Origin: Thermoplasmata archaeon
GTDB taxonomy: Archaea > Thermoplasmatota > Thermoplasmata > Lutacidiplasmatales > UBA184
Length of the DNA stretch: 64,000 nucleotides
NCBI GenBank assembly: GCA_021817245.1
Contig: JAKAVQ010000006.1
Location: 66,001-130,000 of the forward strand
Reading direction: 5' to 3'
Part shown: positions 1 through 64,000 of the stretch, piece after piece
Layout of the letters: each line of letters begins with the position of its first letter
How positions within the stretch are numbered: the first letter of the stretch is position 1
The notes under the pieces: generated by a model
Database searches by the model: none
Seen by the model: only the letters and a program-made list of their open reading frames with translations
What the model was told of the DNA's origin: nothing
Made by a program: the position numbers and the translations under genes

Positions 1-380
1 TCACGCTGATCGCCTACCACCAACCGATCCTGCAGAGCGTGCTCGTCCGCATGATCGGCGAGGTCGCGTACGAGGAGGTCCAGCACCTGCGCGGCCTCGG
101 GCTCGTACGCACCGACCCGAAAGGCGCGACGCTCGAGCTGACGACCACGCGCCGCTTTGCCGAATACTTCGGGATCGCTTCGAGCCGCCCGGAGGAGATC
201 CGCCGTTACCTCGAGCAGAAGCTCGGGGTCGCCCCGGGCGCGCCGCCCTCCCTCGACGCGGCAGCGGTTCCGCCGGGCAGTGCCTCCGCGCCCGCCTCGC
301 CCTCGCCGGAGGTCGACGAGTCCGCCCCAGCGCCCGCTCCGGCCGAGCCTGCGAGCGTCTCGGAGCCCCCCGCGGCGTAG
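1..380 (+). CDS. scpB: Segregation and condensation protein B (ScpB), C-terminal part; start lies outside the window
   Basis: Frame 3 reads TLIAYHQPILQSVLVRMIGEVAYEEVQHLRGLGLV... (ScpB winged-helix region) followed by a Pro/Ala/Ser-rich tail; ORF runs from the window edge to the stop at 380. Confidence 0.5.
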   Translation, partial: TLIAYHQPILQSVLVRMIGEVAYEEVQHLRGLGLVRTDPKGATLELTTTRRFAEYFGIASSRPEEIRRYLEQKLGVAPGAPPSLDAAAVPPGSASAPASPSPEVDESAPAPAPAEPASVSEPPAA

Positions 381-675
381 AGCGACCCCCTCGTACGGCG
401 GGCCCGCACGGCCCATCCCCCCGGACCGGGACCGAGAGGCGAGGGGTCCTCCTCGATCTCGGGACGGGTCCCCCCCGGCCGGGTAGTGGGAACCGACTCC
501 GGGACCCGGGTCTCGGCCCTGGCGGGAAAACACGGTCCGGGCCTTGCGCTCCGGCTCCCGTGGCCTCGCCCGTCCCTGGAATGGGACCGGCCCCCCGATA
601 CCGCGAACTCCGACCGGATAACCCACGGAGCGCCGCGAGGGAGAGGACCCTGCCTTCGGGTCGGCGCGCGGGAAG

Positions 676-3036
676 CTACGGGGCCCCGCAGCCGGGGCAC
701 CGTCCGGCTTCCGCGGGTCGCACAGCGCCACAATACGGGCAGAGAAAGGTAGCGCCCGGATAGATTCCCCCCTGGACCCCGGGCCCGTACGGCGCCCCGG
801 GAAGCCCGTGAACGCCGGCAGGGATCATCGAGGGTCCCGTCCGGCGCGAGGGCCGCAGCATGAGGACGATCAGAACGATCCCCGCCACAAGGCCAACGCC
901 GAAGATCGCGAAGATCACCAGCCACGGCACCGAGGGAGACGGCGTCGACGCGGGGACCGGCAGCCCCGGGATCGGCCCGACGTACTGGTAGCTGCGGACG
1001 GTCGCGTTCTCGTCCGCCGCCAGGAAGAGGGGGGCGTCGATCCCGCCCCAGCCCGTGAGCGGATCCCAGCCCGGGGAGGCCGAGAAGACGTAGTTGTGAC
1101 CGGTCGTGACGCCGAGGAACGGATCCCGGGCCGGATCCGGGAAGGCGGCGTAATAGCTCGCGATCCGGTAGATCTCGGGATCCAGGAACCCGAGCGGTGC
1201 CCAGTCGGTGGCGTTGCGCGCGCTCTCTACGGCGATCACGTCGGCCAGCAGTCCCGCGAGCACCGGGCTCGCGATGCTCGTCCCTTCCAGGACCGCGAAG
1301 AAGATCGTGCCGGTCGCGTTTGCGAGGACGGTGGCGATCGTGCTGTTGCCGGCCATGGCGAGGTCCGGCTCGGCCCGGCCGAGGCTGGAAGCGCCCTGGA
1401 GGGCCGTGGCGTTGACGATCGCCGGCTGCGCCGCCGAGTGGAGCTGCCAGTACGGCTCCGGCGTCACCGTGCTCGCCCCCCCCTCGGTGCCCGCGATCGT
1501 CGAGGCACCGGGCGGTGCGTCGTACCAGGCCGTCTGCCCCGCGATCCCGGTCACGTTCGAGTCAAAGCTGAGGTTCAACGAGTTGTTGCCGTAGAAGCCG
1601 GTGGGAGAACCGCCCAGGGAGAGACTGACGCCCCCCACGGCGATCGGTCCCGAGACGTTCGTTGCGGCGGTCCCGGGCCACGTCGGCCAGGGACCGGTGC
1701 CCCGTCCGGTGAGCGAATCCGGTGCGTTCCCCTGGTCTCCGCTCGCGATCGTCACCGTTACCCCCATCGCCGATGCTTCGAGCAGGTCCGCGTTCCAGAG
1801 CGAGTTGTTGAGGTCGGGAAGTCCGAACGAGCCGGTCACCACGCCGAGGTGCTCGGGGGAGTAGTTCTGAGCGAGCGCGGAGGAGAGCGTAGCGGCGAAG
1901 TACCCCGCGATGGACTGGGCGTTCGGCGCCTGGGCCAAGAGGCTCCCTGCGAAGTAGAAGTTGTAGACCGACGCCCCGGGGGCGAGGCTTCCTGCCATCT
2001 CGAGGTCGAGGGAGTTCTCGAACTCGTCGAGGGTCGAGTCGTTCAGGCTCCCGAACGGGCCCGGAGGAGGCGGCGTCACCGTGCCGATCGTTACGGGGAC
2101 CCCGTGGATCGAGGGAGCGGGCCAGTTCGTCGGGAAGGTGGCGTTAAAGTAGGCGTCCACGACCGCCGGGTCGAACGCGGGGAGGTCCTGCTGCAGCGTT
2201 GTGTTGTACCCCCCGGCGAGCAGCGTCGCGATGGCGACGCCGGTCGGGAACGTCGCGTTCGCGACCGAGCCGCCCGGAAAGAGATCGGTCGCGTTGTAGG
2301 CCTGGGTGTAGTCGCTGCCGACGAACCAGTCCGACTGGGTCCGGTTGTCGTGGACGAACGAGGGTGCCGAGGCCAGCTGGCGGACGGGGCGGAGCGCGGA
2401 GGCCCGGAGATTGAACGAGAGCCGTCCCGACCCAAGGTCGCTGAGGCCGTTCACGGCGGCCACCGTCCCCGCAAGACCGCGCGGAAGTCTCGGGGTCCCG
2501 GTCGACGTGTAGAGCGGGACCGATCTTGCGTGCGCGAGGGCGACCAGGTGCACCCCGAGCAGCGCTTCGACCGCGCCGGTAGACATCGTGGCGAGGACCC
2601 CATTGCGGTCCGCGGTGACGGTGACGGAGGTGGCGCCTGCGGCCCGGAGCGCCTGGGTGACGACGGCGACCGACGCCGGGGAGGGGGCGTACTCGTGCTC
2701 GTACTCGGCCTGGGTCAAGAAGTGCCGGTACAGAGGAGACGCCGGGTCGTTGACCGATGCGACGAACCGGGCGAGCGCCGAAGGATCCCGTGGGGTCAGG
2801 GTGAAGCTCAGGTCGAGCGGATACGACGCGGCCAGGGGAGTCACGGAGGCCCCGGCGGGGATCGGGAGTGCGTCCGTTGTCATTGGGCCCGTGGCCAAGG
2901 CGACCGCGACCGGGGCGCGGCCGACCGGGCCCGTCGAAGTGGTCGTGACCAGACCCCCGGCCCAGGCTCCGGTGACCACGACGGAGACGAGGAGGACTGC
3001 GAGTGCACGGCGATCGCGAGCTCGACGAGCACTCAT
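676..3036 (-). CDS. Secreted sedolisin/S53-family serine peptidase (pro-kumamolisin-like) with C-terminal TM anchor and Cys4 zinc-ribbon tail
   Basis: 786 aa; N-terminal signal/TM (ALAVLLVSVVVTG); GTSIASP serine motif; many N-x-S/T sequons; C-terminal TM helix then CPYCG...CPGCG. Confidence 0.65.
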   Translation of the reverse strand: MSARRARDRRALAVLLVSVVVTGAWAGGLVTTTSTGPVGRAPVAVALATGPMTTDALPIPAGASVTPLAASYPLDLSFTLTPRDPSALARFVASVNDPASPLYRHFLTQAEYEHEYAPSPASVAVVTQALRAAGATSVTVTADRNGVLATMSTGAVEALLGVHLVALAHARSVPLYTSTGTPRLPRGLAGTVAAVNGLSDLGSGRLSFNLRASALRPVRQLASAPSFVHDNRTQSDWFVGSDYTQAYNATDLFPGGSVANATFPTGVAIATLLAGGYNTTLQQDLPAFDPAVVDAYFNATFPTNWPAPSIHGVPVTIGTVTPPPPGPFGSLNDSTLDEFENSLDLEMAGSLAPGASVYNFYFAGSLLAQAPNAQSIAGYFAATLSSALAQNYSPEHLGVVTGSFGLPDLNNSLWNADLLEASAMGVTVTIASGDQGNAPDSLTGRGTGPWPTWPGTAATNVSGPIAVGGVSLSLGGSPTGFYGNNSLNLSFDSNVTGIAGQTAWYDAPPGASTIAGTEGGASTVTPEPYWQLHSAAQPAIVNATALQGASSLGRAEPDLAMAGNSTIATVLANATGTIFFAVLEGTSIASPVLAGLLADVIAVESARNATDWAPLGFLDPEIYRIASYYAAFPDPARDPFLGVTTGHNYVFSASPGWDPLTGWGGIDAPLFLAADENATVRSYQYVGPIPGLPVPASTPSPSVPWLVIFAIFGVGLVAGIVLIVLMLRPSRRTGPSMIPAGVHGLPGAPYGPGVQGGIYPGATFLCPYCGAVRPAEAGRCPGCGAP

Positions 3037-3124
3037 GCGCCGGTCCAGAGACGGCCCCCTCTTAATGAGGGTGCGGTCCCGGGGCTCGGGAAATCTTTAG
3101 TCACGGCGGCGTCTCCGAGGGAGG

Positions 3125-3550
3125 ATGGCGATCCCGGACGGCGGGAAGGTCACCGCGTGCGTCTTCTGCGATATCGTGGCCCGCCGCGCCCCGGCGTGGA
3201 TCGTCTACGAGGACGCAACGACGCTGGCGTTCCTCGACATCTTCCCCTTCACCCGGGGGCACCAGCTCGTGATCCCGAAACGACACGGAGCGCGCCTGAC
3301 CGACCTTCCCTTCGATGACCAGATGGCGCTGATCCGTTCGCTTGACGAGGTCTGCCGACGGTCCGAACGGCTCTCCGCGGATTACAACGTCGCGCTGAAC
3401 GCCGGCGCGCGGGCCGGCCAGATCGTCTTCCACGTCCACTTTCACGTGATTCCCCGCTACGGCGAAGCGAACCCGTTCCGGTCGACCTCGCGCGCCCCGC
3501 TGGCCGAAGCGGAAGCCCGGTCGTTGGTCGCCGAGCTCTCCCGGACGTGA
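3125..3550 (+). CDS. HIT (histidine triad) family protein
   Basis: 141 aa; FCDIV...GHQLVIPKRH...HVHFHVIPR histidine-triad motif. Confidence 0.8.
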   Translation: MAIPDGGKVTACVFCDIVARRAPAWIVYEDATTLAFLDIFPFTRGHQLVIPKRHGARLTDLPFDDQMALIRSLDEVCRRSERLSADYNVALNAGARAGQIVFHVHFHVIPRYGEANPFRSTSRAPLAEAEARSLVAELSRT

Positions 3551-3557
3551 CCCGACC

Positions 3558-4421
3558 GTGGAGCGCTCGTTCCGGCCCCCGGCGGTCGCGGGCCAGTTCT
3601 ACGAGCGGGACGGGGCCTCGCTCGCCCATCAGGTCGAGCAGTGTTTCCGGGACCCTCGGGGCCCGGGTGGGATCCCGCCTCCGCATCGCGCTTCCGACCG
3701 GCGGGTGCGCGGCGCGGTCGTGCCGCACGCGGGGTACGTGTACTCCGGCCCCATCGCGGCCCACGCGTTCTACCACATCGCGGCGGAGCGTCCTCCCGAG
3801 TCGGTGCTCGTTCTCGGCGTCGACCATCGTGGCACCTCCCGGGGAGCCGCGCTCTCGGATCGCCCCTGGCTGACCCCGCTCGGCCCGACCGCGGTCGACC
3901 ATGACCTCGTCCGCGCGCTCGCACGGGGCCCGATCGAGGTCGACGAAGAGGCCCACCGCGGGGAGCATTCGATCGAGGTCGAGCTGCCGTTCCTCGAGTA
4001 CGTCCTGCCGAAGCCGAAGTTCGTGGCGCTGATGGTCGCCCACGGACCCCTCGAGCTCCTCGAGGAGGTCGGCCGGATCGTCCGCGACGCCGTCGGCGAG
4101 CGCGACGTGCTCCTCCTCGCGTCGACGGACTTCTCCCACTACGTTCCGGCGCCCACGGCGGACCGTCTCGATCATCTTGCGATCGATGCGATCCTCTCCC
4201 GCGACCCCGGCCGTCTCTACCGGACGGTGGCGCGGGAGCAGATCTCGATGTGCGGGATCGCTCCGACCACCGTGCTCCTCGCGGCGACGCGGGAGGAACC
4301 CCTCTCGGCCCGCCTCCTCCGATGGGGCCATTCGGGCGAGGCCGCTCCGATGGGCGAGGTCGTCGGCTACGCCTCGCTCCTCCTCGAGGACGTGCGCGGG
4401 GGTCCGCCCGCCCTTAAATAG
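3558..4421 (+). CDS. AmmeMemoRadiSam system protein B (MEMO1-like)
   Basis: 287 aa; QFYE...VVPHAGYVYSGPIAAHAFY...DFSHY pattern of the Memo family. Confidence 0.7.
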   Translation: MERSFRPPAVAGQFYERDGASLAHQVEQCFRDPRGPGGIPPPHRASDRRVRGAVVPHAGYVYSGPIAAHAFYHIAAERPPESVLVLGVDHRGTSRGAALSDRPWLTPLGPTAVDHDLVRALARGPIEVDEEAHRGEHSIEVELPFLEYVLPKPKFVALMVAHGPLELLEEVGRIVRDAVGERDVLLLASTDFSHYVPAPTADRLDHLAIDAILSRDPGRLYRTVAREQISMCGIAPTTVLLAATREEPLSARLLRWGHSGEAAPMGEVVGYASLLLEDVRGGPPALK

Positions 4422-4450
4422 GGAGGGGCGCTCGGCGCGCCCGTCCCGGC

Positions 4451-5026
4451 ATGATCCTCTCGGATAGCCGCATCCGCGCCGCGATGGCCGAGGGCCGGAT
4501 CGTAGTCCGTCCGTTCCGTGACGACTGCTTGGGCACGAACTCGTACGACGTGCACCTCGGGCCGTACATCTCGGTGTACCGGACCGCTGCGCTCGACGCC
4601 CGTCGGCCGAACCCGGTCGAGGAGTTCCGCATCCCGAAGGAGGGGTTTGTGCTGGTCCCCGGCCAGCTCTACCTCGGAGTGACCGAGGAGTACACCGAGA
4701 CGCACGGCTACGTGCCCTTCCTCGAGGGGAAATCGAGCGTCGGCCGTCTCGGCATCGACATCCACTCGACGGCCGGTAAAGGGGACGAGGGCTTCTGCAA
4801 CTACTGGACGCTCGAAATGAGCGTCAAGCTGCCGGTCCGAATCTACGCCGGGATGCCGGTGGGGCAGCTGATCTACTTCGAGATCTCGGGGGAGGTCGCG
4901 CGCAGCTACGGAGCGAAGCGTTCGGCGAAGTACCGTCGGGTCTCGCCACACCCGACCCCGTCGCGCATGTACCTCAACTTCCCGGCCCCCCGCTCCCGCC
5001 GCCGCCGCGGTCCTCGGAGCCCCTGA
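4451..5026 (+). CDS. dcd: dCTP deaminase
   Basis: 191 aa; MILSDSRIRAAMAEGRIVVRPF...GTNSYDVHLG...EGKSSVGRLGIDIH dUTPase-fold dCTP deaminase signature. Confidence 0.8.
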   Translation: MILSDSRIRAAMAEGRIVVRPFRDDCLGTNSYDVHLGPYISVYRTAALDARRPNPVEEFRIPKEGFVLVPGQLYLGVTEEYTETHGYVPFLEGKSSVGRLGIDIHSTAGKGDEGFCNYWTLEMSVKLPVRIYAGMPVGQLIYFEISGEVARSYGAKRSAKYRRVSPHPTPSRMYLNFPAPRSRRRRGPRSP

Positions 5027-5047
5027 CCGGGACGGCCGATCCGTGGC

Positions 5048-7948
5048 CTAGGAGGACGGGCCGGCGCCCGGCTTTACAAGGTAGAACGCGGGACGCCCCG
5101 GCCGCGCTCGCTCCCGGCGCCCCAGCGGGTCGCGGGAGGCCGCCTCTGCCTCGCGGAGTACGGAGACCGCGCGGAACCCGAACCGGGCGGCCAGGTACCC
5201 CTCCGCCGCCCGCAGGGTCCCGACCTCGTCGACCGCGGGTCCTTCCAACGGCGGCTCGGAGCGCAGGAGCGGGCCGATCCGTTGAACGTAGCGGGCCACC
5301 TCGGACCGGTGCGCGGCGACCTCGGGATCGGTCGTTCCCCGCTCGAGGATCGCTCGGATCGAGGGCGACTCGCCGCGCTCGACGGCCTCCCGCATCCACC
5401 GTTCGACATTCGACTTCCACGGCTCGGCGACATAGAAGAGCACCTCTTCGGGCACCCGCTCGCCCCGATCGGTGGCGAGTCGGACGACCGACCTTAGGTC
5501 GTCCTCGACGCGCTCGAGGTAGGCTTCGCGGGCCTCCGCGACCGGAGAGAGGGGGAAGTCCTCGGGCGACGGGAGCGGCTGGACCGCGACGAGCCCACCG
5601 AACCGGCCGGCCCCAAGCTCCTCCGCCAGATGTGGGACGATCGGAGCGACGAGTCGGAGCCACGCCGACCCGACACGGTCGCTCGCGCCCCCGGGCGTCC
5701 CGCCGCGGGCGTAGTACCGCTTGAGGAGCGTGGGAAGCGCGACGCACGTAAGCTCGGAGGCGCCGCGGAGGTCGCTCGCCGCGTACGCCGAGCGCACGTC
5801 GCCGATCAACCGGTGCATGCGGGAGGCGAGCCAGGCATCCAGTTCAGGGGGGCCCTCTCCATCGCCGCGACTCTCTCGGATCATGCGCTCGACCTCGTTC
5901 AGTCGGTCGCGCGCCGCGTCGACGAGCCCGGGGTCCCACGCCGCGTCGTGGGCCGGGGACGTCGCGATGAGGTAGTAGAGGCGGAGCGGGTCCGGCCCCC
6001 ACTCGGTGAGCGCCGCCTCGATCGAAGGGATCCGCCCCCCCTTCGCGCCGACGTCCTTCTTCGAGAGCTTGTCGCCCGCGGGTCCGGTGATCCAGTTGTG
6101 CACGAAGATCCCCTTCGGTCGGAGCTCCTCGGGAAGGAGCTTCGCGTGGGTGTAGAGGAAGACCGGGAAGTGGACCCGCTTGTGCTCCTTCCCACCGAGG
6201 TTGAGGTCGAGGGGATACCAGTACAGGAATTCCTCGCGGACCTCCTGCTGGAGCCGTCGGTCGACCGTCGGCTCACCCTCCCCGGAGCCGCGAAAGACGT
6301 AGTCGAAGAACGCCTCGCTGAGCTGTTCGGTCTTCAGGCGCCCGGTGCTGACGAACCGCCGGACGACGAAGTACGCCATGTAGAACGTGGAGTCGGCGAT
6401 CGGCTCGATGGTCCAGTCCGGGTCGAACGGGAACGGAGTGCCGAGCCACCGACCGCGGCGCGTGCACGGCCGGTCGTCATACCAGTCCAGGATCCCGGAG
6501 AGCTCGGCTCCGTACTCGGGGGGGACCGTGGTGAGCCGCTCGGCGAGCCCAAGGGTCGCTCGCTTCCAGTCCGGGTCTCCGTAGTGGAGGAACCACTGGT
6601 CCGGAACGCGGCGGATCACCACTTCGTGGCCATTGCGGCAGATCACGGGGATCGAGAACTCCTGGAGCTCGAACCCCCGCCCCTCCTTCGTGAGCTCGGA
6701 TGCGACCCTCTCCCGCGCCTCCCGGACCGGGACGCCCGAAAGCGGGGGGACGTTCATCCGGCCCCGCACGAACTCGAGGCGGTAGAGTCGCTCGGTCGCC
6801 GCAGCGAGCTGCTCGCGGTCGGCAAGTCTCATTACGCCGGTCGCCCGGAGCGCGCGCTCCGCGAGCGTGCCTTCCCCCGCCGTGAGCTCCCGCTCGGAGG
6901 GAGTGAGTCCCTCGGGCCGGGGGACCTCGATGAGGATCGGCGGAGGGCCAAGCTCCGCGCGCATCGGCTCCGGTAGCTCGGCGATCGCCGCGGCGTCGGC
7001 GGGCGCATGCGCCGGTACGCTCATCACGACCCCCGTGCCGATCGTGGGATCGACGAGCGGGCTCTCGAGCACCGGTACCGAAACCTCGCGCAGCGGGACC
7101 CGAACGCGCCGACCGACGATCTCGGCGGCCGGGACCTCGTGGCCGAGTCGGCCCCCGTGCTGCTCGACCAGGTGCTCCGCCCCCTTTCGCCCGACGAGGT
7201 AGGCGCGCTCTCCGTGATGCCAAACCACGAGCGTAGCGCCGGGCGCGACCCACAGGTTGGTCACGCCGTAGACCGTCTCGGGGCGCAGGGTCGCGGTGAG
7301 CAGCGCTCGGCCGTCCTCGAGCGGGAAGGCGACCGCGGTGTAACGCAGCGTTTCCGCGGTCCCGCCCGTGGAGAGGTCGGTCTCGGAGGGATCGACGGCG
7401 ACCGGTCCGCAGACCGGGCAGACCGGTGAGTAGTGAGTCCCCTGCACGAGGGCTCCTGCTGCGCGGAGGGCGTGGAACTGCCACCGCACGAACGCGCGGT
7501 AGTCCTCGTCGATGGTGGTGACGTACGTCGATTCGTCGACCAGCGCGCCGATCGAGCGCAGCACGCGCCGGTACGATTCGCCGAGGAAGCGGGCCGCCGC
7601 CTCGGGCTCTTCGAGGGCGGGCCAGTCCGAGGAAGGGACGTGCTCGATCTCGAGCAGGTGCACGGTCGTCGGGTCCCGGTCGCGCACCTTCCGCGAAAAG
7701 GTCACCGCCGGTATGCCGGAGGCGTGGACGCCGAACGGAAAGAGGACCTCCTGGCCGAGCATCCGGTGGTATCGGTGGAGGGCATCCGCGTACACGAGGG
7801 CGAGCAGATGGCCGACGTGGAAGAACCCGCTCGTGCCCGGATAGGCGACGAGCGCGAAGTACTTCTCCCGGCCGGGCACCCGGTGCCCGCTCGCGAGGCC
7901 GGCCTTCGCCCAGGCCTCTTGCCAGTGACGGGCCCTCGCGGGATCCAT
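5048..7948 (-). CDS. leuS: Leucine--tRNA ligase (archaeal type)
   Basis: Class-I aaRS HVGH (FFHVGHLLA) and KMSKS-like (KLSKKDVGAKGGRIPSIEAA) motifs; about 966 aa from the internal Met at 7948 (the ORF extends to 8035). Confidence 0.9.
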   Translation of the reverse strand: MDPARARHWQEAWAKAGLASGHRVPGREKYFALVAYPGTSGFFHVGHLLALVYADALHRYHRMLGQEVLFPFGVHASGIPAVTFSRKVRDRDPTTVHLLEIEHVPSSDWPALEEPEAAARFLGESYRRVLRSIGALVDESTYVTTIDEDYRAFVRWQFHALRAAGALVQGTHYSPVCPVCGPVAVDPSETDLSTGGTAETLRYTAVAFPLEDGRALLTATLRPETVYGVTNLWVAPGATLVVWHHGERAYLVGRKGAEHLVEQHGGRLGHEVPAAEIVGRRVRVPLREVSVPVLESPLVDPTIGTGVVMSVPAHAPADAAAIAELPEPMRAELGPPPILIEVPRPEGLTPSERELTAGEGTLAERALRATGVMRLADREQLAAATERLYRLEFVRGRMNVPPLSGVPVREARERVASELTKEGRGFELQEFSIPVICRNGHEVVIRRVPDQWFLHYGDPDWKRATLGLAERLTTVPPEYGAELSGILDWYDDRPCTRRGRWLGTPFPFDPDWTIEPIADSTFYMAYFVVRRFVSTGRLKTEQLSEAFFDYVFRGSGEGEPTVDRRLQQEVREEFLYWYPLDLNLGGKEHKRVHFPVFLYTHAKLLPEELRPKGIFVHNWITGPAGDKLSKKDVGAKGGRIPSIEAALTEWGPDPLRLYYLIATSPAHDAAWDPGLVDAARDRLNEVERMIRESRGDGEGPPELDAWLASRMHRLIGDVRSAYAASDLRGASELTCVALPTLLKRYYARGGTPGGASDRVGSAWLRLVAPIVPHLAEELGAGRFGGLVAVQPLPSPEDFPLSPVAEAREAYLERVEDDLRSVVRLATDRGERVPEEVLFYVAEPWKSNVERWMREAVERGESPSIRAILERGTTDPEVAAHRSEVARYVQRIGPLLRSEPPLEGPAVDEVGTLRAAEGYLAARFGFRAVSVLREAEAASRDPLGRRERARPGRPAFYLVKPGAGPSS

Positions 7949-8046
7949 GATCGGCGCTCGACGCGGCCGCCGTATTTGAGCCCGTTGCGCTGGCCGGCCG
8001 GACGGGGCGGAAACGCCAAGAGGCCCGGGCCCCACCGCCTTCCACG

Positions 8047-8676
8047 ATGCGGATCATCGAGGTCTTCCACTCAATCCAGGGAGAAGGTCCGTTCACCGGG
8101 TTCCGCACGACGTTCGTACGGACCGCGCGCTGCAACCTCCGCTGCGCCTGGTGCGACACCCCGTACTCCTTTGGGCCGGGGCGCGCCCGCTCGGTCGCGT
8201 CGATCGTCCGGGAGGTCGTGCGGAACCGCACCCGCCACGTCTGTCTCACCGGCGGCGAGCCCCTCCTCCAGGCGGAGTCGGTCGAGCTCCTGCGGGAGCT
8301 CGGACACCGGGGGGTGGAGAGCGTGGTCGAGACGGGCGGCTCGCTGGATGTCCGACCGTACCTCGAGCTTCCCCACGTCGCGCTGAGCGTCGACGTAAAG
8401 TGCCCCTCCTCCCGGATGGAGGACCGCAACCGCTGGACGAACCTCCCCCTCCTGCGGACCGGCGACATCGTGAAGTTCGTGATCGCGGACCGCACGGACT
8501 ATCTCTATGCGAAGCGCGTGCTCCGACGGTATCCTCTCGCGCCGACGATCGTATTTCAGCCGGTCTGGGGGACGGACGCGGGCCGTCTCGCGGACTGGGT
8601 GCTGCGCGACCACCTCGACGTGCGGGTTATGCTTCAGGAGCACAAGGTCCTCTGGGGCGACGTGCCCGGACGCTAG
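8047..8676 (+). CDS. queE: 7-carboxy-7-deazaguanine synthase (radical SAM)
   Basis: 209 aa; MRIIEVFHSIQGEGPFTG...CNLRCAWCDTPY radical-SAM CxxxCxxC. Confidence 0.85.
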   Translation: MRIIEVFHSIQGEGPFTGFRTTFVRTARCNLRCAWCDTPYSFGPGRARSVASIVREVVRNRTRHVCLTGGEPLLQAESVELLRELGHRGVESVVETGGSLDVRPYLELPHVALSVDVKCPSSRMEDRNRWTNLPLLRTGDIVKFVIADRTDYLYAKRVLRRYPLAPTIVFQPVWGTDAGRLADWVLRDHLDVRVMLQEHKVLWGDVPGR

Positions 8677-8741
8677 GGCGTGTCTCACGGCGGACCACCG
8701 GAAGCCTAAAGAGCCGCGTGTCTAGGTTCGGCCCCTCGACC

Positions 8742-9851
8742 ATGTCCGACGCTCGCACGCTCGCAACGGGGTGGATGCCGAGCGCGGAGAGCGTCTTCGG
8801 CAAGGCGAAGGGGATGGTCTTTCCCCGGATCGTGCTGGTCGGCCACGGGGTGATCGACGATCTCGCGCGCACCTGTCACCAGTTCGACTTTCCCCGGCGA
8901 GGGTTTGTCGTTACTGGACCGCGGACCGCCGAGCTCGCCGGCCACCGGGCGACCAAGATCCTCAACGAGGGCGGGTTCGAAGCCACCACCGTGATCGCTC
9001 ACGAGGCGACCGAAGCGGAGGTCGCTCGGGTCGAGAGCGAAGTGCGGGCCGGTGGAGGTCGGTTCGTGATCGGCGTTGGCGGGGGCAGCAAGATCGACGT
9101 GACCAAGGTCGTCGCGGCGCACCTCTCGATCCCGTTCGTGAGCCTCCCGACGTCGGCGGCGCACGACGGGATCTCCTCCCCCCGCGCGTCGCTGCACGGC
9201 GTGGGGAGCGCGACGAGCACCGAGGCCGCGGTCCCGATCGGTGTCATCGCCGACACCGAACTCATCGTCCAGGCACCGTTCCGTTTGCTCGCCTCGGGCT
9301 GCGCCGACGTCATCTCGAACCTCACCGCCGTTCTCGACTGGAAGCTCGCGGTCCGTCTGCGCAACGAGGAGTACTCGAGCACCGCCGCGACGCTGAGCGC
9401 GTACGCCGCCGAGGAGATCATGGAGCATGCGGACGCGATCAAACCGAACCTCGAGGAGTCCGTCTGGATCGCGATCCGGCCCATCCTCGTCGCAGGGATC
9501 GCGATGAGCGTGGCCGGTTCCTCCCGCCCCTGCTCGGGAAGCGAGCACCTCTTCAGCCACGCCCTCGATCGAGTTTCCGAGCATCCGAGCCTGCACGGCG
9601 AGCAGTGCGGCGTCGGAGCGATCATGATGATGTACCTGCACGGAGGCGACTGGCGCCGTCTCAAGGAGGCGCTGCTCGCGATCGGCGCACCCACGACCGC
9701 CCGCGAGCTCGGGGTCACCCCCGACGAGATCGTCCGGGCGCTCGTAATGGCCCACTCGATCCGACCGGACCGCTACACGATCCTCGGCGACAATGGGCTC
9801 ACCCAGCACGCGGCCGAACGGCTCGCGCGGGTGACCGGTGTGGTGGGGTGA
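8742..9851 (+). CDS. egsA: Glycerol-1-phosphate dehydrogenase [NAD(P)+] (archaeal lipid backbone)
   Basis: 369 aa from the ATG at 8742; GVGGGSKIDVTKV, SAAHDGISSPRASL, EHLFSHALD iron-ADH/G1PDH family motifs; archaeal hallmark. Confidence 0.85.
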   Translation: MSDARTLATGWMPSAESVFGKAKGMVFPRIVLVGHGVIDDLARTCHQFDFPRRGFVVTGPRTAELAGHRATKILNEGGFEATTVIAHEATEAEVARVESEVRAGGGRFVIGVGGGSKIDVTKVVAAHLSIPFVSLPTSAAHDGISSPRASLHGVGSATSTEAAVPIGVIADTELIVQAPFRLLASGCADVISNLTAVLDWKLAVRLRNEEYSSTAATLSAYAAEEIMEHADAIKPNLEESVWIAIRPILVAGIAMSVAGSSRPCSGSEHLFSHALDRVSEHPSLHGEQCGVGAIMMMYLHGGDWRRLKEALLAIGAPTTARELGVTPDEIVRALVMAHSIRPDRYTILGDNGLTQHAAERLARVTGVVG

Positions 9852-9860
9852 GCGGGACCG

Positions 9861-10289
9861 ATGGCCGAGATCACGTTGCTGTCGAAAGCGGAGGCACGCG
9901 AGGGATACGAGTTCGTCTACGAGGGGGGAGGCCCGGTGTGCCGGACCTGCCCGTACCGCCACGCCTGCCTTACGCTCGACCCCGGACGGCGGTACACCGT
10001 CGTGAAGGTCCGCTCGGTGGCGCACCCCTGCGCCCTCCAGGAGACCGAGGCGAACGTCGTCGAGGTGAAGGCCGTCCCGCGATCGCTCGTGGTCGACCAC
10101 CGCAGCGCGATCGTCGGGAGCTCGGTCGAGGTCGGACGGTATCCGTGCCGACGGCTGGACTGCCCGAACTGGTGGGACTGCGCCGGCCCATCGCTCCCCG
10201 CGAAGCAGCGATACCGGATCGGCGCGGTCACTCCCGGCACGGCCGAGTGCCGGATCGGCCGAACGTTGAAACGGGTCGAGGCCGTCTAG
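9861..10289 (+). CDS. UPF0179-family archaeal protein
   Basis: 142 aa; Cys-rich conserved archaeal protein (CRTCPYRHAC...PCAL...CPNWWDC). Confidence 0.7.
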   Translation: MAEITLLSKAEAREGYEFVYEGGGPVCRTCPYRHACLTLDPGRRYTVVKVRSVAHPCALQETEANVVEVKAVPRSLVVDHRSAIVGSSVEVGRYPCRRLDCPNWWDCAGPSLPAKQRYRIGAVTPGTAECRIGRTLKRVEAV

Positions 10290-10303
10290 TCCGACCGCGA
10301 TGC

Positions 10304-10412
10304 GGGGCTGTGGGGTAGCTACGGGCGCGAGGAAGGCGCCTCCGTCCGCTCTACTGGTCCATCCTTCGGGCTTTGGGAGCCCGGGACCCCGATTCAAATT
10401 CGGGCAGCCCCA
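10304..10412 (+). tRNA. tRNA-Pro (anticodon TGG) with a ~34-nt intron in the D-loop
   Basis: Acceptor GGGGCTG/CAGCCCC with discriminator A; anticodon arm CGGGC-TTTGGGA-GCCCG (TGG, G37); T arm CCCGA-TTCAAAT-TCGGG; exons total 75 nt; inserted block TACGGGCGCGAGGAAGGCGCCTCCGTCCGCTCTA lies between AGC and CTGGTCC of the D-loop. Confidence 0.7.
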
Positions 10413-10582
10413 TCGCCGCATCGAGACCGGTCCGTCGGCGTGAGTTCCCCGGTACGGGTGGAGGCTCTTTGGAAGGATCGAATACGACGCCGTCCACGAA
10501 CGACCGTCGGCCCGGGGGAGACGCTGATCCTTCGGGCGATGCGCTCGAGGGAGCGCGGGCGTTCTACGCTCGCCGACCTCCC

Positions 10583-11398
10583 ATGCCGATCGAGGTCGAG
10601 CTCGCGACCAAGCGCCTCCAGTTGCAAGAGGGCGGCCTCCTGACGCGCATCCTCGACGAGGCGGTGGCGGCGACCGGCATGGAATTAGGGACCGTCCTGG
10701 ACTTCGGTGGACGCTCGGGCGCGAACCTCCAGCTCCTTGCGGACCGTCAGCGAATCCAGCGACGGGTCTGCTTCGACTTCACGCCCCCCGCGACCCCCCT
10801 ATCGGGTATCGAGTACGTCTCCGGAGCCTGGACGGAGCTCGCGGCGCACGTCCCGCCCCATTCCGTGGACCTCATCCTCGCGGTGGAGGTCATCGAGCAC
10901 GTCTATGATCCCGACGCCATGCTCGCCTTCTGCCGCCGCCTTTTGCGCCCGGGCGGCGTCCTCCTCCTGACAACACCGAATCTTTCCAGTCTCGTGAGCC
11001 GTCTCTCGCTGCTCCTCGGGTGGCAGCCGCTCGACACCGAGGTGAGCACCGTGACGCGATTCGGGTTCCCGGGAGCGACCCGGTGGAGCGTCGTCGGACA
11101 CATTCGGGTGTTTACGTTCCGGGCCCTGCTCGAGTTCCTGAGGTTCCACGACTGGAGGATCGAGCGGGCGTACACGGTCGCCCAAGGCCGGACCGCGCCG
11201 ACCGGCGGGCGGCTCTCCGGCGCGCTCGGATTCTACGCGCGGCTCGACCGTTTCGCGGGCCATTTCGGCCGTCGCTTGGCGTCGCACTCGATCGCGGTAG
11301 TCCGACCGAACGACCCGCCCCCGGTCCGGGAGGGGACCGGACCAGTCGTTTCCGCGGATCCGCGCGAGCGGACGCCCCCTTCGCCAACGGGAGAGTAG
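10583..11398 (+). CDS. Class I SAM-dependent methyltransferase
   Basis: LDFGGRSGAN motif I; HVYDPDAMLAFCRRLLRPGGVLLLTTPN; the upstream part of the ORF overlaps the tRNA, so the start is placed at the internal ATG at 10583. Confidence 0.6.
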   Translation: MPIEVELATKRLQLQEGGLLTRILDEAVAATGMELGTVLDFGGRSGANLQLLADRQRIQRRVCFDFTPPATPLSGIEYVSGAWTELAAHVPPHSVDLILAVEVIEHVYDPDAMLAFCRRLLRPGGVLLLTTPNLSSLVSRLSLLLGWQPLDTEVSTVTRFGFPGATRWSVVGHIRVFTFRALLEFLRFHDWRIERAYTVAQGRTAPTGGRLSGALGFYARLDRFAGHFGRRLASHSIAVVRPNDPPPVREGTGPVVSADPRERTPPSPTGE

Positions 11399-11559
11399 CC
11401 GCGTCGCGACTCCCCCGGATGCGCGAAGCGAGCGCATCCGCACGTTACGGGCGCCCCGACGGGTGGGGAGCGGACACCGGAGGCTGCGACTTCGGTGGAA
11501 GGGAGCCTGTCGTGGTTTCAGGCCGGGGAAGTCGGACCGGGTCTCGAGGATCGGTCGCT

Positions 11560-12588
11560 CTACCGCTCGCCGTGGAAGCGCCGGTGAGACTGCCAGAGGC
11601 CCGCCAGCCGGACGGCGACTTTCGGCGCGAGCGGATAGCCGAACATCAGCAAGGTCGGTACGGTGAGTGGGCGACGGAGCCCGACCCCATCGAGCAGCGC
11701 CCGCATGGTCCTGCGGTACTCGTGGAACCCGGTCTCCCGAGTGTGGAACACGAGATGGAGGATCGCGTTCACGACCGCGGGATTCAGCGTAGCGTGCGCC
11801 CCGTCGGACTGCGAGTCCAGAAGGTCCAGCATCCACGCGATGTCCTGATTGGGGTTCCCCGGCCGCGCCCAGATCGAGTTGGCCGCCCGGGCGACCCCCT
11901 CCGACACGTTGAGGTGATAGCCGGTGAGAACGCTCTGGTCCATCGCCATCCGCCGGCGCTCCGTGACCGCCATCATGAACACGCTATGGTCGGCGATCGT
12001 CAATCGACGGAGATCGCCGAGCCAGGGAAGGATCGCCGTCCGGCGGACGGTGAGACAGCTGGCGATCACGGGCCGTAGGCCACGTCGGTACTGGTTGCCC
12101 GAGCGGGTGTCGAACACCTCCACCGGTCCGATCCTGCCCTGCGCGGGAGGAGCGTCCGCGAACGTCGCGTAGCGGTTCGCGTGGAAGACCACCTCAGGAT
12201 CGGAAAACACCTCCCGCACGCGCGCGATCTTTCCGGGGAGCAGGACGTCATCGTCGTCAAGGAATACGACCACGTCTCCCCGACAGTGATCGATGCCGTC
12301 CGCGAACTTGCCGCCGGGATACCCCTCCCGGGTGGGAAAGACCCGGGCGCCGAGCCGAACGAGCTCCGCATCGACCGACGGGTCCCGGGAGAACTCGACG
12401 ACGACGACTTCGTCCGGGAACTGGCGGGTCGCCGACTCCACCGCCCGCACGAGGTAGCTGAGCCGAGTGTGGGCGATCACGACGACGCTCACGCGAGGCT
12501 GCGGCACGTGCCCGTCCCCCCCGGGCACGGGCGGCGTCGAGTCGACGGACCCTGCGGGCTGGCCCTCCCGCGCCGCTGATCCGCTCAT
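11560..12588 (-). CDS. Glycosyltransferase family 2
   Basis: VSVVVIAHTRLSYLVRAVESA...VVFLDDDDVLLPGK (DxD) GT-A fold signature. Confidence 0.7.
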   Translation of the reverse strand: MSGSAAREGQPAGSVDSTPPVPGGDGHVPQPRVSVVVIAHTRLSYLVRAVESATRQFPDEVVVVEFSRDPSVDAELVRLGARVFPTREGYPGGKFADGIDHCRGDVVVFLDDDDVLLPGKIARVREVFSDPEVVFHANRYATFADAPPAQGRIGPVEVFDTRSGNQYRRGLRPVIASCLTVRRTAILPWLGDLRRLTIADHSVFMMAVTERRRMAMDQSVLTGYHLNVSEGVARAANSIWARPGNPNQDIAWMLDLLDSQSDGAHATLNPAVVNAILHLVFHTRETGFHEYRRTMRALLDGVGLRRPLTVPTLLMFGYPLAPKVAVRLAGLWQSHRRFHGER

Positions 12589-12644
12589 GCCGGAGTCGTC
12601 CGTGCGAGCCGTTCGGTCGATAAGGGCTGTTCGGTGCGCCGGCC

Positions 12645-13823
12645 CTACCGCTCCGACCTCGGCGCGGTCCGAAGGACGGAACGGTAGAGGTCGAGGTGAC
12701 GATCGACCATCCGCTCGGCGGAATAGGCCGGTATCGCGTCGCGGGCCGCCCGCGTGAACGTCTCCCGATGGTCCACCACCTCCGTCAGTCGGGCCGCCAT
12801 CTCCGAGTCCGAACCGACCACGAAGCCCGCCCCGGTCGCCGCGAGCTCGCGAGCCGCCCCGGCGTCGTAGGCCACGAACGGCAACCCGGCGGCCATCGCT
12901 TCGAGCAAGCCGATTCCGAACCCCTCGAACGCGCTGCCCTGCACGTACGCATCCGCCGCGCCGAGCGCGTCGAGCACGTCTTCTCGCGAAGTCGGTCCGA
13001 GGAAGCGAACCGGAACGCCGAGGTCACGCGCCAGCGCTTCGCAGTGGGCTCGATCGTAGGCCGAGCCGGGGACATCGACCCCCACGACCACGAGGCCCCA
13101 GTCGCCCCGCAGCCGCGCGATCGCACGCACGAGACGGTCGACCCGCTTGTTGTCGTAGAGCCCGCCGACGTAGACGGCGAGGTGCCGGGCCGTTAGCCCC
13201 CAGGAGGAACGGGTCGCCACAGGATCTCCGGACGGGAGTGCGAATTCGCCGAGGTCGATACCGTTCGGGATCGTGCGGAGGCGCTCGGGAGGGAACTTCC
13301 AGCCGACCACCTGACGGGCCTCCCCTTCGGTCAGCGCGATGTACCGATCGAACGCGCGCAGGCGGCCGGGAAAGTAGTGGTCGTAGTAGAGCCAGCGGAT
13401 CGTCCCGCGCCGCATCCAGTAGTGGTAGAAACCGTGCGGCGTGATCACCTGCGGCCAGTCGAAGGAGCGGGCGAACGGGAAGTAGTAGTCTGCACACCAG
13501 ATCCGGTTCCCGTGCAGGTGGAAGACGTCGGCGTCGAGGCCGCGCAGCCGACCGAGGTAGTTCCGAGGGACTCGGAAACCCCCAACATGCCGCATCCGGA
13601 GCCGAACCACCGACACGCCGCCGATCTGTTCTTCCGCCGGACAGCCCGGCTCCTCCTGGGTAACGACCGTGACCTCGTGGCCCCGGGCCGCCACTCCCTC
13701 GGCGAGAAGCTGCACGACCCGCGTGCTGCCGCCCAAGGCGGGCAGATATCGGAGGACCGCGAGGACGACCCGCACGACCGTGCCCTCGTTGCGTTCGGTC
13801 CCGGGAGCTATATCCTTTGGCAA
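12645..13823 (-). CDS. Glycosyltransferase family 4 (GT-B, group 1)
   Basis: N-terminal GG-S-R...L...GH-V-V region and C-terminal EGFGIGLLEAMAAGLPFVAYD motif. Confidence 0.75.
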   Translation of the reverse strand: MPKDIAPGTERNEGTVVRVVLAVLRYLPALGGSTRVVQLLAEGVAARGHEVTVVTQEEPGCPAEEQIGGVSVVRLRMRHVGGFRVPRNYLGRLRGLDADVFHLHGNRIWCADYYFPFARSFDWPQVITPHGFYHYWMRRGTIRWLYYDHYFPGRLRAFDRYIALTEGEARQVVGWKFPPERLRTIPNGIDLGEFALPSGDPVATRSSWGLTARHLAVYVGGLYDNKRVDRLVRAIARLRGDWGLVVVGVDVPGSAYDRAHCEALARDLGVPVRFLGPTSREDVLDALGAADAYVQGSAFEGFGIGLLEAMAAGLPFVAYDAGAARELAATGAGFVVGSDSEMAARLTEVVDHRETFTRAARDAIPAYSAERMVDRHLDLYRSVLRTAPRSER

Positions 13824-14126
13824 GCCCAGGGTCCCTCGGTGAGCCGCCGAAACGCCGCTCCGCCGGGTCGGATCCCGGCCGGCTCGCCGCGCCCCCTAAG
13901 GGGCGGGCGCCCCGGCTATCCTCCCGTATGCGGCGGTGTCCCGGGATGCTGGGAAGCGCTCCGCACGACAGACGTCAGAATCCGCGCGTGAGCCCCTCGG
14001 GTTCGCCACCGCCGTCGTGCAGCCGGCGCCCGGGCCGGTCGAAGAGGACGCGGTCGGCGCCCCCTCCACCGGGGACCACGGGGCTCGGCGGGAACGGTTA
14101 ATAATTCCGCCGGCCCGGTAGGGGAA

Positions 14127-15110
14127 ATGGCGCGGATCGGGATCACCGGGGCCACCGGCTTCGTCGGGGGGGCCCTCGTGCCCCGGCTGCTGCGGCAGGG
14201 GCACGACCTACTCCTGCTGGACGACCGGTCGGGCCCGGTCCGCGTCGAACCGGAGGGCGCGACGGCCCTCGACCTCGACTTCGCGAGCGACACGGCGCTG
14301 CGGGTCCTCTCGAACGCGGATGTCATTCTCCATCTCGGCGCCGTTTCGGGCGTGATGGTATGCGCGCGAGACCCCGAAGGGTCCGCCCGGAGGAACGTCG
14401 AGGGAACCCGTCGGCTCTACGCGATGTGCCGGGAGCGGAAGATCCCGGCGGCCTTCGCGAGCAGCCTGTCGGTCGTCGGCGCCCCCGACCGATTTCCGAT
14501 CGGGGAAGACACTCCGGCACGACCGACCCATGAGTACGCGAGGCAGAAGGCCGCCGGCGAGGCACTGACCCGCGAGCTGTCGGACCTCGGCGATGTGCCG
14601 ACGGCGGTGCTCCGACAGAGCAACATCTACGGGGGATACGAAGCCTCGGGAAGATGGATCACCAAGTCCAACGTCCTCGAGCTGTTCGCCCGGCAAGCCG
14701 CCCGCGGCGTCCTCGAGGTCAACGCACCCGGAACACAACGCCGGGACTTCGTCCACCTCGACGACGTGCTCTCCCACTGGGAGGCCACGGTCGATTTTCT
14801 GCGCCGTCCCTCGACTCCGGCCGCGGCCTCGGTGTTCAACGTCGCGAGCGGCGAGACCCGCTCGGTGCGGGAGCTGGCCGAGCTCGTGGCCCGGGCGTAC
14901 GCGAAGGCGCACCCGGACCGGGCTCCCCTCCGGATCGAGGTGGTCCCCAACCCGCGCGGAGGGATCGAGCTCGTCGAGCCCGATTTCGAGACCGCGCGGG
15001 CCATGACCGAGCGACTTCTGGGAGTGAAGATCCTCCACCATCTCCCCGACGAGATTCCCCGCATCCTCGACCTTGCCGGGCTCGGGGCCCGCGCACCCGG
15101 TGCCGCCTAG
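14127..15110 (+). CDS. NAD-dependent epimerase/dehydratase (SDR family)
   Basis: MARIGITGATGFVGGAL Rossmann GxxGxxG; YARQKAAGE catalytic YxxxK. Confidence 0.8.
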   Translation: MARIGITGATGFVGGALVPRLLRQGHDLLLLDDRSGPVRVEPEGATALDLDFASDTALRVLSNADVILHLGAVSGVMVCARDPEGSARRNVEGTRRLYAMCRERKIPAAFASSLSVVGAPDRFPIGEDTPARPTHEYARQKAAGEALTRELSDLGDVPTAVLRQSNIYGGYEASGRWITKSNVLELFARQAARGVLEVNAPGTQRRDFVHLDDVLSHWEATVDFLRRPSTPAAASVFNVASGETRSVRELAELVARAYAKAHPDRAPLRIEVVPNPRGGIELVEPDFETARAMTERLLGVKILHHLPDEIPRILDLAGLGARAPGAA

Positions 15111-15210
15111 ATCCCCTCTCCCGGGGGTGCGGTTCGGATCGCACCGGGGGCGCCCCCGGGCGAATGGGCGGGCGGAGAAGCGTAAAGTGCCCTAGGAGCA
15201 GCTACGGTCC

Positions 15211-16056
15211 GTGTCCGCGCCGGAGGGACCAGGGACCGCGCCGGAGGGGGCGGAGACGCCTCCGCGCCGAGCGCTACCGCCGCGTTTGCACGCCGCTCAG
15301 ATCCTCTGCGACACCTGCGGGCGACCCACCCTGCACCGTATCGTTCGGTGGAACCAGCGGGTCTCGGGCGGAGCGGGGGCGGGAAGCGGTCTTGCACGGT
15401 GCCGAGAGTGCGGCTGGACCCATGCGTTCGAGGTGCGGCCCCCGGCCGAGGTCGAGGTGGACCTGATCGTCTCGCGGGGTGCGTCCTCGGAACGGTCTCG
15501 GCAGCGCTTTCCGGCATCGACGCGCATCGCCGTCGGCGCGGCGCTCCCGGGCTCCGAGCCCGCGCTCGAAGTGCGAAAGATCGAGTCCGCTCAGGGACGC
15601 TCGGTGGGGGCGGCCTTGGTCTCCGAAACCCGGACGGTCTGGGCGGTCCCGGAGAGCGAGCCGCGTCTACCGGTTTCGATCGTGGAAGGGAGCCGTACGA
15701 GGAGCGTCCGCTGGCCGTTCGACCGGGACGCCTTCGTGGGCGTCGGAGACCGGCTCGTCGTGGACGCGCAGCCGCTCGAGGTCGTCGCCGTTCGGGCTCG
15801 GGGTCGCACCTGGCGGGTGCTGGGGGACCGGTTCGCCGTCCTCGAGATCCAGCGGATCTATGGGCGACGGACCGTGAGTCCCCCCGCGGGCAGGAGCGAT
15901 TGGAGGAGGGTTCGCGGAACGCCGAACTCCTGGACCAGCTCCACCTCCCGAGCCCCCCGTTCGCGCTCGTCGCCCGGAGCGAGGAGCGCCAGGACGGCTC
16001 CCTGGCGCCGCAATGCGTCCGGCGGGGCGACGGTCCACCGGGTCTCTCCCGCGTAG
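15211..16056 (+). CDS. HVO_0476-family zinc-finger protein
   Basis: CDTCGRPTLHRIVRW...CRECGWTHAFEV zinc ribbon plus a conserved C-terminal region; the 3' end overlaps the convergent NFACT gene, so the true stop is uncertain. Confidence 0.55.
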   Translation: MSAPEGPGTAPEGAETPPRRALPPRLHAAQILCDTCGRPTLHRIVRWNQRVSGGAGAGSGLARCRECGWTHAFEVRPPAEVEVDLIVSRGASSERSRQRFPASTRIAVGAALPGSEPALEVRKIESAQGRSVGAALVSETRTVWAVPESEPRLPVSIVEGSRTRSVRWPFDRDAFVGVGDRLVVDAQPLEVVAVRARGRTWRVLGDRFAVLEIQRIYGRRTVSPPAGRSDWRRVRGTPNSWTSSTSRAPRSRSSPGARSARTAPWRRNASGGATVHRVSPA

Positions 16057-17807
16057 ACAATCGTCCCGAGCGCGAGCTCGGTCGGCAGGTCGTAAAAGAA
16101 GTGCTTCGTACCGTGGATCACCCAGGCGCCGCGGGCCACGAACTCTCCGCTGGCCCCGGACTTCGTCACCTGCTCCGGAGTCGCCCAGAACGCGGATGCC
16201 GAGGCTAAACCGGCTCGCCACGCCTTCGAGAACGCGACCGCCCACTGGCTCGCTTCCCGGTACGAGACCTCGGTGACCGGGGCGGCCCCGTCGGCCGCGT
16301 GCTTCACGATGACGCTCGCGGCGCCGTGGAGGTCGGCATGGACGTAGACGTCCCCGTCCTTCAGGTGCCGCTTCACGAGGAGGTCGTTGGAGGCGGCATC
16401 GCGACCCCCGACGACCACCGCCCCTTCGGAACTGATGAACCAGCGATACCGCTCAAACCAGTGCGTTCGCCCGCGCGCCGGCACGGTCCCCGCGGGGCCG
16501 CCGGCGCGGAGCGCCGAGGGGGCGATGGGCTCGGCGCGGCGTCGTGCGGTCTCGGCAAGTGCGGCCCGCGCTCCGGCGAGCTTGGACTGGACCCGCTTGA
16601 CCTCTTCGAACAGCGACTGGGCCGACTCCCGGGGGGAGCGGTCGGCCCATACGCTCACCGTTCGACCGCCGAGGATCACTTCGACCCGACGCTCCCGGGG
16701 CTCCCGTGCGACGGCGGCCACCGCCGCCTCCGCCTCGGCATAGTGGGCGAGGATCGCCTCGGCGTCCTCCCGACGGCGATCGGCCTCGGCCGCGAGATCG
16801 GCCACGGCTCGCTCCTGCTCGCCGGCGAGACGTTCGAGCTCCCGGCGGCGCTCCGAAGCGGCCGCTTCCTCGGGAGAGGGGGGGACCGAGGTGAGCGTCG
16901 CGAAGTACTCGTGGGCGGCGTCGCTGAACGTCGATCGCTCCGACTCCTCTGCGCCGTACGCACGCCATCGATGCGACGCGTAGGGAGTCGCGTCGACCGC
17001 GACGCCTTCACGACGGTAGACGTACCCGCGGGGCGTCGTTCCGATCTCCGCGAGCAGACCCGAAAGCTCGGCGTGCAGCCGCGCGGCCGAGCGCTCGGCT
17101 TCGTGGGCGGCGGGAGCTTCGGGAGCGAGGCCGGCTCGCGCGATCAGCTCTTCCGCGATCGGGCCCCCGAGTCCGAGTCGCGCCGCGAGCGTGCTCGCGA
17201 GGTCGGTCCGGGATCGTCGGAGTTCGGACTCCACCGCGTCGGCTCCGACGCTCCACGGGTCGATGCGCGAGGGAGGCCGGGCGTACGGCGCCCCGACGCG
17301 CACCGAGCGGTGGGCCCATTGCCGGGGATGGCTGACCGCCGCGATCCGTCCGTCCCGGGCAACGATAAGGTTCCCGCTCCCGAAGAGCTCGACCGCGAGC
17401 AACAGCTCGGTCGCCTCGTCGCCGCGGCCGAAGTGAAGCTCGAGGAACCGTTCGCCGCCGGGCTCGGCGACCCCACGGAGGATCGCTCCGGTCAGAAGTC
17501 GCCGAAGTTCGCGGGCGATCGGTGAGAGCACCTCGGCACGGCCGGCCGCCTCCGGCAAAAGCGCCGCGTATCGACCCGGAAAGATCAGGAGCTCGCGCCG
17601 GCCCTCGCCGGGCACTCGGAACGCGATCGACCATCCGCCGCCGACGAGGTCAAAGGCCTTGTCGACCCGGGGCCGCTCGAGGGCGCGCAGCTCTCGCACC
17701 ACCGCGAGCGTGTCGAGCGCCGTGAACCGGTCCTTCCGGGTGGGTATCCCGCTCCGAGCGACCGCCACAGCCTTCGCCCGTAGGACCCGGCGCCATTCCT
17801 TAAGCAT
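15858..17807 (-). CDS. NFACT-family ribosome quality-control protein (Rqc2/FbpA homolog)
   Basis: 649 aa; N-terminal NFACT-N (RFTALDTLAVVRELRAL), coiled-coil middle, NFACT-R region with ISSEGAVVVGGRDAASNDLLVKRHLKDGDVYVHADLHGAASV. Confidence 0.75.
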   Translation of the reverse strand: MLKEWRRVLRAKAVAVARSGIPTRKDRFTALDTLAVVRELRALERPRVDKAFDLVGGGWSIAFRVPGEGRRELLIFPGRYAALLPEAAGRAEVLSPIARELRRLLTGAILRGVAEPGGERFLELHFGRGDEATELLLAVELFGSGNLIVARDGRIAAVSHPRQWAHRSVRVGAPYARPPSRIDPWSVGADAVESELRRSRTDLASTLAARLGLGGPIAEELIARAGLAPEAPAAHEAERSAARLHAELSGLLAEIGTTPRGYVYRREGVAVDATPYASHRWRAYGAEESERSTFSDAAHEYFATLTSVPPSPEEAAASERRRELERLAGEQERAVADLAAEADRRREDAEAILAHYAEAEAAVAAVAREPRERRVEVILGGRTVSVWADRSPRESAQSLFEEVKRVQSKLAGARAALAETARRRAEPIAPSALRAGGPAGTVPARGRTHWFERYRWFISSEGAVVVGGRDAASNDLLVKRHLKDGDVYVHADLHGAASVIVKHAADGAAPVTEVSYREASQWAVAFSKAWRAGLASASAFWATPEQVTKSGASGEFVARGAWVIHGTKHFFYDLPTELALGTIVYAGETRWTVAPPDALRRQGAVLALLAPGDERERGAREVELVQEFGVPRTLLQSLLPAGGLTVRRP

Positions 17808-18964
17808 TGGTTCTCCTCCCCCGCGCCGTGACGGGGTCGACGCCCGACCTGTCCGCCGAGTGGAGGGAGCGGGCCCGTCGGTTCGCCGAACGGGAGGTCA
17901 AGCCCCGCGCGCTTTCGATCGACCGGGAGGACCGGGTGCCGGAGTCCCTGGTCCGGGCCCTCGCGCGCGAGCGGTTCGCCGGCCTCGGGGTCCCCGAGTC
18001 CTGGGACGGGGTCGGCGGGGACACCCGATCGACCGTGGCGGTGCTGGAGGAGCTCGCGTACGGGAGCGCGGCGGTGGCGGTCCTCCTCGCGGTGCACCTC
18101 TCCGTGTGCGCCGCACCGATCCTCGAGCACGGCACCGACACCCAGCGAGAGCGGTTCCTCCGCCCCCTCGCCCGCGGGGAGCGCATCGGGGCCTTCGGAC
18201 TCACCGAGCCCGGCGCGGGCTCGGACACGGCTCGGATCGCGACGCGCTACGTTCGCGGATCCGACGGCTTTGTACTGCACGGTACGAAGATGTTCACTTC
18301 GAACGCGGTGAGCGCCGGAGTGATCCTCGTCTTCGCAACCTCGGACCCCAAGCTCGGAAACCGCGGGATCTCCGCGTTCATCGTGCCGCCCGGGACCGCG
18401 GGATTCTCGGTCGCCCAGCGCATGGACAAGCTCGGACTGAGGGGGAGTGAGACGACCGAGCTCGTGCTCGACGACGTGCGGCTCCCGGCCGATGCGCTCC
18501 TGGGTGAGGAGGGCACCGGCCTTCGTATCGCCCTCGGGGCGCTCGCGGGGGGCCGCGTGGGGATCGCGAGCTGCGCCCTCGGGGTGGCCCGGGCCGCGTT
18601 CGAGGAGATGCGCCGGTCCGTCCGTCGGGTGGATGCCGAGTGGAAGCGGCCGCTCCTTGCGCGCGCCTACGCCGAGCTCTCGGCGGCGCGAGCCCTGGTG
18701 GAGCGCGCGGCCGCCCGCAAGGACGCCGGGGTGCCGTTCGTGCAAGAGGCCTCGGTCGCGAAGCTCGTGGCGTCGCGGGCCGCGGTCTCCATCGCGTCGG
18801 CCGGCGTGGACGTCGCGGGATTCGAGGGCGTCCGCACCGGAGCCGCCCCCGAACGGCTCCTGCGCGACGCGCGGGTCTTCCCGATCGTCGAGGGCACGAC
18901 CGAGATCCAGGAGCTCATCCTCGCGCGCTCGCTCCTGCGCGGCGAGCCCGGGCCAAGTCTATAG
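17807..18964 (+). CDS. Acyl-CoA dehydrogenase
   Basis: 385 aa; GAFGLTEPGAGSD, FTSNAVSAG, ALGALAGGRVGIAS and C-terminal PIVEGTTEIQ motifs. Confidence 0.8.
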   Translation: MVLLPRAVTGSTPDLSAEWRERARRFAEREVKPRALSIDREDRVPESLVRALARERFAGLGVPESWDGVGGDTRSTVAVLEELAYGSAAVAVLLAVHLSVCAAPILEHGTDTQRERFLRPLARGERIGAFGLTEPGAGSDTARIATRYVRGSDGFVLHGTKMFTSNAVSAGVILVFATSDPKLGNRGISAFIVPPGTAGFSVAQRMDKLGLRGSETTELVLDDVRLPADALLGEEGTGLRIALGALAGGRVGIASCALGVARAAFEEMRRSVRRVDAEWKRPLLARAYAELSAARALVERAAARKDAGVPFVQEASVAKLVASRAAVSIASAGVDVAGFEGVRTGAAPERLLRDARVFPIVEGTTEIQELILARSLLRGEPGPSL

Positions 18965-18987
18965 GCAACCCCGGGCTCGCCGGCTCC

Positions 18988-21291
18988 GTGCCGGCACGAG
19001 ACCCGGGGCGACGTACCGATCGGCGGCCGGTCGAGGAACCGAGCGCACCCGTACCGCTCTCCGAGACGGAGATCGACCCGGACTGGCGGCGGCTCCTCGA
19101 GCAGGACGGGATCACGAGCCTCTACCCTCCGCAGGCGATGGCCGTTGGGCCCGTCCTTGCCGGCGAGAGCCTCCTCCTCGCCTGTCCCACGGCGAGCGGG
19201 AAGTCACTGGTCGCCTACCTCGCGCTGCTCCGGGCGGCCCGCGCGGGACGCACCGGCCTCTACCTCGTCCCGCTCCGCGCGCTCGCCCACGAGAAGGCCG
19301 AGGAGCTCGAGAAGTTCGCCGAGCTCGGCCTCAAGGTCGGGCTCTCGATCGGCGACTACGATCTTCCCGCCGAGAAGCTCGAGAAGCTGGACGTCCTGGT
19401 CGCGACCAGCGAGAAGGCCGACAGCCTCCTGCGGCGGGGGAGTCCATGGCTCGATCGGCTGGGGGTCGTCGTCGCCGACGAGGTGCACCTCATGCGCGAC
19501 CCGGACCGGGGACCGACGCTCGAGGTCAGCCTGACCCGGCTCCGACGCGCGTACCCCCACCTCCAGGTCGTGGCGCTCTCGGCGACCGTCCGGAACTCCG
19601 AGGAGGTTGCCGAGTGGCTGGATGCACGCCACGTCGCGAGCCGGTACCGGCCCGTCCCGCTCAAGATGGGGGTCTATTACGACGGGCGGATTACCTACGC
19701 CGACCTCGCCGTGCGCGACGTCCCCGGACCGGGCGAGCCCGTCCCCCGACTCGTGCGGACGGTCGTCGAAGAGGGGGGGCAGGCGCTCGTCTTCGTGAAC
19801 AGCCGGCGTGCGAGCGAGCAGGTCGCCGAGTCGCTCGTCCCGACCGTTCGCCGACTCCTCCCGGACGAAGAGCGCCAACGTGCGCGCGCGGCCGCCGCGG
19901 AGCTCTCGGCCGTCTCGGACGAGGAGACCGAAGGGATCCGCCGGCTGAGCGGCCTGCTTCCCTACGGAGTGGCGTTCCACAACGCGTCGCTGACGAATCC
20001 GGAGCGCCGGGTCGTCGAGCGCGCCTTCCGAGACCGGGCCCTCAAGGCGCTCGTGGCGACCCCCACGCTCGCCGCGGGGATCAACCTCCCCGCGCGCCGG
20101 GTGATCGTCCGGGACACGAGCCGGTACGACGATCACCTCGGCCTCCAGGCACCGATCCCCGCCATGGAGGTGCAGCAGATGCTGGGCCGGGCCGGCCGCC
20201 CCCGCTACGACCCGGTCGGCGAGGCCCTCCTCGTCGCGCGGGGGCCGGACGACGAGGACCGGCTGCTCGACGACTACCTCTCGGCTCCCCCGGAGCCGAT
20301 CGTGAGCCGCCTCGCGGCCGAGCCGGCGCTCCGCATGCACCTGTTGGCGCTGGTGGCGAGCGGGGCGGTGGGCACCGAGTCGGAGCTCGAGGGATTCTTC
20401 GCGTCGACGTTCTACGGACGAACGCTTCCGTTGCCCGACCTCGAGTCGAAGATCGAGGGAGTCCGCCGCTTTCTCGAGGAGAACGACCTGCTCGAGCCCG
20501 GGGCCCGCTTGCGGGCGACGCGGTTCGGACGGCTGACGAGCGAGCTCTACCTCGACCCGCTGAGTGCGATCGTGCTCCGCAAGGTCCTCGAGCGCGCGCC
20601 GATCGGGGTGGCGCCGTTCCCGCTCCTCGCCGCGATCGCTGCGACGCCCGACCTACCGCCGATGTTCCTGCGGCGGGGCGAGGAGTCCGACCTGCTCGCG
20701 AGGTACACCGACGAGGCGGAGGAGCTGCTGGTGAAGCCCGAGGAGCCTCCGCTCGAGCTCGACCTCGATGGGTTCCTCGCGACGCTCAAGACCGCGACCG
20801 TCCTTGAGAGCTGGACGAACGAGGTCCCGCTCGTCGAGCTGACCGCGCGCCACGGCATCGGCGCCGGCGACGTCCGGGCCAAGGTCGAGGACGCCGACTG
20901 GTTGCTGTTCGGTCTCTCCCGTCTTTCGAGCCTCGAGCCACGACGTATCGGACGGAGCATCGACGACCTCGCGCTGCGGGTCCGCTACGGCGTTAAGGAG
21001 GAGCTGCTCGACCTCGTCCGGCTCCGGGGGATCGGACGGGTGCGGGCCCGGATCCTCTTCCGGGCCGGCTTTCCGGACCGCGAAGCGCTGCGCCAGGCTC
21101 CGCTCGACCGAGTCGAGCAGGCGCTCAAGTCCCGGAAGCTCGCGGAAATGGTGCTCAGTCAGGTGCGGCGCCGCGCGGGAGCTCCGTCGGGTCGGGACGA
21201 AGAGATCCCGGCCGGTCCTCCGCCGACCACCGCCCATCGTCGTCCCACGGTGCGAACGCTCGAGGAGTACCCGTCCGACGGTCCGCGGTGA
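18988..21291 (+). CDS. hel308: ATP-dependent DNA helicase Hel308 (Ski2-like)
   Basis: LYPPQAMAV, Walker A PTASGKSLVAYLA, DEVH box (VVADEVHLM), SAT (LSATVRN), HNASL, C-terminal HLH domain; GTG start at 18988 is tentative since the ORF opens further upstream inside the acyl-CoA dehydrogenase gene. Confidence 0.75.
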   Translation: MPARDPGRRTDRRPVEEPSAPVPLSETEIDPDWRRLLEQDGITSLYPPQAMAVGPVLAGESLLLACPTASGKSLVAYLALLRAARAGRTGLYLVPLRALAHEKAEELEKFAELGLKVGLSIGDYDLPAEKLEKLDVLVATSEKADSLLRRGSPWLDRLGVVVADEVHLMRDPDRGPTLEVSLTRLRRAYPHLQVVALSATVRNSEEVAEWLDARHVASRYRPVPLKMGVYYDGRITYADLAVRDVPGPGEPVPRLVRTVVEEGGQALVFVNSRRASEQVAESLVPTVRRLLPDEERQRARAAAAELSAVSDEETEGIRRLSGLLPYGVAFHNASLTNPERRVVERAFRDRALKALVATPTLAAGINLPARRVIVRDTSRYDDHLGLQAPIPAMEVQQMLGRAGRPRYDPVGEALLVARGPDDEDRLLDDYLSAPPEPIVSRLAAEPALRMHLLALVASGAVGTESELEGFFASTFYGRTLPLPDLESKIEGVRRFLEENDLLEPGARLRATRFGRLTSELYLDPLSAIVLRKVLERAPIGVAPFPLLAAIAATPDLPPMFLRRGEESDLLARYTDEAEELLVKPEEPPLELDLDGFLATLKTATVLESWTNEVPLVELTARHGIGAGDVRAKVEDADWLLFGLSRLSSLEPRRIGRSIDDLALRVRYGVKEELLDLVRLRGIGRVRARILFRAGFPDREALRQAPLDRVEQALKSRKLAEMVLSQVRRRAGAPSGRDEEIPAGPPPTTAHRRPTVRTLEEYPSDGPR

Positions 21292-22366
21292 CCCACTCGT
21301 CAATCGGCGTGAGGACCCGCAGAAGCGACACCGTACCGCCGTTCCCCCCGGCCCGGATCTCCCGACGCACGTAGCCGGCCTGCTCGAGCCGGACGATCCG
21401 TCGCCAGAGCGTCGTCGCGGGCAGGGGACGCGCGCCCTGAGAGCGCGCCAGCTCCGCCTCGATCCGCTTGACCTCGGCGAGGCGAGCGGCTCGCCCACCC
21501 GACGCGGTTCCGATCGCGCGGACGACGCGCGGCTCGATCGGGATCCCGTCGGGAAACGGCGCGGACGGAGCTCCGAGCCCGGCGAACGCCGACGCCCCCA
21601 GGAGGCGCCGCTTCAGCAACGCGACCGCACGAGCGGCACCGCCGCCCTCGGTGGCGGTCCGTTCGACCAGCGCTTCGACCTCCGCCGTGGGCAGGGGACG
21701 GCCCAGCGCCCGGTTCGCCCGGTCCGCGACGATCGCAGTAAGCTCCTCGGGCGAGTACGGGGGGAGCCGTACGAACGGCGCGAAGGTGAGCCGGCCGCCT
21801 TTCGGTCCCTCGACCGCGCGGAGCGATTCGGGCGTCCCCGCGACGAGGGTCCACCACGGCGGCAGCCCACTCTCGCCCTCCGGGAGGAAGCGGTCGGGGG
21901 AGCCCACCGCGACGAGGACCGGCGCGACGGAGGGCGCACCGGGCCCGACGTCGTCCAGAACGAGGATCGTCGGACGCCCCTCACGCCGGATCCGCCGCAA
22001 CACCCCTGCCAGGATCTCGTTCACGCAGAACCCCCGGCCGTCGAACCCTTCGTCGAGGCGCTGGAGCAGCGCGGTGGCGAGCCCATGTGGACCCCGCAGA
22101 GCCCCGACCCGCACGGCGAGGACGCGAGGTGGCGGACCCATGGCCTCGGCCCGGAGGCGGTCGGCGACCTCACGCGCCGCCCGCCGGGCGACGACGCTCG
22201 TCCCCGAACCGGCCGGTCCCTCGATCCCGATCGTCCACGGAGGAGGCGCGCGGGGCCGGGGCGCGTCGAGCCGCCGGACGACCTCGTCCACCGCCGCCCG
22301 TCGGGCGATCGCCACGGGTGGCAGCCAATCGTTCTGGAGAACTTCGGCGTGGGGCACCGGCTGCAT
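21155..22366 (-). CDS. Orc1/Cdc6-family AAA+ replication initiator
   Basis: 403 aa; Walker A GPAGSGTS, Walker B ILVLDDV, C-terminal winged-helix region; overlaps the hel308 3' end by about 137 bp. Confidence 0.65.
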   Translation of the reverse strand: MQPVPHAEVLQNDWLPPVAIARRAAVDEVVRRLDAPRPRAPPPWTIGIEGPAGSGTSVVARRAAREVADRLRAEAMGPPPRVLAVRVGALRGPHGLATALLQRLDEGFDGRGFCVNEILAGVLRRIRREGRPTILVLDDVGPGAPSVAPVLVAVGSPDRFLPEGESGLPPWWTLVAGTPESLRAVEGPKGGRLTFAPFVRLPPYSPEELTAIVADRANRALGRPLPTAEVEALVERTATEGGGAARAVALLKRRLLGASAFAGLGAPSAPFPDGIPIEPRVVRAIGTASGGRAARLAEVKRIEAELARSQGARPLPATTLWRRIVRLEQAGYVRREIRAGGNGGTVSLLRVLTPIDEWVTADRRTGTPRAFAPWDDDGRWSAEDRPGSLRPDPTELPRGAAPD

Positions 22367-22420
22367 AGGTCACTGTAGAACTATCGCTTATAAGAATACT
22401 GTTTACCGCGCCCACTGCCG

Positions 22421-23377
22421 GTGAAAAGTGCTATGGACCACGGCCTTTTCGGAGACGAAGTGGCGAACCCCGAGTCGCCGAGACCGCTGCGGATCCTTCT
22501 CCGAGACCTCGGGTTCGCCCTCGCCCTCGGGATCGCCACATACGTCGCGTTCCTGTTCCTGAACAACTACGCCCTCTCTCGGGGGTTCACCGAATACGAG
22601 CTCGTCCTGCTCGAGGCCGGGGCGATCGTCGCGGTCGCCTACCTCGTCGCGCGGGCGGTGACGAACGCGACCAACGCGGTCCTCCGGCGGCGGGGAGGCG
22701 CGTCCCGCGCCCACCTCGTCCGGATCTTCTTCAACCTGCTCATCGGGGTCGCCGCGGTCCTCGCGCTGTTCAAGCTGGCCGGGGTCTCGATCGAGTCGAT
22801 CTTCCTCGGGAGCGCGCTCGCCGGTATCGTGCTCGGCCTCGCGGCGCAGACGGTCCTCGCGAACGTGTTCGCCGGACTTTTGCTGGTCGTCGCGGATCCG
22901 TTCCGGCCGGGCGACCGGGTCACGTTCGTCTCGTCGAGCTACGCCGCGATCTGGCCGAGCTACCCGCACGAGCTGATGTATCCCGGGTACTCCGGAGTGA
23001 TCGAGGACGTCGGCCTCATTTACACCGTCCTGCGCGTCGAGACCGGAGGGCTCGCGAAGGTCCCGAACAGCGTGGTTCTCGGCGCGCTCGTCCTGCGCCC
23101 GGATCCCCGAGGCGGCCGCTCGCAGCGGGTCCGCATGACGTTCCCCCTCTCCGTCCCCGTCGCCACGGTCGAAGCCGCGGTGGGAGAGCTCGCCGAGGCG
23201 CTCGCGCGGTCGGATCCCGCCGCACCCCGCCCGCGGTTCGAGGTCGCGGACATCGCCGCCGCCACCTGGGACGGGGTCGTCGTACTGTGGACCACGTCGC
23301 TCGACGAGGCCGGGACTCGGGACGCCGTACTGCGCGCCGTGCTCGCGCACCTGCCCGAGGCGGTCGGCCGCGGATGA
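22421..23377 (+). CDS. Mechanosensitive ion channel (MscS family)
   Basis: TM helices then the conserved MscS beta-domain ([10 protein letters not shown]...[26 protein letters not shown]). Confidence 0.75.
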
Positions 23378-23438
23378 ACGGAACCGGCTCCGCCACTCCT
23401 TAAATCCGCCCGACGCTCGGCGCGGTCGCGAGGGGCTC

Positions 23439-24545
23439 ATGGTCTACCGCGTCACGCTGATCCCAGGGGACGGTATCGGGCCGGAGGTGACGGCCGCCGC
23501 ACGGCTCGTCGCCGACGCAACGGGTGTTTCCATCGATTGGGAGATCGCCGAGGCCGGCGAAACGGCGATCGAGCGTTCCGGCACCCCCCTTCCGGACGGC
23601 GTGCTTGCCTCGATCCGTCGGAACAAGATCGCTCTCAAGGGGCCGATCACGACCCCCATCGGCAGCGGATTCCGATCGGTCAACGTGGCGCTCCGGCAGC
23701 AGCTCGACCTCTACGCCTCGGTCCGACCGGCCCGGGCAATCGCGGGCGAGGGGACGCGGTTCCCCGAGACCGACCTCGTGGTCGTGCGCGAGGCGACCGA
23801 AGGACTCTATTCCGGCGTCGAGCACTGGGTCGATCGCGATCACGCCGCCGCCGAGACGGTGAACGTCATCACCCGGAAGGCGTCCGACCGGGTCATCCGG
23901 TTCGCCTTCGACCTGGCCCGGCGCGAGCACCGGCACCACGTGACCGCCGTCCACAAGGCGAACATCATGAAGACCACCGGGGCGCTCTTCCAGACCGCCT
24001 TCCGAGAGATGGCCGCGAAGTACCCGGATATCACCTCGGACGAGCGCCTGATCGACAACATGTGCATGCAGCTCGCGAAGAAGCCGGAGGAGTACGATGT
24101 GATCGTGACGACGAACCTCTTCGGCGACATCCTCTCCGATCTCTGCGCGGGGCTCGCCGGCGGCCTCGGGGTCGCCCCGGGCGCCCTCTACGGCGAGGAG
24201 CTCGCGGTCTTCGAGCCGGTACATGGCTCCGCGCCCAAGTACGCCGGCCAGGACAAGGCGGATCCGGTCGCGGAGATCCTGTGCGTCGAGCTCCTCCTCC
24301 GCCACCTTGGCGAGAAGGAGGCGGCCGAGCGGATCTTCCGCGCCGTGTGGGAGACGATCGCGGAGAAGAAGGTCGTCACCTACGACCTCGCGCTGCCCGG
24401 CTACACTCAGCGGCCGGTCCCGGCGTCGAGCTGCTCGGCGATGGCGAAAGAGATCGCGCGGAAGGTCCCGCGCGTCGACCTCTCCGCCCCCCTGCCGCGC
24501 CCCCGCGGGGCGGGCCACGCGGACGACCCCCACCTCGTGGCCTAG
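23439..24545 (+). CDS. Isocitrate/3-isopropylmalate dehydrogenase family enzyme
   Basis: 368 aa; [35 protein letters not shown] motifs. Confidence 0.8.
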
Positions 24546-24599
24546 CCGCGGTCGCCGGATGCGGGCGGGGGGGCCGCAACCTCGAGCCGGTGGGTCCGG

Positions 24600-25013
24600 T
24601 CAGGGGTCCCCGAGCACCTTCACGACGACCCGCTTCGGCCGCTGACCGTCGAACTCGGCGTAGAAAATCTGTTCCCACGGACCGAGGTCGAGGTCGCCTT
24701 TGGTGACGGGCAGAAGGACCTGGTGCCCGAGCAGGAGGTTCTTCAGGTGGGCATCCCCGTTCGTCTCCCCCGTACGATGGTGCGCGTACTCCCCCGGGGG
24801 CGCGAGTCGGTCGGCCCACGCCGAGATGTCCTCGAGAAGCCCGGACTCGTTGTCGTTGACGTAGACCGCGGCGGTGATGTGCATCGAGGAGACGAGGACC
24901 AGGCCCTCCCGGATCCCGCTGGCCCGGACCACGCGACGGACCGGCTCGGTCAGGTTGACGAACTCTCGGAGCTTCTCGGTCCGCATCACGAGGTATTCCG
25001 TACGGCTCGCCAT
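24600..25013 (-). CDS. yjbQ: Secondary thiamine-phosphate synthase enzyme YjbQ (UPF0047)
   Basis: 138 aa from the internal Met; ...[21 protein letters not shown]...[15 protein letters not shown]...[14 protein letters not shown]. Confidence 0.8.
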
Positions 25014-25076
25014 GCCGTCGGGAGGGGGCTCCCCACATTTTAAGGGCGGGAACCCCCCGTAAGTGACACGGAGACC

Positions 25077-25643
25077 GTGAGCGCGATCCCCCGGGCCGTT
25101 CGCATCCCTCGCTCGAGGCCCCCCCCCACGGTGGCGGTGGCCGGGAGGGGGCCGCCTCCTCCCCGGACCGGAGGGAGCGCGACCGCGAGCGGCGCTCGGG
25201 ATGCGCTGGTGCTCCGGCCGAACGTCGCCGGTCGGCAGCGCACCGGGCGCCTCGCGCTCCTCTATCTCGTCACGCTCACCCTCCTCTACGCCGGCTTCCT
25301 GGCCTTCGACCTCGCGAGCGCGGGCGGAGCCCGGCCCGGGGTCCGTTCCGATCTCCTCATCTTTGGTCTCGTCGCGGTCGTTCTCGGCGCGGGCGGAGCG
25401 ATCTACTCGATCGCACCGGCACCGCGTGCGGTGGGCATCGGTCCCCAAGGGCTCGTGCTGGTCGACCGATTCGGCCGACGGTCCGACTGGCCCCCCCTCG
25501 GGGTCACTTCGGTTCGGGTCGTCCGTCGTCACCCCGCGGGGAAGCTCGCGCGGGCCCCGGTGGAGTCGGTCGAGCTCTCGGCACCGGGGCGCCGCACGGT
25601 CGGCTGTCTCGTCGAAGAAGGACTGCTCCCGTCGAGCCGGTGA
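25077..25643 (+). CDS. Hypothetical membrane protein (two TM helices plus a PH-like C-terminal domain)
   Basis: Hydrophobic segments [19 protein letters not shown] and [18 protein letters not shown]; no recognised family. Confidence 0.35.
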
Positions 25644-25684
25644 GTTTCTGGCGCCCAAGCCGGTCCGATCGACTCGCCGGGGCG

Positions 25685-26059
25685 TTACTCGAGGAGGTCT
25701 TCGAGCTCGCTCGCCACGAGCGTCAAAAGCTGGTCGAGGGAACGATTCTTGAGCTCGGTGATGTGCCCCGCGTCGGTCTCGAGCCGGGCCATGAACTCGT
25801 CGCCGTCGCGCACGAAGGAGAGCGAGAGCACGTGGCGTCGTCCGCCCGGAAGCGGTACCTCGAGGGTCGGGGTCGAGGAGGCGGCGGAGGAGGAGCCGGA
25901 CGGTCGCGCCGTCCCCTTCGCCGGCCGTGCCGGTTTCGACGGCTTGGCGGGGGCCTTGACCGCCGGCTTGGTCGCTCCCTTGGCCCCCGGTTTCGGGTGG
26001 GGGACCGGGGACTTGCCCGGGCGGCGGGGCGGCGCTTTCTGACGGCGGGCGGAGGGCAT
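25685..26059 (-). CDS. Hypothetical protein with Lys/Pro/Ala-rich N-terminal tail
   Basis: 124 aa; N-terminus [27 protein letters not shown] followed by a compact C-terminal domain. Confidence 0.3.
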
Positions 26060-26185
26060 CGCAGCGTCCTTGAGTCGGCCGCACCAACCCCCCCTATTTA
26101 TGGGTTGGGTCTGCCGCGACCGTCAGGGCCCGAGCTTCGATCGTCCGGGGGCACGCCTATAGATGGGACTCCCTTTTCCGAGGCG

Positions 26186-28057
26186 ATGGGGAGGGCTCCG
26201 GTAGCGGTGGATGCGGCCCCGGTGGAACCGGCCCCGACTGCCCGGCCGCCTCCACCGATGCGGCCGGAGACCGCGCTCTTCCTCGTCGGGCTCGCGCTCC
26301 TGCTCGTCTTCGTCGCGCTCGAGCCGTACCTCTCGTTCGCGGTGTTCGGCTCGGACTCCGGAGAGTACTACCGACTCACGGCCGACCTCGTGACGACCGG
26401 CGCGCTGCCGCACGGAAGCGCGTACACCGGTTGGGGGTCGGCGTACCCGGACTTCCCCGGCATCTTCCTCCTCGCCGCCGCGGGGGCGGGCGCGCTCGGC
26501 CTCGACCCCTTCTCGGCGCTGACCCTCCTCATCCCGACGGTCGCGGTCCTGTCGGTCTTCCCGCTCTTCCTCCTCTTCCGGCGGCTCTATCCCCACGACC
26601 TGGTCGCCCTGCTGGGCGCCGGCTTCGCCTCCGTCGTGATGCCCCGGCTCTTCTCGATCGCGCACCCCGCCCCGCTCGCCCTCGGGGATTTCCTCTGCGT
26701 GACCGCGCTGTGGCTGTTCCTCGAAGGACGCCGGGACCCGCGTTGGTACGTCCCTCTCGCGCTGACGTCGGGGGCCCTCATCGTCACCCACCATTTCTCC
26801 TCGTACTTCTTCGCCGTGAGCGCGCTCGGGGGACTCCTGTTCCTCGAGATCTGGCGTCCCGGACTCTGGAGCCGTCGGTTCCCGCGGCGCGAACTCCTCT
26901 TCCTGGCGGCGTTCGTCAGCGCGACGTTCCTTTACTGGTTCTACGGAACCACGGCGTTCGTCGCGAAGGTCCTCCTTCCGAGCCTCGGCACCGGGGTCGG
27001 CTTCGCGGCGTTCGAGGCGATCGGACTGATCTCGATCGCCGCGGCCGGACTCTTGGTCCGATGGCGCCGGGCGCGCGCGCGGAACCGGCCCCGCCGGCGG
27101 TGGGTCCGGCTTCCGACCGACCGCAGCCTATTGCGCGACGCGGTGGCGATCGGGCTCATCGTGTTCGCGCTCATCGCCGTCCTCACCATCGTGCCGGTGC
27201 CCGGCACGGGGCAGACGACCCGCCCGGCGGCGATCCTCTGGTTCGCCCCGGTGCTCGGTCTCGGGATCGTCTGCGCCGGCAGCCGGCGGGCCCCGTCGCT
27301 CGCGCGCCTCGGTCCGCTCGCGCTCACCTGGACCGGCGCGCTGGGTCTCTCGGCGGGCGTGATGGTCGTGCTCTCGTTCCTCGGACCCGCGTTCCCGAAC
27401 GATCGCTGGGCGGCGAGCGCGACGAGCGTCGCCGACACGCTCTCTCCGGCCCGCCACGTCGAGTACCTCCTGATTCCGGTGGGCCTGCTGGTGGCGATCG
27501 GCGTCGCCCGCCTCGTGAGCCGCGCCGGGGCCGTTGGCGGCCGTCGGGCGCTCGTCGCGGCCGCCCTCGGGGCCGTCGTGCTCCTCGCGGCCAACGCGGC
27601 AATCGTCTACCCACCGCCCGCCGATTTCGGGAACTTCCAGGAAGGGTTGACGAACGGCGACGCGGCGCTGTGGCTGTGGGTGGGGGTGGCGGCCCCGCCG
27701 ACCTGGGCCGTCGCGAGCGACCACCGGCTGAGCTCGATGATCTTCGGTTTCGACGGAAATCCGGCGACGTGGGTGACCACCCCGGCCCTGTTCAACGGGA
27801 ACTCCTCGGATTGGCCGGCCGCGGAGGCCGAGTTGCGGCTCGCCGAGGCGCCGAACGGGGACCACCTCCACCCGATCGCGCTCGTCGCGATCGATTCCGT
27901 CATGTACTCGGGCGTCGCGTTGGACCCGGCATCGCTCGCCGAGCCGCTCAGCCCGGCCGCGATCGCCTGGTTCTCGGGGCTCCCGTTCGTCCCGCTCTAC
28001 GAGAACGGCCAGAACGTCGTCTACCTGGTCGACGCGCCGTACCTCTCGTACGGGTAA
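26186..28057 (+). CDS. Large polytopic membrane protein, possible glycosyltransferase (GT-C/GT39-like fold)
   Basis: About 620 aa from the ATG at 26186; more than 12 predicted TM helices plus a C-terminal soluble domain; sits among glycan-related genes. Confidence 0.5.
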   Translation: MGRAPVAVDAAPVEPAPTARPPPPMRPETALFLVGLALLLVFVALEPYLSFAVFGSDSGEYYRLTADLVTTGALPHGSAYTGWGSAYPDFPGIFLLAAAGAGALGLDPFSALTLLIPTVAVLSVFPLFLLFRRLYPHDLVALLGAGFASVVMPRLFSIAHPAPLALGDFLCVTALWLFLEGRRDPRWYVPLALTSGALIVTHHFSSYFFAVSALGGLLFLEIWRPGLWSRRFPRRELLFLAAFVSATFLYWFYGTTAFVAKVLLPSLGTGVGFAAFEAIGLISIAAAGLLVRWRRARARNRPRRRWVRLPTDRSLLRDAVAIGLIVFALIAVLTIVPVPGTGQTTRPAAILWFAPVLGLGIVCAGSRRAPSLARLGPLALTWTGALGLSAGVMVVLSFLGPAFPNDRWAASATSVADTLSPARHVEYLLIPVGLLVAIGVARLVSRAGAVGGRRALVAAALGAVVLLAANAAIVYPPPADFGNFQEGLTNGDAALWLWVGVAAPPTWAVASDHRLSSMIFGFDGNPATWVTTPALFNGNSSDWPAAEAELRLAEAPNGDHLHPIALVAIDSVMYSGVALDPASLAEPLSPAAIAWFSGLPFVPLYENGQNVVYLVDAPYLSYG

Positions 28058-28761
28058 GGTCGGATCGACCCGTCCCGGTCCCACAGGAGCACCGGCACCC
28101 GGGCATGGGCCGCCAGCAGCCCGAGCAGCTCGCCGGCCCAGCGAAGCTTCGCCAGCTTGCGCGCTCGCGTGGCCTCCGGCTCCTCGACCCGTTCGAAGTC
28201 GAACCCCCACAAAAGGAGGCGGGAAGATCCCAGGTGCTCCGCGAGAAAGGCCGCGCGGTCGCCGTCCGTGAACCCTCCGACGTCGACGAGCGCTTCCCGT
28301 GGGGGGCCCGCCCACGATCCGACGAGCTCCCCCGGGAACTCCGGGACCCACTCTCGGAGCGCGGTAGTGTTGTCCCCATGCGCGTGCACGACCACGAGGC
28401 TACCCCGCCGGTTCGCGCTGACCTCGCTCGCCACGGGGCCGTCGAGGTCGGTCACGACCAGATCGGGCACGAGGCCCGCCCCGAGGCAGGTCACGGCGGC
28501 GCCGTCCGCGGCGAGGATCGCGGGCGGGCGACCCCCCGCGGCCCGCCGCCAGAGCGGGGGGGGGCCGGCCGAGGGGGCCTGGCCGACGACGATCGCGTCC
28601 CTCCCCTCGAGCCGCGCCCTCAGGCGGCCGAGCGGGTCGGAGCGGGCGCGGGCGGGAAGGAGGGACTCGAGGAGGTCGGCCGCCGCGCGTTCCCGCTCCA
28701 TCGAGAAGCCGAACTCAGCCCGGAGGCGCTCGTACTGCGGGGCCCAGTCGCGGTACTCCAC
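28021..28761 (-). CDS. mptE: 6-hydroxymethyl-7,8-dihydropterin pyrophosphokinase MptE-like (archaeal DUF115)
   Basis: 246 aa; AIVVGQAPS...VVTDLDG...VVHAHGDN motif characteristic of MptE. Confidence 0.65.
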   Translation of the reverse strand: MEYRDWAPQYERLRAEFGFSMERERAAADLLESLLPARARSDPLGRLRARLEGRDAIVVGQAPSAGPPPLWRRAAGGRPPAILAADGAAVTCLGAGLVPDLVVTDLDGPVASEVSANRRGSLVVVHAHGDNTTALREWVPEFPGELVGSWAGPPREALVDVGGFTDGDRAAFLAEHLGSSRLLLWGFDFERVEEPEATRARKLAKLRWAGELLGLLAAHARVPVLLWDRDGSIRPYPYERYGASTR

Positions 28762-28786
28762 GGCCGTGCCGAAAAACGCCTAACGC

Positions 28787-28794
28787 TTTTATAA
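28787..28794 (+). promoter_or_regulatory. Archaeal TATA-box-like element (TTTTATAA) in the mptE/ftsZ divergent intergenic region
   Basis: AT-rich octamer in a GC-rich context about 35 bp upstream of the ftsZ ATG at 28829. Confidence 0.35.
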
Positions 28795-28828
28795 TGAAGT
28801 CTATGCTCCGCCCGAGAGGAGTTCCGCC

Positions 28829-29971
28829 GTGATGCGACCGCTCGCCCAGGAGATCCTCGCCCACCTTCCCGGAGAGTCCAAGCGTACCCCGGAGGCGCCA
28901 CCGCCGACCAGCGACGACGCCGAGCTCGAGGCGGTGCTCGCCTCCCTGAAGACGAACATCAAGGTCGTGGGCTGCGGGGGCGGCGGCTGCAACACGATCA
29001 ACCGGCTGGCCGAGGAGGGACTCTCGGGGGCCGAGATGATCGCGTGCAACACGGACGCGCAGCACCTCCTGACGATCCACGCGCCGCGAAAGATCCTTCT
29101 CGGACGGCGGTTGACCCGGGGGCTGGGGGCCGGGGCCCTGCCGCAGGTCGGCGAGCAGGCGGCGCACGAAGCCGAAGAGGAGCTGAAGAAGTCGCTCCAG
29201 AACTCCGACATGGTCTTCATCACGCTTGGGCTGGGCGGAGGCACCGGCACCGGTTCGGCCCCGGTCGTGGCGCAGCTGGCCAAGGACGCCGGCGGTGGCA
29301 ACCCCCTCACGATCGCGGTCTGCACCCTGCCGTTCGCGTCGGAGGGGCTCGTCCGCCAGGAGAACGCGATGTGGGGCCTCGAACGGCTCCGCTCGACGAT
29401 CGACACAGTGATCACGATCCCGAACGACCGCCTGCTCGAACTCGTCCCGCGCCTGCCGATCCAGACCGCGTTCAAGGTCGCGGACTCGGTCCTGGCCCGG
29501 GCGATCCGGGGCATCACCGAGATCATCACGCGACCGGGGCTCGTCAACCTCGACTTCAACGACCTGCGGACGATCATGAAAGGCGGAGGCGTCGCGCTGA
29601 TCGGCATCGGAGAGTCCGAGAGCGACAACCGGGCCGAGGACGCGGTGCTGGAGGCGATCAACTCCCCGCTCCTTCACGTGGATATCGCCGGCGCGACCGG
29701 GGCGCTCATCAACGTCACCGGCGGGCCGGACATGACGGTCAGCGAGGCGCAGAAGGCCGCGGAGGTCGTGCAAAAGGCGGTCAGTCCGACGGCCCGGATC
29801 ATCTGGGGCGCGGCCGTCGACCCCACGATGCAGAGCACGATCCGGGTCATGCTCGTCGTGACCGGCGTCAAATCCCCCCAGATTTTCGGTACTCAGCCAA
29901 CGGGTGGTACTGCGCGCCAAGGGGGGCGTCCGGGCGGTGGCGCCCGTGACGAGATCGAGACGGTTCGCTAG
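28829..29971 (+). CDS. ftsZ: Cell division GTPase FtsZ
   Basis: IKVVGCGGGGCN and tubulin signature GGGTGTGSAPVVA; 380 aa. Confidence 0.9.
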   Translation: MMRPLAQEILAHLPGESKRTPEAPPPTSDDAELEAVLASLKTNIKVVGCGGGGCNTINRLAEEGLSGAEMIACNTDAQHLLTIHAPRKILLGRRLTRGLGAGALPQVGEQAAHEAEEELKKSLQNSDMVFITLGLGGGTGTGSAPVVAQLAKDAGGGNPLTIAVCTLPFASEGLVRQENAMWGLERLRSTIDTVITIPNDRLLELVPRLPIQTAFKVADSVLARAIRGITEIITRPGLVNLDFNDLRTIMKGGGVALIGIGESESDNRAEDAVLEAINSPLLHVDIAGATGALINVTGGPDMTVSEAQKAAEVVQKAVSPTARIIWGAAVDPTMQSTIRVMLVVTGVKSPQIFGTQPTGGTARQGGRPGGGARDEIETVR

Positions 29972-30196
29972 CGACACGGGTGCGAGCGCGGTTCCTCGAG
30001 GACCCCTTGGTGGTCAGGACTTCCCGGTTTCCACTCGGAGGGCGCATCGCGCTCCATGCTCACGAGACTCTCCTCGCCGCGAGCCCGTTCGGACTTCGTC
30101 GCCCGGGGACGAAGCCCCTGAAGCGTTCCTTACCCCTTGGACCAAGGAAGGGAGGAAAGGGTTCGCGAACTCTCACCGACCGAGTCGGCCGCGGTC

Positions 30197-31837
30197 TTAG
30201 AATCCGAAGTGAACGACCTCCGTGCTCCAGACCGACGGGGCCTTGTCGAACTCGGTGACGCCCCACGCGGTCGGGTTGATCGAACCGCTCGGGAAGTAGT
30301 ATTGGGCCCCAGAGTAGTCCCCGTACCGTTGAGACGTGTCGTACGACACCCCCGAGAACACGAGGGTCGGGCCCCGGAAGGTACCGAACACGTCGGTGGA
30401 GAACTGACCCGTGACCGCGACGCTCGGGTAGCTAAGGGGACCCGAGAAGCCGACGATCATGAGGTACCCCGGGCCCAACCCGGGCAGCGCCGTGAGCGCT
30501 CCGTAGAAGAGGTAGTACCCGGCCACGCCGGTGTCCGTGTCCTGGGCCATGTAGTTGATATCGGTACTGATCTCGTCCACACGGACGCACGCCCGCGCGG
30601 TGTTGTCGCCCACGGGGATGCACGAGGTACTGTAGGTCACCCACAGAGAGCCACCGGATCCGGTGTGCGCCCAACTGACGGACTGCACTCGGCCATCATC
30701 GGTGGTGATGAGGGCGGCCGTCCCCGCCTGGGGAGCACCCGGAACGAACCCCGTATTCGCAATCGGATAGACGTAGATCGACTGGAGCGCCACCGACCCC
30801 GGAAGCCCGAACGTCGCGTACACCCAGAGACTCGTGGACCCGGAGACGCCGCCGGTGGTCGCCCAGTAGAGGAGGGGACTACCGGTGCCATTGTTCGTCA
30901 CCGAACGCGCGGGATGGACCGAGGCGTACGAGCTCCCGGTGGAGATGACGCCGACCTGGAAGCTAAACGTCCCTTTCATCATCTTCGCCGCGCCGAACAC
31001 CGATCCGATCGAGCCGTAGAACGTGGTGAACGTGGAGTCGTACTGATTCGTGTCGACCCCGATATCCTGCGTCGTGAAGCCGAAGACCGGTTGATCCATG
31101 TAGTTGGCGTATCCGTTGAAACCCTGGCCGTAGTAGTAGACCCAGCAGGACCCGACCGCCGAGTTGGCCTGCGAGATGGCGATGTAGCCCGTGTTCGTCG
31201 TGAAATCGACGGCGGTGAAGATGAACCGTCCCCCGCTGAAACTGTAGCAGAGCGCCTGGACGTCACTGACGCTGTCCGTCGTAGGGAGCGAGAAGAAGGC
31301 GTTGAGGGTCACGGGCCCGGCCAAGAGCTTACCGGTGAGTGTGGTCACCCGGAGCTCCGAGTTCACGACCTCGAGGACGGTCGTCTTGTTGACCGCCATC
31401 TGGGAGTCTGGGGGGTAAAAGCCGTCGTCGGCGATTCCGGTGAATCTGCTCTTCACGGCCGGGGAGGTCGTCGCGAGCGGCAGGGCAGCCGTGCCCGCTC
31501 CCCCGGCACTCGAGCCGGCCGCCTGGACCGTCCCCGAGCTCCCACCGACGGTCTTCGCGGCTCCGACCGGCGGAAGGGTCGTCGCCCCCAGGGGGAAAGA
31601 ACGCACGCCCTTTGCCCCGCCCTTCCCGACCGCTCGCGCCGTCGCTCCGAATGACCCCGGAGCGACGAGATGACCCCGTTCGTCCAAACCCCCGGCCTTC
31701 ACCGTGGACCGGGCGTGGATGCCGGCCGTGGCGACCACCAAGCCCCCCTGAAGGGGACCGGCCGTGGCCAGGAGACATCCCACGATCGCCACAGCGAGGG
31801 CGGCCACCAGCCACCGTCGCCTCACCTTGCCTCGCAT
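30197..31837 (-). CDS. Secreted/surface-anchored Thr/Ser/Gly/Tyr-rich protein (possible cell-surface protein)
   Basis: 546 aa from the internal Met with N-terminal TM/signal (WLVAALAVAIVGCLLATAG); low-complexity S/T/G-rich, beta-rich composition typical of archaeal envelope proteins. Confidence 0.5.
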   Translation of the reverse strand: MRGKVRRRWLVAALAVAIVGCLLATAGPLQGGLVVATAGIHARSTVKAGGLDERGHLVAPGSFGATARAVGKGGAKGVRSFPLGATTLPPVGAAKTVGGSSGTVQAAGSSAGGAGTAALPLATTSPAVKSRFTGIADDGFYPPDSQMAVNKTTVLEVVNSELRVTTLTGKLLAGPVTLNAFFSLPTTDSVSDVQALCYSFSGGRFIFTAVDFTTNTGYIAISQANSAVGSCWVYYYGQGFNGYANYMDQPVFGFTTQDIGVDTNQYDSTFTTFYGSIGSVFGAAKMMKGTFSFQVGVISTGSSYASVHPARSVTNNGTGSPLLYWATTGGVSGSTSLWVYATFGLPGSVALQSIYVYPIANTGFVPGAPQAGTAALITTDDGRVQSVSWAHTGSGGSLWVTYSTSCIPVGDNTARACVRVDEISTDINYMAQDTDTGVAGYYLFYGALTALPGLGPGYLMIVGFSGPLSYPSVAVTGQFSTDVFGTFRGPTLVFSGVSYDTSQRYGDYSGAQYYFPSGSINPTAWGVTEFDKAPSVWSTEVVHFGF

Positions 31838-32098
31838 GTTTCCTCTTCTTCTGCCCCCGTCGCCATCACACCGCGATCCCGGGGGGTCGGCAGTGCCAAC
31901 CTCCTTCGAGGGGCGGAGGCGACGGCAAAACCGGAACAACTCCCCCGTTCAAGCGGGTGCCGCCGACCGGCTCGGCAGAATGGGCGTTTTCTTCCTCCCG
32001 GGACCCGTTTCTAAGGGATTCCGAGGCAAAACCCTCAGAACGGCAACGGAGGCGACTTCGCGTAGGTTTTTGAGCCACGTATAACTCCCGGAGCCCCG

Positions 32099-32560
32099 AT
32101 GCTCGGGTCCGTGGACGCGGCCATCTACCGCGCCCTCTTCCGGGACTCGGAGGCTCGGTTCTGGGGTTCCCGAGCGGTCGTCGACCCTCGTCTCAGTCTT
32201 GCCGAGGTCTCCCGGCGTACGGGGATCGCCCGGACGACGGTGCAGGCGCGATTCTCCCTCTGGCGTCGGGGGGATTCTGGTTGGGTCATGAGGTCTGGGC
32301 GAACCCGGCGCTCTTCGGGGCCCGCGTCGCGACCGTGGACCTCGCGGTCGAGAGCCCTTCCGAGGTGGACCGCTTGATGTGCGACCTGTCCGAGGTCGAG
32401 GGGGTGCTCTCGGCCCGCGACCTGCAGGACGAGGGCGGACGGACCGTGCGGGTCCACCTGGTGGACGACGGGCCGCGCGAGCTCGCCCGGAGGCTCCGCC
32501 ACTTGCGGAGGCTGGCCGTGACGGGTCCCGGATCCGGTCGCGCAACCGTTCTGGGTGCCT
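32099..32560 (+). CDS. Lrp/AsnC-family transcription regulator interrupted by an apparent +1 frameshift in a G6 run (possible pseudogene or sequencing indel)
   Basis: HTH part in the frame of 32099 (LSLAEVSRRTGIARTTVQARF); RAM domain continues in the frame of 32281 (GFWLGHEVWANPALFGARVATVDLAV...RLAVTGPGSGRATVL); the two frames join at GGGGGG (32268-32273). Confidence 0.4.
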
Positions 32561-33196
32561 CGCCCCGCTCGGGAGTTGAGCGGCCTCGATTGGCGGGTCG
32601 TGGCGTGCTACCGCACGTTCCCCGGCGCTACGCTTACGGAGGCCGCGGCCAGCCTAGGGATCACGCCGAAGACCCTCGCGCAGCGACGCAGTCAGCTCGT
32701 CGAGCAGAACGCCCTCTGGTGGATGCTCAACACGAACACCTCGAAGTTCCCTACGGCGGCGTTCTACCTTCGCCTGCGCGATCCCGCGTTGCGGGAAGAG
32801 GTGAAGTCTCGGCTCCTTTCGGAGGTGGTGGGTTGGATACCGTGCGCCGACGATGGGTTCGGTCGGTCGCCAGGCCCCGAGCTCGACATGGTCGCCGGCC
32901 TGGCGCTCGTCGAGACCCCGGCCTCGGACGATGACGTCGCGCGACGGATCGCGGGGGTGAGCGGGGTGGCCGCGGTACGCTGGAGAATCCCGAGACGGTT
33001 CCGTTCGTATCCCGACTGGTTGGACCGGCAGCTGCGCGCCCAAATGACCGAGCGGACCCTCCGAACCATCCGGACTCGCGTTCCGGATTCCCCGCGGATG
33101 CTCGATCCCCTGGGAGTCCTCGCGGCGCCCCAGCGAGGACCGCGGGGACCCGGGCTGATCCCCCCGGCCGCGGCGGGACCCGCTCGACCGAACTAG
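32555..33196 (+). CDS. Lrp-like HTH transcription regulator (divergent)
   Basis: LDWRVVACYRTFPGATLTEAAASLGITPKTLAQRRSQLVEQNAL HTH_AsnC-like; start uncertain. Confidence 0.45.
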   Translation: MPRPARELSGLDWRVVACYRTFPGATLTEAAASLGITPKTLAQRRSQLVEQNALWWMLNTNTSKFPTAAFYLRLRDPALREEVKSRLLSEVVGWIPCADDGFGRSPGPELDMVAGLALVETPASDDDVARRIAGVSGVAAVRWRIPRRFRSYPDWLDRQLRAQMTERTLRTIRTRVPDSPRMLDPLGVLAAPQRGPRGPGLIPPAAAGPARPN

Positions 33197-33704
33197 GGAC
33201 CGAAGGATTCCGGTGGCTACTCACGCCATCACCACGACCTTCCGGCCCTGCTCGCTCGCCGTGAGGGTTCGGGGGCCGAGATTCAGGGGTCGGTGGCGAT
33301 ATTCGCTCCTGGCGGTCCCAGTGCCCGACGTTCGAGCCCGGGCCGGGGTCGTCGCGACGATCTTGCTACGACCCCTCCGCACCGGGAACGGCAAGGGCTC
33401 CAGGTTGAAGGAGTAGGAGCTGAACCCGCCCGTCGCGGAAGAGGGACTCGGGGAGCTCTGCGGGTCATTGACCGACGCGGCGGCCCGAATCCAACGGGAC
33501 CTGGACGCTTGCCCGGCGAGGGGACAAACCCCCATTCCCGACGGGCCGCGAAGGTCGAAGCTAAGTAGCGTTGCCAATACGGGAATCCTGATGAATCGGG
33601 TTAGGGCCTTAATATACCCCCAGATTTTCGGGGATTCCCGGAACGGCCCGGGCCCGGCACGCAAGTCCGGCCCCGAGCTCGACGTCGTACGTTAGGAAGA
33701 CCCC

Positions 33705-33950
33705 ATGGCATTCCTCGATCGAGCGCGGCGAGTACAGGACGAGTTCGACGGGCGTCTCAGGACCGTCGGGCACGGGAAGTACGGCCGCATCCTCCGCATG
33801 GCCCGTCGGCCGACCTCGGAGGAGTACGTGAAGGTGCTCCAGGTCACCTGGCTCGGCGCGATCCTGATCGGGCTCACCGGCTTCGCGATCTACATCTTCT
33901 TCACCCAGGCCGGCCCGTGGCTCTGGGCCAACTACCTCTCGGGCCTCTAG
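33705..33950 (+). CDS. secE: Protein translocase subunit SecE / Sec61-gamma
   Basis: 81 aa with a single C-terminal TM helix (LGAILIGLTGFAIYIFF); conserved position upstream of spt5. Confidence 0.8.
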   Translation: MAFLDRARRVQDEFDGRLRTVGHGKYGRILRMARRPTSEEYVKVLQVTWLGAILIGLTGFAIYIFFTQAGPWLWANYLSGL

Positions 33951-33971
33951 GGTCCGAGGAGGCTTTCACGG

Positions 33972-34976
33972 ATGACGAACGGAACCTCGGAAGAGGAGGG
34001 CATCGGCCTGCTCACCCCGCAGGCGGAGAAGCCCGTCCCGAAGCCGACGGTGGCGCCGCCCCCGGTCGCCCCCGCGGCGCCGGCCGCTCCGCCGACCCCG
34101 CCCGCGCCGCCGAAGGTCGATCTTACCGGCCTCCTTTCGCTCAAGGCCGCCGACGACACGACCCGCGAGGTCACCGCCGGCACGGTCACGACGCTGAGCG
34201 CGGTGCTGCTGAGCCGCGCCGCTGAGCCGGTCTCGGTCAGTCTCTCGATCGAGGTGGGGTACACCTCGACCTACCCCGGCGAGGGGGCCGAGTGGCCCGT
34301 ACGCTGGCTCCCTCCGGGCAAGCGGAGCTCGGTCGAGCTCTTTCCCCGCAAGGAGACCCACGCGATCTCCCTCGCCCCGAACACCGGCCAGCCGCTCTCC
34401 TTCGAGATCACCGCGCCGGTCGGCGTGCGCTACGGCGACCGGGTCGAGGTCCGGCTGGGCGTCACCGGTCCGAGCGGCGGCGCGCCGGTCCGGCTCACCC
34501 TCGCATGCGTCGCGCGGCAGGCCGTCCTCGCGATCAAGACCTCCCGAGGGTACGAGCGCGAGGTCGCCGACACGCTGCTCGCCCGCGCGGAGGAGAAGGC
34601 CGATGTCGTCTTTTCCCTCCTCGTCCCGTCGTCGCTGCGCGGGTACGTCTTTGCCGAAGGAATGAGCTTCGAAGGCGTCCGCGAGATGCTAAAGGGGATC
34701 CGCAAGGCGCGTGGCCTCGTCGAGGGCGAGACGACCCTCAAGGAGGTCGAGCCGCTCCTCGTCCCGAAGATCACGGTCGAAGGGTTCGTCGAAGGGGCGA
34801 TCGTGGAGCTGATCTCGGGCCCGTTCAAGGGCGAGAAGGCTCGGGTCAAGAAGATCGACCAGGCGAAGGAGGAGATCACGGTGGAACTGATCGAGGCCGT
34901 CGTCCCGATCCCGGTGACGGTGCGCGGAGACCACGTCCGCATGCTGGAGAGGGGAGGTGCGAAGGGTGGCGGTTGA
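33972..34976 (+). CDS. spt5: Transcription elongation factor Spt5 (NusG homolog) with an unusual ~180-aa N-terminal extension
   Basis: NGN domain (QAVLAIKTSRGYEREVADTLLARAEEKADVVFSLL...GYVFAEG) plus KOW (GAIVELISGPFKGEKARVKKID); a GGAGG Shine-Dalgarno-like site precedes the ATG at 33972. Confidence 0.7.
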   Translation: MTNGTSEEEGIGLLTPQAEKPVPKPTVAPPPVAPAAPAAPPTPPAPPKVDLTGLLSLKAADDTTREVTAGTVTTLSAVLLSRAAEPVSVSLSIEVGYTSTYPGEGAEWPVRWLPPGKRSSVELFPRKETHAISLAPNTGQPLSFEITAPVGVRYGDRVEVRLGVTGPSGGAPVRLTLACVARQAVLAIKTSRGYEREVADTLLARAEEKADVVFSLLVPSSLRGYVFAEGMSFEGVREMLKGIRKARGLVEGETTLKEVEPLLVPKITVEGFVEGAIVELISGPFKGEKARVKKIDQAKEEITVELIEAVVPIPVTVRGDHVRMLERGGAKGGG

Positions 34977-35433
34977 AGTGAGCATCCTGGTGGAAGGCGG
35001 TAAGGCCGCGGCCGGGGCGACCTTGGGCTCGGCGCTCGGGCCACTCGGCGTCAACGTCGGCCAGGTCGTCCAGAAGATCAACGAGGAGACCAAGCAGTTC
35101 CTCGGCATGCGGGTCCCGGTCATCATCCGGGTCGACCCGAACACGAAGGCGTTCACGCTCGCGGTGGGCCGTCCGCCGGTCGCCGCGCTCCTCCTGAAGG
35201 AGGCGAAGAAGGAGAAGGGAGCCGGCAAGCCGAAGACCGAGGTCGTCGGCGACGTGCCGCTGGAGGCGATCCGGAGGATCGCCGAGGCGAAGGGAGAGGA
35301 CCTCTACGGGCGGACGATCGAGGAACGGGTCAACCAGGTCCTCGGGACCTGCGTCTCGCTGGGCCTCTCCGTCGGCGGAGAGGACCCGCGGTCGGTCCTG
35401 AAGGCACGGATCTCGGCCCGGGGCGCCCGATGA
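34957..35433 (+). CDS. rpl11: 50S ribosomal protein L11 (uL11)
   Basis: VEVSILVEGGKAAAGATLGSALGPLGVNVGQVVQKINEET...; GTG start. Confidence 0.9.
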   Translation: MRRVAVEVSILVEGGKAAAGATLGSALGPLGVNVGQVVQKINEETKQFLGMRVPVIIRVDPNTKAFTLAVGRPPVAALLLKEAKKEKGAGKPKTEVVGDVPLEAIRRIAEAKGEDLYGRTIEERVNQVLGTCVSLGLSVGGEDPRSVLKARISARGAR

Positions 35434-35729
35434 TGGGAGCGCCGGGCGGGACTCCGCCCGACCTCTCCAACGCCGAGATCGTCGACTACCAGGTGATCGA
35501 GGGCGACGGGCGCGTGCGCCTGAAGCTCAAGGACGGATCGGTCGTCGAGATCCGCCTCGAGATCATGAACATCCTGAGGGCCGGCAACGACCCGAACACG
35601 GGCCTTCCCGCCTACATCGTTCAATCGGCGCCGCTCGTGCGGCTCGTCGAATGCCCTAAGGAGCTCCGGAGGCCCCCGCTGCGTCCCGGTGGAAAGCCGG
35701 ACGGCAAGGCGATCCCGGGGTTCGGTTAA
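35430..35729 (+). CDS. Hypothetical small protein
   Basis: 99-aa ORF translationally coupled to rpl11 (ATGA overlap); no recognised family. Confidence 0.3.
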   Translation: MMGAPGGTPPDLSNAEIVDYQVIEGDGRVRLKLKDGSVVEIRLEIMNILRAGNDPNTGLPAYIVQSAPLVRLVECPKELRRPPLRPGGKPDGKAIPGFG

Positions 35730-35815
35730 GACCCCCCGCCGACCGTCGGGAGTCCCCATAGACGAAAAACAGGGCTCCGGGAGCCCCAAGCCCCCGGAGC
35801 GGGGAAAGGGCCGTC

Positions 35816-36304
35816 CTACTGGACGGCGATCTTGACCTCGGAGCTCTGCGGCGTCGGGTGCTGCTTCGGCAGCTCGAGTTCGAGGAGTCCGTTCTCCACC
35901 TTTGCCTTCGCATCGGTCGCCACGACCGGTTCGGGGAGCTCGAGGCTGCGGTAGTAGCCGGCGTAGGCCCGCTCGCGGTGGACGTACGCCGCTTCCTTCT
36001 GCTCGGTCTCGGACGCGCTCTCGCCGCGGATCTCGACGAGGTTCCCACGGACCCGGATGTCGAGCTTCTCCTTCGGGATGCCGGGGATCTCGGCGACGAT
36101 CTTGTACGCCGAGCCGGTGTCGCTCACGTCGGTCCGGGCCGCGCGGAACAGGCTCGGCTCGGTGGCCCCGATCGCGGAGTACGGTCGCCCGAAGGGAGCG
36201 ATCTCCCAGCTCTCGAAGAACCGGTTCCGCATCTCGTCGAACCACTGGTCGAGGTCGGTCCACGGGTCGCGCGCCTTCTCACGCTTCTGGATCTCTCTCG
36301 TCAT
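35816..36304 (-). CDS. hsp20: Small heat shock protein (Hsp20/alpha-crystallin family)
   Basis: 162 aa; alpha-crystallin domain (YKIVAEIPGIPKEKLDIRVRGNLVEIRGE...AKVENGLLELELPK). Confidence 0.85.
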   Translation of the reverse strand: MTREIQKREKARDPWTDLDQWFDEMRNRFFESWEIAPFGRPYSAIGATEPSLFRAARTDVSDTGSAYKIVAEIPGIPKEKLDIRVRGNLVEIRGESASETEQKEAAYVHRERAYAGYYRSLELPEPVVATDAKAKVENGLLELELPKQHPTPQSSEVKIAVQ

Positions 36305-36344
36305 GGTACCCTCAAGGGCTCTCACTTCAGATATGTTTGCATTA

Positions 36345-36881
36345 CTATATAATAGATTGTAATGGCCCGGTCCCAACCGCCGTGGATGCCGGGACTCCGG
36401 CACTCCACTCGAGCAGGACAAAGCGCGCGAACGCACGCGCACAGTCGAGGGCCCCGGCGGAAAGCGGACCCTCGAGGGTCTCGACCTCGAGACGGAGCGG
36501 TCGTGGGTAGACGAACAGGCTACGCGCGCGGCAAGCCTCCTCGATGTCGCCGGCGGCCCCGGGCCGGATCCACCGTTCGGCACGCCGGCGCTCTTCGTCC
36601 GTGCGGCCGAGCGGCCCGTAGGTGTCGAACACCACAACGGCCCTCAGGTCCCCCGTGCCGGGTCCGAGACCCCGGACGAAGCGGGCGACCGGCCGGGTCA
36701 TCCGGCCGAGGTGCGTCGGGCCTCCGAGGAAGAGAAGTTCGGAGCCGGTCGGGACTCCCGATCCCTCCCGAAGGGGCCACATCTCGACCGCATGCCCTTC
36801 GTCCCGGACTTCCCCGGCGATCGCCTCGGCGACCGATCGGGTGTTGCCGTAGACGCTGTCGTAGGCGACCGCGACCTTCAT
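36345..36881 (-). CDS. Flavodoxin-family protein
   Basis: 178 aa; MKVAVAYDSVYGNTRSVAEAIA flavodoxin N-terminal signature. Confidence 0.6.
   Translation of the reverse strand: MKVAVAYDSVYGNTRSVAEAIAGEVRDEGHAVEMWPLREGSGVPTGSELLFLGGPTHLGRMTRPVARFVRGLGPGTGDLRAVVVFDTYGPLGRTDEERRRAERWIRPGAAGDIEEACRARSLFVYPRPLRLEVETLEGPLSAGALDCARAFARFVLLEWSAGVPASTAVGTGPLQSII
36346..36354 (-). promoter_or_regulatory. AT-rich TATA-box-like element upstream of hsp20
   Basis: TTTGCATTACTATATAATAGATTGTAATGG: the only AT-rich island in the region, 40-50 bp upstream of the hsp20 start on the minus strand. Confidence 0.4.
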
Positions 36882-37018
36882 CGCACGGTTCCGCGGTACG
36901 GAATCTCCCTTCGGAAAGAGCGGGGACCTACCTCTTGAGCGCCCCGTCAACCCCGGCTCACGCGACGGTCCATCGGAGTTTCGGACCCCGCGGCGGAAAG
37001 ACCATACCTCGAGCGGCC

Positions 37019-38227
37019 ATGCCGCTCGCGACGGCAACGCCGCAGGCCGGCTTCGGAGGGCAGGTCGTGGAGGAGGTGAGGGTCGGCGAGCGGCGCACGC
37101 TCGACCGGCAGCGGTTCTCCCGGCTGTTCGAGGCGCTCGCGGGCGCGGGGTACTCGATCGTCGGACCGACCGTGCGCGATGGGGCGATCGTCTACGACCA
37201 GATCCGGTCGGTCGAGGACCTTCCGATCGGCTGGACGGACCGCCAGAGTGGGGGGAGCTACCGGCTCGAGCGGCGGGGCGACGCGGCGCTCTTCGGCTAC
37301 ACGGTCGGCCCGTCCTCCTGGAAGAAGTACCTCTTCCCCGCGCGAGAGCGCCTCTGGACAGCGACCCGCATCGGCGACTCGTTCACGGTCCGCCCCGAGC
37401 CGGTCGAGCCCACCCGGCTCGCCTTTTTCGGGATGCGGGCGTGCGAGCTTTCGGCGCTCGCCGTGACCGACCGCGTGTTCGCGGGCGGCCCGGTGACCGA
37501 CCCCGGCTACCGGACCCGGCGCTCCTCGATCCTGCGCATCGCAGTGCAGTGCGGGCAAGCGGGCGGGACCTGCTTCTGCGTCTCGATGGGCACGGGGCCC
37601 GGCGTACGGGATGGGGCGGACCTCGTGCTGACCGAGATCCTGGACGCGGGGCCGCACCGCTTCCTGCTCGAGCCACGGACCGAGGAGGGGGCCGCGGTCC
37701 TGTCGCGGATCGCCTCGGAGCTCGTGCCCGCCGCGGCGGGGGAGGCCCGCATCGCGGAGGCGATCGTCGCCCGGACGGCGGCGTCGATGGGCCGCACGAT
37801 GGAGGCGACCGGTCTCCGCGAGCTCCTCCGGGAGAATCTCGAACACCCGCGCTGGCAGCTCGTCGCGGCTCGCTGTCTCTCCTGTACCAACTGCACCATG
37901 GTCTGCCCCACGTGCTTTTGCAGCGCGCAGGAGGAGGTGCCGGACCTCGACGTCACGAAGGTCGAGCGCTGGCGACGCTGGGACTCCTGCTTCAACCTCG
38001 CGTTCACCGAGCTCCACGGGGCGAGCGTCCGCAAGACCGGCCTCTCCCGGTACCGTCAGTGGCTGACCCACAAGCTCGGGACCTGGCACGACCAGTTCGG
38101 CACGTCCGGTTGCGTCGGCTGCGGCCGCTGTATCACCTGGTGCCCGGTCGGGATCGACCTCACGGAAGAGATCGGGGCGATCCGCGCCGGCCCAGGGCCG
38201 GCGGCCGCACCGGGAGGGAAGCCGTGA
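37019..38227 (+). CDS. [NiFe]-hydrogenase-associated iron-sulfur subunit (sulfhydrogenase beta / AsrA-like), multiple 4Fe-4S sites
   Basis: 402 aa; CGQAGGTCFC, CLSCTNCTMVCPTCFC, CVGCGRCITWCP cysteine clusters. Confidence 0.7.
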   Translation: MPLATATPQAGFGGQVVEEVRVGERRTLDRQRFSRLFEALAGAGYSIVGPTVRDGAIVYDQIRSVEDLPIGWTDRQSGGSYRLERRGDAALFGYTVGPSSWKKYLFPARERLWTATRIGDSFTVRPEPVEPTRLAFFGMRACELSALAVTDRVFAGGPVTDPGYRTRRSSILRIAVQCGQAGGTCFCVSMGTGPGVRDGADLVLTEILDAGPHRFLLEPRTEEGAAVLSRIASELVPAAAGEARIAEAIVARTAASMGRTMEATGLRELLRENLEHPRWQLVAARCLSCTNCTMVCPTCFCSAQEEVPDLDVTKVERWRRWDSCFNLAFTELHGASVRKTGLSRYRQWLTHKLGTWHDQFGTSGCVGCGRCITWCPVGIDLTEEIGAIRAGPGPAAAPGGKP

Positions 38228-38694
38228 GCTCCCGGACGACGGAGGACTTTCGCGAGGCGGTCCGTCGGCACCCATTCCTCGAGGGCCTCGACCCGGCGTT
38301 CCTCGACGCGATGGTCCGCCTTGGGGTCGAACGTCGGTTCCGGGTGGATGAGCATCTGGCGCGCGAAGGTGCGCCCGCGAACGTGCTCTACATCCTCCTC
38401 GACGGAAAGGTCGCGCTCGAGGTCGGGGCCGCGGACCATCCGGCCCTCACCGTCCAGACGGTCGGGGCCGGCGAGGTCCTCGGCTGGTCCTGGCTCGTCG
38501 CGCCGTACCGCTGGCGCTTCGATGCCCGTGCGGTGAAGCCGGTGCATGCCGTGGAGATCGAAGGGGGGGCGCTGCGTCGTCTCCTCTCCGAGCACCCGGA
38601 CTGGGGCTACCAGTTCCTGCTGCGATTCCTTCCCGTCCTGGCCGAACGCCTCGAGAACACGCGCATCCAGCTCCTGGACATCCATGCTCGCTGA
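38224..38694 (+). CDS. Cyclic-nucleotide-binding (CAP/Crp effector-type) domain protein embedded in the hydrogenase operon
   Basis: About 156 aa; cNMP-binding fold pattern (VLYILLDGKVALEV...GAGEVLGWSWLVAPYRWRFDARAVKPVHAVEI...LLRFLPVLAERL); GTG start overlaps the hydB stop (GTGA) and the 3' end overlaps the hydG start. Confidence 0.6.
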   Translation: MSSRTTEDFREAVRRHPFLEGLDPAFLDAMVRLGVERRFRVDEHLAREGAPANVLYILLDGKVALEVGAADHPALTVQTVGAGEVLGWSWLVAPYRWRFDARAVKPVHAVEIEGGALRRLLSEHPDWGYQFLLRFLPVLAERLENTRIQLLDIHAR

Positions 38695-39550
38695 CGTGGC
38701 CCCGGACCCCACCAGTTCCGCCGCCGCCGGCCACCCGCTCGCCCCCCTCCCGTACCGGGTGCGCGCCGTGGCGACCGAGACCGCGGACACCACGACCCTC
38801 ACCATCGAGCCCCGTTCGACCCGTAGCGTTCCGGCCCCCGCCCCCGGCCAGTTCGTAATGTTGTACGCGTTCGGCGTCGGGGAATCCCCGATCGGGGTCA
38901 GCGCGCACCGCGCCGACGGCACCCTGGTCCACACGGTGCGGAACGTGGGGAAGGTGACGTCGGCGCTCGCCCGCCTCACTCCCGGAGACACGGTCGGCGT
39001 CCGCGGTCCGTACGGGAGGGGCTGGCCGCTTCAAGAGGCCCGGGGCCAGGACCTCGTGATCGTCGCGGGAGGCCTTGGCCTCCCGCCGCTCCGACCGGTA
39101 CTGTACGAGGTCTTCGAGAACCGGGACCGGTACGGGCGGGTCGAGGTCATCTACGGGGCGCGGACCCCCAAGGACCTCATCTACTACGAGGAGCTCCAGA
39201 GCTGGCGGCGACGCAGCGATCTGCGAATCCAGGTCACGGTCGACGCGGCGGGGCGAGACTGGTACGGTGACGTCGGGGTCGTTACGACCCGACTTCCCGA
39301 CGTGCGGTTCGACGGTTCCCGCACGTCCGCGTTCATCTGCGGCCCCGAGATCATGATGAGACTCACCGCCCAGGCCGTGGTCGCGCGGGGGGTCCGCCCC
39401 GAGGCCACCTGGGTCTCGATGGAGCGGAACATGAAATGCGCGGTGGCCCTCTGCGGGCACTGCCAGTTTGGCCCCACGTTCGTCTGCCGGGACGGTCCGG
39501 TGCTGAGCTACCGGGCGCTCGAGCCGTTCCTCGCGGTCAAGGAGGTGTAA
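38684..39550 (+). CDS. Hydrogenase gamma subunit (FAD/NAD(P)-binding oxidoreductase with 2Fe-2S; AsrB/HydG-like)
   Basis: 289 aa; ferredoxin-reductase-type FAD/NAD-binding fold plus C-terminal [17 protein letters not shown]. Confidence 0.75.
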
Positions 39551-39554
39551 GCTG

Positions 39555-40352
39555 GTGCCGGCCCCCCTCCGTCCCCGGTTGGCGGTCTGGAAGTTCGCCT
39601 CCTGCGACGGTTGCCAGCTCTCGGTCCTCGACCTCGAGGACGATCTGCTCGCCATCGCCGACCGGCTCGAGATCGCGAACTTCCGCGAGGCGTCGAGCGC
39701 CGTCGTCGACGGACCGTACGATCTTTCGCTGGTCGAGGGCTCGGTGACCACCCCCGAAGACGCCCGCCGGATCCGCGAGGTCCGGGCCGAGTCGCGGGTG
39801 CTCGTGACGATCGGCGCGTGTGCGACCGCCGGCGGGATCCAGTCGCTGCGCAACTTCGCCGAGTTCGAGGAGTTCCGCCGGGCCGTCTATGCCCGGCCCG
39901 AGTACCTCGACACGCTCGCGACATCGACCCCGATCGCCGACCACGTGCCGGTCGACTTCGAGCTGCGCGGTTGTCCGATCTCGAAACACCAGCTCCTCGA
40001 GGTCGTCTCGGCGTTCCTCCAGGGGCGCAGCCCGAACACCCCGAACGAGAGCGTCTGCATCGAGTGCAAGCGACGCGGCACGGTCTGCGTCCTCGTCGCG
40101 CGGGGTACCCCCTGCCTCGGGCCGGTCACCCAGGCCGGGTGCGGGGCGATCTGTCCCGCATTCGACCGCGGCTGCTACGGCTGCTTCGGACCCCAGGGCT
40201 CGCCGAACATTCCCTCCATGGTTGGCCGGCTCCACGAGCTCGGCATGACGCCGGGCGCCGTGCAGCGCGTCTTCCGTACCTACAACGCGATGGCCCCCGC
40301 GTTCAAGGGCGCGGCGGACGCCGCCGGAGCGGAGAAGGGGACCGAACCATGA
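39555..40352 (+). CDS. [NiFe] hydrogenase small (delta) subunit
   Basis: [24 protein letters not shown], cysteine-rich C-terminus ([21 protein letters not shown]...CYGCFGP). Confidence 0.8.
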
Positions 40353-42163
40353 CGGAGAGCGAGCGGACGATCACCGTCGACTACCTCGCGCGGGTCGAAG
40401 GGGAGGGCTCGCTTCGGGTCCGGCTGAGGGGCGAGACCGTCGAGGACGTCGAGCTGCGGATCTTCGAGCCTCCGCGCTTCTTCGAGGCGTTCCTCCGCGG
40501 CCGCTCCTACCTCGAGGCACCCGACATCACCGCGCGGATCTGCGGGATCTGCCCGGTCGCCTACCAGATGAGCAGCGCCCACGCGCTCGAGCGCGCGCTC
40601 GGTGTCACGGTCGGGGGTGCCCTCCGTGACCTCCGGCGGATCCTGTACTGCGGGGAGTGGGTGGAGAGCCACGCGCTCCACATCTACCTGCTCCACGCCC
40701 CCGACTTCCTCGGATACTCCGACGCCGTCCGGCTCGCGAAGGATCACCCCGACGCCGTCCGTCGGGGCCTGGCCCTGAAGAAGGCGGGCAACCACCTGAT
40801 GCAGGTCCTGGGCGGGCGGGAGATCCACCCGATCAACGTCCGGGTCGGCGGGTTCTACCGGGCGCCGAGCCGGGCGGAGCTCGACGCGCTGCGGCCCGAG
40901 CTCGAGCAGGCGCTCGAGATCGCTGAAGAGACCGTACGATTCACCGCCGGCTTCGATTTCCCCGAGATCGAGGAGGACTACGAGTTCGTCGCGCTGCGCC
41001 ACCCGGACGAGTATCCGATGAACGAGGGGGAGGTCGTCTCGAGCCACGGCGTTCGCCTGCCGATGGACCGGTTCGAGGAGGTCTTCGAGGAGGTCCAGGC
41101 CCCGTACTCGAACGCGCTCCAGTCCGTCCACAAGGGGGAGGGCTCCTACCTGGTGGGGCCGCTCGCGCGCTACGCGCTCAACTCCGATCGACTCCCCCCG
41201 CGGGCGAGGACCGCCGCCCGGGCCGCCGGGCTCGCACCGGTCGAGCGGAACCCGTACCGGAGCATCGTCGTGCGGTCGGTCGAGGTCGTCCTTGCGCTCG
41301 AGGAGGCGCTCCGCCTGATCGATCGGTACCGGCCGCCGGACGCCCCGTGCGTGCCGCTCCCGGCGACGTTCCCCGCGACCGGTGCCGCCTGGATCACCGA
41401 GGCCCCCCGGGGGATGCTCTACCACCGCTACCGGCTCCGGGCGGACGGGCTCATCGAGGAGGCGAAGATCGTCGCGCCGACCTCCCAGAACCAGAAGCGG
41501 ATCGAGGACGACCTGCGCCACCTGGTGGGAAAGTCGCTTCGGTGGGACGACGCGGCGCTCACCACGGCGTGCGAGCGCGCGGTCCGCAACCACGACCCGT
41601 GCATCTCCTGCGCGACGCACTTTCTCACCCTCGAGGTCGAGCGCATCCCGGAGGGGACGGGGGAATCCCCGGAAGCGAACCGGGCGGCGCCGACGCTCGT
41701 CGTCGGGCTCGGGCAGGAGGATCGCGGAGACGACCGGGCCGGGATCGAGGTCGTGCGCGTCCTGCGCCGACGGTTCCGCGGGACCGAAGTCGAGTTCCTC
41801 GAAGGACCCGCGGATGTCGCGCTGCTTCTCGACCGCTGGTCCGGCCGCGAGCGAACGATCGTGGTCGACGCGGTGCGCTCCGGTCGACCCGCGGGCACGA
41901 TCCAGGTGCTGGAGGTCCTGGGCGACCGCCTGCCGCCGACCTACGGCGGCTCCTCGACCCACGGGCTCGGCCTTGCCGAGGCCGTGGCGCTCGGCCGGGC
42001 GCTGGACCGCATGCCCCGCCACCTCACGATCTGGGGGATTGAGGTCGGCACGATCCGGATCGGGAGCCCCCCCTCCGGGCCGGTCCTCCGGGCGGTCGAG
42101 GACGTGACGGACCGCCTGGCGCGCGAGCTCGGCGGCCCCCGGCGCGCCGCGCGGGAGACCTGA
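40349..42163 (+). CDS. [NiFe] hydrogenase large (alpha) subunit fused in-frame to a HycI/HyaD-type maturation endopeptidase domain
   Basis: N-terminal Ni-binding RICGICP (L1) and C-terminal DPCISCATH (L2) motifs; 24-aa linker; then protease-like [21 protein letters not shown]...[15 protein letters not shown]; no stop codon between the two (604 aa total). Confidence 0.75.
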
Positions 42164-42176
42164 CGGAGGGCGCTCG

Positions 42177-42503
42177 GTGCACGAAGAGGCGCTGCTGCGG
42201 GACCTCGTCCGCAAGGTGGAAGAGGTTGCCCGGGCCCATCGGGTCGAGCGCGTCGAACGGGTGCGGCTCTGGGTCGGGGCGCTCTCCCACCTGACCGAAG
42301 GGACCCTCCGCGCCCGGTGGTCGATGGCGACCATCGGTTCGGTGGCCGAAGGTTCGGGGCTCGAAGTGGAGAGCTCCCTCGACGTCCACGACCCGCGGGC
42401 GCAGGGAGTCGTCCTGCAGAGCCTCACTCCCCGGAGCCCGTGGAAAGGGAGCGGGCATCCGCCGTCCGTAAGGGAAAAGCCCCCGGTTTCCCCGTCGAGT
42501 TAA
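42177..42503 (+). CDS. hypA: HypA-like hydrogenase nickel-insertion protein lacking the C-terminal zinc finger
   Basis: MHEEALLRDLV...ERVRLWVGALSHL...GSVAEGSGLEVE aligns with the HypA N-terminal Ni domain (MHE motif); the C-terminal 43 aa contain no cysteine. Confidence 0.5.
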   Translation: MHEEALLRDLVRKVEEVARAHRVERVERVRLWVGALSHLTEGTLRARWSMATIGSVAEGSGLEVESSLDVHDPRAQGVVLQSLTPRSPWKGSGHPPSVREKPPVSPSS

Positions 42504-42565
42504 AGGGAAGGCGCTCGCATGCGGGATCGGTCGACCGAGAGGGGAACGCCTCCGACGGAGGAACC

Positions 42566-42874
42566 ATGTGCCTGACCGTACCGGGCCGGATCGTGTTGAT
42601 CGAGGAGAGAGGAACCGAAGGGCGCTCCGCCGAGGTCGACTTCGGCGCCCTGCATCGACGGGCGAGCCTCCTGTACGTTCCCGAGGCGGCCGTCGGAGAC
42701 TTCGTGCTGGTCCAGGCCGGCTTCGCGGTGCGCCGCCTCACGGTCACCGAAGCGGAGGAGTCGCTCGCCTACCACCGGGAGCTCTCCGCGCTCTCGGCGG
42801 AGCCGGCGCGGTCGACGACCCAGGGAAACGCGGCGCGGGACCCCGCCACGCCCCCGCACGCAGGCGATCGATGA
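42566..42874 (+). CDS. hypC: Hydrogenase assembly chaperone HypC/HupF
   Basis: MCLTVPGRIVLIEE...AEVDFGALHRRASLLYV...GDFVLVQAGFAV: HypC MCL(A/G)(I/V)P N-terminus and fold. Confidence 0.75.
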   Translation: MCLTVPGRIVLIEERGTEGRSAEVDFGALHRRASLLYVPEAAVGDFVLVQAGFAVRRLTVTEAEESLAYHRELSALSAEPARSTTQGNAARDPATPPHAGDR

Positions 42875-43824
42875 CCGATCGCGCGTCCTGGGTAGGACCC
42901 GGTGTCCTCCTCGTCTTCCTGACCGCGCTCGTGAGCGGGGTCTCCACGTTCGTGAACGCGTTCGCGGTCCAGGGGGCGAGCTCCGACGCCTTCGTCACGA
43001 TCCGCAATCTGGTCGTCGCGGCCGCCCTCGTGCCGGTCGCCCTCGTCACCCGCCGGGCGCTGCGCGCGCCGTCGCTGCGCCTCGTCGACTGGGCGCGGCT
43101 CGTCTCGATCGGACTTCTCGGCGGGGCGATCCCGTTCCTCCTCTTCTTCCACGGGCTCGAGCTCGCGGCCCGCGCCGGGGGCGCCGCCACGGCGTCGTTC
43201 GGTTACCGGACCCTGTTCCTCTGGGCGGGCGTGCTCGCCGCGGTCGGGCTCCGCGAACGACTTCCCCGCCGCGCCCTTCTGGCGGCGGGGCTCCTGCTCG
43301 CCGGGAACGTTCTCCTCCTCGCGCTCACGAGCCCGATCTGGACCGACGGGACCGCCTACGTCCTGGCCGCGACCGGGCTTTGGGCCGTCGAGTACACGCT
43401 GTCCAAGCGGACCCTGCGCGATCTCGCGCCCGCGACCGTCGCGGCCGGGCGGATGGGCTTCGGCGCGCTGTTCCTGGCGGGATACCTCGGGTTCACGGCG
43501 CAGTGGGGCCACGTCGCGGACTTCTCGGGCGGCGATTGGGCCTGGGTCGGGATCAGCGCGGCCTTCCTCCTCGCCTTCGTCGCGTGCTGGTACACCGGCC
43601 TCCAGCGGGTCGACCTGGGTTCCGCGACGAGCGTCCTCGTCCTCGGCTTCCCCATCACCTGGTGCCTCGGGGTCCTTGTCCAGGGGCAGGGACTGTCGCT
43701 CGAGTCCGCGCTGGGGGCGTTGGCCGTGGTGCTCGGCGCCGTGATCGCGGTCGGCTCCACCGCCTTCCGCGCGACCCGCCGGTACCTCTCCGGGGTGCTC
43801 CGTCCCTCGGTCGCGGCGACCTAG
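42871..43824 (+). CDS. EamA/DMT-family transporter
   Basis: 318 aa; ten TM helices arranged as two EamA repeats. Confidence 0.7.
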   Translation: MTDRASWVGPGVLLVFLTALVSGVSTFVNAFAVQGASSDAFVTIRNLVVAAALVPVALVTRRALRAPSLRLVDWARLVSIGLLGGAIPFLLFFHGLELAARAGGAATASFGYRTLFLWAGVLAAVGLRERLPRRALLAAGLLLAGNVLLLALTSPIWTDGTAYVLAATGLWAVEYTLSKRTLRDLAPATVAAGRMGFGALFLAGYLGFTAQWGHVADFSGGDWAWVGISAAFLLAFVACWYTGLQRVDLGSATSVLVLGFPITWCLGVLVQGQGLSLESALGALAVVLGAVIAVGSTAFRATRRYLSGVLRPSVAAT

Positions 43825-43825
43825 G

Positions 43826-44569
43826 ATGGCGGAGGACGGGGCCGCGCTCTGCGCCCGCTTCAGCCTCGCGACCAATCGGCTGCAGTACTGCGGCCCGAAC
43901 GATGCCGAGGGACCGCTCTACCGGGCGATCGTGGAGGGGACCGACCTCGACCGCGCCCGAAACGCGCTGCGGCGCTTCGAGGCGCTGTATCCGTATCTCG
44001 CGGCGATCGGGGAGCGGCACCAGCTTGACCCGTTCGACGCCCGGGTCGTCGAGGCGTACTGGATCGGAAACCGACTGCTCGACGACTTCGGGCGCGAGCG
44101 GTTCATCGCGCTCCTTCACACGCTCGGCCGTCGGGGCCTTCCCCCCCGCACGGTGGATCGCCTGGTGGCCCACCTCCCCGAGCGCCCGCTGCCGCATCAC
44201 GCGTTCCACGTGGCGTACGTCGGAGTCGGCGAGGTGACGGGTCATGTGCCGACCACGCTCGCGAACCTTGAGGCGTGCCGTCCGGCACCCGCCCGGGTGA
44301 CCCGGTGCTTGCCGGGAGAGCTCGAAGTCGAACGACGCCCGCTCGTGGTCGACGGAGGCCGACTGGAGCTGGGACCTCCGACGCGGGAGCGGCGGCCGTT
44401 CGACCCGCGCATCGTTCCGGAGCCGAGGGTCGGCGACTGGGTGGCCCTCCACTGGGGCCATCCGGCCCTCCTCCTGCACGAGGCTCAACGGGCCGCGCTC
44501 GAGGAGTACACCCGTCGGTCGATCGCCGCGGCGAACGAGGCGCTTCCGGCGCTACGAACGCTGCGGTAA
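43826..44569 (+). CDS. Conserved hypothetical protein
   Basis: 247-aa ORF translationally coupled to the upstream transporter gene; no recognised motif. Confidence 0.4.
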   Translation: MAEDGAALCARFSLATNRLQYCGPNDAEGPLYRAIVEGTDLDRARNALRRFEALYPYLAAIGERHQLDPFDARVVEAYWIGNRLLDDFGRERFIALLHTLGRRGLPPRTVDRLVAHLPERPLPHHAFHVAYVGVGEVTGHVPTTLANLEACRPAPARVTRCLPGELEVERRPLVVDGGRLELGPPTRERRPFDPRIVPEPRVGDWVALHWGHPALLLHEAQRAALEEYTRRSIAAANEALPALRTLR

Positions 44570-44629
44570 GCCGCCGGGCCCAGCGCTCCCCGGGAGGCAA
44601 CCGCGGCGGGCCGGGCGCGCGCCCGAGGA

Positions 44630-45940
44630 TCAGAAGGACAGTCGGGAGAGGCCCGGCAGGGTGATCGAGACGAGGCCGGCGACGACGAGCCCGAGCCCGT
44701 CCAGCGCCAGGAGCGGCTCGAGAGGCAGCCGGGCGGAGAGTTCGCCGACCACGAGGACCGCGATCGACCCCGAGACCCCCGTGAAGAGGTACAAGTTCGC
44801 GCTGAGTCGGCCGAGGAGCTCCGGCGCGTACGACCCCTGGACCCAAGTGTACTTCGCGGTGTACCGGACCGAGACCGCGGCGCCCGCTACCGCCACCAGG
44901 AACGCCGGGAGCGCGAGCGGCACGCCCGTGGGAAGGAGGGCGAGAAGGCTGACGCCGGCGAGGACCGGCGTCAGGATCAGCAGTCGACCGACGTGCCGTC
45001 GGGGATTGGCGTGACCGACGAGAATGCCGGCGAGGGAGCCCCCGAGCGCGAACGCCGTCACAAGGACCGCGTAGGCCGACGCCGGCGTGCCGAAGCGCTC
45101 GAAGGCGATCGCCGGGAGGAGCAGTGGCGGCACCGCCGAGAAGAATCCGAAGAGGACGTCCACGCCCGCCAGCGACCGCAACGATCGACCGGCCCGGCCG
45201 CGGAACGCGTCCCACCCCCGGCGGAACGTTTCGAGGAACCTCGTGTCGGGCGGATGCTCGACCCGCAACCGGAGCGGGAGCGCGATGAGGAACGCGCCGA
45301 GCAGGAGGACGGCGTAGGCGCTCGCGCCCCCGTAGGGCCCCACGAAGTAGAGGAGCGCGCCGCCGCCCGCGTAGCCGCCGACCTGGGTCCCGACGGACAC
45401 GACGCTGGAGAGCCCGTCGGCGACGAACAGCTGTCGCTTCGGGAGGACGAGCGGGGGGGCGATCATGAACGTCGCCCAGACGAAGTCCCAGAGCACCGCG
45501 AGGACCAGGACGAGACCGAGCAGTACCGGCACCGAGAGCGCGCCGCCACGGAGCTCGACCGCGAGCAGCGCTGCCGCGAGGGCCTGGATCGGATAGCAGA
45601 CGAGGAGGACGGTGCGCTTGTCGCGCGCCCGATCGACGAGCGGGGCGATGAGGAAGGTCAGCGTGTAGACTCCGTACTCGATGAACAGCACCGCGCCCGC
45701 GACGAGAAGGTTCCCCGAGAGCCCGTAGGCCAGGAAGAGAACGGAGACCGAGTAGACCGCGTAACCCGCCCCGGCCAGCGTCCCAGACCCGAGGAGCAAA
45801 AGGTAGCGGCGGTTACGGAGGAGCTCGGACCATCCCCCGGTCTGGTACTCGACCTTGTCGCTCCGTGGGGAAGGGCCCGACACCGTCGGCGGATCGTTGC
45901 CGGTCGATCGTGCCATCGACGGGCCTCTCCTCACCGACAC
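44630..45940 (-). CDS. MFS transporter
   Basis: 436 aa; 12 TM helices; major-facilitator-like architecture. Confidence 0.75.
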   Translation of the reverse strand: MSVRRGPSMARSTGNDPPTVSGPSPRSDKVEYQTGGWSELLRNRRYLLLLGSGTLAGAGYAVYSVSVLFLAYGLSGNLLVAGAVLFIEYGVYTLTFLIAPLVDRARDKRTVLLVCYPIQALAAALLAVELRGGALSVPVLLGLVLVLAVLWDFVWATFMIAPPLVLPKRQLFVADGLSSVVSVGTQVGGYAGGGALLYFVGPYGGASAYAVLLLGAFLIALPLRLRVEHPPDTRFLETFRRGWDAFRGRAGRSLRSLAGVDVLFGFFSAVPPLLLPAIAFERFGTPASAYAVLVTAFALGGSLAGILVGHANPRRHVGRLLILTPVLAGVSLLALLPTGVPLALPAFLVAVAGAAVSVRYTAKYTWVQGSYAPELLGRLSANLYLFTGVSGSIAVLVVGELSARLPLEPLLALDGLGLVVAGLVSITLPGLSRLSF

Positions 45941-46653
45941 CCGAGTTCCCCGGGACGGCCGCGTACCCAGAAGCGGCAGACCGGGTCCCCGGCGACCACA
46001 CGATGGCTCACCCGCACATCGGCGTCGAGAAGGTCCCCGAAGAGACGGCGTTCGACGTCGCAGGCTTCGCCGTACCGCTCGGCGATGGCCACGATCGGGC
46101 AGTTGTGCTCGAGGATCGCCTGTCCCCCCTTCGTCGGCCGACCGGCCGACGCCATGTATCCCTCCTCGTCGCGGATGCGGGCAAGCTCGCGGGTGCGGCC
46201 CACGAGATCGAGGCCGGCGAGCCGGCGGGAGTGGCGCGTCCGAAGCTCGGAGGCGCGCTCTTGGAGCATCTCGAGGACAGCGCGTCGCCCGTGCCGACGC
46301 TCGAGGAAGTCGAGCGCGCTCAGGGACATCTGGCGGTAGGCCTCGGGAAATATCCGTTGGGAATCTGCCGATAGGAAGTAGACCGCGAACGGGCGTCCCC
46401 GGCGCCCGTGCTGGTACTCCCGCTCCACGAGCCCCCTCCCCTCGAGCTCGGCGAGATGCTTCCAGGCGGCCGCGCGAGAGACCCCGAGCGCTCCCGCGAC
46501 CTTGACGAGCGAGGAGGGGGAGCGCTTCAGGAAGAGCAGGATCGCGCGCTTCCCGGCGGAGAATCCGGTGGGGATCCCGGGCGTCGCCGGGGCCGCGGGC
46601 AAGATGCAGGAAGGCGGCCCCGATTCATGAACCATGGGGTTGACAAAGTTCAC
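45931..46653 (-). CDS. Winged-helix (ArsR-like) transcription regulator with Cys-containing C-terminal domain
   Basis: LFLKRSPSSLVKVAGALGVSRAAAWKHLAELEGRGLV HTH; C-terminal C-x13-C...C pattern; 3' end overlaps the start of the downstream MFS gene. Confidence 0.5.
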   Translation of the reverse strand: MNFVNPMVHESGPPSCILPAAPATPGIPTGFSAGKRAILLFLKRSPSSLVKVAGALGVSRAAAWKHLAELEGRGLVEREYQHGRRGRPFAVYFLSADSQRIFPEAYRQMSLSALDFLERRHGRRAVLEMLQERASELRTRHSRRLAGLDLVGRTRELARIRDEEGYMASAGRPTKGGQAILEHNCPIVAIAERYGEACDVERRLFGDLLDADVRVSHRVVAGDPVCRFWVRGRPGELGCR

Positions 46654-46783
46654 AAAACGGCTCGTTCGGCAGCGCCCCTCCCAAAGACCGCCGGGACCGG
46701 GTCCACCGGGCGTAACGACTATACGGCCGCCGCGGGTGGGACCGCTCGTGGTCGACCTTCAGGAGACGCCGGCCGTTCCCCCG

Positions 46784-47065
46784 ATGGAACCGGGCGGGGA
46801 CGTGCGCGTCGGCTACTTCGCCGCGGGAAGCCTCCTGGTCGTTCTGGGCTGGGGGCTCGCGGTGGTGCTCAACCTTGTCCTCCATGCGCTCGCCGGATCC
46901 CAAGGAATGGTGTTGGGGCCGGTCCGCATCACCTCCGCGATCGGCGACTACGCCTGGGCGGTGTTCGGGCTCGGATTGTTCACGGGAGCGCTCGGCGTGG
47001 TCCTGATCGGCCTCGGGCGGTCGTCCCCGCGCGGACCGCTCGTGCTGCCCGGGTACGACTACTGA
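46784..47065 (+). CDS. Hypothetical small membrane protein
   Basis: Three hydrophobic helices; start placed at an internal Met; weak support. Confidence 0.2.
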   Translation: MEPGGDVRVGYFAAGSLLVVLGWGLAVVLNLVLHALAGSQGMVLGPVRITSAIGDYAWAVFGLGLFTGALGVVLIGLGRSSPRGPLVLPGYDY

Positions 47066-47274
47066 ATTCGGCCCGGGGCCGGCCGCGACCGGTGCACCCG
47101 TCGGGACGGTGGCTGGCGGGACTCGACCGTGCTCTGGCCGCGGCGCTGGGTCTGCAGGCAGTCGTTGCAGGTGCGCTCGTCCTCGTCGAGGCAGCCGTGG
47201 CAGAACGTGCGGCCGCACACCGTACAGGCGAGCGCCGCCGGTGAACCGCACCGAGCGCACTGACCAATGAACAC
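47059..47274 (-). CDS. Small Cys8 zinc-ribbon protein
   Basis: 71 aa; CARCG...CTVCGRTFCHGCL...CNDC. Confidence 0.4.
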   Translation of the reverse strand: MFIGQCARCGSPAALACTVCGRTFCHGCLDEDERTCNDCLQTQRRGQSTVESRQPPSRRVHRSRPAPGRIQ

Positions 47275-47300
47275 TGGCCCCTCCTCCGGGTAGGAATCGC

Positions 47301-48044
47301 TCAGGCGAGAAGTCCGCTGGCCTTAAGCCCTTCGACAAAGCCGGCGGCGTACGTCGCCCGGCTCACGTACCGAGCCGCCCGGCGAGCCCGAGGGCTGGCG
47401 GAGGCGAAGCTCACCCCGAAGCCGGCGGCGCGCAGCATGCGGACGTCGTTGTCGCCGTCGCCCAGGACCACGCACTGGGAGGTCGAGAGCCCGAGGTGGC
47501 CGAGGGCGCGCACCAGCGCCGGAAGCTTGCCGGCGCCCCGTTCCATGAGGTGGATCGCGAATCCGGTCGACTCCACTTCGACCGGGCAGCCCTTGAGGGC
47601 GCGACGGATCCGGGCGGCGGCGACCGTCGGCTCGAGCGCGACCTCGCTCTCGCGCCATCGGTCGGTGAAGAGACGCCGCACCGGGATCCCCCCGGCGCGG
47701 AGACTTCGATAGGCCCGGCGGGCCGGGGCCGGATCGGCGAGCCGCTCGACGACGTCCCGGCCCAAGCCGTCCCGCCGGTAGAGGATCCCGCCATTCTCGG
47801 CCACGATCGGTCCCGAGAGACCGAGCGACCGGTAGAGAGCGAGGGCGATCGGAAGGACGTTGCCGGTCGCAAGGAGGACGGGCACGCCGCGGTCCTCGAG
47901 CGCTCGGACGCAGCGGAGCGCCTCGAGGTCGAGGCGTCGGCTCGAGTCGGTAAGCGTCCCGTCCACGTCCGTGACCACCGCGCGGAACTCGGTAGGGCCG
48001 TGGGGCCGGCTCCGGAACCTCCGGTCGACCCGGGACCGGCTCAT
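47301..48044 (-). CDS. HAD-IIB phosphatase (phosphoglycolate phosphatase-like)
   Basis: VVTDVDGTLT motif I; GDGDNDVRML motif III; start ATG overlaps the gatE stop (ATGA). Confidence 0.7.
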   Translation of the reverse strand: MSRSRVDRRFRSRPHGPTEFRAVVTDVDGTLTDSSRRLDLEALRCVRALEDRGVPVLLATGNVLPIALALYRSLGLSGPIVAENGGILYRRDGLGRDVVERLADPAPARRAYRSLRAGGIPVRRLFTDRWRESEVALEPTVAAARIRRALKGCPVEVESTGFAIHLMERGAGKLPALVRALGHLGLSTSQCVVLGDGDNDVRMLRAAGFGVSFASASPRARRAARYVSRATYAAGFVEGLKASGLLA

Positions 48045-49927
48045 GATCCGGTGCCGGTGGGTGGCGCCTCGCCGTCGGCGATCCGCGCGATCGCTGCGCG
48101 GAGCGCATCGGCGACCTCCTTTCCGTCGCGGCGGCCCCGAACCTCTCGCATCACGTCGCCCATCAGCGCCGAGAACGCCTCCTTGCCCCGGCGGCGGACG
48201 AGCTCCTCGTTCGCCCGAACGACCCGGTCGACCAGCGCCGCCAGCTCCTCGGCCCGGAATCCCGAGAGCCCCGAGCGCTCGACCGCGGTATCGAGGTCGG
48301 GCGCCCCGGCGGCGAGCGCCGACAGGACGGCCGGGATCCCCTCTTTCGCAAATCGGCCCGACTCGACCGCGGTGAGCAAGGCGTCGAGCGTTACCGGTTC
48401 GAGCGCGAAGGGTCCGCTTCCCTCCGGGCGAGTGACCGACGGGAGTTCGTGGAGGAGGAGGCGGGCCACGAGCGCGGGAGCGTGGCCGTGCGCGGTGAGC
48501 TCCTCGAACGGCTCCTCGTCCTCGCTGTAGACGATCTGCCGGACCACCTCGGGGTCCAGCCCGTGCTCCCGGGCCAGGCGGGCGCGGCGCGCCTCCGGGC
48601 GCTCGGGCAGCGAGCGCTCGACGGACCGGATCCGATCCCTGCCGATCGGGATCGGCGGGATGTCGGTCTCGGGGTACATCCGGTCGCGGCCGGGAAGCGG
48701 TCGGGAGTAGCGGCTCCGGCCCTCCGCGAGGGGGTCCCGGGTCTCCCCGGGAACTCCCGACCGCGCCGCATTGGCCCGTTGGGCGACCCGCCGGAGGACG
48801 AGCTCGGCCCGATCCCTCGACCGCTCCGACACGAGCACGAACGCATCGCCGGCTCCGAGCATCAGGCGGGCCCGGATCTCCCGGACCCGCTCCTCCGTGA
48901 TTCCGTGCGCGGGGAGCTCGTCCGAGTGAAGGAGCCCCCGGACCCCCAGCGCCCGGGCCTGGTCGGCGAGCTCCCGTCCAAGCCGCTCCTCGGTCCCGGC
49001 GGGCGAGCGGAGGAGCCCGTCGAATCCGGGAAGGGCGAGGGCGAGCACCACGGTCGAACCTTTCCCGGCGCCGGCGAGCGGCCCGCTCGTGATGTCGTCG
49101 ACAAGCCCGGTCAGGTCGACCGGTCGGCCGTCGGGCGGCGGGGCGGACCGGCGGGCGAGTTCGTCCCGGATCTCGAGGAGGAGACGCTGCCGGGCGACCT
49201 CGCGGTCGACGTACTCCTGGATCTTGTTGAGCTCCTGGACCCCCTTGATCTCGATACGGTGACCACCGTCCGCGGAGACGTTGAGGTCCTCCCGGATCGT
49301 CCCGATGCCTCGGCGCACCCGCCGGGTCGCTCGCAGGAGCGCCCCGATCTCCTGGGCGACCGCGCGGGCCTCGCGTCCCGTGGAGATCTCGGGCCCGGTC
49401 GCGATCTCGACGAGCGGGATCCCGAGTCGATCGAGACGGTAGGTAACCTCTTCGCCACTCTCGCGGACCTTGCGTGCCGCATCCTCCTCGAGGCACACGG
49501 AAAGGATGGAGATCCGGCGCCCGTCCACGTCGAGATGGCCATCGGTCGCGATGAGCGCGGTCCGTTGGAATCCCGAGGTGTTCGAACCGTCGACTACGAT
49601 CTTGCGCATGACCGTGATCTCGTCGACCGGTCGAGCGTTCAAGAGGAGCGCGAGCGCAAGCGCCGTATCGAGCGCCGCGGGGTTCAAAGGATGGGGAGGC
49701 TCCTCGTCGAGCTCTACGAGACAGCTCGACGGAACGACCTCGTACCGGTAACGCAGCTCCCGGGAAGCCTGGAAGGCCGCGGCCGCATCGATCGCGCGAT
49801 CTTCTCCACCCGCCGGACGAAGCCGCCGCACGACGGTACCGAGGACCTCCTCGGAGAGCTCGGAGGGGCAGGCGCAGAACAGCTTCGAGAGCGAGAGCTG
49901 CTGGTGGACCTCGAGGCCGGCCTTCAT
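48041..49927 (-). CDS. gatE: Glutamyl-tRNA(Gln) amidotransferase subunit E
   Basis: 628 aa; MKAGLEVHQQL... GatB/E catalytic core and C-terminal YqeY-like tail; archaeal-specific. Confidence 0.85.
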   Translation of the reverse strand: MKAGLEVHQQLSLSKLFCACPSELSEEVLGTVVRRLRPAGGEDRAIDAAAAFQASRELRYRYEVVPSSCLVELDEEPPHPLNPAALDTALALALLLNARPVDEITVMRKIVVDGSNTSGFQRTALIATDGHLDVDGRRISILSVCLEEDAARKVRESGEEVTYRLDRLGIPLVEIATGPEISTGREARAVAQEIGALLRATRRVRRGIGTIREDLNVSADGGHRIEIKGVQELNKIQEYVDREVARQRLLLEIRDELARRSAPPPDGRPVDLTGLVDDITSGPLAGAGKGSTVVLALALPGFDGLLRSPAGTEERLGRELADQARALGVRGLLHSDELPAHGITEERVREIRARLMLGAGDAFVLVSERSRDRAELVLRRVAQRANAARSGVPGETRDPLAEGRSRYSRPLPGRDRMYPETDIPPIPIGRDRIRSVERSLPERPEARRARLAREHGLDPEVVRQIVYSEDEEPFEELTAHGHAPALVARLLLHELPSVTRPEGSGPFALEPVTLDALLTAVESGRFAKEGIPAVLSALAAGAPDLDTAVERSGLSGFRAEELAALVDRVVRANEELVRRRGKEAFSALMGDVMREVRGRRDGKEVADALRAAIARIADGEAPPTGTGS

Positions 49928-51246
49928 GCCGGCTCCCCCCGCGCGGGGTGGCGACCTGGGGACTCGCCGACCTGGTCCTCGCGCATGAGGCGGGTCACTT
50001 CGGCCGGGTCGTTCGACCGCCCGAGCGCCCAGACCAGCTTCGCGTACGCCGTCTCGGGCAGAAGGTCGCCGAGGTAGAGCACGCCCGCCCGCAAGAGGTC
50101 GCGGCCCGTGGCGTAGACATACGGGTCCGAATCTCCGGCGAGGCACTGGGTCGTCATCCCGACAAGGATCCCCCGCACCGTCGCGGCGCGGATCCAGCCA
50201 AGGTGGCGCAACGCGACATGTCCGAGGCCGGTGCCCGCGAGGATCACCCCGCGAAGCGGTCGGACGAACTCCTCCGCGCGATGGGGGTCCAGCCCGGGAT
50301 AGAACCAGAGGAGACCGGCGCGATCGTCGAGCGGCAGCTCTGCCCTCGCGGGACCCGCTGCCGCCGAACGCACCGGACCGCTCAGGTGGACCTCCCCGTT
50401 CTCGACCTCGCCGAGCACGGGCCCGTTCCGGCTCTCGAAGGCATCCCTCCGGCTTGAGTGCATCTTGCGCACCCACGTACCGCGGTGGATCGCGAAGCGG
50501 GTATCGGAGAGGCCGGCGTGCATCACCACCACCACTTCCCCGATTCGGCGGTCGCGGGCAACGGCCGCCGCTGCGGCGAGATTGCTCGAGCCGTCCGAGG
50601 AGGGGCGATCGGGGGAGCGCTGGGCACCGACCAGCACGACCGGTCCGGGCAGGTCGCGCACGAGGAAGCTGAGCGCGGCCGCGGTAAATCCCAGCGTATC
50701 GGTCCCGTGAGGGATGACGATCCCCTCGGCCCCGTCCCGGAACGCGTCGACGACCTTCTCGGCGAGCGTTGCCCAGTCGGCCGGCACGAAGTCTTCGCTC
50801 AAGCGATCGAAGACCGGAACGATCCGAACTCGACCGCTCTTCCCGAGGTCCGGATAGAAGGCGAGGATCTCCCGCTCCTCGCGAACCGGACGCACCCCCC
50901 CGGTCTCGTAGTCGATACGGGAAGCGATCGTTCCTCCGGTGGCGAGCAAGGTGATCCAGCGGCCGGCCGCGTGCGGTCCACCCTCCGCGGGCGATCGGGG
51001 CTCGGCCCTTCGTTCCGGAGTAGGCGTCGGCTCGAGCAGCCGGTAGGAGGCCTCGGCCCCGATCCGGACCCCGACGTTGTACCCGCTTTCGAGCTTCAAG
51101 ATCAAGATCCGTTCTCCCGAGAGCTCGTGGCGCGGCACGACGCTCCCGACGAAGACTCCACCTCGGCCGTCCGAAAGCTCGATCCGCTGGCCCATCGGGA
51201 GGCCCCGCAGCGCTTCCCAGGGATCTACGGCATCACGGACCGACAT
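49924..51246 (-). CDS. gatD: Glutamyl-tRNA(Gln) amidotransferase subunit D
   Basis: 440 aa; asparaginase-type domain (LATGGTIAS...HGTDT); stop overlaps the gatE start. Confidence 0.85.
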   Translation of the reverse strand: MSVRDAVDPWEALRGLPMGQRIELSDGRGGVFVGSVVPRHELSGERILILKLESGYNVGVRIGAEASYRLLEPTPTPERRAEPRSPAEGGPHAAGRWITLLATGGTIASRIDYETGGVRPVREEREILAFYPDLGKSGRVRIVPVFDRLSEDFVPADWATLAEKVVDAFRDGAEGIVIPHGTDTLGFTAAALSFLVRDLPGPVVLVGAQRSPDRPSSDGSSNLAAAAAVARDRRIGEVVVVMHAGLSDTRFAIHRGTWVRKMHSSRRDAFESRNGPVLGEVENGEVHLSGPVRSAAAGPARAELPLDDRAGLLWFYPGLDPHRAEEFVRPLRGVILAGTGLGHVALRHLGWIRAATVRGILVGMTTQCLAGDSDPYVYATGRDLLRAGVLYLGDLLPETAYAKLVWALGRSNDPAEVTRLMREDQVGESPGRHPARGEPA

Positions 51247-51333
51247 CGATCGTGCCCCCGCGCTTCCCCCTGCCGCGGGGAGGCGTCCCCGGTAATAAAG
51301 CGTCGGGCGGCCGCTCTCCCGTCGGGTCCGGCC

Positions 51334-51340
51334 TTTTATA
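51334..51340 (+). promoter_or_regulatory. TATA-box-like element (TTTTATA) upstream of tRNA-Arg
   Basis: AT-rich heptamer about 44 bp upstream of the tRNA 5' end. Confidence 0.35.
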
Positions 51341-51383
51341 CCGGACCATCCTCGGCGCGCCCGGTAGGTCCACCACTTCGGAT

Positions 51384-51492
51384 GCCCGTGTGGGGTAGCT
51401 ACGGGTCCGGGGCAATCCCCCCGGCTCGCTGCAATGGATTATCCTAGAGGCCTGCGGAGCCTCAGACCTGGGTTCGAATCCCAGCACGGGCG
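51384..51492 (+). tRNA. tRNA-Arg (anticodon GCG) with a ~35-nt intron in the D-loop; probable integration target
   Basis: Acceptor GCCCGTG/CACGGGC with discriminator G; anticodon arm GAGGC-CTGCGGA-GCCTC; T arm CTGGG-TTCGAAT-CCCAG; inserted block TACGGGTCCGGGGCAATCCCCCCGGCTCGCTGCAA sits at the same D-loop point as in tRNA-Pro. Confidence 0.7.
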
Positions 51493-51544
51493 TCTAACTC
51501 CTTCTTCGAATAGTTCATATCCCCGTTGAACCTACCCCTATCGA

Positions 51545-52840
51545 ATGGCGAAGCGGATTGACCACCGACCCCTGCTCATGGACAAGCAAATCCGCACATG
51601 GTACGACGAGAACTCGCTTCGGTCGAGGCTGACCGCAGAGGTTAACCTTCGGCAACTCGGCCTCTTCTGTCACGTCACAGAAACCGATCCTCGACGACTC
51701 GTCCAGCTCGGTCAGAGAGATCCCGAGCGGCTGCACGGAACCCTCGTTCGATACGCGAAGACGCTCCAAGGATCGGGCCGGCTTCCGAGTTACATCGCAA
51801 AGACGTTCGTGGGAATCAAGGGGTGGCTTCGTTTCAACCGCGTCGAGTTCGACCAGTTTCCCCGACTCCGAGTGGTCCAGGGCGAATCCATCCGAGAGGA
51901 GCGCGTCCCCACCCAGGAGGAGCTTCGAAGGATCCTCTCGACCTACTCGGCCAGGGGGCGCGTCGTTTCCCTGCTCATGGCGCACACCGGAGTCAGACCC
52001 GGCGTACTTGCAGCGATTGACGGTAGCGATGGCCTCCGGCTCTCCGATTTGAAAGACCTCGAGTTGGGTGCGGACCCCAAGTTCGGGCGTGTGCCCTTTC
52101 ACTTGGTCGTCCCGGCTCGGCTCTCCAAGACCTCGGTCGAGTACCACACCTTCGGGACGCCCGAACTCGCTGACGCGATCCTAGCGTACCTCGCCGAGCG
52201 GCGACAACGAGGGGAGGAACTCAGACCTTCGTCCCCGGTTGTTACCGTCGACGCGATGGGCGCCCGGACAAAGCTACGCGAGAAGTCGAAGACCGGTTTC
52301 ATCACGACGCCGATGATGATGCGCGCTCTCCGGGACGGCCTCAAGGCGATCCTCCCGAGCGCGCGGACCTACGTGTTCCGCGCCTACTGTTCGACCCAGA
52401 TGGTCTCGGCACGGATCGACCGAGACGTGCGCGAGGCGATCTTGGGTCACTCCCTCGGAGTGAGCGGCCGGTACAACCTCTCGAAGAAGCTACACCCTTC
52501 GGTGGTCGAAGAGCTCCGCCGGGAGTACGCAAGGGCCGTTCCTTACCTCGAGTCGGGCCGCCCCAAGGAGGATCGCGCGACTGTCCTCGAGGGAGTCCTC
52601 GCGGCGCTGCTCAAGGAGAAGGGGGTCAAGGACGACAAGATCAGCGAGGTCCTCGAGGGCAAGGTTGCGGGGGACGAACTCGAACGGATCCTGGGCTCAC
52701 GCAAGGCGGAGCCCATCCAAAGGGTGGTCCCGACGACGGGGGTTTCGGAGCTGCTCTTGCTAGGCTGGGAGTTCGTTTCCCCGCTCGGGACCGACCAGGC
52801 AGTTCTCCGGGCGCCCGCGAACGGCACGGCCCCCGTGTGA
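51545..52840 (+). CDS. int: Tyrosine-type site-specific integrase/recombinase
   Basis: 431 aa; catalytic-domain pattern LMAHTGVRPG (Arg), ILGHSLGVSGRY (His-x-x-Arg ... Tyr) with an N-terminal SAM-like domain. Confidence 0.8.
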   Translation: MAKRIDHRPLLMDKQIRTWYDENSLRSRLTAEVNLRQLGLFCHVTETDPRRLVQLGQRDPERLHGTLVRYAKTLQGSGRLPSYIAKTFVGIKGWLRFNRVEFDQFPRLRVVQGESIREERVPTQEELRRILSTYSARGRVVSLLMAHTGVRPGVLAAIDGSDGLRLSDLKDLELGADPKFGRVPFHLVVPARLSKTSVEYHTFGTPELADAILAYLAERRQRGEELRPSSPVVTVDAMGARTKLREKSKTGFITTPMMMRALRDGLKAILPSARTYVFRAYCSTQMVSARIDRDVREAILGHSLGVSGRYNLSKKLHPSVVEELRREYARAVPYLESGRPKEDRATVLEGVLAALLKEKGVKDDKISEVLEGKVAGDELERILGSRKAEPIQRVVPTTGVSELLLLGWEFVSPLGTDQAVLRAPANGTAPV

Positions 52841-52935
52841 GACCGCCACCCGGCTCCGGGGGACCCGCCATGAGCACCGACCTTCGGGCAGACGATTGTT
52901 ACCGAAACGGGTCAACGGTCCACCACTCAGTAGGG

Positions 52936-54225
52936 TTACTCGACTTTCCGTTCCCACCCCGCCCTCGAATAGATGCGCTGACGTTCGACCACTACCGTCC
53001 CGGTCGCTTGTCCAAGCCATCGGAGGTAGGAACGGACGCTCTTTGCCCTCCGTATGGGGGTCGAGCCTCGCAAGTGCGACGTGGCCTCGATGATGCGAGC
53101 TACTTCGGAGTCACTCACTCCCTCGGCCCCCCTCTCCCGCACGAGGCTGAACACGCGGTTGAGTAGAGGATTCTTGAGCAATCGTTCGGCGACAAGTAGT
53201 TCCCTTCTCTCTTGGGGAAGCCCCACGTACTGCCTTCCCTTGTCGGTGAGTGCGAACACTCCCTCTTCGAGCCGTACGAGCCCGAGTGCTTCCGCGGCTT
53301 CGCGGTAGTAACTCCCTTGACGGGTGGTGATCTTGTAGTGGTCCGCCCACCCCTTCGCCGTCGTGATTCCCGATTGGACGAGAAGGGGTAGCTCCACGAC
53401 CTTCCGCAAGTCATCGGCTTGGGGGACGATATCGACGCTCGGGTCGGGCGTGACGTCACTCAACCAATCTTGGGGAGCCTGCTCTTCGACGACCCGGTAT
53501 CGGGCCCTGCTTCGGCACCTGATACTCTCGTAGTCGTACGAGTCCGTCCACTCGTATTCCCACACCGAATAGGTCGAGACATCGGGTTCGGCAACGAAGA
53601 AGAACGAGCGGACGCTCTTGCCGGGCGACCACTCCCGGAACGTTCGGTAGGGAAAGTAGAGTTGCCGAACGAGAAAGTCGCGGCGGGTGTCGGCCTTTCC
53701 TTCGAAGAGCAGAACGTCACGCGGACCTTCGAACCCGGCGTCGAGTTCCATACCGGCTCCCCGAACGTCGAGATTCGGCGAGCCGTCGATTCGAAACGTG
53801 AACGTGCCGCTCCCCATCTTTCCCGAGATGGTTTGGTAGAGGGACGGGACGCCCGAGAAGTGGCTCAGGAGGCCCGTGTGGTAGGCGTGGAGGAGAAACC
53901 GGTTCTCCCCTTTACCATACGCAAGTGTCGTGAGCGAGATGGGCAGTCGGGCGCGGTAGGCTTGCGGCTCGCCGGGGTCTTCGAGTTCGTGGTAGCCCCT
54001 CCCACGAACTACGGCGTACCGAGATCGCGAGAGGGGGACCACGAACACGCCGTTATCGCGGAACAAGGTAGGGAGCTTGTCTTCGGAATCCATCGAAGCG
54101 AGCAGGCGGGGCTCGACACCGAGATGGATGTGGATGTCTTGGTTGGTGACGAAATTGACGGGGGCCGTGATGTCGAGATGGAGCTTGTCAATGAGTTCGG
54201 ACCATCGCTCGTGAAGTACGACCAT
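52936..54225 (-). CDS. Putative type II restriction endonuclease with additional C-terminal winged-helix domain
   Basis: 429 aa; directly downstream of, and co-oriented with, a Dam methylase; PD-(D/E)xK-like GMELD...LFEGK; C-terminal about 140 aa looks wHTH. Confidence 0.45.
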   Translation of the reverse strand: MVVLHERWSELIDKLHLDITAPVNFVTNQDIHIHLGVEPRLLASMDSEDKLPTLFRDNGVFVVPLSRSRYAVVRGRGYHELEDPGEPQAYRARLPISLTTLAYGKGENRFLLHAYHTGLLSHFSGVPSLYQTISGKMGSGTFTFRIDGSPNLDVRGAGMELDAGFEGPRDVLLFEGKADTRRDFLVRQLYFPYRTFREWSPGKSVRSFFFVAEPDVSTYSVWEYEWTDSYDYESIRCRSRARYRVVEEQAPQDWLSDVTPDPSVDIVPQADDLRKVVELPLLVQSGITTAKGWADHYKITTRQGSYYREAAEALGLVRLEEGVFALTDKGRQYVGLPQERRELLVAERLLKNPLLNRVFSLVRERGAEGVSDSEVARIIEATSHLRGSTPIRRAKSVRSYLRWLGQATGTVVVERQRIYSRAGWERKVE

Positions 54226-54229
54226 CGAC

Positions 54230-55060
54230 CTACCCGTAATTCATCACAAGCAACTCGTCAATCGCGCCGCGGGCCGTCCCCTTGGAGTTGATGGCTCGCT
54301 TTGCCTTCAACGCCTCAATCCGGAACCCGTCGTAGAGCGTCTTGACGAGCGGCGTCGCGGAGTTGGAGAGCATCACGAGGACCCCCCGCTTGTCGAGCCG
54401 GCGATAGGTTTCGGCAAGCTTCCTTTGCTCTCGGTTTCCGAAGTCCTCTTTGGTGTAGCTCGTGAACTTGGACGTTTCGCTCAACGGGTGGTAGGGGGGG
54501 TCCAAGTAAACGAAGTCCCCGATCTTGACCCTCGCACACACCTTCTGGTAGTCGGCGAGGACAATGTTCTTACCGCGGAGAAGGGCACTCGTCGCGGGCA
54601 AGTTCTCCCGGTCGTAGAGAGTTGGGTTCTTGTAGCCGCCCCACGGGACGTTGAAGTTGCCGTCGGAGTTTACCCGATACAAGCCGTTGAAGCACGTCTT
54701 GTTCAGGAAGATGGTTCGTGCGGCTCGCTCGACCGACGAGAGCGTAGATGGGTCCGTGGCTCGAACCTTGTAGAAGTAGGCTTCCTCGGTTCGTTGCGGG
54801 AGGTGTTCGTCGAGCGCCCGCATTAGGCCGCCGGGGTCATCGCGAACGATTGTGAACGTGTTGACGAGTTCGGGGTTCGAGTCGGACAACATGGCCTTCT
54901 CGGGCTGGAGATGGAAGAAGACGGCCCCTCCCCCGAGGAACGGCTCGAAGTACGTTCGAAAGTCCTTCGGGAAGAACGGCTCCATCTGGGGAATAAGTTG
55001 GGCCTTTCCCCCCGCCCACTTGAGAAAGGGGCGCGCCGGGAGGAGGGTCTGGGCCAGCAC
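54230..55060 (-). CDS. dam: DNA adenine methyltransferase (Dam/D12 class N6-adenine MTase)
   Basis: 276 aa; motif I FLKWAGGK...FEPFLGGGAVFF and catalytic DPPY (VYLDPPYHPLS). Confidence 0.85.
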   Translation of the reverse strand: MLAQTLLPARPFLKWAGGKAQLIPQMEPFFPKDFRTYFEPFLGGGAVFFHLQPEKAMLSDSNPELVNTFTIVRDDPGGLMRALDEHLPQRTEEAYFYKVRATDPSTLSSVERAARTIFLNKTCFNGLYRVNSDGNFNVPWGGYKNPTLYDRENLPATSALLRGKNIVLADYQKVCARVKIGDFVYLDPPYHPLSETSKFTSYTKEDFGNREQRKLAETYRRLDKRGVLVMLSNSATPLVKTLYDGFRIEALKAKRAINSKGTARGAIDELLVMNYG

Positions 55061-55410
55061 GCGGGGCCACCAGCAACGGACTACTTACGCGGAACGCTCA
55101 CCGCCACGTCGAACCCGTAGCCGGCGAGGAATCGGGCGGATCTACCCCCGAAAGAGCGCCGTGGAGCCTCTTTGACGGCCCTGTGAACGAAGGATCTGGG
55201 GGTATCGACGGGCGGCCCGTGGGAACAGGAGAGAGAAACGCTCGGGCCCCGTTTTCGGTTCCGACGCGAACTGGGACATGGGCGAGGGCACGATAAGCCT
55301 GCGAGGGTCGGGGGTGGCGGGGCGCAGTAAGGGGGGATGTGCGTAGGCATCACCCACTCTTGTGGATGCTCCCCGCAGGAAGCCATGTGTGTACGCGCGT
55401 TCGAACCGCG

Positions 55411-55522
55411 GCACCGGCCGGTGCCCGGGAAGCGTAGGCCGGTGTCGTCCGGTGCCGTCGGGGACCGCGCCCCGTGCCGCTTGGTGCCGCAACGGTGCCG
55501 AGCCGGCGTCGGTCCGGTGCCG
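55411..55522. repeat. Iteron-like cluster: at least 7 copies (4 perfect) of GGTGCCG / CGGTGCCG within about 110 bp
   Basis: Read directly: GGTGCCC 55420, GGTGTCG 55441, GGTGCCG 55451, GTGCCG 55474, GGTGCCG 55483, 55494, 55516; inverted copy GCACCGG at 55411. Confidence 0.5.
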
Positions 55523-55634
55523 TCGACAAACCCGGGCGATGTGACGCTCTCCGACACCAAGCCGGTTGCAGATCGCGAAGAGACGGGGGGCGGCACTGGG
55601 AGATGCGACGTTACCCGTTACTGTGGAGGCGGCC

Positions 55635-56134
55635 TGATGTGGCGCGCTCCAACGCGCGCGCGTGAGGACGGAACGGACCGGACCACGCGCTTCCTGCTTT
55701 CCAGCAGGCGGCGTGATGTGGCGCGCTCTCTCACGGGCGCGCGAGGGGGGGAGGATCCGGGCCGGACGAGGACGCGCCGGACGAGTGGGACGAGCCGGAC
55801 GAGTGCTCGCCCCGGACGACTCCCGTTGGCCGGCAGCTGGTCGCCTACCTGGACCGGGAGCAGGCGCTTTCGGCGGCAAAGGATCGCGCCGGGGCGGAGC
55901 GACGCAAGCCTCCCGTCTGCGAGGACTGCGGGGCACGATTCAGCCGGAGGGATGCGATGGAGCGCCACCAATGGAGCGTTCACGGGAATGGAGCGTGACG
56001 CCCGTGGTGGTGGTGGGCGGGGCGCCCCGCCATATATATATCCCGTGCGCGCGCGAGGACGGACCGGACCACGCGCTTCCTGCTTCCCAGGAGGCGACGT
56101 GAAGTGGCGCGCGCTCTCACGCGCGCGTGAGGGG
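55635..56134. repeat. Two ~75-bp imperfect direct repeats (55674-55750 and 56061-56134, about 90% identical) plus a partial third copy (55635-55667)
   Basis: GGACCGGACCACGCGCTTCCTGCTT(T/C)CCAG(C/G)AGGCG(G/A)CGTGA(T/A)GTGGCGCGC..CTCTCACG(G/C)GCGCG(C/T)GAGGGG; contains CCTGCT..AGCAGG and GCGCGC..GCGCGC inverted repeats. Confidence 0.6.
56031..56041. promoter_or_regulatory. (TA)5 alternating tract, strong TATA-box candidate just upstream of repeat copy 2
   Basis: CATATATATAT, the only pure AT tract in about 2 kb; flanked by CGCGCGCG. Confidence 0.35.
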
Positions 56135-56424
56135 AGCGAGGTCTTCCCCCGGACGAGGACGAGCCGAGGGACAACCTCGTGACACGTTACCAGTAGGAGC
56201 GGGCCGGATCGAGACACTCCGGGCACGGGTCGCCAAGTCGCATCGAGCCGCTGGGCGGTCCCGGGTCCCCGGTCCTGACGCGCGAGAACTACACGCGCGA
56301 GAGGGGGCGCGGGCTCGTCCGGGCGGGCGGGACGAGGGCGGGTCGCTCGCCCGCACACACAAACGGACACGGCCCGTTCCGGAACGTTGTCGGTGGAGGA
56401 AGAGAGCGGACGAGGACGAGTCGG

Positions 56425-56913
56425 TCATGCGCTCGCCCCTCCCGACGGTGCGCACCGCTTGAGATGGCGGCTCAGATTGTCCCGCCGAACCGAGAGGCCG
56501 CACCAGGGGCAGGGAGCGCGGTAGGCACCAGACCAGGCCGAGGGACGGTCAGGGGAGGTGGGCGTGGAGTCCTTCGCTCTCTTGGCCTCTCCTCGAGGCG
56601 GAAGGGGAGAGGGTGGCAGTGGTGGTGGGCGAATAGGCGCGGTACGTACCGTATCCGTTGCGGGGACGAGCGAGGGTCGGACGAGTCGGGGCCACCCCCC
56701 TCCCCGCTCACACATATGGGACACGGCCCGTTCCGTAACGTTTCCGGACCGGAGGGAATAGGCGGTCGCTCCGCTGCGCTCACAACCGGTGCCCGGTATA
56801 GGGCAGGGTCGTCCTCTCCGCGCGCACCGCGTGCACCTTGTGCGCAGACGTCTCCATGCCGTCCGCTCCCACGGAGAGTCCACTTCGTGCGTGCCTCTGG
56901 CGTGTGCGGTCAT
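56425..56913 (-). CDS. Candidate small zinc-finger protein (zinc ribbon plus C-terminal C2HC finger)
   Basis: C-terminal CPWCGLSVRRDNLSRHLKRC (C-x2-C-x12-H-x3-C) and upstream CTRC...CPIPGTGC; start assigned to an internal Met; speculative. Confidence 0.3.
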   Translation of the reverse strand: MTAHARGTHEVDSPWERTAWRRLRTRCTRCARRGRPCPIPGTGCERSGATAYSLRSGNVTERAVSHMCERGGGWPRLVRPSLVPATDTVRTAPIRPPPLPPSPLPPRGEAKRAKDSTPTSPDRPSAWSGAYRAPCPWCGLSVRRDNLSRHLKRCAPSGGASA

Positions 56914-57172
56914 GGGAACAGCCGCAGGCCGAGTGCAACCGGCGGTCGCACGCAGTCCCCGGCGGCGACGACAAGCGATAGACCCACGCGAGATGATGGT
57001 GTGAGCAAAGTCCCCGCCCGAGAACCGTCGCCCGAGTCTCGGTGTGACCCAGGGGGTACGACCGAAGGGCTGGGTCCGGGCCCGGGCGGGATCTCGCGCG
57101 ATCGGTGCCAAGGACCCGGGCCGAAGGAAGGATTTATCATTCAGCGACATATCCCATCCCTCCCGAGGGGAT

Positions 57173-57436
57173 ATGTCCGAGAAGAGTCGCCATCTGGTAG
57201 AATCCCGACTTGCGCGCATTGAAGGTCACATACACGCCGTCCACCGCATGGCCCATGAAGGAAGGAGTTACCCCGAGATCGTCCACCAGATCTCCGCTAT
57301 TCGATCTTCCTTGGATGCCGCGGTTCAAGCAATCGTTGACGATCTGGTTCGGAGCTGTATCCACGACGCGTCCGGCAACGAATCCATTGCCTCGACCGTG
57401 GAGGAACTTCAGGCCGTCGTCGCCAGCGCTCTCTAG
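57173..57436 (+). CDS. CsoR/RcnR/FrmR-family metal-sensing transcriptional repressor
   Basis: 87 aa; LARIEGHIHAVHRMAHEGRSYPEIVHQISAIRSSLDAAVQAIVDDLVRSCIHD matches the DUF156 helical-bundle pattern; His/Cys ligand positions present. Confidence 0.75.
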   Translation: MSEKSRHLVESRLARIEGHIHAVHRMAHEGRSYPEIVHQISAIRSSLDAAVQAIVDDLVRSCIHDASGNESIASTVEELQAVVASAL

Positions 57437-57468
57437 CGAGTACCCTCCCCCCTCCTTCCCGGGTACAA

Positions 57469-58374
57469 ATGCCGATCCTTCAGCACGGAGAGGGAGAAGC
57501 CGAAGCCCGCATACTGGTGGGGCTCCGCCTCGCTGTCCAGCTCAGCGTGGTGATTCTTGTGATGGAGGCCCTCGGTGCCTTCTTCTCTCGCAGTCTTTCG
57601 CTGACCGTAGACGCCGTTCACGACCTTCCCGACATCTTCGCGTTCCTGCTGTCCTGGGGGGCCTTGAGGTCGACGTCGAAGGGGCCTTCCGAAGGGTTCA
57701 CTTTCGGCTCGCACCGCTTGGAAACCTTCGCGGGCGTTCTCAACGCGGTGGTCGTTCTGATCGTGGGCGCCGCCTTCGGGGCGGAAGCGTTCTCTGCACT
57801 CTGGTCAAGAAGCACCTTCGCCGGCCCCGTGAACGCCGTCTGGCTTCTCGCCGCGGCGGTGCCCACCCTGGTGCTTAGGCTAATCGGTGTCGGCGTTCTG
57901 AACCGGCTCCCGGGAAAGGTCCGGGACCTGAATCTCGCGAGCGTTCTCCTCCACATGGCGAGTGATATCGCTATCACGGGGGCGCTTCTCGTCGTAAGCG
58001 CCGTCCTCTTCATCCAGCCTGCTTGGGGGGTGGCCGATCCCATTGCCGCCCTCGTCATCGCCGGAGTCCTTGTCTACGAGTCGATTCCACTGCTGCGAGA
58101 AGGGTGGAGAATCCTTACCGAACGTGCTCCGAGAGGTATCTCAGTGGAGGCGATTGAGCGAGAGGCCCTCAGCGTCCCGGGTGTTTCGGGACTGCACGAT
58201 CTCCACGTCTGGTCAGTTTGCAGTTCCCTCGTCTGCCTCACCGCGCATGTAGGAGTGAAGGAAATGTCGCTTCGAGACTGCATGTCGGTCGTCGCAGAGC
58301 TGAGGAGCAAAATGGAGCGCGAGTTCGGCATTGTCCACGCCACGTTTGAGATAGAGGGACAGTCGAGCGCGTGA
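57469..58374 (+). CDS. Cation diffusion facilitator (CDF) family metal exporter
   Basis: 301 aa; six TM helices with HD/HD-like metal site motifs (AVHDLPD; HMASDIAI) and C-terminal cytoplasmic domain. Confidence 0.85.
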   Translation: MPILQHGEGEAEARILVGLRLAVQLSVVILVMEALGAFFSRSLSLTVDAVHDLPDIFAFLLSWGALRSTSKGPSEGFTFGSHRLETFAGVLNAVVVLIVGAAFGAEAFSALWSRSTFAGPVNAVWLLAAAVPTLVLRLIGVGVLNRLPGKVRDLNLASVLLHMASDIAITGALLVVSAVLFIQPAWGVADPIAALVIAGVLVYESIPLLREGWRILTERAPRGISVEAIEREALSVPGVSGLHDLHVWSVCSSLVCLTAHVGVKEMSLRDCMSVVAELRSKMEREFGIVHATFEIEGQSSA

Positions 58375-58620
58375 GGAGGTCGTTCCTCCGGGGGCCATTT
58401 GGGGGTTGGCTCTTGGTTCGAAACGGATCGAGCCCGATGGGACCGAACCCTCACATCGTTCACCGACTTCGAGATCCTGCGGATGCTGAACCGTACGCTC
58501 CGGAGCGTCGGCGGCATGCCCTGTAGGGCAGTCGAGTGCGGATGAACTGACGGCCGGCGCGGTCCCTAGCCGAGTTCGATGGCGACAGATCTTGTCCGTC
58601 CGGTTTCGTATCAACTGGGG

Positions 58621-59241
58621 TCAACCGAGCTTCCTCAAGATGAACCGCCGCGAGAACGGCTTGGCTTTGCCTGGGATCACCTCCCACGAACGTCGCGAAA
58701 GCAACTCGCGGAATCGCCGCTCCGATGTCCGCAGGGCCCTACCGCGGCTGGTCAAGCCCGGACCAATCGTCACGAAGGTCACCAAGGCGCGGCCTCCCGG
58801 TTTGAGGATTCGCCACATCTCCTCCATCGCTCGCTCCTTGTCGACCAGGCAACAAAGGAGCCCGTTCGAAAGGATGTAATCCACACTGCCGGAGGGGATG
58901 GACGGCACCGAAGCTGCGGAGCAATGGATGAACTCCACCCGGTCCGTCACCTCCAAGGTGGTGGCGACCTGCCGCGCCAACGACAGGGCGTCGTCGTCGA
59001 GATCGACGGCGTAGATCCGTCCCGCTACCCCGATTCTCCGACTTAGCTCTGCGAGGAAAAACCCGCCTCCGGCACCGAGGTCCGCAACCACGTCCCCCGG
59101 CCTGGGCGGGCAGAAGTCAATCAGGCGGCCCGGCTTCTTGAACCACCGTCGAAGCGGGTTGTGGAAGAACCACGTCGGCAGGGTTCGGTCCCGAACACCC
59201 AAAGTCGACACGGTTCCGGGCGACCTTCCGAAGAGAGGCAC
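58621..59241 (-). CDS. Class I SAM-dependent methyltransferase (type 11)
   Basis: VVADLGAGGGFF motif I; ILKPGGRALV post-II. Confidence 0.6.
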   Translation of the reverse strand: MPLFGRSPGTVSTLGVRDRTLPTWFFHNPLRRWFKKPGRLIDFCPPRPGDVVADLGAGGGFFLAELSRRIGVAGRIYAVDLDDDALSLARQVATTLEVTDRVEFIHCSAASVPSIPSGSVDYILSNGLLCCLVDKERAMEEMWRILKPGGRALVTFVTIGPGLTSRGRALRTSERRFRELLSRRSWEVIPGKAKPFSRRFILRKLG

Positions 59242-59255
59242 GCGACGTTGGGAGG

Positions 59256-60116
59256 TTACGGCATGTTCATCGGGCCAGGTCCACCGCAGCAGTCCTCGAG
59301 GTTGATGACCGTGACCACCTGTTGCGCATCGTATCCATACTGCACGATCAAGGCCTTGGCCAAGCCCTCATGAGCATAGTAGGCCCAGCACTGGCAGCAG
59401 CACCAGCCGTTGTCGTTCGTGTTGCTAGCCGCCGTGTTGAAGATGGCTTGCTGGCTCGAGGTGAGCCCATCGCCGGCATGCGCCACGTCGGCTTTCGCCG
59501 TGTGCGCGACCACGTTGTAGGGGTCGGGCGGGATGAGGGAGATCGAAGCGTAGCTCGTGAGCCCCGGAATCTGGGACGAATAGTCCGGGGTGTAGTCCAT
59601 CGGACTGCAACACGAGCCTTGGATGTAGGTGGTGTCCGCCAATCCGTTGATCCAGTTGACGTACGCCGTTTCATCGCCGAGACTGACTCCCGTCCACACA
59701 CACGCGTCGGTGGACTGTTGGCTGAGGTAGTTGAATTCAACCTGGGTCCCTGCCGCTCCCGGACCCGGGTTGGTTCCCGGTTTCGGTGGGCCTCCGAAGA
59801 GAACGCCCGACGTGAAGATGAGGTAGAGCACCAGGATCAGCACGGTGACGGCGGAACCGCCGATAATGATTGAGCGCAATCGCTTCCGGCCGCCTCGGCC
59901 GGCTCGGTCTCCCCCGCGATCGGGACCTCCCGGAGCTTGGGGTCCCGAACGGCTGCTCCGGGAGCGACGCTGGAAATAGAGCGCCCGCAGGGCGCGGCCG
60001 GCGTCAGCGCCCGGAGGGGGGTGGAAGCCGGCCTTCCGATCCCTGGCCACCTTGTCCCAACTGACCCCGTCGGCGCGAAGCTGTTCGACACGCTCCCAGT
60101 CGGTCATGCGTCGCAA
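59256..60116 (-). CDS. Membrane-anchored Cys-rich extracellular protein (hypothetical)
   Basis: Single TM (AVTVLILVLYLIFTSGVLF) then a domain with 10 Cys (CC, CCCQC, CC). Confidence 0.4.
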   Translation of the reverse strand: MRRMTDWERVEQLRADGVSWDKVARDRKAGFHPPPGADAGRALRALYFQRRSRSSRSGPQAPGGPDRGGDRAGRGGRKRLRSIIIGGSAVTVLILVLYLIFTSGVLFGGPPKPGTNPGPGAAGTQVEFNYLSQQSTDACVWTGVSLGDETAYVNWINGLADTTYIQGSCCSPMDYTPDYSSQIPGLTSYASISLIPPDPYNVVAHTAKADVAHAGDGLTSSQQAIFNTAASNTNDNGWCCCQCWAYYAHEGLAKALIVQYGYDAQQVVTVINLEDCCGGPGPMNMP

Positions 60117-60318
60117 CTACCCGGACAACGGATATATAGATTGACCGCGCGCGGGCAACCGACGGGAACGGGCTGCTGGGCCACCCGGTGTCGACGGCCG
60201 GATTCTCCCTCCGGACGGTCGGGTTCTTGAACGGCCGCATCAACAAAATGGCAACGCAGGGCCCGACGAGCGTCGCCCCCGCGGTTCGTACCCCCCTGAC
60301 AAGTAGCGGGATGAGTGG

Positions 60319-60963
60319 TTGCACTCCCGAGGGAGACGTCCTACCATGACCGGCGTCGCGGAGCAAGGTGAGGGATGGATCCTCCGCCATCGTGGAGCGG
60401 TTCGTCGGTCGGCCCGTATGGTCTTCGGATTCGTCTGGGGAATCGATGCCGCGCTCGCGTTCTTCCCGCAGACTCCGTTTTGGTTCTCGGAGAGCGTTCT
60501 CGCCGCGAGCATCGGCCAGCCTTCCTGGCTCTCCGGCTGGTATGCCTTCTGGGTGGTCCAAGCCCAGCAGTACGCAGCACTGGACGTGGGGGTCGTCACC
60601 TTTCTCGAACTCGCGTTGTGCGTTTCGCTCATCGTGGGACTTTTGAGAAAGACCGCCTACCTCGGGGGGATAGGCCTGAGCTTGTTCATTTGGGCGGTTC
60701 CTAATGGGTTCGGAGGCCCGTACGACGTAGGCACTTTTGACGTGGGAGTGGGCGTCATTTACGCGATCGCGTTCCTGTTCCTGATGGTGCTTGACGCCGA
60801 CCCATCCGCCAAGGTAGGGACCGTCGACGGGTGGATCGAGCGCCGTTGGCCGGGTTGGGCCCGCTGGGCGGAGGTCTCTACTTCGGTATTCCGCGCTCAG
60901 GAGAGGGTCTCTCGCAGACCTCATGAGGTCCCAGCAACTCCTCCGGTCCGGCAGGACCCATGA
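60319..60963 (+). CDS. Integral membrane protein, paralog A of a three-member family (VPxGFGGPY motif; DoxX-like?)
   Basis: FIWAVPNGFGGPYDVGTFDVGVGVIYAIAFLFLM; stop overlaps the cupredoxin start (ATGA). Confidence 0.5.
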   Translation: MHSRGRRPTMTGVAEQGEGWILRHRGAVRRSARMVFGFVWGIDAALAFFPQTPFWFSESVLAASIGQPSWLSGWYAFWVVQAQQYAALDVGVVTFLELALCVSLIVGLLRKTAYLGGIGLSLFIWAVPNGFGGPYDVGTFDVGVGVIYAIAFLFLMVLDADPSAKVGTVDGWIERRWPGWARWAEVSTSVFRAQERVSRRPHEVPATPPVRQDP

Positions 60964-61682
60964 CAGCCGGCAAGGAGCATGCCGCAATCGACTCGCCGGC
61001 GACCGGCCAGCACCCTCCGGGTCGTCCTCTCGGGCCCGTCGTCGTCGTTCTGGTGGTGGCGATCCTCGTCGGTCTCGCGGGGACTGCCTTCGCCTTTATG
61101 ATCGTCGAAGCGCCGTCACTGGCTTCGGCAGGATGCCCCTCGGTCGCTCAGTACGACCCTACGGTCTCGACGATCAACAATCAGACGTTCACCGAAGATA
61201 ACTCCCTGCCCCCGGGGGTCAGCGAAACTCCGGCGATGAATTCGATTACGCTCACGGCGACCGGGGCGACGTTGCTCATCGAGGGGGCGCCCGGGTGGTA
61301 TCCTCACTCCGGGAACTACTTCCTGAGCTACGGACTCGTGAACCCGCAACTCTCCGTGCCTTCGGGAGAGCCGGTGCGGTTCGAATTCATCAACATGGAC
61401 AACGAGTCCCACGACTTCGCGCTGACCACCCAGCCGCCGCCGTATCCCTACATGCCGATGATGAGCGGGGGAGGGATGATGGGAATGGGTGGCGGGAGCG
61501 GCTGCTGGCTTTCCGTGGGGTCGATGATGGTCAATGGAATAACGGCACCGAGCGCAAACCCGGTCTACCAGACCACCGCTGCCACGCTCAGCTTCGCGGG
61601 CCCGGGGACGTTCTGGTATCTCTGTCTGATGCCGGGCCACGCTCAATCGGGGATGTACGGTCAGCTGACCGTCCGAGGCTGA
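60960..61682 (+). CDS. Membrane-anchored type-1 copper protein (sulfocyanin/plastocyanin-like cupredoxin)
   Basis: N-terminal TM; Cu ligands in FINMDNESHDFAL (His) and WYLCLMPGHAQSGMYG (Cys-x2-His-x4-Met), the canonical cupredoxin C-terminal loop. Confidence 0.7.
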   Translation: MTAGKEHAAIDSPATGQHPPGRPLGPVVVVLVVAILVGLAGTAFAFMIVEAPSLASAGCPSVAQYDPTVSTINNQTFTEDNSLPPGVSETPAMNSITLTATGATLLIEGAPGWYPHSGNYFLSYGLVNPQLSVPSGEPVRFEFINMDNESHDFALTTQPPPYPYMPMMSGGGMMGMGGGSGCWLSVGSMMVNGITAPSANPVYQTTAATLSFAGPGTFWYLCLMPGHAQSGMYGQLTVRG

Positions 61683-62325
61683 CGCCGGATTCCCGCGGTG
61701 GTGCGGCGGGCTGCGTCGGGGCCCGGGCTTGAACCAGCCGTTGCCACGCCGGCCATCGCCGTCCCACGGTCGTGTCGAGCGTGAACCGGGGCGGTCCCGA
61801 AATCGAGTCGAGATGGAGTAAGGCGAGGAAGACGACAGCGTACAGGATTCCGGTGCCCATGTCGGTGCTCCCGGGACCATAGGGTCCTCCGAAACCCTGG
61901 GGTACTGTCCAGAGGAAGATGCTGAGGACCAGACCGAGCAGGTACACGGGCCTGCGCAGCAAGCCTGTGAACAGGCAGAACCCGATTGCGAGTTCCACCA
62001 ACCCGAAACCGTACCACCAGAAGACCGGGTTCCCTGCGACGATGCCCGCCCAAGCGGAGAACCAGCCCATGAGCCATGGCGGTTGACCGTCTTCGACCAT
62101 GACCACCGTCCAGTACGAAAGCTGCGAGTAGGTCCCGGGAAGGAATCGGAGCAGGCCATCCGCCATCCAGACACTTCCGAAGAGGATCCGGAGGGCCGTC
62201 GTCCGAAGCGACGGGGAGAAGATCTCTCGGAACCGCCCGCCCCACGCGGCGGCCACGGAGGCGAAGACCGTCGCGCCGAGGAGTAGCAGGACGGCCACCT
62301 CGAGGGCCAGAGCGATCTCGCTCAT
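61588..62325 (-). CDS. Integral membrane protein, paralog B
   Basis: LWTVPQGFGGPYGPGSTDMGTGILYAVVFLALL. Confidence 0.5.
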   Translation of the reverse strand: MSEIALALEVAVLLLLGATVFASVAAAWGGRFREIFSPSLRTTALRILFGSVWMADGLLRFLPGTYSQLSYWTVVMVEDGQPPWLMGWFSAWAGIVAGNPVFWWYGFGLVELAIGFCLFTGLLRRPVYLLGLVLSIFLWTVPQGFGGPYGPGSTDMGTGILYAVVFLALLHLDSISGPPRFTLDTTVGRRWPAWQRLVQARAPTQPAAPPRESGVSLGRSADRTSPIERGPASDRDTRTSPGPRS

Positions 62326-63323
62326 TCGTAGATCAACCCCATGCTGTTGTCGGAGGGCGTGGAAACCACGGCTCGCTGGGAGGCTGGGGCTTTGTGTTCC
62401 GCCCCACGAAGGCGACGACTTCGCGCGGGCACGGAGGGGCGATCATCGGTCCGACGGACGCTGCGAAGCCAGTGCCACCGTCTCGGACGAAGGGAGGTCA
62501 AGGAGGGAGGGGCGGAGGAAGGGCTCCCCACATTGGGCGGAAGACCGGCACCTCCCGGGTCGTGGGAATCGTCCGGAGTCAGCCGACGAAAGGACGCGCC
62601 ACCGATGATTCGCCATGCCGGCCATCGGCGCTCGAGGGCGGGATCGCCCGCCAGTCGAGCCGGGCCCGATACCGAATCCATCCGGAGGAGGATCAGAAAG
62701 AGCACGGCGTACAGCAGGCCCGCGCCGATGTCGGTGTTGGGAGCGGCGTAGGGACCGCCGAATCCGTTCGGGACCGCCCAGAGCATGAGGCTGAAGAGGA
62801 ATCCCACGACGTACGCCAGTCGACGGGCGACCCCGAGGATGAGGCAAGCGGCAAGGAACGCCGTCAGTACCCCGGTGCCATACCACCAGAACCCGGGATC
62901 TGCGGCGATCACGCCGGCCCAATACGAGAACCACCCGGAGAGCGCGGGCTGTTCTTGGCCGGCTCCGACGACGAGCAGGTACGCCAATTGCGTGGGAGCT
63001 CCGGGGAGGAACTGGAGAGTCGCATCCACTGCCAGGATTCCCCCCAGCAAGAGGCGGAGGCAGGCAACGCGACTTCCCGGAGACCGCAGACGAAACGTCT
63101 CCGGAAACGCGAACAGCGCCCCGAGAACGATCGCGACGAGAGCCATGGTCATTGCCGCAAACTCGGCCGGTACGAACAGCTCCGACATTCCGGAAAGCAA
63201 CTGCCGGTAGACGTAGGTCGGCCGGAGACAAGAGGCCTGCTCCCCCGCGGAGAAGGTCTCCCCGTCGCTCCGAGCAACACCTAAAGTTAAGTGTCGGGTG
63301 CCGATGACAAGACCTTCCACCAT
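62322..63323 (-). CDS. Integral membrane protein, paralog C (start may be the internal Met near 63188)
   Basis: LWAVPNGFGGPYAAPNTDIGAGLLYAVLFLILL; stop overlaps the paralog B start (ATGA). Confidence 0.5.
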   Translation of the reverse strand: MVEGLVIGTRHLTLGVARSDGETFSAGEQASCLRPTYVYRQLLSGMSELFVPAEFAAMTMALVAIVLGALFAFPETFRLRSPGSRVACLRLLLGGILAVDATLQFLPGAPTQLAYLLVVGAGQEQPALSGWFSYWAGVIAADPGFWWYGTGVLTAFLAACLILGVARRLAYVVGFLFSLMLWAVPNGFGGPYAAPNTDIGAGLLYAVLFLILLRMDSVSGPARLAGDPALERRWPAWRIIGGASFRRLTPDDSHDPGGAGLPPNVGSPSSAPPSLTSLRPRRWHWLRSVRRTDDRPSVPARSRRLRGAEHKAPASQRAVVSTPSDNSMGLIYE

Positions 63324-63810
63324 GCAACCGGTCTCCGTCGACGCGATCCACGTCCCGACCCGCGGATCTCCGGTAGGCGCGACGATCCGTCACCCGGTCC
63401 TCGTGGCCCTGGTTTCGCTGGAACTCGGTTTGTTGGCCGTCCAGTTCGCGCTCGGAATGTTCGTCAATCTGTATGTGACGTTCCCGTCGCCCGTCTTCGG
63501 GATGTACGGCTTGATGCAACTGATGTTCCAGCCGGGAATGGGGACCGTAATGGCTCACATGATGACCGGCATGGTCTTGGGCGCCCTCACCCTGCTCACG
63601 TTCGCGGCCGCCGCCCTCTCCCGAAACACGCTCCTGATCGCCGCGACCGGGGGGACGTTCGCCGCTGTAGTGGCAGCGGGAATCAGCGGCATGGAGTTCT
63701 TGTTCTCCGGGCAGAATAACGCCTACTCGTACGGGATGTCACTGGGGTTCCTCTTGGCGTTTACGATGGCGTTTCTCAGTCTTCTCGTCGCATCGGGCCG
63801 GACGAGATAG
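63298..63810 (+). CDS. Met-rich integral membrane protein (possible Cu(I)-handling)
   Basis: 170 aa; four TM helices; MYGLMQLMFQPGMGTVMAHMMTGM Met-rich motif. Confidence 0.4.
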   Translation: MPMTRPSTMQPVSVDAIHVPTRGSPVGATIRHPVLVALVSLELGLLAVQFALGMFVNLYVTFPSPVFGMYGLMQLMFQPGMGTVMAHMMTGMVLGALTLLTFAAAALSRNTLLIAATGGTFAAVVAAGISGMEFLFSGQNNAYSYGMSLGFLLAFTMAFLSLLVASGRTR

Positions 63811-64000
63811 AGTACGACCCATCCCTCTCGGCGACCAACACGAGGCGGGGAACCTGCCGCCCACGCGCACCACGAAACCATGACTTCTGGGGTGGGTTTC
63901 GGGCCGGAGAACTCTCCGAACCCCCGTGCGGAAACGGCACGCGGAGCCGACTCGAGCAGCGTACGGCAGAGGCGCCCCCTCCTGACGGAGGCGAGTTCTC

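Follow-up and report, generated by a model that had tools for sequence, protein, structure and literature searches.

A probable mosaic genomic island at a tRNA-Arg gene, with an integrase of a large Thermoplasmata family

Classical archaeal integrases (type II, pNOB8-type) carry an R...YxxR...Y signature (PMC8371274). Genomic islands integrated at tRNA genes are exemplified by the 21.4-kb island PYG1 of Pyrococcus yayanosii (PMC5126054) and are collected in the Islander database (PMC4383910). The locus described here lies at the end of a window of 64,000 nucleotides, the whole stretch of DNA analysed, from an uncultured soil archaeon of the class Thermoplasmata, in which DNA of foreign appearance follows straight after a tRNA-Arg gene and extends for at least 12.5 kb. 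We favour, with a probability of roughly 55%, the reading that positions 51.4-64 kb hold a genomic island of mosaic structure, which began with a site-specific integration into the 3' end of tRNA-Arg(GCG). Genomic islands linked to a tRNA are commonplace; the most notable part of this one is its integrase, a member of a large family overlooked by standard (Pfam) domain models.

The tRNA-Arg(GCG) gene (51384-51492, plus strand) contains an intron-like insertion of about 35 nt in its D-loop, owing to which ARAGORN and Rfam call only 51424-51492 as tRNA; once 31-43 nt are excised, ARAGORN returns a complete tRNA that begins near 51383. The same gene, 105-110 nt long, is present in 109 of 113 related species. 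At the tRNA 3' end (51492-51496), alignments with about 110 related species break off, and the DNA beyond this point differs in nearly every species compared. All relatives have variable DNA after tRNA-Arg, so the comparison proposed in the initial annotation yields no clean empty site in a close strain. In 13 of the roughly 110 species, an integrase of the same family lies 54-141 nt after this gene; in the window its reading frame starts at 51545, 53 bp past the tRNA end at 51492, as originally annotated. Locus comparison defines an element-side junction between the two (51493-51544, plus strand; TCTAACTCCTTCTTCGAATAG...), which includes the conserved motif TTCGAATA. This junction is conserved in the integrase-bearing loci L123 and L127 and is missing from L022 and L094, the two loci without an integrase that were compared; the TTCGAATA motif is also present in L125 and L126, both at tRNA-Lys. 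The att core (attL) is predicted to comprise the last ~20 nt of tRNA-Arg, GTTCGAATCCCAGCACGGGCG. No attR was found in the 12.5 kb of island within the window, nor within 10 kb in L123 and L128, close relatives at the same tRNA.

The 431-residue protein encoded at 51545-52840 (plus strand) is, judged by its modelled fold and catalytic residues, an intact classical tyrosine recombinase. R151, K195, Y276, R279, H302 and Y310 are invariant across 30 homologues, and the AlphaFold2 model (pLDDT 82.8) matches XerA, the integron integrase, Cre and the lambda and SSV1 integrases at probability 1.00. The PHROG_1 integrase profile matches at 7.8e-10. Pfam PF00589 reaches only E=0.024, and just one of the 30 family members attains E<0.01 with it. 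The homologue alignment and the model also reveal a conserved extra C-terminal alpha/beta domain. So far the family has been seen in Thermoplasmata metagenomes only, and searches of IMG/VR (2.9 million contigs), INPHARED and PLSDB returned no relatives.

Among 72 family loci, 57 have a tRNA or T-loop motif within 160 nt upstream of the integrase. The window protein is 83-87% identical to those of L003, L123 and L127, whereas the adjacent GatD/GatE proteins of these hosts are just 63-70% identical, and equally distant hosts (L102, L019 and L098) carry integrases of merely 41-49% identity. These comparisons indicate that the integrase has spread horizontally. Two complete elements are bounded by repeats of a tRNA 3' end: L155 (7.96 kb, 19-nt repeats, tRNA-Arg-CCT) and L191 (9.85 kb, 18-nt repeats, tRNA-Val), the latter carrying a type IIG restriction-modification (R-M) system and DarT/Macro, which is defence cargo alone, and no replication gene. 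L126 has an attP-like junction, and L123 and L124 share an identical integrase with unrelated cargo from 174 bp past the stop codon. The initial proposal that a tyrosine integrase acted at tRNA-Arg to insert this DNA is therefore well supported by the homology break at the tRNA 3' end, the conservation of the integrase relative to GatD/GatE, the 57 tRNA-associated loci and the two complete bounded relatives, in keeping with the fold and catalytic residues.

Composition changes at the same boundary. Scanned in 1-kb windows, GC lies at 0.69-0.75 up to 51 kb and at 0.59-0.67 from there on, except at 55-57 kb (0.70). All 12 island genes have a GC of 0.576-0.664, at least 2.4 SD under that of 35 host ORFs (0.712 +/- 0.020), and a GC3 of 0.65-0.82 (host 0.847 +/- 0.039); the shift affects every gene whatever its function. 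The annotated fall in GC from tRNA-Arg onwards, from about 0.71 to 0.58-0.66, accordingly extends through every gene to the window end, and the profile across the boundary is not uniform.

Immediately after the integrase lies an R-M pair. The putative type II restriction endonuclease (52936-54225, minus strand) matches Pfam DUF6996, DUF6997 and DUF7226 and PADLOC REase_II (1.7e-30), and the Dam-family N6-adenine DNA methyltransferase (54230-55060, minus strand) matches PF02086 (2.9e-62), TIGR00571 (4.5e-87) and PADLOC MTase_II (7.5e-100), both as annotated. The pair appears to be placed between the integrase and a backbone region that adjoins the integrase in the closest relatives. That region (55061-57172, 2.1 kb) is GC-rich (0.695) and G-skewed, contains 12 direct and 11 inverted repeat families and has no Rfam match. 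Its CACGCGCGCGYGAG-type units and their flanks have homologues in L134/L135 and L153, in the DNA that directly follows the integrase, where GC rises likewise. A conserved promoter-like unit, GTGGTGGTGGTGG...CCATATATATAT...CGTGCGCGCGCGAGG (56005-56063, plus strand), is near-identical in L153 and L134. The description of a mostly non-coding repeat region of ~2 kb holds for the repeats; inside them, however, is the remnant of a C2H2 zinc-finger gene (55717-55998, plus strand), an ORF without a start codon that is likely a pseudogene or frameshifted. An ORF that directly follows the L153 integrase shares 81% amino-acid identity with it over 57 residues, and synonymous differences between the two are numerous. 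The ATG found at 55716 lies one frame off, across a G7 run that recurs unchanged in the independent assembly L002. The next backbone gene is absent from the island, as is the resolvase found in 22 of 63 loci. On this homology, the region is the element's decayed integrase-adjacent backbone or control region, in which promoter/operator-like units are duplicated and the zinc-finger gene lacks its start.

The first of two cargo blocks consists of a CsoR/RcnR-family regulator (57173-57436, plus strand; PF02583, 5e-18) and a CDF-family divalent-cation exporter (57469-58374, plus strand; PF01545, 2e-31; PF16916; TIGR01297, 2.1e-48). Both families had been recognised in the initial annotation; the supposed CsoR-like repressor, however, has a degenerate metal site. 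Among solved structures, 6AHX and the Ni sensor InrS come closest to it, and in alignments a ligand Cys is replaced by Tyr and a ligand His by Leu, so that two canonical metal ligands are missing. CDF transporters export divalent cations, and the exporter has ZitB- and DmeF-like matches, both below their cut-offs. Since the regulator lacks these ligands and its partner is a CDF exporter, the pair suggests divalent-cation rather than copper efflux. Metal efflux pairs of the DmeR/DmeF and RcnR/RcnA types likewise place a CsoR/RcnR-family regulator gene directly upstream of a cation exporter; they differ from the window pair, whose regulator lacks the ligand Cys and His and which reaches no equivalog threshold. 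In the integrase-free species L094 and L022, homologues of CsoR and CDF are encoded 2.4-4.5 kb downstream of tRNA-Arg(GCG), so the pair could be an old neighbour of the tRNA instead of cargo.

The second block opens with a SAM-dependent, ArsM/UbiE-like methyltransferase (58621-59241, minus strand; Pfam Methyltransf_31/11/25; ArsM subfamily 3.3e-22, below cut-off). The Cys-rich protein of the initial annotation follows, here recognised from its translation as a protein that crosses the membrane once and has an outer domain rich in Cys (CC/CCC) (59256-60116, minus strand); it is 87% identical in L136 and has no Pfam, NCBIfam or PHROG match. Also present as annotated, along with the methyltransferase, are three paralogous membrane proteins, which are DoxX-like: paralogue a (60319-60963, plus strand), paralogue b (61588-62325, minus strand; Pfam DoxX E=0.018) and, by paralogy, paralogue c (62322-63185, minus strand; start uncertain, ORF to 63323). 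Measured through their L136 counterparts, a is 33-39% identical to b and c (E 1e-25 to 1e-32), and b and c are 47% identical. The annotated Met-rich membrane protein (63304-63810, plus strand), read from its translation, is 87.5% identical in L136.

Among these paralogues lies the gene of a type-1 copper protein (60960-61682, plus strand; TIGR03095, 2.2e-23; PF06525, 27.7 bits), which is rusticyanin-like and contains a Met/Gly-rich insertion. A sulfocyanin-like identity, as initially annotated, was dropped: the best PDB matches are rusticyanins, whose His, Cys, His and Met ligands all align with its own, and the TIGR03095 match also points to rusticyanin, although its 83 bits fall below the cut-off of 146.7 bits. 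The four type-1 copper ligands and their Cys-x4-His-x4-Met spacing link it to the Acidithiobacillus ferrooxidans protein and to the respiratory-chain blue copper proteins of Thermoplasmatota (PMC9287336), whereas the window cupredoxin has an N-terminal membrane anchor and an insertion of ~30 residues, and it sits among DoxX-like paralogues and not beside complex IV. In a relative the cassette continues with a Rieske protein, and it could equally be an electron-transfer module as one for copper or metal resistance. The metal-resistance label is uncertain on account of this option, of the regulator without Cys/His ligands and of the divalent-cation export typical of CDF transporters.

Two relatives carry the methyltransferase-to-Met-rich cassette at 76-86% nucleotide identity and flanked differently; in one of them it abuts tRNA-Val. 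In L136, homology is restricted to 58696-63801, to the left of which stand other genes and an IS. L131 is collinear with the window from 60478 up to base 63998, at the window end, so the cassette runs past that end; in L131 it abuts the 3' end of a complete tRNA-Val(CAC) without an integrase and terminates at a GC step, ~3.3 kb beyond the position equivalent to the end of the window.

This termination, the low GC continuous to the window end and the intact integrase would fit one integrative element of more than 12.5 kb, all parts of which excise and integrate together; an attR just beyond 64000 could make the whole block such a bounded, possibly excisable element. We consider this reading possible but doubtful. 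No attR lies in 12.5 kb, the backbone beside the integrase is decayed, the cassette and the CsoR-CDF pair occur apart in relatives, the L131 cassette borders tRNA-Val with no integrase, and independent assemblies break inside the block. Conversely, L123 and L128 also lack an attR within 10 kb, so this sub-lineage may normally carry elements that are large and intact; the intact integrase and R-M genes argue against advanced decay, and the complete element L191 likewise has defence cargo and no replication gene. Of the single integrative metal-resistance island initially proposed, the tRNA-linked insertion stands and the unity is doubtful. It is unlikely that the element ends near 57 kb, leaving a 5.7-kb remnant of integrase, R-M genes and repeats (51493 to ~57170) abutted by an independent island or flexible chromosomal region at 57-64 kb: the best attR-like match there has 6 mismatches in 20, the background level, and the 57-64 kb genes have GC as low as or lower than the integrase and R-M genes. 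The 8-10 kb size and defence cargo of complete family elements nevertheless agree with such an end, as do the integrase-free CsoR and CDF homologues, the differing left flanks in L136, and the tRNA-Val border in L131, tRNA-Val being a target of the family in L191. Acquisition at a downstream tRNA-Val is an example of how 57-64 kb might have arisen under that reading.

That the block is native to the chromosome and conserved, its recombinase domesticated and its GC drop due to gene content, is already disfavoured and very improbable. The absence of a clean empty site amid variable DNA in all relatives would allow it, but the integrase outstrips the host genes in conservation, downstream content differs between nearly all species, GC and GC3 shift in all 12 genes, and complete bounded elements of the family exist. 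A provirus, which the integrase beside a tRNA might recall, is scarcely credible, in agreement with the initial annotation: the proteins scanned with Pfam and PHROGs include no capsid, terminase or other virion gene, and the viral and plasmid databases hold no relative. Pfam scans of all listed genes and PHROG scans of a subset also gave no match for replication or resolvase genes, consistent with the earlier remark that capsid and replication proteins are not recognisable.

In the mosaic island that we favour, a classical, non-suicidal tyrosine integrase would have recombined the att core with the chromosomal tRNA-Arg, regenerating the tRNA gene and leaving the integrase gene directly beside it. 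The Dam-family type II R-M pair may act in defence or addiction. The two separable cargo blocks, the CsoR-CDF pair, which most resembles DmeR/DmeF-style divalent-metal efflux, and the conserved methyltransferase-to-Met-rich cassette, were probably assembled by several events at a tRNA-Arg hotspot, and the window shares no cargo with 62 other integrase family loci. The whole island is probably no longer an autonomous element.

These features place the locus among known integrative systems. As with pNOB8-type integrases, integration leaves the integrase gene intact and is directed at a tRNA gene, and the signature is present (R151, Y276xxR279, Y310); however, sequence relationship is undetectable, the window family has its extra C-terminal domain, and conjugation and replication genes are absent from the island. 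PYG1 and the Islander islands likewise combine an integrase beside an intact tRNA, foreign composition and adaptive or defensive cargo, whereas no displaced tRNA fragment marking a far end was found in the window, and its island is visibly mosaic and partly decayed. While repeats of 18-19 nt delimit L191 and L155, each within 8-10 kb, and the window element is not so delimited, all three share the integrase family and the position at a tRNA 3' end, and R-M cargo is common to L191 and the window.

The DNA that runs from the tRNA-Arg(GCG) gene (51384-51492) to the end of the window is a real, horizontally acquired island that sits at that tRNA and is equipped with a functional-looking classical integrase. 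The initial annotation had described it as one integrative metal-resistance element. Our preferred reading, to which we give a probability of roughly 55%, is a mosaic built in several steps, with an integrase-proximal backbone that is now decaying.

The island lies in a high-GC host genome. Upstream of it are housekeeping genes (NiFe hydrogenase maturation, EamA, MFS, HAD hydrolase and GatE/GatD), and the proteins flanking it, like all the homologues, are from uncultured soil and peat Thermoplasmata. Lutacidiplasmatales have been described at ~69% GC (PMC9287336), a description that the window, at ~71%, fits. The host DNA (1-51384) is also strongly depleted in CTAG (observed/expected 0.30). 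From the integrase onward GC content falls, as had been noted at the outset: 1-kb windows drop from 0.69-0.75 before 51 kb to 0.59-0.67 after it, with the exception of 55-57 kb (0.70), and all 12 island genes (GC 0.576-0.664, GC3 0.65-0.82) lie below the host ORFs (n=35; GC 0.712 +/- 0.020, GC3 0.847 +/- 0.039).

The target gene has an unusual form. ARAGORN and Rfam report it only as 51424-51492, but the acceptor stem GCCCGTG/CACGGGC places its start at 51384, in agreement with the initial annotation. Its D-loop is interrupted by an insertion of ~35 nt, and excising 31-43 nt restores a complete ARAGORN call. A tRNA-Arg(GCG) gene of the same form, 105-110 nt long, is present in 109 of 113 related species, where the insert hairpin varies while its pairing is kept. 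The window holds a second tRNA with an intron-like D-loop insertion, Pro-TGG (10304-10413); the insertions measure ~33-39 nt in both genes, and ARAGORN truncates the first and misses the second. A 17-nt match at 10309, considered as an att site, belongs to this tRNA-Pro and was discarded.

Scanning GTDB representatives for the tRNA 3' end yielded 118 Thermoplasmata loci with GatE-GatD-tRNA-Arg synteny; the best match to the window among the scanned genome contigs is 74%. Nucleotide alignments to the window end at 51492-51496 in ~110 of these loci and continue through the integrase in only three (L003, L046 and L068). A family integrase starts 54-141 nt past tRNA-Arg(GCG) in 13 of ~119 species. 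In the remaining species the downstream DNA is unrelated and not conserved, and none has the restriction-modification pair or the copper cassette of the window at tRNA-Arg; isolated homologues of the CsoR (locus L094) and CDF (locus L022) proteins are all that occurs. Clustering of the DNA downstream of tRNA-Arg across the ~119 species gave no conserved neighbour, the commonest being a beta-propeller protein (9 species) that is absent from the window. Two signs on which Islander relies are present: the integrase adjoins an intact target tRNA, and presence or absence is polymorphic among relatives, the comparison being one of related species rather than conspecifics. The sequence that follows the tRNA, TC[T/C]AAC.CCTT.TTCGAATA, is common to the integrase-bearing loci, and its TTCGAATA portion recurs in an element at tRNA-Lys, so the junction sequence belongs to the element. 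The predicted att sequence at the tRNA-Arg 3' end, on the + strand, is GTTCGAATCCCAGCACGGGCG, and the predicted attP order is right end, core, then TCTAACTCCTTC...

The integrase is a 431-aa ORF (51545-52840) starting 53 bp after the tRNA, as first annotated. Its PF00589 score is 14.8 bits against a gathering cut-off of 27.1 (E=0.024), and of 30 family members a single one falls below E=0.01 with that model. Residues R151, K195, Y276, R279, H302 and Y310, the tyrosine recombinase catalytic set, are invariant in an alignment of 30 sequences. An AlphaFold2 model (pLDDT 82.8) has the two-domain recombinase fold, with probability 1.00 against archaeal XerA (4a8e, 5e-7), IntI (2a3v), Cre, lambda Int and SSV1 Int, and PHROG_1 "integrase" matches at 7.8e-10. 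Catalytic residues, fold and PHROG_1 match together identify the protein as a tyrosine recombinase despite the Pfam miss. A PDB sequence search with the family profile returned no recombinase, so that fold comparison alone succeeded there; searches of PDB, plasmid and phage sequences gave no sequence-level match, and no relatives were found in IMG/VR, INPHARED or PLSDB. The family itself is large: clustering at 50% identity gives 494 groups (E<=1e-30), most of them of full length. Its members share an extra C-terminal alpha/beta domain (residues ~390-425; window 52700-52840) with an invariant G407, a near-invariant W408 and the motif GWEFV..LG.DQAVLR.P, which is missing from the classical recombinase structures that were matched.

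Classical, pNOB8-type archaeal integrases are distinguished by an R...YxxR...Y signature and an intact gene beside att (PMC8371274). The window integrase has Y276-x-x-R279 within an intact 431-aa ORF and is assigned to this type by signature and gene intactness. A suicidal, SSV-type integrase was rejected: the gene is complete and aligns collinearly with its homologues, and the att repeats of relatives lie in the tRNA, outside the gene.

The behaviour of the family in other genomes is consistent. Among 72 family loci, ARAGORN places a tRNA <=160 nt upstream of the integrase in 36, and a T-loop motif is found in 21 more; the targets include Arg-CCT, Lys-CTT, Arg-GCG, Pro, Cys, Ala, Val and Met. 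Two complete elements are bounded by repeats. One (L155, 7.96 kb) lies at tRNA-Arg(CCT) with 19-nt repeats and carries a resolvase; the other (L191, 64-9935; 9.85 kb) has 18-nt att repeats at tRNA-Val(CAC) and no replication gene, its cargo being an Eco57I/MmeI-like type IIG enzyme and a pair of DarT genes of which one is fused to Macro. The latter is a compact archaeal defence shuttle. On a further contig (L126; GCA_021827545.1, JAKAVH010000149.1), 9831-10000 holds an intact tRNA-Lys with native flank, followed by an N-gap and then by element DNA, a 21-nt copy of the tRNA 3' end and an integrase, an attP-like junction which suggests that empty sites and free or tandem forms of the element coexist. 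Members of the family thus integrate into tRNA 3' ends through a core of ~18-21 nt, and the same is inferred for the window integrase.

Conservation of the integrase is decoupled from that of its neighbours, which argues for horizontal transfer between genera. It is 83-87% identical in loci L003, L123 and L127, where the adjacent GatD/GatE reach only 63-70%, and only 41-49% identical in equally distant hosts (L102, L019 and L098). Insertion at tRNA-Arg, as originally proposed, is upheld by this transfer together with the alignment break at the tRNA 3' end, the tRNA adjacency of the family and the repeats of the two complete elements. L123 and L124 encode an identical integrase (P0018), and their DNA is unrelated from 174 bp past its stop, which points to a cargo-exchange hotspot or strain-level replacement. 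These two loci are 99.7% identical through GatE, GatD, tRNA-Arg and integrase and diverge completely from position 11384. The 80%-identical integrase of L134 (GCA_027365105.1, 8682-10954) has an internal duplication and is interrupted by an in-frame stop, making it a pseudogene, and an IS (DDE_Tnp_1) has come between it and its tRNA.

The cargo begins with a putative restriction-modification pair. The Dam-family methyltransferase matches PF02086, TIGR00571 and PADLOC MTase_II (7.5e-100), and the candidate type II endonuclease matches DUF6996/6997/7226 and PADLOC REase_II (1.7e-30). The two genes lie 4 bp apart on the same strand, the adjacency expected of a type II system, and the Pfam, NCBIfam and PADLOC matches agree with the methylase and endonuclease first named here. 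GATC avoidance, sought in 1-51384 as a clue to specificity, was not found (observed/expected 1.06).

The following region (55061-57172) is repeat-rich, as annotated, but it is not simply non-coding, since it holds a C2H2 zinc-finger ORF. Its repeat units, (A/G)TG(A/T)(T/A)GTGGCGCGC...CACGCGCGCG(C/T)GAGG, and a conserved stretch, GTGGTGGTGGTGG...CCATATATAT...CGTGCGCGCGCGA, are homologous to DNA directly 3' of the integrase in L134/L135 (integrase 80% identical) and L153 (44%). Because homologues of the repeat region directly follow integrases elsewhere, the restriction-modification pair appears to stand between the integrase and its usual neighbour. The post-integrase regions of those loci are likewise GC-rich (0.69-0.72) in elements otherwise at 0.61-0.65. 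No Rfam family matches 55061-57172, and tblastx of the region without low-complexity filtering returned only compositional noise.

The zinc-finger domain lies in frame 1 at 55717-55998. Over 57 residues its ORF shares 81% identity with a ~97-aa ORF of L153 that has a GTG start, with many synonymous differences between the two; it was thus once a real gene. The window copy lacks a start codon: GGA stands where L153 has its GTG, and the ATG upstream (55716) is out of frame by one across a G7 run (55745-55751), whereas a G6 run would join this ATG to the ORF. The G7 run is identical in the independent assembly L002. The ORF could be a pseudogene, contain a slippage site or use a non-canonical start. 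Its 5' region recurs in truncated form at 56092-56180, and the backbone gene that comes next in L134 and L153 is missing. The region is probably a duplicated, decaying control or early region of the element, rather than an origin or an RNA gene, a reading that does not account for its high GC and G skew.

Downstream of the repeats lies a regulator (57173-57436) of the PF02583 fold family (5e-18), whose closest relatives among solved structures are 6AHX and the nickel sensor InrS. The fold bears out the proposed CsoR-like repressor; the Cu(I) ligand set does not. In alignments with InrS (5fmn), 6ahx and CsoR (4adz) the Cys-His-Cys set is absent, the first Cys being Tyr and the His being Leu, with only the last Cys kept. 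The protein is therefore not a canonical Cu(I) CsoR, and it probably does not sense its effector by way of the canonical metal site. The exporter beside it is a CDF protein, as annotated, above threshold for Cation_efflux (109.7 bits), ZT_dimer (47.2 bits) and TIGR01297 (165 bits; cut-off 82), and it is ZitB- and DmeF-like. The CDF class exports divalent cations, and analogy with DmeR/DmeF suggests that the pair may serve Zn/Co/Ni-type efflux. Homologues of the CsoR (65% identical) and CDF (56%) proteins lie 2.4-4.5 kb downstream of tRNA-Arg(GCG) in the integrase-free loci L094 and L022, which hints either that this hotspot has captured such genes repeatedly or that the linkage is older. The L094 homologue has host-like GC.

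The remaining genes form a cassette (58621-63810) encoding a methyltransferase, a Cys-rich membrane protein, three DoxX-like membrane proteins, a cupredoxin (P0121) and a Met-rich membrane protein. Pfam and NCBIfam confirm the cupredoxin and the SAM methyltransferase first annotated, and sequence comparison shows the three DoxX-like proteins to be paralogues, as had been stated. The Cys-rich protein is also present (59256-60116); it spans the membrane once, has a helix-turn-helix-like segment at its cytoplasmic N-terminus and CC, CCC and CC motifs in its outer domain, and matches no family of Pfam, NCBIfam or PHROGs. The cupredoxin had been called sulfocyanin-like. It carries all four type-1 copper ligands in alignment with 1gy1 (H of ESHDF; C, H and M of CLMPGHAQSGM) and a Met/Gly-rich insertion, and its best match is rusticyanin (TIGR03095, 2.2e-23; PDB 1gy1, 4.6e-11). 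Its TIGR03095 score nevertheless stays below the equivalog cut-off (83.1 against 146.7). Sulfocyanin scores are marginal: SoxE of Pfam is passed (27.7 against 21), and the equivalog cut-off of TIGR03094 sulfocyanin is not reached (18.8 against 168.4).

The cassette recurs in other settings. The block 58696-63801, which starts inside the methyltransferase gene and runs through Cys-rich protein, DoxX-like a, cupredoxin, DoxX-like b/c and Met-rich protein, is 86% identical in nucleotides in L136 (the Cys-rich protein 87%), where an IS and an unrelated membrane protein occupy the left flank in place of CsoR-CDF. In L131 (76% identity) it is flanked by PurA and continues (3693-7077) with two small proteins, a Rieske [2Fe-2S] protein, a second cupredoxin-like protein and a DoxX fragment; its far limit is the 3' end of a complete tRNA-Val(CAC) and coincides exactly with a rise in GC to the host value. 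This continuation suggests an electron-transfer module in another tRNA-linked island. Since collinearity with L131 holds up to the final base of the window, the cassette continues past 64000. Blue copper proteins have been proposed as respiratory carriers in Lutacidiplasmatales (PMC9287336), and the cassette, with its Met-rich protein and, in L131, the Rieske protein, could serve copper handling or electron transfer. A metal-resistance island, as originally named, is therefore plausible, given its metal and copper-protein genes, but not proven: the regulator is not a Cu(I) CsoR, and an electron-transfer role is equally open to the cassette.

The principal alternative to a stepwise mosaic is a single intact element whose attR lies past the window end, where the initial annotation had placed it. 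We consider it rather doubtful. No tRNA-Arg 3'-end repeat rises above background in 52841-64000 at any useful stringency, whether by 23-mer matching (<=3 mismatches), blastn-short with the whole tRNA and spacer, or a Hamming scan of the last 20 nt that considered up to 6 mismatches; a 16/23 match at 55396-55418 is within background expectation. Cargo in this family is highly exchangeable, as the divergence of L123 and L124 just after one integrase illustrates, and the cassette occurs with another left flank in L136 and against tRNA-Val in L131. The usual family partners, a resolvase (22 of 63 loci) and P-loop primase/helicase-like proteins, are absent from the window, and none of 62 other family loci shares its cargo. 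Assembly breaks also fall within the island in independent metagenomes of the same strain (4 SNPs in 18.8 kb), at 60398, where the 50-kb contig L002 stops, and at 61393-63334. Exact matches to the DoxX-like b protein, the Met-rich protein and the cupredoxin led to a 1.9-kb contig at most. The integrative island first described holds in its foreign composition and tRNA insertion; its extent as one element is weakened by the lack of an attR within the window, the absent partners, the exchangeable cargo and the cassette found elsewhere, and assembly of the island in several steps remains our preferred reading. A provirus was rejected. No capsid had been recognised initially, and neither virion or packaging genes, among the proteins scanned with Pfam and PHROGs, nor relatives in the viral collections (IMG/VR, INPHARED) were found.

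A broader proposal is offered tentatively, at a fairly low probability. The family, taken as ~500 clusters at 50% identity (E<=1e-30, mostly ~430-460 aa), may be an unclassified, Pfam-invisible lineage of classical archaeal integrases that shuttles small exchangeable cassettes into the tRNA 3' ends of soil Thermoplasmata under a zinc-finger control switch. Restriction-modification, DarT, resolvase and metal genes would be exchanged at a hotspot just downstream of the integrase gene, the conserved GC-rich promoter/operator module and the C2H2 zinc-finger gene would serve as the switch, and the window would be one such element caught during domestication.

The island documents horizontal gene flow across genus-level distances in uncultured, high-GC, Lutacidiplasmatales-like soil Thermoplasmata. 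Its mobile cassette of rusticyanin-like cupredoxin and DoxX-like proteins may matter in acid soils, for the handling of copper or for metabolism based on iron or electron transfer. An integrase beside a tRNA gene is the standard signature of a genomic island, and in this respect the island itself is ordinary; its value lies mainly in the Pfam-invisible integrase family and the mobile cupredoxin cassette. The main integrase family of these uncultured, high-GC Thermoplasmata escapes PF00589-based annotation, and surveys of archaeal mobile elements, and classifications of archaeal tyrosine recombinases that rest on this domain, probably miss it.

Follow-up and report, generated by a model that had tools for sequence, protein, structure and literature searches.

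The question raised by this locus is why about 2 kb of DNA should hold short iteron-like repeats, long direct repeats, palindromes and an AT tract, an arrangement that a preliminary description had likened to a plasmid or viral replication origin and regulatory hub. The region lies at 55080-57170 of the window, that is, of the whole 64,000-nucleotide stretch of DNA that was analysed, and nearly all of the features first described are found where they were said to be, give or take a few bases. Their explanation is probably a different one, in which the region is the recombined, gene-depleted remnant of the early or regulatory region of a mobile element that lies at a tRNA-Arg gene of a soil Thermoplasmata archaeon.

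In intact relatives of this element, a P-loop ATPase-like gene is followed by a GC-rich palindrome (the B-box), often directly behind a TATA box, and then by a PrsW-like membrane-protein gene. Some relatives add a small zinc-finger gene, ZnF1, a partial duplicate of the C-terminal domain of the ATPase with a putative TATA and B-box promoter of its own. The survivors in the present locus would be two copies of the ATPase gene end with its stop codon and B-box, which form the long direct repeats; one complete block of G-tract, TATA box and B-box, which holds the (TA)5 tract; a ZnF1 without its start codon; and ZnF2, conserved in its C-terminal part, whose promoter and 5' end occur a second time as the CGTTCCGGAACG repeat.

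The island and its neighbouring genes

The setting of the region is given by these features:

51424-51492, plus strand: tRNA-Arg (GCG), found by ARAGORN and Rfam, outside the repeat region
51578-52840, plus strand: tyrosine integrase (PHROG phrog_1 integrase match, E 7e-10; weak XerA match)
55080-55087, minus strand: AT-rich box TAAGTAGT, some 24 nt 5' of the GTG (55060) at which dam starts
57133-57141: AT-rich box TTTATCATT near the CsoR start
57147-57176, no strand assigned: inverted repeat ACATATCCC-N12-GGGATATGT with perfect 9-bp arms, overlapping the CsoR start codon (57173)

The tRNA-Arg gene is likely to be the integration site of the element. Relatives of the integrase in Thermoplasmata MAGs are 76-84% identical, two of them adjoin tRNA-Arg, and those found at tRNA-Arg in other Thermoplasmata MAGs carry differing cargo. 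The island 3' of the tRNA has a GC content of 59-65%, compared with about 70% before it. An integrase adjoining a tRNA, a shift in composition and variable cargo are what marks a tRNA-integrated island, and all of them are found here. The 3' end of the tRNA does not recur in the 64-kb window with up to 3 mismatches allowed, and the end of the island may lie beyond 64000, outside the window. Profile matches of the island ORFs (Pfam, NCBIfam, PHROG) comprise the integrase, REase-like DUFs, Dam, CsoR, CDF, a methyltransferase and a SoxE-like protein; unlike the intact relatives, the window has no ATPase, HTH or PrsW homologs by tblastn.

The arrangement of the repeats is not an assembly artefact, which is ruled out by two further contigs: one of 50 kb, assembled independently (L001), matches 54001-58500 of the window at 100% identity, and one from another sample (L002) covers 52986-56093 with one SNP.

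Only five AT-rich 8-mers occur in 55061-57172, at 55080, 56030-56043, 56710, 56736 and 57128. In the host part of the window, AT-rich boxes lie 21-38 nt 5' of long-ORF starts, and the box at 55080-55087 is probably the TATA box of the dam/R-M promoter. At the other edge of the region, where the CsoR gene is identified by its Pfam match (E 5e-18), the inverted repeat and the AT-rich box likely form a CsoR promoter/operator by analogy, with an operator role that is presumed from what is generally known of CsoR operators. This inverted repeat is assigned to the neighbouring CsoR gene, outside the repeat region.

Long direct repeats, B-boxes and the (TA)5 block

The repeats and the block that separates them are as follows:

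55627-55668 (as aligned repeat, to 55684), plus strand: half copy with a B-box hairpin (GCGCGC-TCCAAC-GCGCGCGCG) and no gene end before it; repeat family D1
55653-55779, plus strand: X copy 1, with the remnant of an ATPase-like gene end (..HALPAFQQAA, TGA 55714-55716)
55999-56063, plus strand: promoter-like block with G-tract GTGGTGGTGGTGGGCGGGGCG (56004-56022), (TA)5 (56031-56041) and B-box' CGTGCGCGCGCGAGG (56044-56058)
56044-56166, plus strand: X copy 2, with a gene-end remnant (..HALPASQEAT, TGA 56100-56102)
56292-56314, minus strand: weak inverted B-box-like sequence (inverted repeat I1), 78% complementary to 56107-56129, a 3-mismatch motif match and weak evidence

Direct repeats of about 75 bp at about 90% identity had been described, and the core pair of X (55673-55748 and 56059-56134) is indeed 76 nt long and 91% identical. 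With gaps, the homology extends over 55653-55779 and 56044-56166 (82% over 130 nt), and the core occurs nowhere else in the window. The half copy reported beside the pair is present as well and includes a B-box match with 2 mismatches at 55653. The hairpins attributed to the repeats exist, but their folding energies are unexceptional compared with shuffles (z -0.65 to -1.3). Copy 1 has CCTGCT/AGCAGG at 55693-55708 and a B-box hairpin with arms at 55721-55726 and 55737-55742, together with a G7 run (55745-55751) and a CCGGACGAGGAC motif. Copy 2 has CTTCCTG/CAGGAGG at 56076-56094 and a B-box with the perfect palindrome CTCACGCGCGCGTGAG (56116-56131), together with a CCGGACGAGGACGAG motif. No gene follows copy 2, as no ORF of at least 100 codons starts downstream of the TATA box.

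Over 59 nt, copies 1 and 2 are 80% and 83% identical, respectively, to positions 1033-1091 of a related locus (L022), a segment that consists of the last codons and TGA of the ATPase-like gene and the spacer before the PrsW-like gene. In another related locus (L014), the homology to copy 1 lies directly 3' of the integrase. The comparison shows that X is a module of related elements made up of the last 10 or so ATPase-like codons, the TGA and a GC palindrome (the B-box, CTCTCACGCGCGCGCGAGG). The origin of the direct repeats in a gene 3' end and an intergenic palindrome had been overlooked in the preliminary description.

The B-box is present in four copies clustered in the region, and the rest of the window has no match to it with fewer than two mismatches. 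Among the relatives, it is found in L014 (4 copies), L006 (5 copies), L020, L021 and L022. The copies of the X type, which are half of all copies, have no clear TATA box; in L022 the B-box stands between two genes that may be co-transcribed, which would fit a palindrome whose action does not depend on promoters. As a separate observation, the B-box is conserved across elements whose ATPase-like proteins are only about 39% identical, which is more than would be expected of an ordinary operator.

The (TA)5 tract (CATATATATAT, 56031-56041) had been called unique, and ATATATAT is absent from the rest of the window. The 65-nt block that follows the ZnF1 stop is about 94% identical to its counterparts in L005, L006 and L008, while the adjacent coding sequence is 86% identical, a difference that shows strong constraint on the block. 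In L005 and L006, TATATAT lies about 30 nt before the ZnF1 GTG, at the same spacing as in host genes, and a B-box 3-4 nt past the TATA box likewise lies about 30 nt before this GTG. A TATA box with B-box also precedes the PrsW-like gene in L021, L005, L006, L008 and L014. By its position in a block that precedes gene starts in relatives, the (TA)5 tract is a conserved putative TATA box; its copy in the window (56031-56041) has no gene left downstream. The regulatory part of the preliminary description is thereby borne out, inasmuch as the (TA)5 tract and the GC palindromes form a cassette directly 5' of gene starts in relatives.

These cassettes may be archaeal promoters that carry the palindrome past the TATA box and ahead of the transcription start, and the B-box palindrome would then be the probable operator for an element-encoded zinc-finger or HTH DNA-binding protein. 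Repressors of archaeal viruses and plasmids use operators in just this place, between TATA box and transcription start. Both roles are suggested by position and conservation, and most of the cassettes in the window would be orphaned. The homology to L005, L006 and L008 stops at 56056-56063, just past a B-box. The mosaic is most likely a product of recombination between B-box repeats, since it is at B-boxes that the homology to relatives stops, as judged from a few related loci that are mostly short or rearranged contigs and fragments.

Zinc-finger remnants and the GGTGCCG array

The region also holds two small zinc-finger frames and a 29-nt repeat:

55717-55998, plus strand: ZnF1, a 93-codon stop-to-stop frame with the C-terminal C2H2 finger CEDCGARFSRRDAMERHQWSVH
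56365-56393, minus strand: copy a of the 29-nt repeat (repeat D8) with the palindrome CGTTCCGGAACG, past the ZnF2 stop
56425-56715, minus strand: ZnF2, a 96-codon ORF (ATG 56715-56713, stop 56427-56425) with the C-terminal sequence CPWCGLSVRRDNLSRHLKRC
56719-56747, minus strand: copy b of the 29-nt repeat, directly upstream of the ZnF2 ATG

The conserved part of ZnF1 spans 55825-55998, and its homologs start at a GTG or ATG about 38 codons upstream of this part. In the window, the frame has no ATG, GTG or TTG from the upstream stop (55714-55716) to codon 82, i.e. before the last 12 codons. Over 57 aa, ZnF1 shares 79-82% identity with its homologs P0001-P0003, and the differences fall on the three codon positions as 7/3/20, a third-position bias. 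The finger has the form C-x2-C-x12-H-x4-H with matches to Pfam zf-C2H2_4 and zf-C2H2 at E values of about 1e-3, below the gathering score; the family profile matches hundreds of multi-C2H2 proteins via positions 65-92, and the structure model is of low confidence (pLDDT 61). The ligands are not kept in L005 (H>R) and L008 (C>Y), and the SNP in L002 turns the last His ligand into Asn. What is left of ZnF1 was once a real gene that is damaged here and is probably a pseudogene with a defective 5' part. Two assemblies agree on the G7 run, and expression by non-canonical initiation or by frameshifting at this run is conceivable.

Only the C-terminal 55 or so aa of ZnF2 are conserved; by tblastn they match a 206-aa protein of L006 (57% over 54 aa) and P0004 (70% over 43 aa). 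Its coding potential is weak, and it is a possible pseudogene. The palindrome and near-repeat noted earlier on either side of this ORF are recovered as copies a and b, 29 nt long and 90% identical. Copy b has an AT-rich AAACGTTA (56743-56736) at 21-28 nt 5' of the ZnF2 ATG, a spacing at which it is likely the ZnF2 promoter. The likeness of the two copies runs on into the first ZnF2 codons (GTTTGTGTGTGCGGGCGAG and CATATGTGTGAGCGGGGAG, read directly from the sequence), and copy a is on this alignment a degenerate duplicate of the putative ZnF2 promoter and 5' end.

The codon-usage model is positive at 55780-55870 only (plus strand, frame with position modulo 3 equal to 1) and also misses the real CsoR gene. 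The claim that the region holds almost no confident coding sequence therefore stands as far as these mostly negative scores go, but not for the two small zinc-finger gene remnants. The preliminary description had also held that repeats of a peptide motif in a genuine ORF would speak against it; the repeats do not come from a peptide motif repeated within a long ORF, and therefore this objection does not arise. It had overlooked both the zinc-finger remnants and their setting in a tRNA-integrated element with most of its core genes lost.

The short repeats lie further upstream:

55409-55522, no strand assigned: GGTGCCG array with 5 exact and 3 one-mismatch copies
55493-55576, no strand assigned: conserved non-coding core comprising the last two GGTGCCG units and 55 nt of unique sequence

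At least seven GGTGCCG iterons had been counted. Eight sites exist, of which only five are exact (four on the plus and one on the minus strand), and the others, at 55420, 55441 and 55473, have one mismatch each. Seven of the eight are direct, with spacings of 21, 10, 22, 10, 11 and 22 nt that amount to a helical phasing of about 10.6 bp, and the inverted copy creates a perfect 16-bp palindrome, GGCACCGGCCGGTGCC (55410-55425). With 8 sites per 120 nt compared with a mean of 1.07, this is the densest cluster of the motif in the 64 kb. TRF assigns the array a period of 10 nt, and the spacing is no multiple of 3.

The core at 55493-55576 is 79% identical to 5294-5377 of L008, with differences of 6/5/7 by codon position and therefore no coding signature in the array flank. 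The version in L008 is homologous and shorter, with 3-4 units, and the array of the window is expanded relative to it. No comparable array was found by TRF scans in L005, L006 and L014, nor any homology by BLAST in L021 and L022; the 3-4 units in L008 and the absence of any in these five loci suggest expansion by slippage and not a conserved origin. The array would have arisen when a conserved non-coding element was expanded in tandem in one lineage. Protein binding by the array is plausible, and nothing links it to replication. The helical phasing would be compatible with a true set of protein-binding sites, for instance at an origin or partition site, and is also the automatic outcome of a tandem unit of 10-11 bp. 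Binding of ZnF1 to the B-boxes or to this array would be pure conjecture.

Alternative readings and known systems

It is unlikely that the region is an undecayed regulatory hub, in which the cassettes would drive small proteins (ZnF1 by non-canonical initiation or a frameshift at the G7 run, ZnF2, and micro-ORFs such as MWRALSRAREG) or non-coding or antisense RNAs and thereby control the R-M and metal-resistance genes of the island. The substitutions in the C-terminal 57 codons of ZnF1 do resemble purifying selection, and just ahead of the G7 run stands an ATG (55716) that is shifted by one frame; ZnF1 itself, however, lacks a start codon, and one of its Zn ligands is lost in a population variant. 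An ATG or GTG followed by ..RAL(S/T)RAR.. recurs in the copies, but this peptide likeness is a trivial product of the DNA palindrome. While all four B-box cassettes point in the same direction, toward the antisense strand of ZnF2, and samples from different assemblies have one and the same sequence, the genes controlled by the cassettes in relatives are absent here, codon-usage scores are negative almost everywhere, gene callers differ between contigs over the region, and a six-frame protein search, a weak test, came back empty. Quite unlikely, too, is a cis-acting site of the element at X and the B-box, whether a rolling-circle-type origin (with the inverted repeat as binding site and the CTCTCAC loop of the GC hairpin as nick site) or a tyrosine recombinase core, with the copies as traces of past events. 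The first hairpin varies among elements (CTTCCGG..CCGGAAG and CTTCCTG..CAGGAGG), the second hardly changes in either stem or loop even between divergent elements, and the unit always lies just 3' of a conserved gene (ATPase-like, ZnF1 or, in L014, the integrase), with homology breakpoints and contig ends coinciding with it; its arms of 6-8 bp and spacer of 6-10 nt may resemble recombinase core sites. A precedent is the rolling-circle origin of the pleolipovirus SNJ2, in which an inverted repeat and then a conserved hairpin lie downstream of rep (PMC13107129). The gene before the bipartite hairpins of the present family is ATPase-like, not Rep, and the scanned proteins have no Rep-Arvir (DUF7845), HUH or Rep_trans domain; Pfam gives no match to DUF7845 (PF25227) or another RCR endonuclease among the proteins of the window, L005, L006, L008, L014, L021 and L022. 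Covariation across the four copies adds nothing beyond invariance, the folding energies are ordinary, X bears by eye no obvious likeness to the tRNA-Arg gene, the presumed att core, and many B-box copies stand exactly 3-4 nt behind a TATA box, which is a better fit to a promoter element.

A version by analogy, in which the unit with its GCGCGC-CTCTCAC-GCGCGC hairpin would be the origin or recombination site of an undescribed Thermoplasmata element family with an unrecognised initiator, the GGTGCCG array an accessory for that initiator or for zinc-finger proteins, and the copies a record of recombination, is very unlikely. The plasmid or viral origin first proposed, taken here as one of theta type with the GGTGCCG iterons as initiator-binding sites, the (TA)5 tract as its unwinding element and the repeats as operators, is highly improbable. 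As at iteron origins, directly repeated short sites form an array in non-coding DNA (8 sites in 114 nt); these phased sites with their terminal palindrome are real and unique in the window, partly conserved in one related element (L008), and part of an integrated mobile element. Against this stand the lack of any recognised initiator domain (Orc1/Cdc6, MCM, primase, Rep, DUF7845) in the island ORFs scanned, from 51.5 to 64 kb, and of an ORB consensus: even with 3 mismatches allowed, the region has nothing that matches the mini-ORB core TTCCAGTGGAAAC, whose window-wide counts are at chance level. None of the five AT-rich words of the region is an unwinding element next to the array; the (TA)5 tract, proposed as DUE-like, lies 510 bp away in a promoter-like block that is conserved in relatives without iterons. 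The comparison with plasmids and viruses likewise fails, as no similarity to plasmid or phage records was found, and among the related loci compared, which are mostly fragments, only L008 has a version of the array.

The preferred explanation, a decayed promoter and gene-end region of a mobile element, carries a caution: iteron-like repeats, hairpins and an AT tract can mimic an origin, and are here better explained by duplicated promoter and gene-end fragments and tandem-repeat expansion in a decaying island. The mobile elements of soil Thermoplasmata are almost uncharacterised, and this locus and its relatives define a small family with a tRNA-Arg integrase, a P-loop ATPase-like gene, a PrsW-like protein and single C2H2 proteins. 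The conserved non-coding B-box unit of about 60 nt is a possible marker for finding such elements. If functional, the B-box may serve eukaryote-like zinc-finger regulators as their operator, or may act in replication or recombination as an origin or target site, and would then provide an entry point to regulation or replication in Thermoplasmata.

Iteron origins consist of Rep-binding direct repeats, typically of about 17-22 bp, next to an AT-rich DUE and the rep gene. The GGTGCCG array resembles them in its 7-8 short direct repeats in helical phase in the non-coding DNA of a mobile element, and differs in its units of 7-10 bp, in having neither a rep gene nor an adjacent AT-rich element, and in having a counterpart, a shorter one, in only one of the related loci compared, most of which are fragments.

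AFV1p06, one of the DNA-binding proteins of archaeal viruses with a single C2H2 zinc finger, offers a parallel for ZnF1, which is also small, with one classical C2H2 finger and flanking extensions, and belongs to an archaeal mobile element; the likeness is one of finger architecture, and ZnF1 in the window has no start codon. The solved viral single C2H2 finger works despite a missing canonical ligand, and AFV1p06 prefers poly(CG) over poly(AT) dsDNA (PMC3541406), a preference that is suggestive in view of the (CG)n B-boxes.

Like the betapleolipovirus SNJ2 (Rep-Arvir/DUF7845; PMC13107129), the present element is integrated in an archaeal genome, encodes an integrase next to a tRNA gene, and has, 3' of a conserved gene, an inverted repeat that varies and then a hairpin that is highly conserved. 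Unlike SNJ2, it has no detected Rep, belongs to another host class, and has multiple copies of a site that is known here from sequence alone.

Archaeal promoters with a TATA box and operator are matched by putative cassettes that are defined by their position in the sequence; half of the palindromes have no TATA box, and no intact genes follow the cassettes of the window. The likeness lies in an AT-rich box in GC-rich DNA about 30 nt before the start, in a palindrome directly 3' of it, and in the reuse of one cassette before several genes of the same element.

An island integrated at tRNA-Arg

The GC content of the host DNA, which carries GatD/GatE genes at 48-51 kb (seen in the identical contig L001), is ~70% and falls to 59-65% past a tRNA-Arg gene and an integrase. 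The features around the repeat region (55080-57170) are:

51424-51492: tRNA-Arg(GCG)
51578-52840: tyrosine integrase (phrog_1, E 7e-10)
52936-55060, minus strand: REase-like DUF6996/6997/7226 protein and Dam methylase
beyond the repeat region: CsoR, CDF transporter, methyltransferase, ORFs without Pfam hits

Among relatives of the integrase, the closest are without exception from MAGs with the label Thermoplasmata archaeon, which together with GatD/GatE marks the window as archaeal. In related MAGs a tRNA-Arg integrase of this kind is accompanied by quite different cargo. This shows that the repeat region lies inside a tRNA-integrated island, that is, an integrated element. In three loci from Thermoplasmata MAGs (L012, L013 and L015), the same integrase family adjoins tRNA-Arg (GCG or CCT) and each downstream cargo is unrelated, which suggests that tRNA-Arg is a recurrent integration hot spot. 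The core genes of the element are absent from the window, where tblastn found no homologs of the ATPase-like, HTH-like or PrsW-like proteins of its relatives.

The segment that separates the integrase from the repeat region (52936-55060, GC 59-61%) encodes the Dam-type methylase and, as a candidate restriction enzyme, a DUF6996/DUF6997/DUF7226 protein of 429 aa. The module seems to have been inserted later, because in the related locus L014 the repeat units discussed below stand directly after the integrase. At the opposite border, 57133-57176 comprise the AT-rich box TTTATCATT and, behind it, ACATATCCC-N12-GGGATATGT, a perfect inverted repeat of 9 bp that overlaps the CsoR start codon (57173). 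The pair looks like a putative CsoR promoter and autoregulatory operator ahead of the CsoR-CDF transporter pair.

Long direct repeats and the GGTGCCG array

The repeats and tracts of the preliminary description are real, as the array, the long direct repeats with their half copy, the (TA)5 tract and the 29-nt palindrome repeat were all located, and the arrangement is backed by two independent assemblies. The long direct repeats, here called X (plus strand, 55653-55779 and 56044-56166), match over 76 nt with 91% identity, or over ~130 nt with 82% when gaps are allowed, and a half copy accompanies them. Over 59 nt, X shares 80-83% of its bases with positions 1033-1091 of L022, a related locus, where the sequence consists of the last codons of an ATPase-like gene (..ATLPASQGAT), a TGA and a GC hairpin ahead of a gene for a PrsW-like membrane protein. 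The same gene end is still readable in the window copies as ..HALPASQEAT and ..HALPAFQQAA, each running into a stop. X is therefore the homologue of a gene end and its adjoining intergenic palindrome. Its core is a GC-rich palindrome:

B-box, core of X: CTCTCACGCGCGCGCGAGG, with the perfect palindrome CTCACGCGCGCGTGAG at 56116-56131

Four B-box copies lie in 55647-56133 and none elsewhere in the window with up to one mismatch, while further copies are present in the related loci L014 (4 copies), L006 (5), L020, L021 and L022. Homology to L005, L006 and L008 stops at 56056-56063, directly past a B-box, and recombination from B-box to B-box would therefore be the simplest source of the mosaic and the duplicates. 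Three short metagenome contigs with dam (L002, L003 and L004) end exactly inside the X/B-box repeats, at window positions 56093, 55681 and 55664; this is consistent with an assembly confused by extra repeat copies, such as those of L021, which comes from the L002 sample.

The related elements are also decaying. In L008, an IS630-like transposase is inserted in the ATPase-like gene (1-1029), and a second transposase fragment (5032-5286) adjoins the homologue of the GGTGCCG region. Beside the ATPase/PrsW-like module of L022 (2199-5241), a gene for a 506-aa Schlafen/AlbA_2-domain protein overlaps that of a 510-aa protein without Pfam hits, and the two may be a defence gene pair.

At least seven GGTGCCG iterons had been counted; there are five exact copies, and three more with one mismatch, in 55409-55522. 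This density of 8 per 120 nt is the highest in the window (mean 1.07). Seven of the sites are direct, with spacings of 21, 10, 22, 10, 11 and 22 nt and a phase of ~10.6 nt, and the single inverted site creates a perfect 16-bp palindrome. Together with a flank of 55 nt, the right part of the array matches L008 5294-5377 at 79% identity, and the differences are spread 6/5/7 over the codon positions, so that the conservation is non-coding. L008 has only 3-4 units and no array was found in the other related loci examined. The array is a non-coding feature, apparently particular to this lineage, which would have arisen by tandem expansion and may be a putative protein-binding site. Two other explanations were rejected. 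One took the L008 homologue for a terminus of the IS630-like element beside it, but the second IS copy extends no further than its stop codon, which leaves the homologous sequence outside. The other took the array for integrase arm-type sites, for which it is too far away: the integrase gene intervenes, and the tRNA core is >3.9 kb distant. A weaker GGTGCCG-like cluster in host DNA under long ORFs (47941-48120, six sites with up to one mismatch per 120 nt) is probably codon-driven. Stray array words also occur as CCGGTGCCCGG then GTATAGGG (56787-56805) and as GATCGGTGCC (57099-57112).

Zinc-finger remnants and the (TA)5 block

The following small elements lie among the repeats:

55717-55998, plus strand: ZnF1, frame encoding a classical C2H2 finger
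after the ZnF1 stop: 65-nt block of G-tract, (TA)5 and CCCGTGCGCGCGCGAG
56715-56425, minus strand: ZnF2, ending in CPWCGLSVRRDNLSRHLKRC
56365-56393: 29-nt repeat copy a, just beyond the ZnF2 stop, with similarity running on into the first codons
56719-56747: 29-nt repeat copy b, abutting the ZnF2 ATG, with AAACGTTA 21-28 nt upstream of the ATG

The two zinc-finger genes are remnants. ZnF1 has three homologs of 93-96 aa with 79-82% identity over the last 57 residues, and the differences are distributed 7/3/20 over the codon positions, which indicates past purifying selection. The copy in the window lacks a start codon and its conserved part begins at ~55820; the sole SNP between the window and L002 (a population variant) over 2.1 kb, at 55981, turns the last zinc-ligand His into Asn. 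ZnF1 would thus be a damaged gene or pseudogene. The finger gives the family profile its matches to hundreds of multi-C2H2 proteins, and the N-terminal half of the profile matches the C-terminal domain of P0037, a protein of 337 aa in which Walker-A and Walker-B-like motifs can be read by eye and for which neither Pfam nor PDB has a sequence match. In ZnF1-type proteins this half (TVLPYLAYGLRGFDIDVDV..RQLV) is a duplicate of the P0037 domain (P0037 / L021 1489-2502; L006 1929-2588), and in L008 the two parts are contiguous but frameshifted. Structure prediction for ZnF1 was of too low confidence for a fold search. A metagenome scan with its alignment returned already-known loci and one weak match, and a match in viral contigs (L016) was discarded as spurious, as it lies inside a bacterial phage tail gene.

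The C-terminal ~55 aa of ZnF2 are shared with a 206-aa protein of L006 and with P0004, whose gene adjoins a serine recombinase. The two copies of the 29-nt repeat, which carries CGTTCCGGAACG, are 90% identical, and copy a reads as a duplicate of the predicted promoter and 5' end of ZnF2, in line with the tandem ZnF2-type genes of L006. Binding of a zinc-finger protein to the B-box would be a reasonable idea by analogy, since the solved single C2H2 finger of an archaeal virus prefers poly(CG) DNA (PMC3541406).

The sequence ATATATAT occurs in the 64 kb only at 56032 and 56034. The 65-nt block around it is conserved at ~94%, as against 86% for the ZnF1 gene, and in relatives it is found upstream of genes: the TATA-plus-palindrome stands ~30 nt ahead of the ZnF1 GTG in L005 and L006 and also ahead of the PrsW-like gene in L021, L005, L006, L008 and L014. 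A distance of 21-38 nt to the start of a long ORF downstream is typical of AT-rich boxes in the host part of the window. These positions favour reading the (TA)5 tract as an archaeal TATA box over reading it as an unwinding element. The 2.1 kb hold only five AT-rich words, and the four besides (TA)5 either lie at the ZnF2 ATG or precede the start of dam, ZnF2 or CsoR by 24-37 nt. The TATA/B-box cassettes would accordingly be promoters with the palindrome as a putative operator. A promoter/terminator scan gave nothing useful; its bacterial models do not apply to archaea.

Origin, hub or decaying element

Gene callers placed ORFs of 171-281 aa across the region:

55337-56182, plus strand
55142-55936, minus strand
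55618-56370, minus strand
56425-57219, minus strand
56464-57222, plus strand

These were rejected as genes because they lack Pfam hits, score negatively for codon usage and are called differently in identical contigs, so that no well-supported long protein overturns the preliminary description. Its view that the region has almost no confident coding sequence holds for long ORFs but not for the two zinc-finger remnants. As an observation the description is in essence right, and its regulatory half is supported by the conserved TATA/B-box block upstream of genes in relatives. A fully functional small-protein or antisense-RNA hub is unlikely, given a ZnF1 that lacks a start codon, negative codon-usage scores and the loss of the target genes. 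The replication half is not supported. Three of the four defining features tested for a classical iteron origin fail or are only partly seen, making this the least probable reading: the island ORFs scanned have no replication-initiator domain, including DUF7845 (Rep-Arvir, a recently described archaeal family; PMC13107129), the array has no AT-rich unwinding element beside it, (TA)5 being better explained as a TATA box, and among the related loci examined only L008 shares the array, in shorter form. The region has no ORB-type box either. The 2.1 kb had no blastn match among plasmids and phages, a DNA pattern scan of viral contigs was likewise empty, and no Rfam family matched at the gathering threshold or at E<=1; a six-frame protein search (concatenated) found none among the 8000 candidates listed, a weak negative.

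The region probably belongs to an integrated element in decay, as its non-coding or early part reshaped by recombination, and is of a kind already familiar. The more interesting rival, an RCR-type origin or recombination site at X/B-box, is rather doubtful, somewhat more so than the hub. Elements whose ATPase-like proteins have only ~39% identity still agree at ~80-90% in X, which is built of a variable inverted repeat and then an almost invariant hairpin, an architecture like that of the origin of the pleolipovirus SNJ2. The nick site of haloarchaeal RCR might resemble the B-box loop, a resemblance that carries no weight here. Against this reading, no initiator was found in the window or the related loci scanned, a TATA box stands exactly in front of many B-box copies, the fold energies of X are ordinary (z-scores not significant), and a covariation test on four X copies saw none and is uninformative. 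Of all the features of the region, only the B-box unit, with its conservation, merits pursuit.

Follow-up and report, generated by a model that had tools for sequence, protein, structure and literature searches.

Two short zinc-finger motifs lie on opposite strands within a repeat-rich part of an archaeal contig, and the question raised by this locus is whether they are genuine protein modules and, if so, to what kind of genes they belong. It was addressed in a window of 64 kb (the whole stretch of DNA that was analysed) and in related sequences. The host, a mesophilic, high-GC archaeon of the Thermoplasmata, comes from soil or peat and is uncultured. Classical C2H2 and C2HC fingers typify eukaryotes, with few found in archaea, and to our knowledge the viral protein AFV1p06 is the sole archaeal finger to have been characterised biochemically.

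The explanation considered probable here is that both motifs are real single-finger modules of plasmid-like integrative elements, the plus-strand finger (ZnF1) being dead and the minus-strand finger (ZnF2) truncated. The fingers would be strand-strand-helix modules in two unannotated families from integrative elements of soil Thermoplasmata. In family 1, a Krueppel-like C2H2 finger would form the very C-terminus, following a long helix and a region homologous to the C-terminal part of an ATPase. In family 2, the finger gene of an intact element would lie behind genes for a Prim-Pol replicase and a serine recombinase, to which its translation would be coupled, with two small HTH-like genes after it. 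By analogy, the fingers may be the nucleic-acid-targeting ends of their proteins, their likely targets being the GGACGAG repeats and GC-rich palindromes that accompany them. The element would have integrated at a tRNA-Arg gene, with the 55.1-57.0 kb region rearranged and partly decayed, ZnF1 left as a 57-codon 3' fragment caught between repeat copies and ZnF2 left without its N-terminal domain.

Coding evidence for the two finger motifs

The plus-strand frame at 55717-55995, bounded by TGA codons at 55714-55716 and 55996-55998, ends in RRKPPVCEDCGARFSRRDAMERHQWSVHGNGA followed by the stop, and a preliminary description had read its finger as classical C2H2 by spacing. This held, the full pattern being C-x2-C-x3-F-x5-M-x2-H-x4-H, with the hydrophobic core positions present (Phe after the second Cys, Met before the first His) and the same in the homologue P0001; in P0002, the first Cys is replaced by Tyr and the Phe by Leu. 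On the minus strand, the ORF at 56425-56913 ends in APCPWCGLSVRRDNLSRHLKRCAPSGGASA and the stop. The C2HC finger described there is real, but its spacing is x11 and not the x12 that had been given; with x11 and Cys as the fourth ligand, it fails the C2H2 pattern C-x2-4-C-x12-H-x3-5-H, and it lacks the aromatic core position via a one-residue deletion.

Both motifs could in principle be chance products of translating high-GC non-coding DNA, given a gene-poor stretch of 70% GC in which all six frames are open and Pfam scores that fall under the gathering thresholds. Across the six frames of the 64 kb, ZnF1 was the sole match to the C2H2 pattern. The preliminary description had itself raised the prospect of a motif no better than shuffled high-GC sequence, and ZnF1 clears this comparison, with the strict pattern arising in none of 300 second-order Markov simulations of 64 kb with the window composition and at a mean of 0.01 per 64 kb under local composition; the C2HC pattern alone is weaker against chance (0.04-0.27 per 64 kb). 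Further, homologues at 55-82% amino acid identity exhibit purifying selection specific to the finger frame. For ZnF1, dN/dS was 0.18-0.36 in the finger frame, with 0.18-0.25 for the window against the copies in L005 and L007, and at least 0.87 in the other frames, and for the ZnF2 core, which has 19 invariant columns in five sequences, it was 0.07-0.24 in the finger frame and at least 0.74 in the others (all but one comparison above 1). Chance origin was rejected on the simulations and the frame-specific selection, and is hardly credible given also the profile matches to solved fingers. Both fingers are real coding sequence in these frames, as evidenced by their homologues and codon-substitution patterns.

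The zf-C2H2 HMM search that had been proposed did return matches for ZnF1, all of them below gathering scores (zf-C2H2_4, E = 8e-4, 20.3 bits, gathering 27; zf-C2H2, E = 1.2e-3, 19.7 bits, gathering 25.2). P0001 reached 24.7 bits against zf-C2H2, just under the cut-off, and ZnF2 13.8 bits (E = 0.086). Single fingers commonly score under Pfam gathering cut-offs. The ZnF1 family profile matched 619 library proteins through its finger columns, the best 150 being mostly long multi-finger proteins aligned via columns 63-90, and in PDB it matched Aart finger 6 and fingers of PRDM9, ZNF568, WT1 and Zif268 (E = 6.7e-16 summed; best single finger 19.7 bits). It found no relatives in species-representative genomes or IMG/VR contigs. 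The ZnF2 profile matched Aart, a consensus finger, the RAD18 UBZ and Sgf11 in PDB. AlphaFold predicted a strand-strand-helix for ZnF2 at residues 66-87 with pLDDT 71-85 (E66-68, E75-77, H78-87); the ZnF1 family was predicted with low confidence (mean pLDDT 66.7), its strand-strand-helix finger at only about 64-65. All the top Foldseek matches of the ZnF2 model were zinc fingers (E at least 0.4), including RAD18, WRNIP1 and Sgf11 with rmsd 0.5-0.9 A over 20-25 residues. The two motifs had been called paralogous, which stands at the level of the finger (profile-profile probability 64%, E = 6.6e-5, 24 columns) but not beyond it, as they belong to two unrelated protein families.

Table 1. Features of the finger region and of the left end of the island.
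Feature	Position	Strand	Details
tRNA-Arg(GCG) and tyrosine-integrase-like gene	51424-52840	+	tRNA 51424-51492; gene 51545-52840; left island end
79-aa gene remnant	55493-55576	-	last 28 codons; tblastn of L076 11402-11641
Tandem repeat copies A and B	55627-55794		A 55627-55684, B 55706-55794; degenerate GC palindrome in both
GGACGAG heptamers	55764-56685		n = 12, 11 on +; 6.05/kb versus 0.56/kb elsewhere in the window
ZnF1 remnant	55825-55998	+	last 57 codons and stop of 93-96-aa family (P0001, P0002); homology, dN/dS
ZnF1 finger core, CEDCGARFSRRDAMERHQWSVH	55918-55983	+	C-x2-C-x12-H-x4-H; sole six-frame match
Conserved non-coding 3' flank of ZnF1	55999-56063	+	TATA-like ATATATATAT 56032-56041; GC-rich motif 56035-56055
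Repeat copy C	56044-56166		perfect 16-bp palindrome CTCACGCGCGCGTGAG at 56116-56131
Start of 109-aa HTH-like gene, ATGACCGACTCGTCC (MTDSS)	56414-56428	-	overlaps ZnF2 stop as ATGA
Shortest conserved ORF, MCERGGG...RHLKRCAPSGGASA and stop	56425-56715	-	96 aa; possible short form of ZnF2
ZnF2 tail	56425-56766	-	homologous to residues ~114-222 of 201-222-aa C2HC-finger proteins; tblastn, dN/dS
ZnF2 finger core, WSGAYRAPCPWCGLSVRRDNLSRHLKRC	56452-56535	-	Cys...Cys span 56452-56511; C-x2-C-x11-H-x3-C

The truncated gene of the plus-strand finger

Homology between ZnF1 and its family, whose members P0001 and P0002 have 96 and 93 aa, begins at 55817-55823 (about 55820), adjoining the repeat, and the window aligns to the family only from VGRQLVAYL onward. 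From there, the remnant shares 79-82% amino acid and 86% nucleotide identity with L005 2782-2955 and L007 1542-1715. The N-terminal ~38 residues of the family (STVLPYLAxGLRGF...DVQELERxLSGSSD) and the start codon are absent from the locus, this upstream part of the gene having been replaced by the repeat in the window. The start left open in the preliminary description is missing because only the last 57 codons of the 93-96-aa gene remain; it had been correctly stated that no ATG, GTG or TTG lies upstream of the finger, but not that none lies in frame, as an ATG at 55957 encodes the Met of DAMERH within the finger itself. The view of the two motifs as small peptides or intact regulators was therefore not sustained, the ZnF1 locus holding a 3' gene fragment only.

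The alternative of a live ZnF1 starts from an ATG at 55716 within repeat B, from which a +1 shift, or slipped-strand variation in a run of seven G (55745-55751), would lead into the finger frame, giving a 93-aa product that includes the finger and an acidic linker (PDEDAPDEWDEPDE). Removal of one G indeed yields an uninterrupted 93-aa ORF from this ATG, which is preceded by an SD-like AGGCGG, and the window copy retains the Phe and all four ligands. Further, substitutions on the window branch lean synonymous (9 versus 4 non-synonymous; for neutral evolution, P about 0.001-0.01), an excess indicating either that the truncation is recent or that the fragment is still used. However, the G7 run is the same in two further assemblies, the ATG belongs to a repeat that is conserved as a DNA palindrome and that, in the intact element, precedes a different gene, encoded on the opposite strand, and 55717-55822 has no homologue in the family. 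In the sister assembly, a single SNP in 1193 nt turns the last His ligand into Asn, and open frames are cheap at 70% GC. A live ZnF1 is accordingly regarded as improbable, and the reading of a dead 3' fragment between two repeat copies, as part of the overall explanation, as probable. The L007 copy is clearly a pseudogene, disrupted by an IS630 insertion, an in-frame stop and frameshifts and carrying a change of Cys to Tyr.

The N-terminal halves of P0001 and P0002 match residues ~221-272 of P0049, which carries Walker A (GQGRGKS) and Walker B (VIIDE) motifs and represents a P-loop ATPase family of about 337 aa. Other members of this ATPase family carry an HTH-like tail where the ZnF1 family has its finger, and in L007 the ATPase homology continues into the finger. 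No intact ATPase-finger fusion was found and all three ZnF1 lineages lie in rearranged DNA, so that we infer, rather than observe, an ancestral ATPase-finger architecture. P0049 matched only phrog_1979 (unknown function) along with insignificant Pox_A32 and DnaA-like hits; it had no match in PDB or NCBIfam, and nothing was found in IMG/VR.

Following the ZnF1 stop, the 3' flank is near-identical in L005 and L007. Its TATA-like site is one of just five all-A/T octamer sites in the 64 kb, and in L005 the TATA-like run begins about 33 nt (centre about 31 nt) upstream of a GTG start. The motif TATATNTCNCGTGCGYGCGCG occurs on both sides of P0001 in L005 (2632-2652 and 2995-3015).

The minus-strand finger and its operon

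ZnF2 belongs to a second family, comprising P0154, P0155, a 206-aa protein in L005 and a 221-aa protein in L074, in which an N-terminal Cys-rich domain is followed by a disordered Pro/Ser-rich linker and the C-terminal C2HC finger. The tail in the window shares 56% identity over 117 aa with this family (tblastn), and its dN/dS was 0.31-0.41 overall and 0.16-0.27 in the finger part. The Cys-rich domain (residues ~1-75) is absent, tblastn in any frame of the window returning only residues 114-222 (97-222 under looser settings). The ORF at 56425-56913 had been taken as the gene, which was not confirmed, since homology to the 201-222-aa family is confined to the sequence below about 56766. A 60-column alignment of the tail gave nothing at E <= 1 against a set of 5.8 billion proteins, and the full ORF as query gave homologues where the tail alignment had not. 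A match of the tail in a viral contig was dismissed, spanning only 15 residues in a contig of 32% GC.

In the intact element L076, which has small DNA-binding genes besides an integrase and a Prim-Pol protein of 833 aa, the operon order is Prim-Pol, a 157-aa gene, resolvase, ZnF2, a 109-aa gene and a 79-aa gene. The ATGA overlap between ZnF2 and the 109-aa gene, with its MTD(S/P)S start, recurs at L076 10666, L079 1060 and L005 173 and 640. In the window, homology to the 109-aa gene is limited to the first codons, with nothing further by tblastn, and the remnant of the 79-aa gene has 71% identity over 28 aa (tblastn), lying within a segment (55366-55577) that has an 80% nucleotide match to L076 11554-11771. 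The upstream operon genes (Prim-Pol and resolvase) are missing from the window.

These losses bear on whether ZnF2 is still expressed. One alternative is that both fingers are dead relics, the ZnF2 tail being unexpressed debris as well, for which the missing Cys-rich domain, Prim-Pol and resolvase, the reduction of the 109-aa and 79-aa genes to stubs, a frame-breaking 2-nt indel upstream of ATG 56715 relative to the closest relative, L079, and the lack of a strong TATA box before the ORF all argue. However, the ATG at 56715 and GTG at 56724 are conserved in L079, and the 96-aa frame has stayed open in the window and L079 lineages despite two compensating indels (-1 and -5, 35 nt apart). Likewise, dN/dS against L079 was 0.41 (finger 0.27), and the window branch carries 13 synonymous to 12 non-synonymous substitutions, similar to the intact L076 copy. 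The death of both fingers is therefore considered rather unlikely, if less so than a live ZnF1, and as the constraint on the window branch equals that of the intact copy, the label of decay may be wrong for ZnF2. Under the preferred explanation of a truncated ZnF2, the chances are about even that it is made as a linker-plus-finger protein of ~96 aa from ATG 56715. A sharp boundary lies at this ATG, separating sequence of ~98% identity from sequence with a dS of 0.58.

The mobile-element setting and comparison with known fingers

That both fingers lie in mobile-element DNA, as the preliminary description had proposed, is supported by the L076 operon with its Prim-Pol and serine recombinase and by an island that begins at tRNA-Arg with an integrase gene (PHROG integrase, E = 7.8e-10). 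GC content drops from ~70% to 59-65% past 51 kb. Of 58 related genomes, 5 have an integrase homologue at this GatD/tRNA-Arg position, indicating a recurrent integration site, and there are relatives in which the element is absent from it. No second copy of the tRNA 3' end (att) was present within the 64-kb window, and the right island boundary was thus not found.

Repeats A and B correspond, in reverse complement, to L076 11232-11313, a segment that precedes the 79-aa gene of that intact element, and repeats B and C flank the ZnF1 fragment as direct repeats with 386-nt spacing. Three contigs end within these repeats, L003 and L004 (same organism) in the A/B region and L002 at 56093 in repeat C. 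Clusters of GGACGAG also occur beside ZnF2 genes in L005, L072 and L074, the background in related genomes being 0.76/kb. Two other readings of the region were rejected: an ORF start (MWRALSRARE) in repeats A, B and C appears to be a by-product of the conserved DNA palindrome, and an RNA gene in the repeat region or in the 98%-conserved stretch 56700-57071 had no Rfam match at E <= 1 and a fold z-score of +1.4. A search for sigma-70-like promoters and intrinsic terminators was negative, as it should be in an archaeon.

A possible explanation for this arrangement is that the finger segments act as cassettes which the serine recombinase of the element moves or inverts between repeats, exchanging C-terminal DNA-binding ends of element proteins such as HTH for C2H2. 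The ~240-nt unit 55823-56063 (linker, C2H2 finger, stop and TATA/GC motif) might then be a mobile cassette recombining at the GC-rich motifs, swapping the C-terminal end of the ATPase (HTH tail for finger) and bringing a promoter for the downstream gene, which, if true, would mean that archaeal plasmids swap domains by way of cassettes centred on a Krueppel-like finger. In keeping with this, the ZnF1 unit lies between direct repeats in the window and between two TATA/GC motif copies in L005, where an HTH-tail fragment directly follows it and two ZnF2 tails are present. Likewise, a gene of the resolvase/invertase family lies directly 5' of ZnF2 in L076 and L074, the window block is inverted relative to L077, a 22-nt inverted repeat (55757-55778 and 56306-56327) spans the region, and the mosaic boundary at ATG 56715 is sharp. 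Against it, the recombinase gene is absent from the window, the assemblies of this organism are identical with no alternative orientations seen, and a trial junction at inverted CCGGACGAG copies gave no in-frame fusion. Further, ordinary illegitimate or homologous recombination among decaying copies predicts the same pattern. Both the general movement of finger segments and the specific unit are thus held to be doubtful, about on a par with a live ZnF1, and rearrangement and partial decay of an integrated element is preferred.

ZnF1 has the same Cys-side spacing, Phe and hydrophobic position as Krueppel C2H2 fingers (PF00096; Aart finger 6, Zif268, PRDM9), and K-P-x-x-C-x2-C-G-x2-F-S-R-R-D-A-[LM]-x2-H-Q matches a Krueppel-type finger nearly residue for residue. 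It differs from Krueppel arrays as a single finger ending an archaeal mobile-element protein, with H-x4-H rather than H-x3-H. As single classical-type fingers on archaeal mobile elements, both ZnF1 and ZnF2 resemble AFV1p06 (2LVH), which binds zinc and prefers GC-rich DNA (PMC3541406), and zinc and DNA binding may be suspected here on this functional analogy. The AFV1p06 family has a conserved extension past the finger (loop, helix and third strand), and a sister group has been noted in euryarchaea, for which it is unclear whether the origin is cellular or viral (PMC3541406). In contrast to that extension, ZnF1 stops 4 residues after its last His and ZnF2 8-9 after its last Cys, and 2LVH was not among the PDB matches of either profile. 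The hosts also differ, AFV1p06 being from crenarchaeal viruses and the present fingers from mesophilic soil Thermoplasmata. Classical fingers on archaeal mobile elements were already known as a kind, and these represent a further case, in which two unannotated finger-bearing families are defined on integrative elements of uncultured soil Thermoplasmata. They widen the host range and protein contexts of archaeal fingers to a P-loop ATPase tail and a Prim-Pol/serine recombinase operon, and are candidates for studying how archaeal mobile elements use single fingers.

The spacing of ZnF2 is UBZ4/Sgf11-like, unlike the C2H2 spacing of ZnF1. Its alignments to the RAD18 UBZ (query 12-36, chain 7-31) and Sgf11 (query 14-40, chain 11-37) were gapless, and the spacing C-x2-C-x11-H-x3-C is therefore common to them and ZnF2, whereas C2H2 fingers align to it only with a gap of one residue. 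Neither these HMM matches (E = 0.04-0.06) nor the Foldseek ones to this type (E at least 0.6) were significant. The sequences of RAD18 and WRNIP1, which with FAN1 represent UBZ4, presumably carry this same spacing. In the DNA-damage proteins of eukaryotes, UBZ fingers serve to bind ubiquitin, a role of which there is no sign for ZnF2. Its CPWCG, CPRCG or CPQCG recalls the CPxCG knuckle of small haloarchaeal C(P)XCG proteins (HVO_2753 family), to which it scored 13.4 bits against a cut-off of 80 in NCBIfam (NF041909) and E = 0.53 in PDB (9fhl); HVO_2753 has two C(P)XCG pairs forming a four-Cys site, not Cys2-His-Cys. The Ros fold of prokaryotic Ros/MucR C2H2 proteins has C-x2-C-x9-H-x3-4-H within ~58 residues, unlike the x12 and x11 of ZnF1 and ZnF2, and no ROS_MUCR appeared in the Pfam output.

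At the level of the element, L076, with integrase and Prim-Pol, and the window, with its integrase at tRNA-Arg, resemble archaeal integrative plasmids that combine Prim-Pol with an integrase at a tRNA gene, from which the window copy differs in lacking a replicase; no named plasmid family was matched. Most other element proteins are without Pfam, NCBIfam or PHROG annotation. For annotation of the locus, ZnF1 is best treated as a fragment of a gene and the automatic 241-aa call as an over-extended ORF.

The two fingers and their island

The plus-strand C2H2 finger (ZnF1) and the minus-strand C2HC finger (ZnF2) are conserved coding modules under purifying selection, each forming the very C-terminal end of its protein behind a helix or disordered linker, and both lie in a mobile-element context and are truncated in the window. 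As judged by sequence comparison, both are real, the homologues and selection being decisive over motif statistics. The frame opening after TGA 55714-55716 reads CGALSHGRARGGGSGPDEDAPDEWDEPDECSPRTTPVGRQLVAYLDREQALSAAKDRAGAERRKPPVCEDCGARFSRRDAMERHQWSVHGNGA to its stop, and the minus-strand ORF 56425-56913 ends in SAWSGAYRAPCPWCGLSVRRDNLSRHLKRCAPSGGASA and a stop. The C2H2 consensus reported in the preliminary description was confirmed for ZnF1, which is the sole C2H2-spaced match in six frames of the whole window; the strict pattern was likewise distinguishable from simulated sequence, occurring in 0 of 300 64-kb simulations with window composition and averaging 0.01 per 64 kb with local composition. 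The C2HC spacing on its own is not rare (0.04-0.27 per 64 kb in simulation), and that of ZnF2, previously given as x12, is C-x2-C-x11-H-x3-C. The suggested search with Pfam zf-C2H2 models gave ZnF1 matches (zf-C2H2_4, E = 8e-4; zf-C2H2, E = 1.2e-3), but all scores were below gathering, as was the ZnF2 zinc-finger match (E = 0.086).

The host is an archaeon, given GatD and GatE beside tRNA-Arg(GCG), and the GatD is 60-79% identical to those of numerous 'Thermoplasmata archaeon' MAGs from soil, peat and sediment, UBA184 included. Past the tRNA the GC content falls from ~70% to 59-65%. The methyltransferase and DUF protein behind the integrase probably form a restriction-modification pair carried as island cargo; both fingers follow within a 2-kb, 70% GC repeat region, succeeded by CsoR and a cation-diffusion transporter. 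The tRNA-Arg beside GatD is kept in relatives, with an integrase homologue at that position in 5 of 58, indicating a recurrent integration site; there was no second att copy in the window. Window DNA is present at 99.9-100% identity in four other assemblies; three independent ones of this organism break exactly at the repeats (55664, 55681, 56093).

Features of the island in the window and gene order in its intact relative on contig L076
Feature	Position	Strand	Context
tRNA-Arg(GCG) gene	51424-51492		adjoins GatD and GatE
Integrase-like gene	51545-52840		after tRNA-Arg; PHROG integrase E = 7.8e-10
D12-class adenine methyltransferase, then 429-aa DUF6996/DUF6997/DUF7226 protein	52936-55060	minus	after integrase
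79-aa gene, last 28 codons	55493-55576
Intergenic repeat, three copies (A, B, C)	55627-55684, 55706-55794, 56044-56166		kept in window
ZnF1 motif C-x2-C-x3-F-x5-M-x2-H-x4-H	55918-55983	plus
ZnF2, residues ~114-222 only	56428-56766	minus	homology to full-length members
109-aa HTH-like gene, start MTDSS			overlaps ZnF2 stop as ATGA; kept in window
CsoR-type metal-sensing repressor	57044-57436	plus	Pfam E = 1.7e-17
L076, first part			integrase-like gene (43% identical to window's), several unknown genes, 833-aa Prim-Pol protein
L076, continued			157-aa gene, 251-aa resolvase-family recombinase, ZnF2 (222 aa)
L076, end			109-aa HTH-like gene, repeats, 79-aa gene

Homologues and truncation of ZnF1

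Protein searches returned two ZnF1 homologues, P0001 (96 aa, two NCBI assemblies) and P0002 (93 aa, six contigs), which share 82% and 79% identity with the window from VGRQLVAYL onward only and have a GTG start and ~38 N-terminal residues absent from the window. By this alignment, the window has only the last 57 codons of the family, joined at ~55820 to repeat B and a GGACGAG run and followed by a conserved TATA/GC motif and then repeat C. The nucleotide match (86% over 55817/55823-56056/56063) extends past the stop and takes in a conserved flank of 60 nt that contains ATATATATAT and the GC-rich motif. The frame had been described as having no start; indeed, no ATG, GTG or TTG precedes the finger, but one in-frame ATG (55957) lies within it. 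The ATG at 55716, within repeat B, is offset from the finger frame by one base, and losing a G from the G7 run (55745-55751), which is unchanged in two other assemblies, would yield a 93-aa ORF from it.

Across three pairs, dN/dS was 0.18, 0.25 and 0.36 in the finger frame and 0.87-12 in the other two frames, with synonymous to non-synonymous branch counts of 9:4 for the window and 5:5 and 3:7 for the related contigs L005 and L007. The L007 copy (64-1029 and 987-1715) is visibly a pseudogene from its sequence, with an IS630-family transposase within a P-loop ATPase gene and, in the rest of that gene, an in-frame stop, frameshifts and substitutions of the first ligand Cys by Tyr and of Phe by Leu; its near-neutral ratio fits this status. 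A second transposase fragment lies at L007 5032-5286. The sole difference between the window and the sister assembly L002 in 1193 nt, 55981 C>A, replaces the final zinc-ligand His by Asn, a single observation that points to relaxed constraint on ZnF1.

Outside the finger, ZnF1 is homologous to the C-terminal part of proteins in a P-loop ATPase family, represented by P0049 (337 aa, Walker A GQGRGKS, Walker B VIIDE) and the shorter P0076, both of which end in an HTH-like tail with no finger. In L007 the ATPase homology passes straight into the finger, and the L005 96-aa gene is a partial ATPase copy from ~residue 221 onward. A structure model of the family places a long helix ahead of the finger (residues 39-63, pLDDT 70-78). 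A search of 1.84 billion representatives with a three-sequence ZnF1 profile yielded 619 matches, the best 150 being mostly long, multi-finger proteins matched repeatedly via columns 63-90. Against PDB the profile matched Aart, PRDM9, ZNF568, WT1 and Zif268, the best single finger aligning to profile kapvcedcGarlsrrdamqrhqrsvhGn, where the window has KPPVCEDCGARFSRRDAMERHQWSVHGN. ZnF1 has the classical C2H2 pattern and hydrophobic positions, and its profile reaches solved fingers, but it scores just under the Pfam cut-offs. Membership of the AFV1p06 family was ruled out because ZnF1 lacks both the extension after the finger and any sequence match, and a Ros/MucR or HVO_2753-like affiliation by Pfam, PDB and NCBIfam comparisons.

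The ZnF2 family and its window copy

The ZnF2 tail consensus, (A/P)WSGAxRxPCPx(1-2)CGxxxRRDNxxRHxKRC, occurs twice in L005 (one copy in a 206-aa gene), in contig L072, in a 221-aa gene right behind a serine recombinase in L074, and in proteins P0153, P0154 and P0155 (237, 222 and 201 aa). Over its 28-codon core, and in the finger frame only, dN/dS is 0.07-0.24 where dS reaches as much as 1.9. In full-length members a Cys-rich domain at the N-terminus is followed by a Pro/Ser-rich linker and then by the finger. P0154 is encoded on L076, where neighbouring genes have 4-nt overlaps, in MAG YP1.bin27, whose own GatD/tRNA-Arg site also holds a relative of the window integrase. A partial duplicate of the 109-aa gene's 3' end (LAALREGKTVRAICTSLKVGTHRVV) lies between two L076 repeat copies (11130-11230), and the repeats thus appear to promote duplications. 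Contig L075 (JGI Ga0209679_1108801, 47% GC) encodes at 167-1399 a 410-aa ORF containing CSMCGLSVRRDNLSRH, with 13 consecutive residues identical to the window C2HC finger; it differs strongly in composition and may be eukaryotic.

Relative to contig L077, from the same sample (ERZ27237313) as the window-matching contig L001, the repeat and finger block is inverted (window 55366-56742, L077 857-3389), and the next 5.4 kb is co-linear and 87% identical (58438-63809, L077 3618-8996); CsoR and the cation transporter (57044-58374) stand between these parts in the window only. A 286-aa ORF at 59256-60116 (minus), with a transmembrane-like segment, the Cys-rich motifs CCSPMDY and CCCQCWAYYAHEG and no Pfam match, has 87% nucleotide identity in L077.

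Set against L079, the closest relative, the window shows a sharp mosaic boundary at ATG 56715. Upstream (56700-57071 minus, L079 427-800), the sequences are ~98% identical with frame-breaking indels, and the stretch gave no Rfam match or folding signal; given a 2-nt indel there, ORFs of greater length, the 241-aa automatic call among them, are not conserved as coding. Downstream, dS leaps to 0.58, dN/dS is 0.41 (0.27 in the finger part), and a 1-nt and a 5-nt indel, separated by 35 nt, cancel out so that the frame stays open. The tally on the window branch, 13 synonymous against 12 non-synonymous changes, resembles that of the intact L076 copy. This open frame, constraint and compensation make a putative 96-aa linker-plus-finger product plausible. 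Automatic calls on the identical contig L001 also place ORFs of 241 and 265 aa over the repeat region, without comparative support, and a 75-aa ORF (57137-57364 minus) antisense to CsoR. The earlier mobile-element reading was right in spirit, although the window copies are, from these alignments, a dead fragment (ZnF1) and a truncated tail (ZnF2).

AlphaFold predicted strand-strand-helix at ZnF2 residues 66-87 (pLDDT 71-85) and disorder elsewhere, and the best Foldseek matches were all zinc fingers (ZNF32, Sgf11, RAD18 and WRNIP1 UBZ), none significant. The ZnF2 profile aligns gap-free to RAD18 UBZ and Sgf11, whereas alignment to C2H2 fingers requires a one-residue gap. ZnF2 is a C2HC variant with UBZ4/Sgf11-like spacing, and at most a possible member of that group. 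Profile-profile comparison aligned ZnF2 with ZnF1 over 24 columns (PCPxCG..-.RRDN..RH versus PVCEDCGARFSRRDAMERH; probability 64%, E = 6.6e-5). The proposed paralogy holds for the classical finger framework common to both, but the host proteins are unrelated. The two occur together twice: in the window they are convergent at a distance of 0.5 kb, and in L005 they share a strand, separated by 2.5 kb. Neither family has Pfam, NCBIfam or PHROG annotation.

Repeats and candidate targets

Each module would bind one zinc ion and fold as a strand-strand-helix finger. One finger on its own recognises just a few base pairs and so probably acts jointly with a second element, candidates being the long helix preceding ZnF1 or the N-terminal Cys-rich domain of ZnF2. 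The sole characterised archaeal protein comparable in type, AFV1p06, is a zinc binder that favours GC-rich DNA (PMC3541406). Candidate targets carried along with the genes would be a GC palindrome and GGACGAG arrays. The window repeat units (55627-55794, 56044-56166) carry the palindrome, perfect over 16 bp at 56116-56131 (CTCACGCGCGCGTGAG), as do those of L076 (11008-11049, 11232-11313), where it is perfect over 18 bp (TCTCACGCGCGCGTGAGA) and the repeats lie upstream of the 79-aa gene. GGACGAG occurs 12 times in 55764-56685, 11 on the plus strand (6/kb versus 0.56/kb elsewhere in the window), and clusters also adjoin ZnF2 in L005, L072 and L074; the array may represent iteron-like binding sites or merely encode Ser- and Asp/Glu-rich linkers.

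The conserved motif ATATATAT-C-N-GTGCG(C/T)GCGCG is found at window 56032-56055, one of just five sites with an all-A/T octamer in the 64 kb, and at L005 2632-2652 and 2995-3015 and L007 1752-1772. It is likely an archaeal promoter and a mark of recombination junctions as well. Copies of it stand on either side of the 96-aa finger gene in L005, ahead of the GTG and past the stop, and the TATA-like run (2630-2639) begins ~33 nt, and is centred ~31 nt, before the GTG at 2665.
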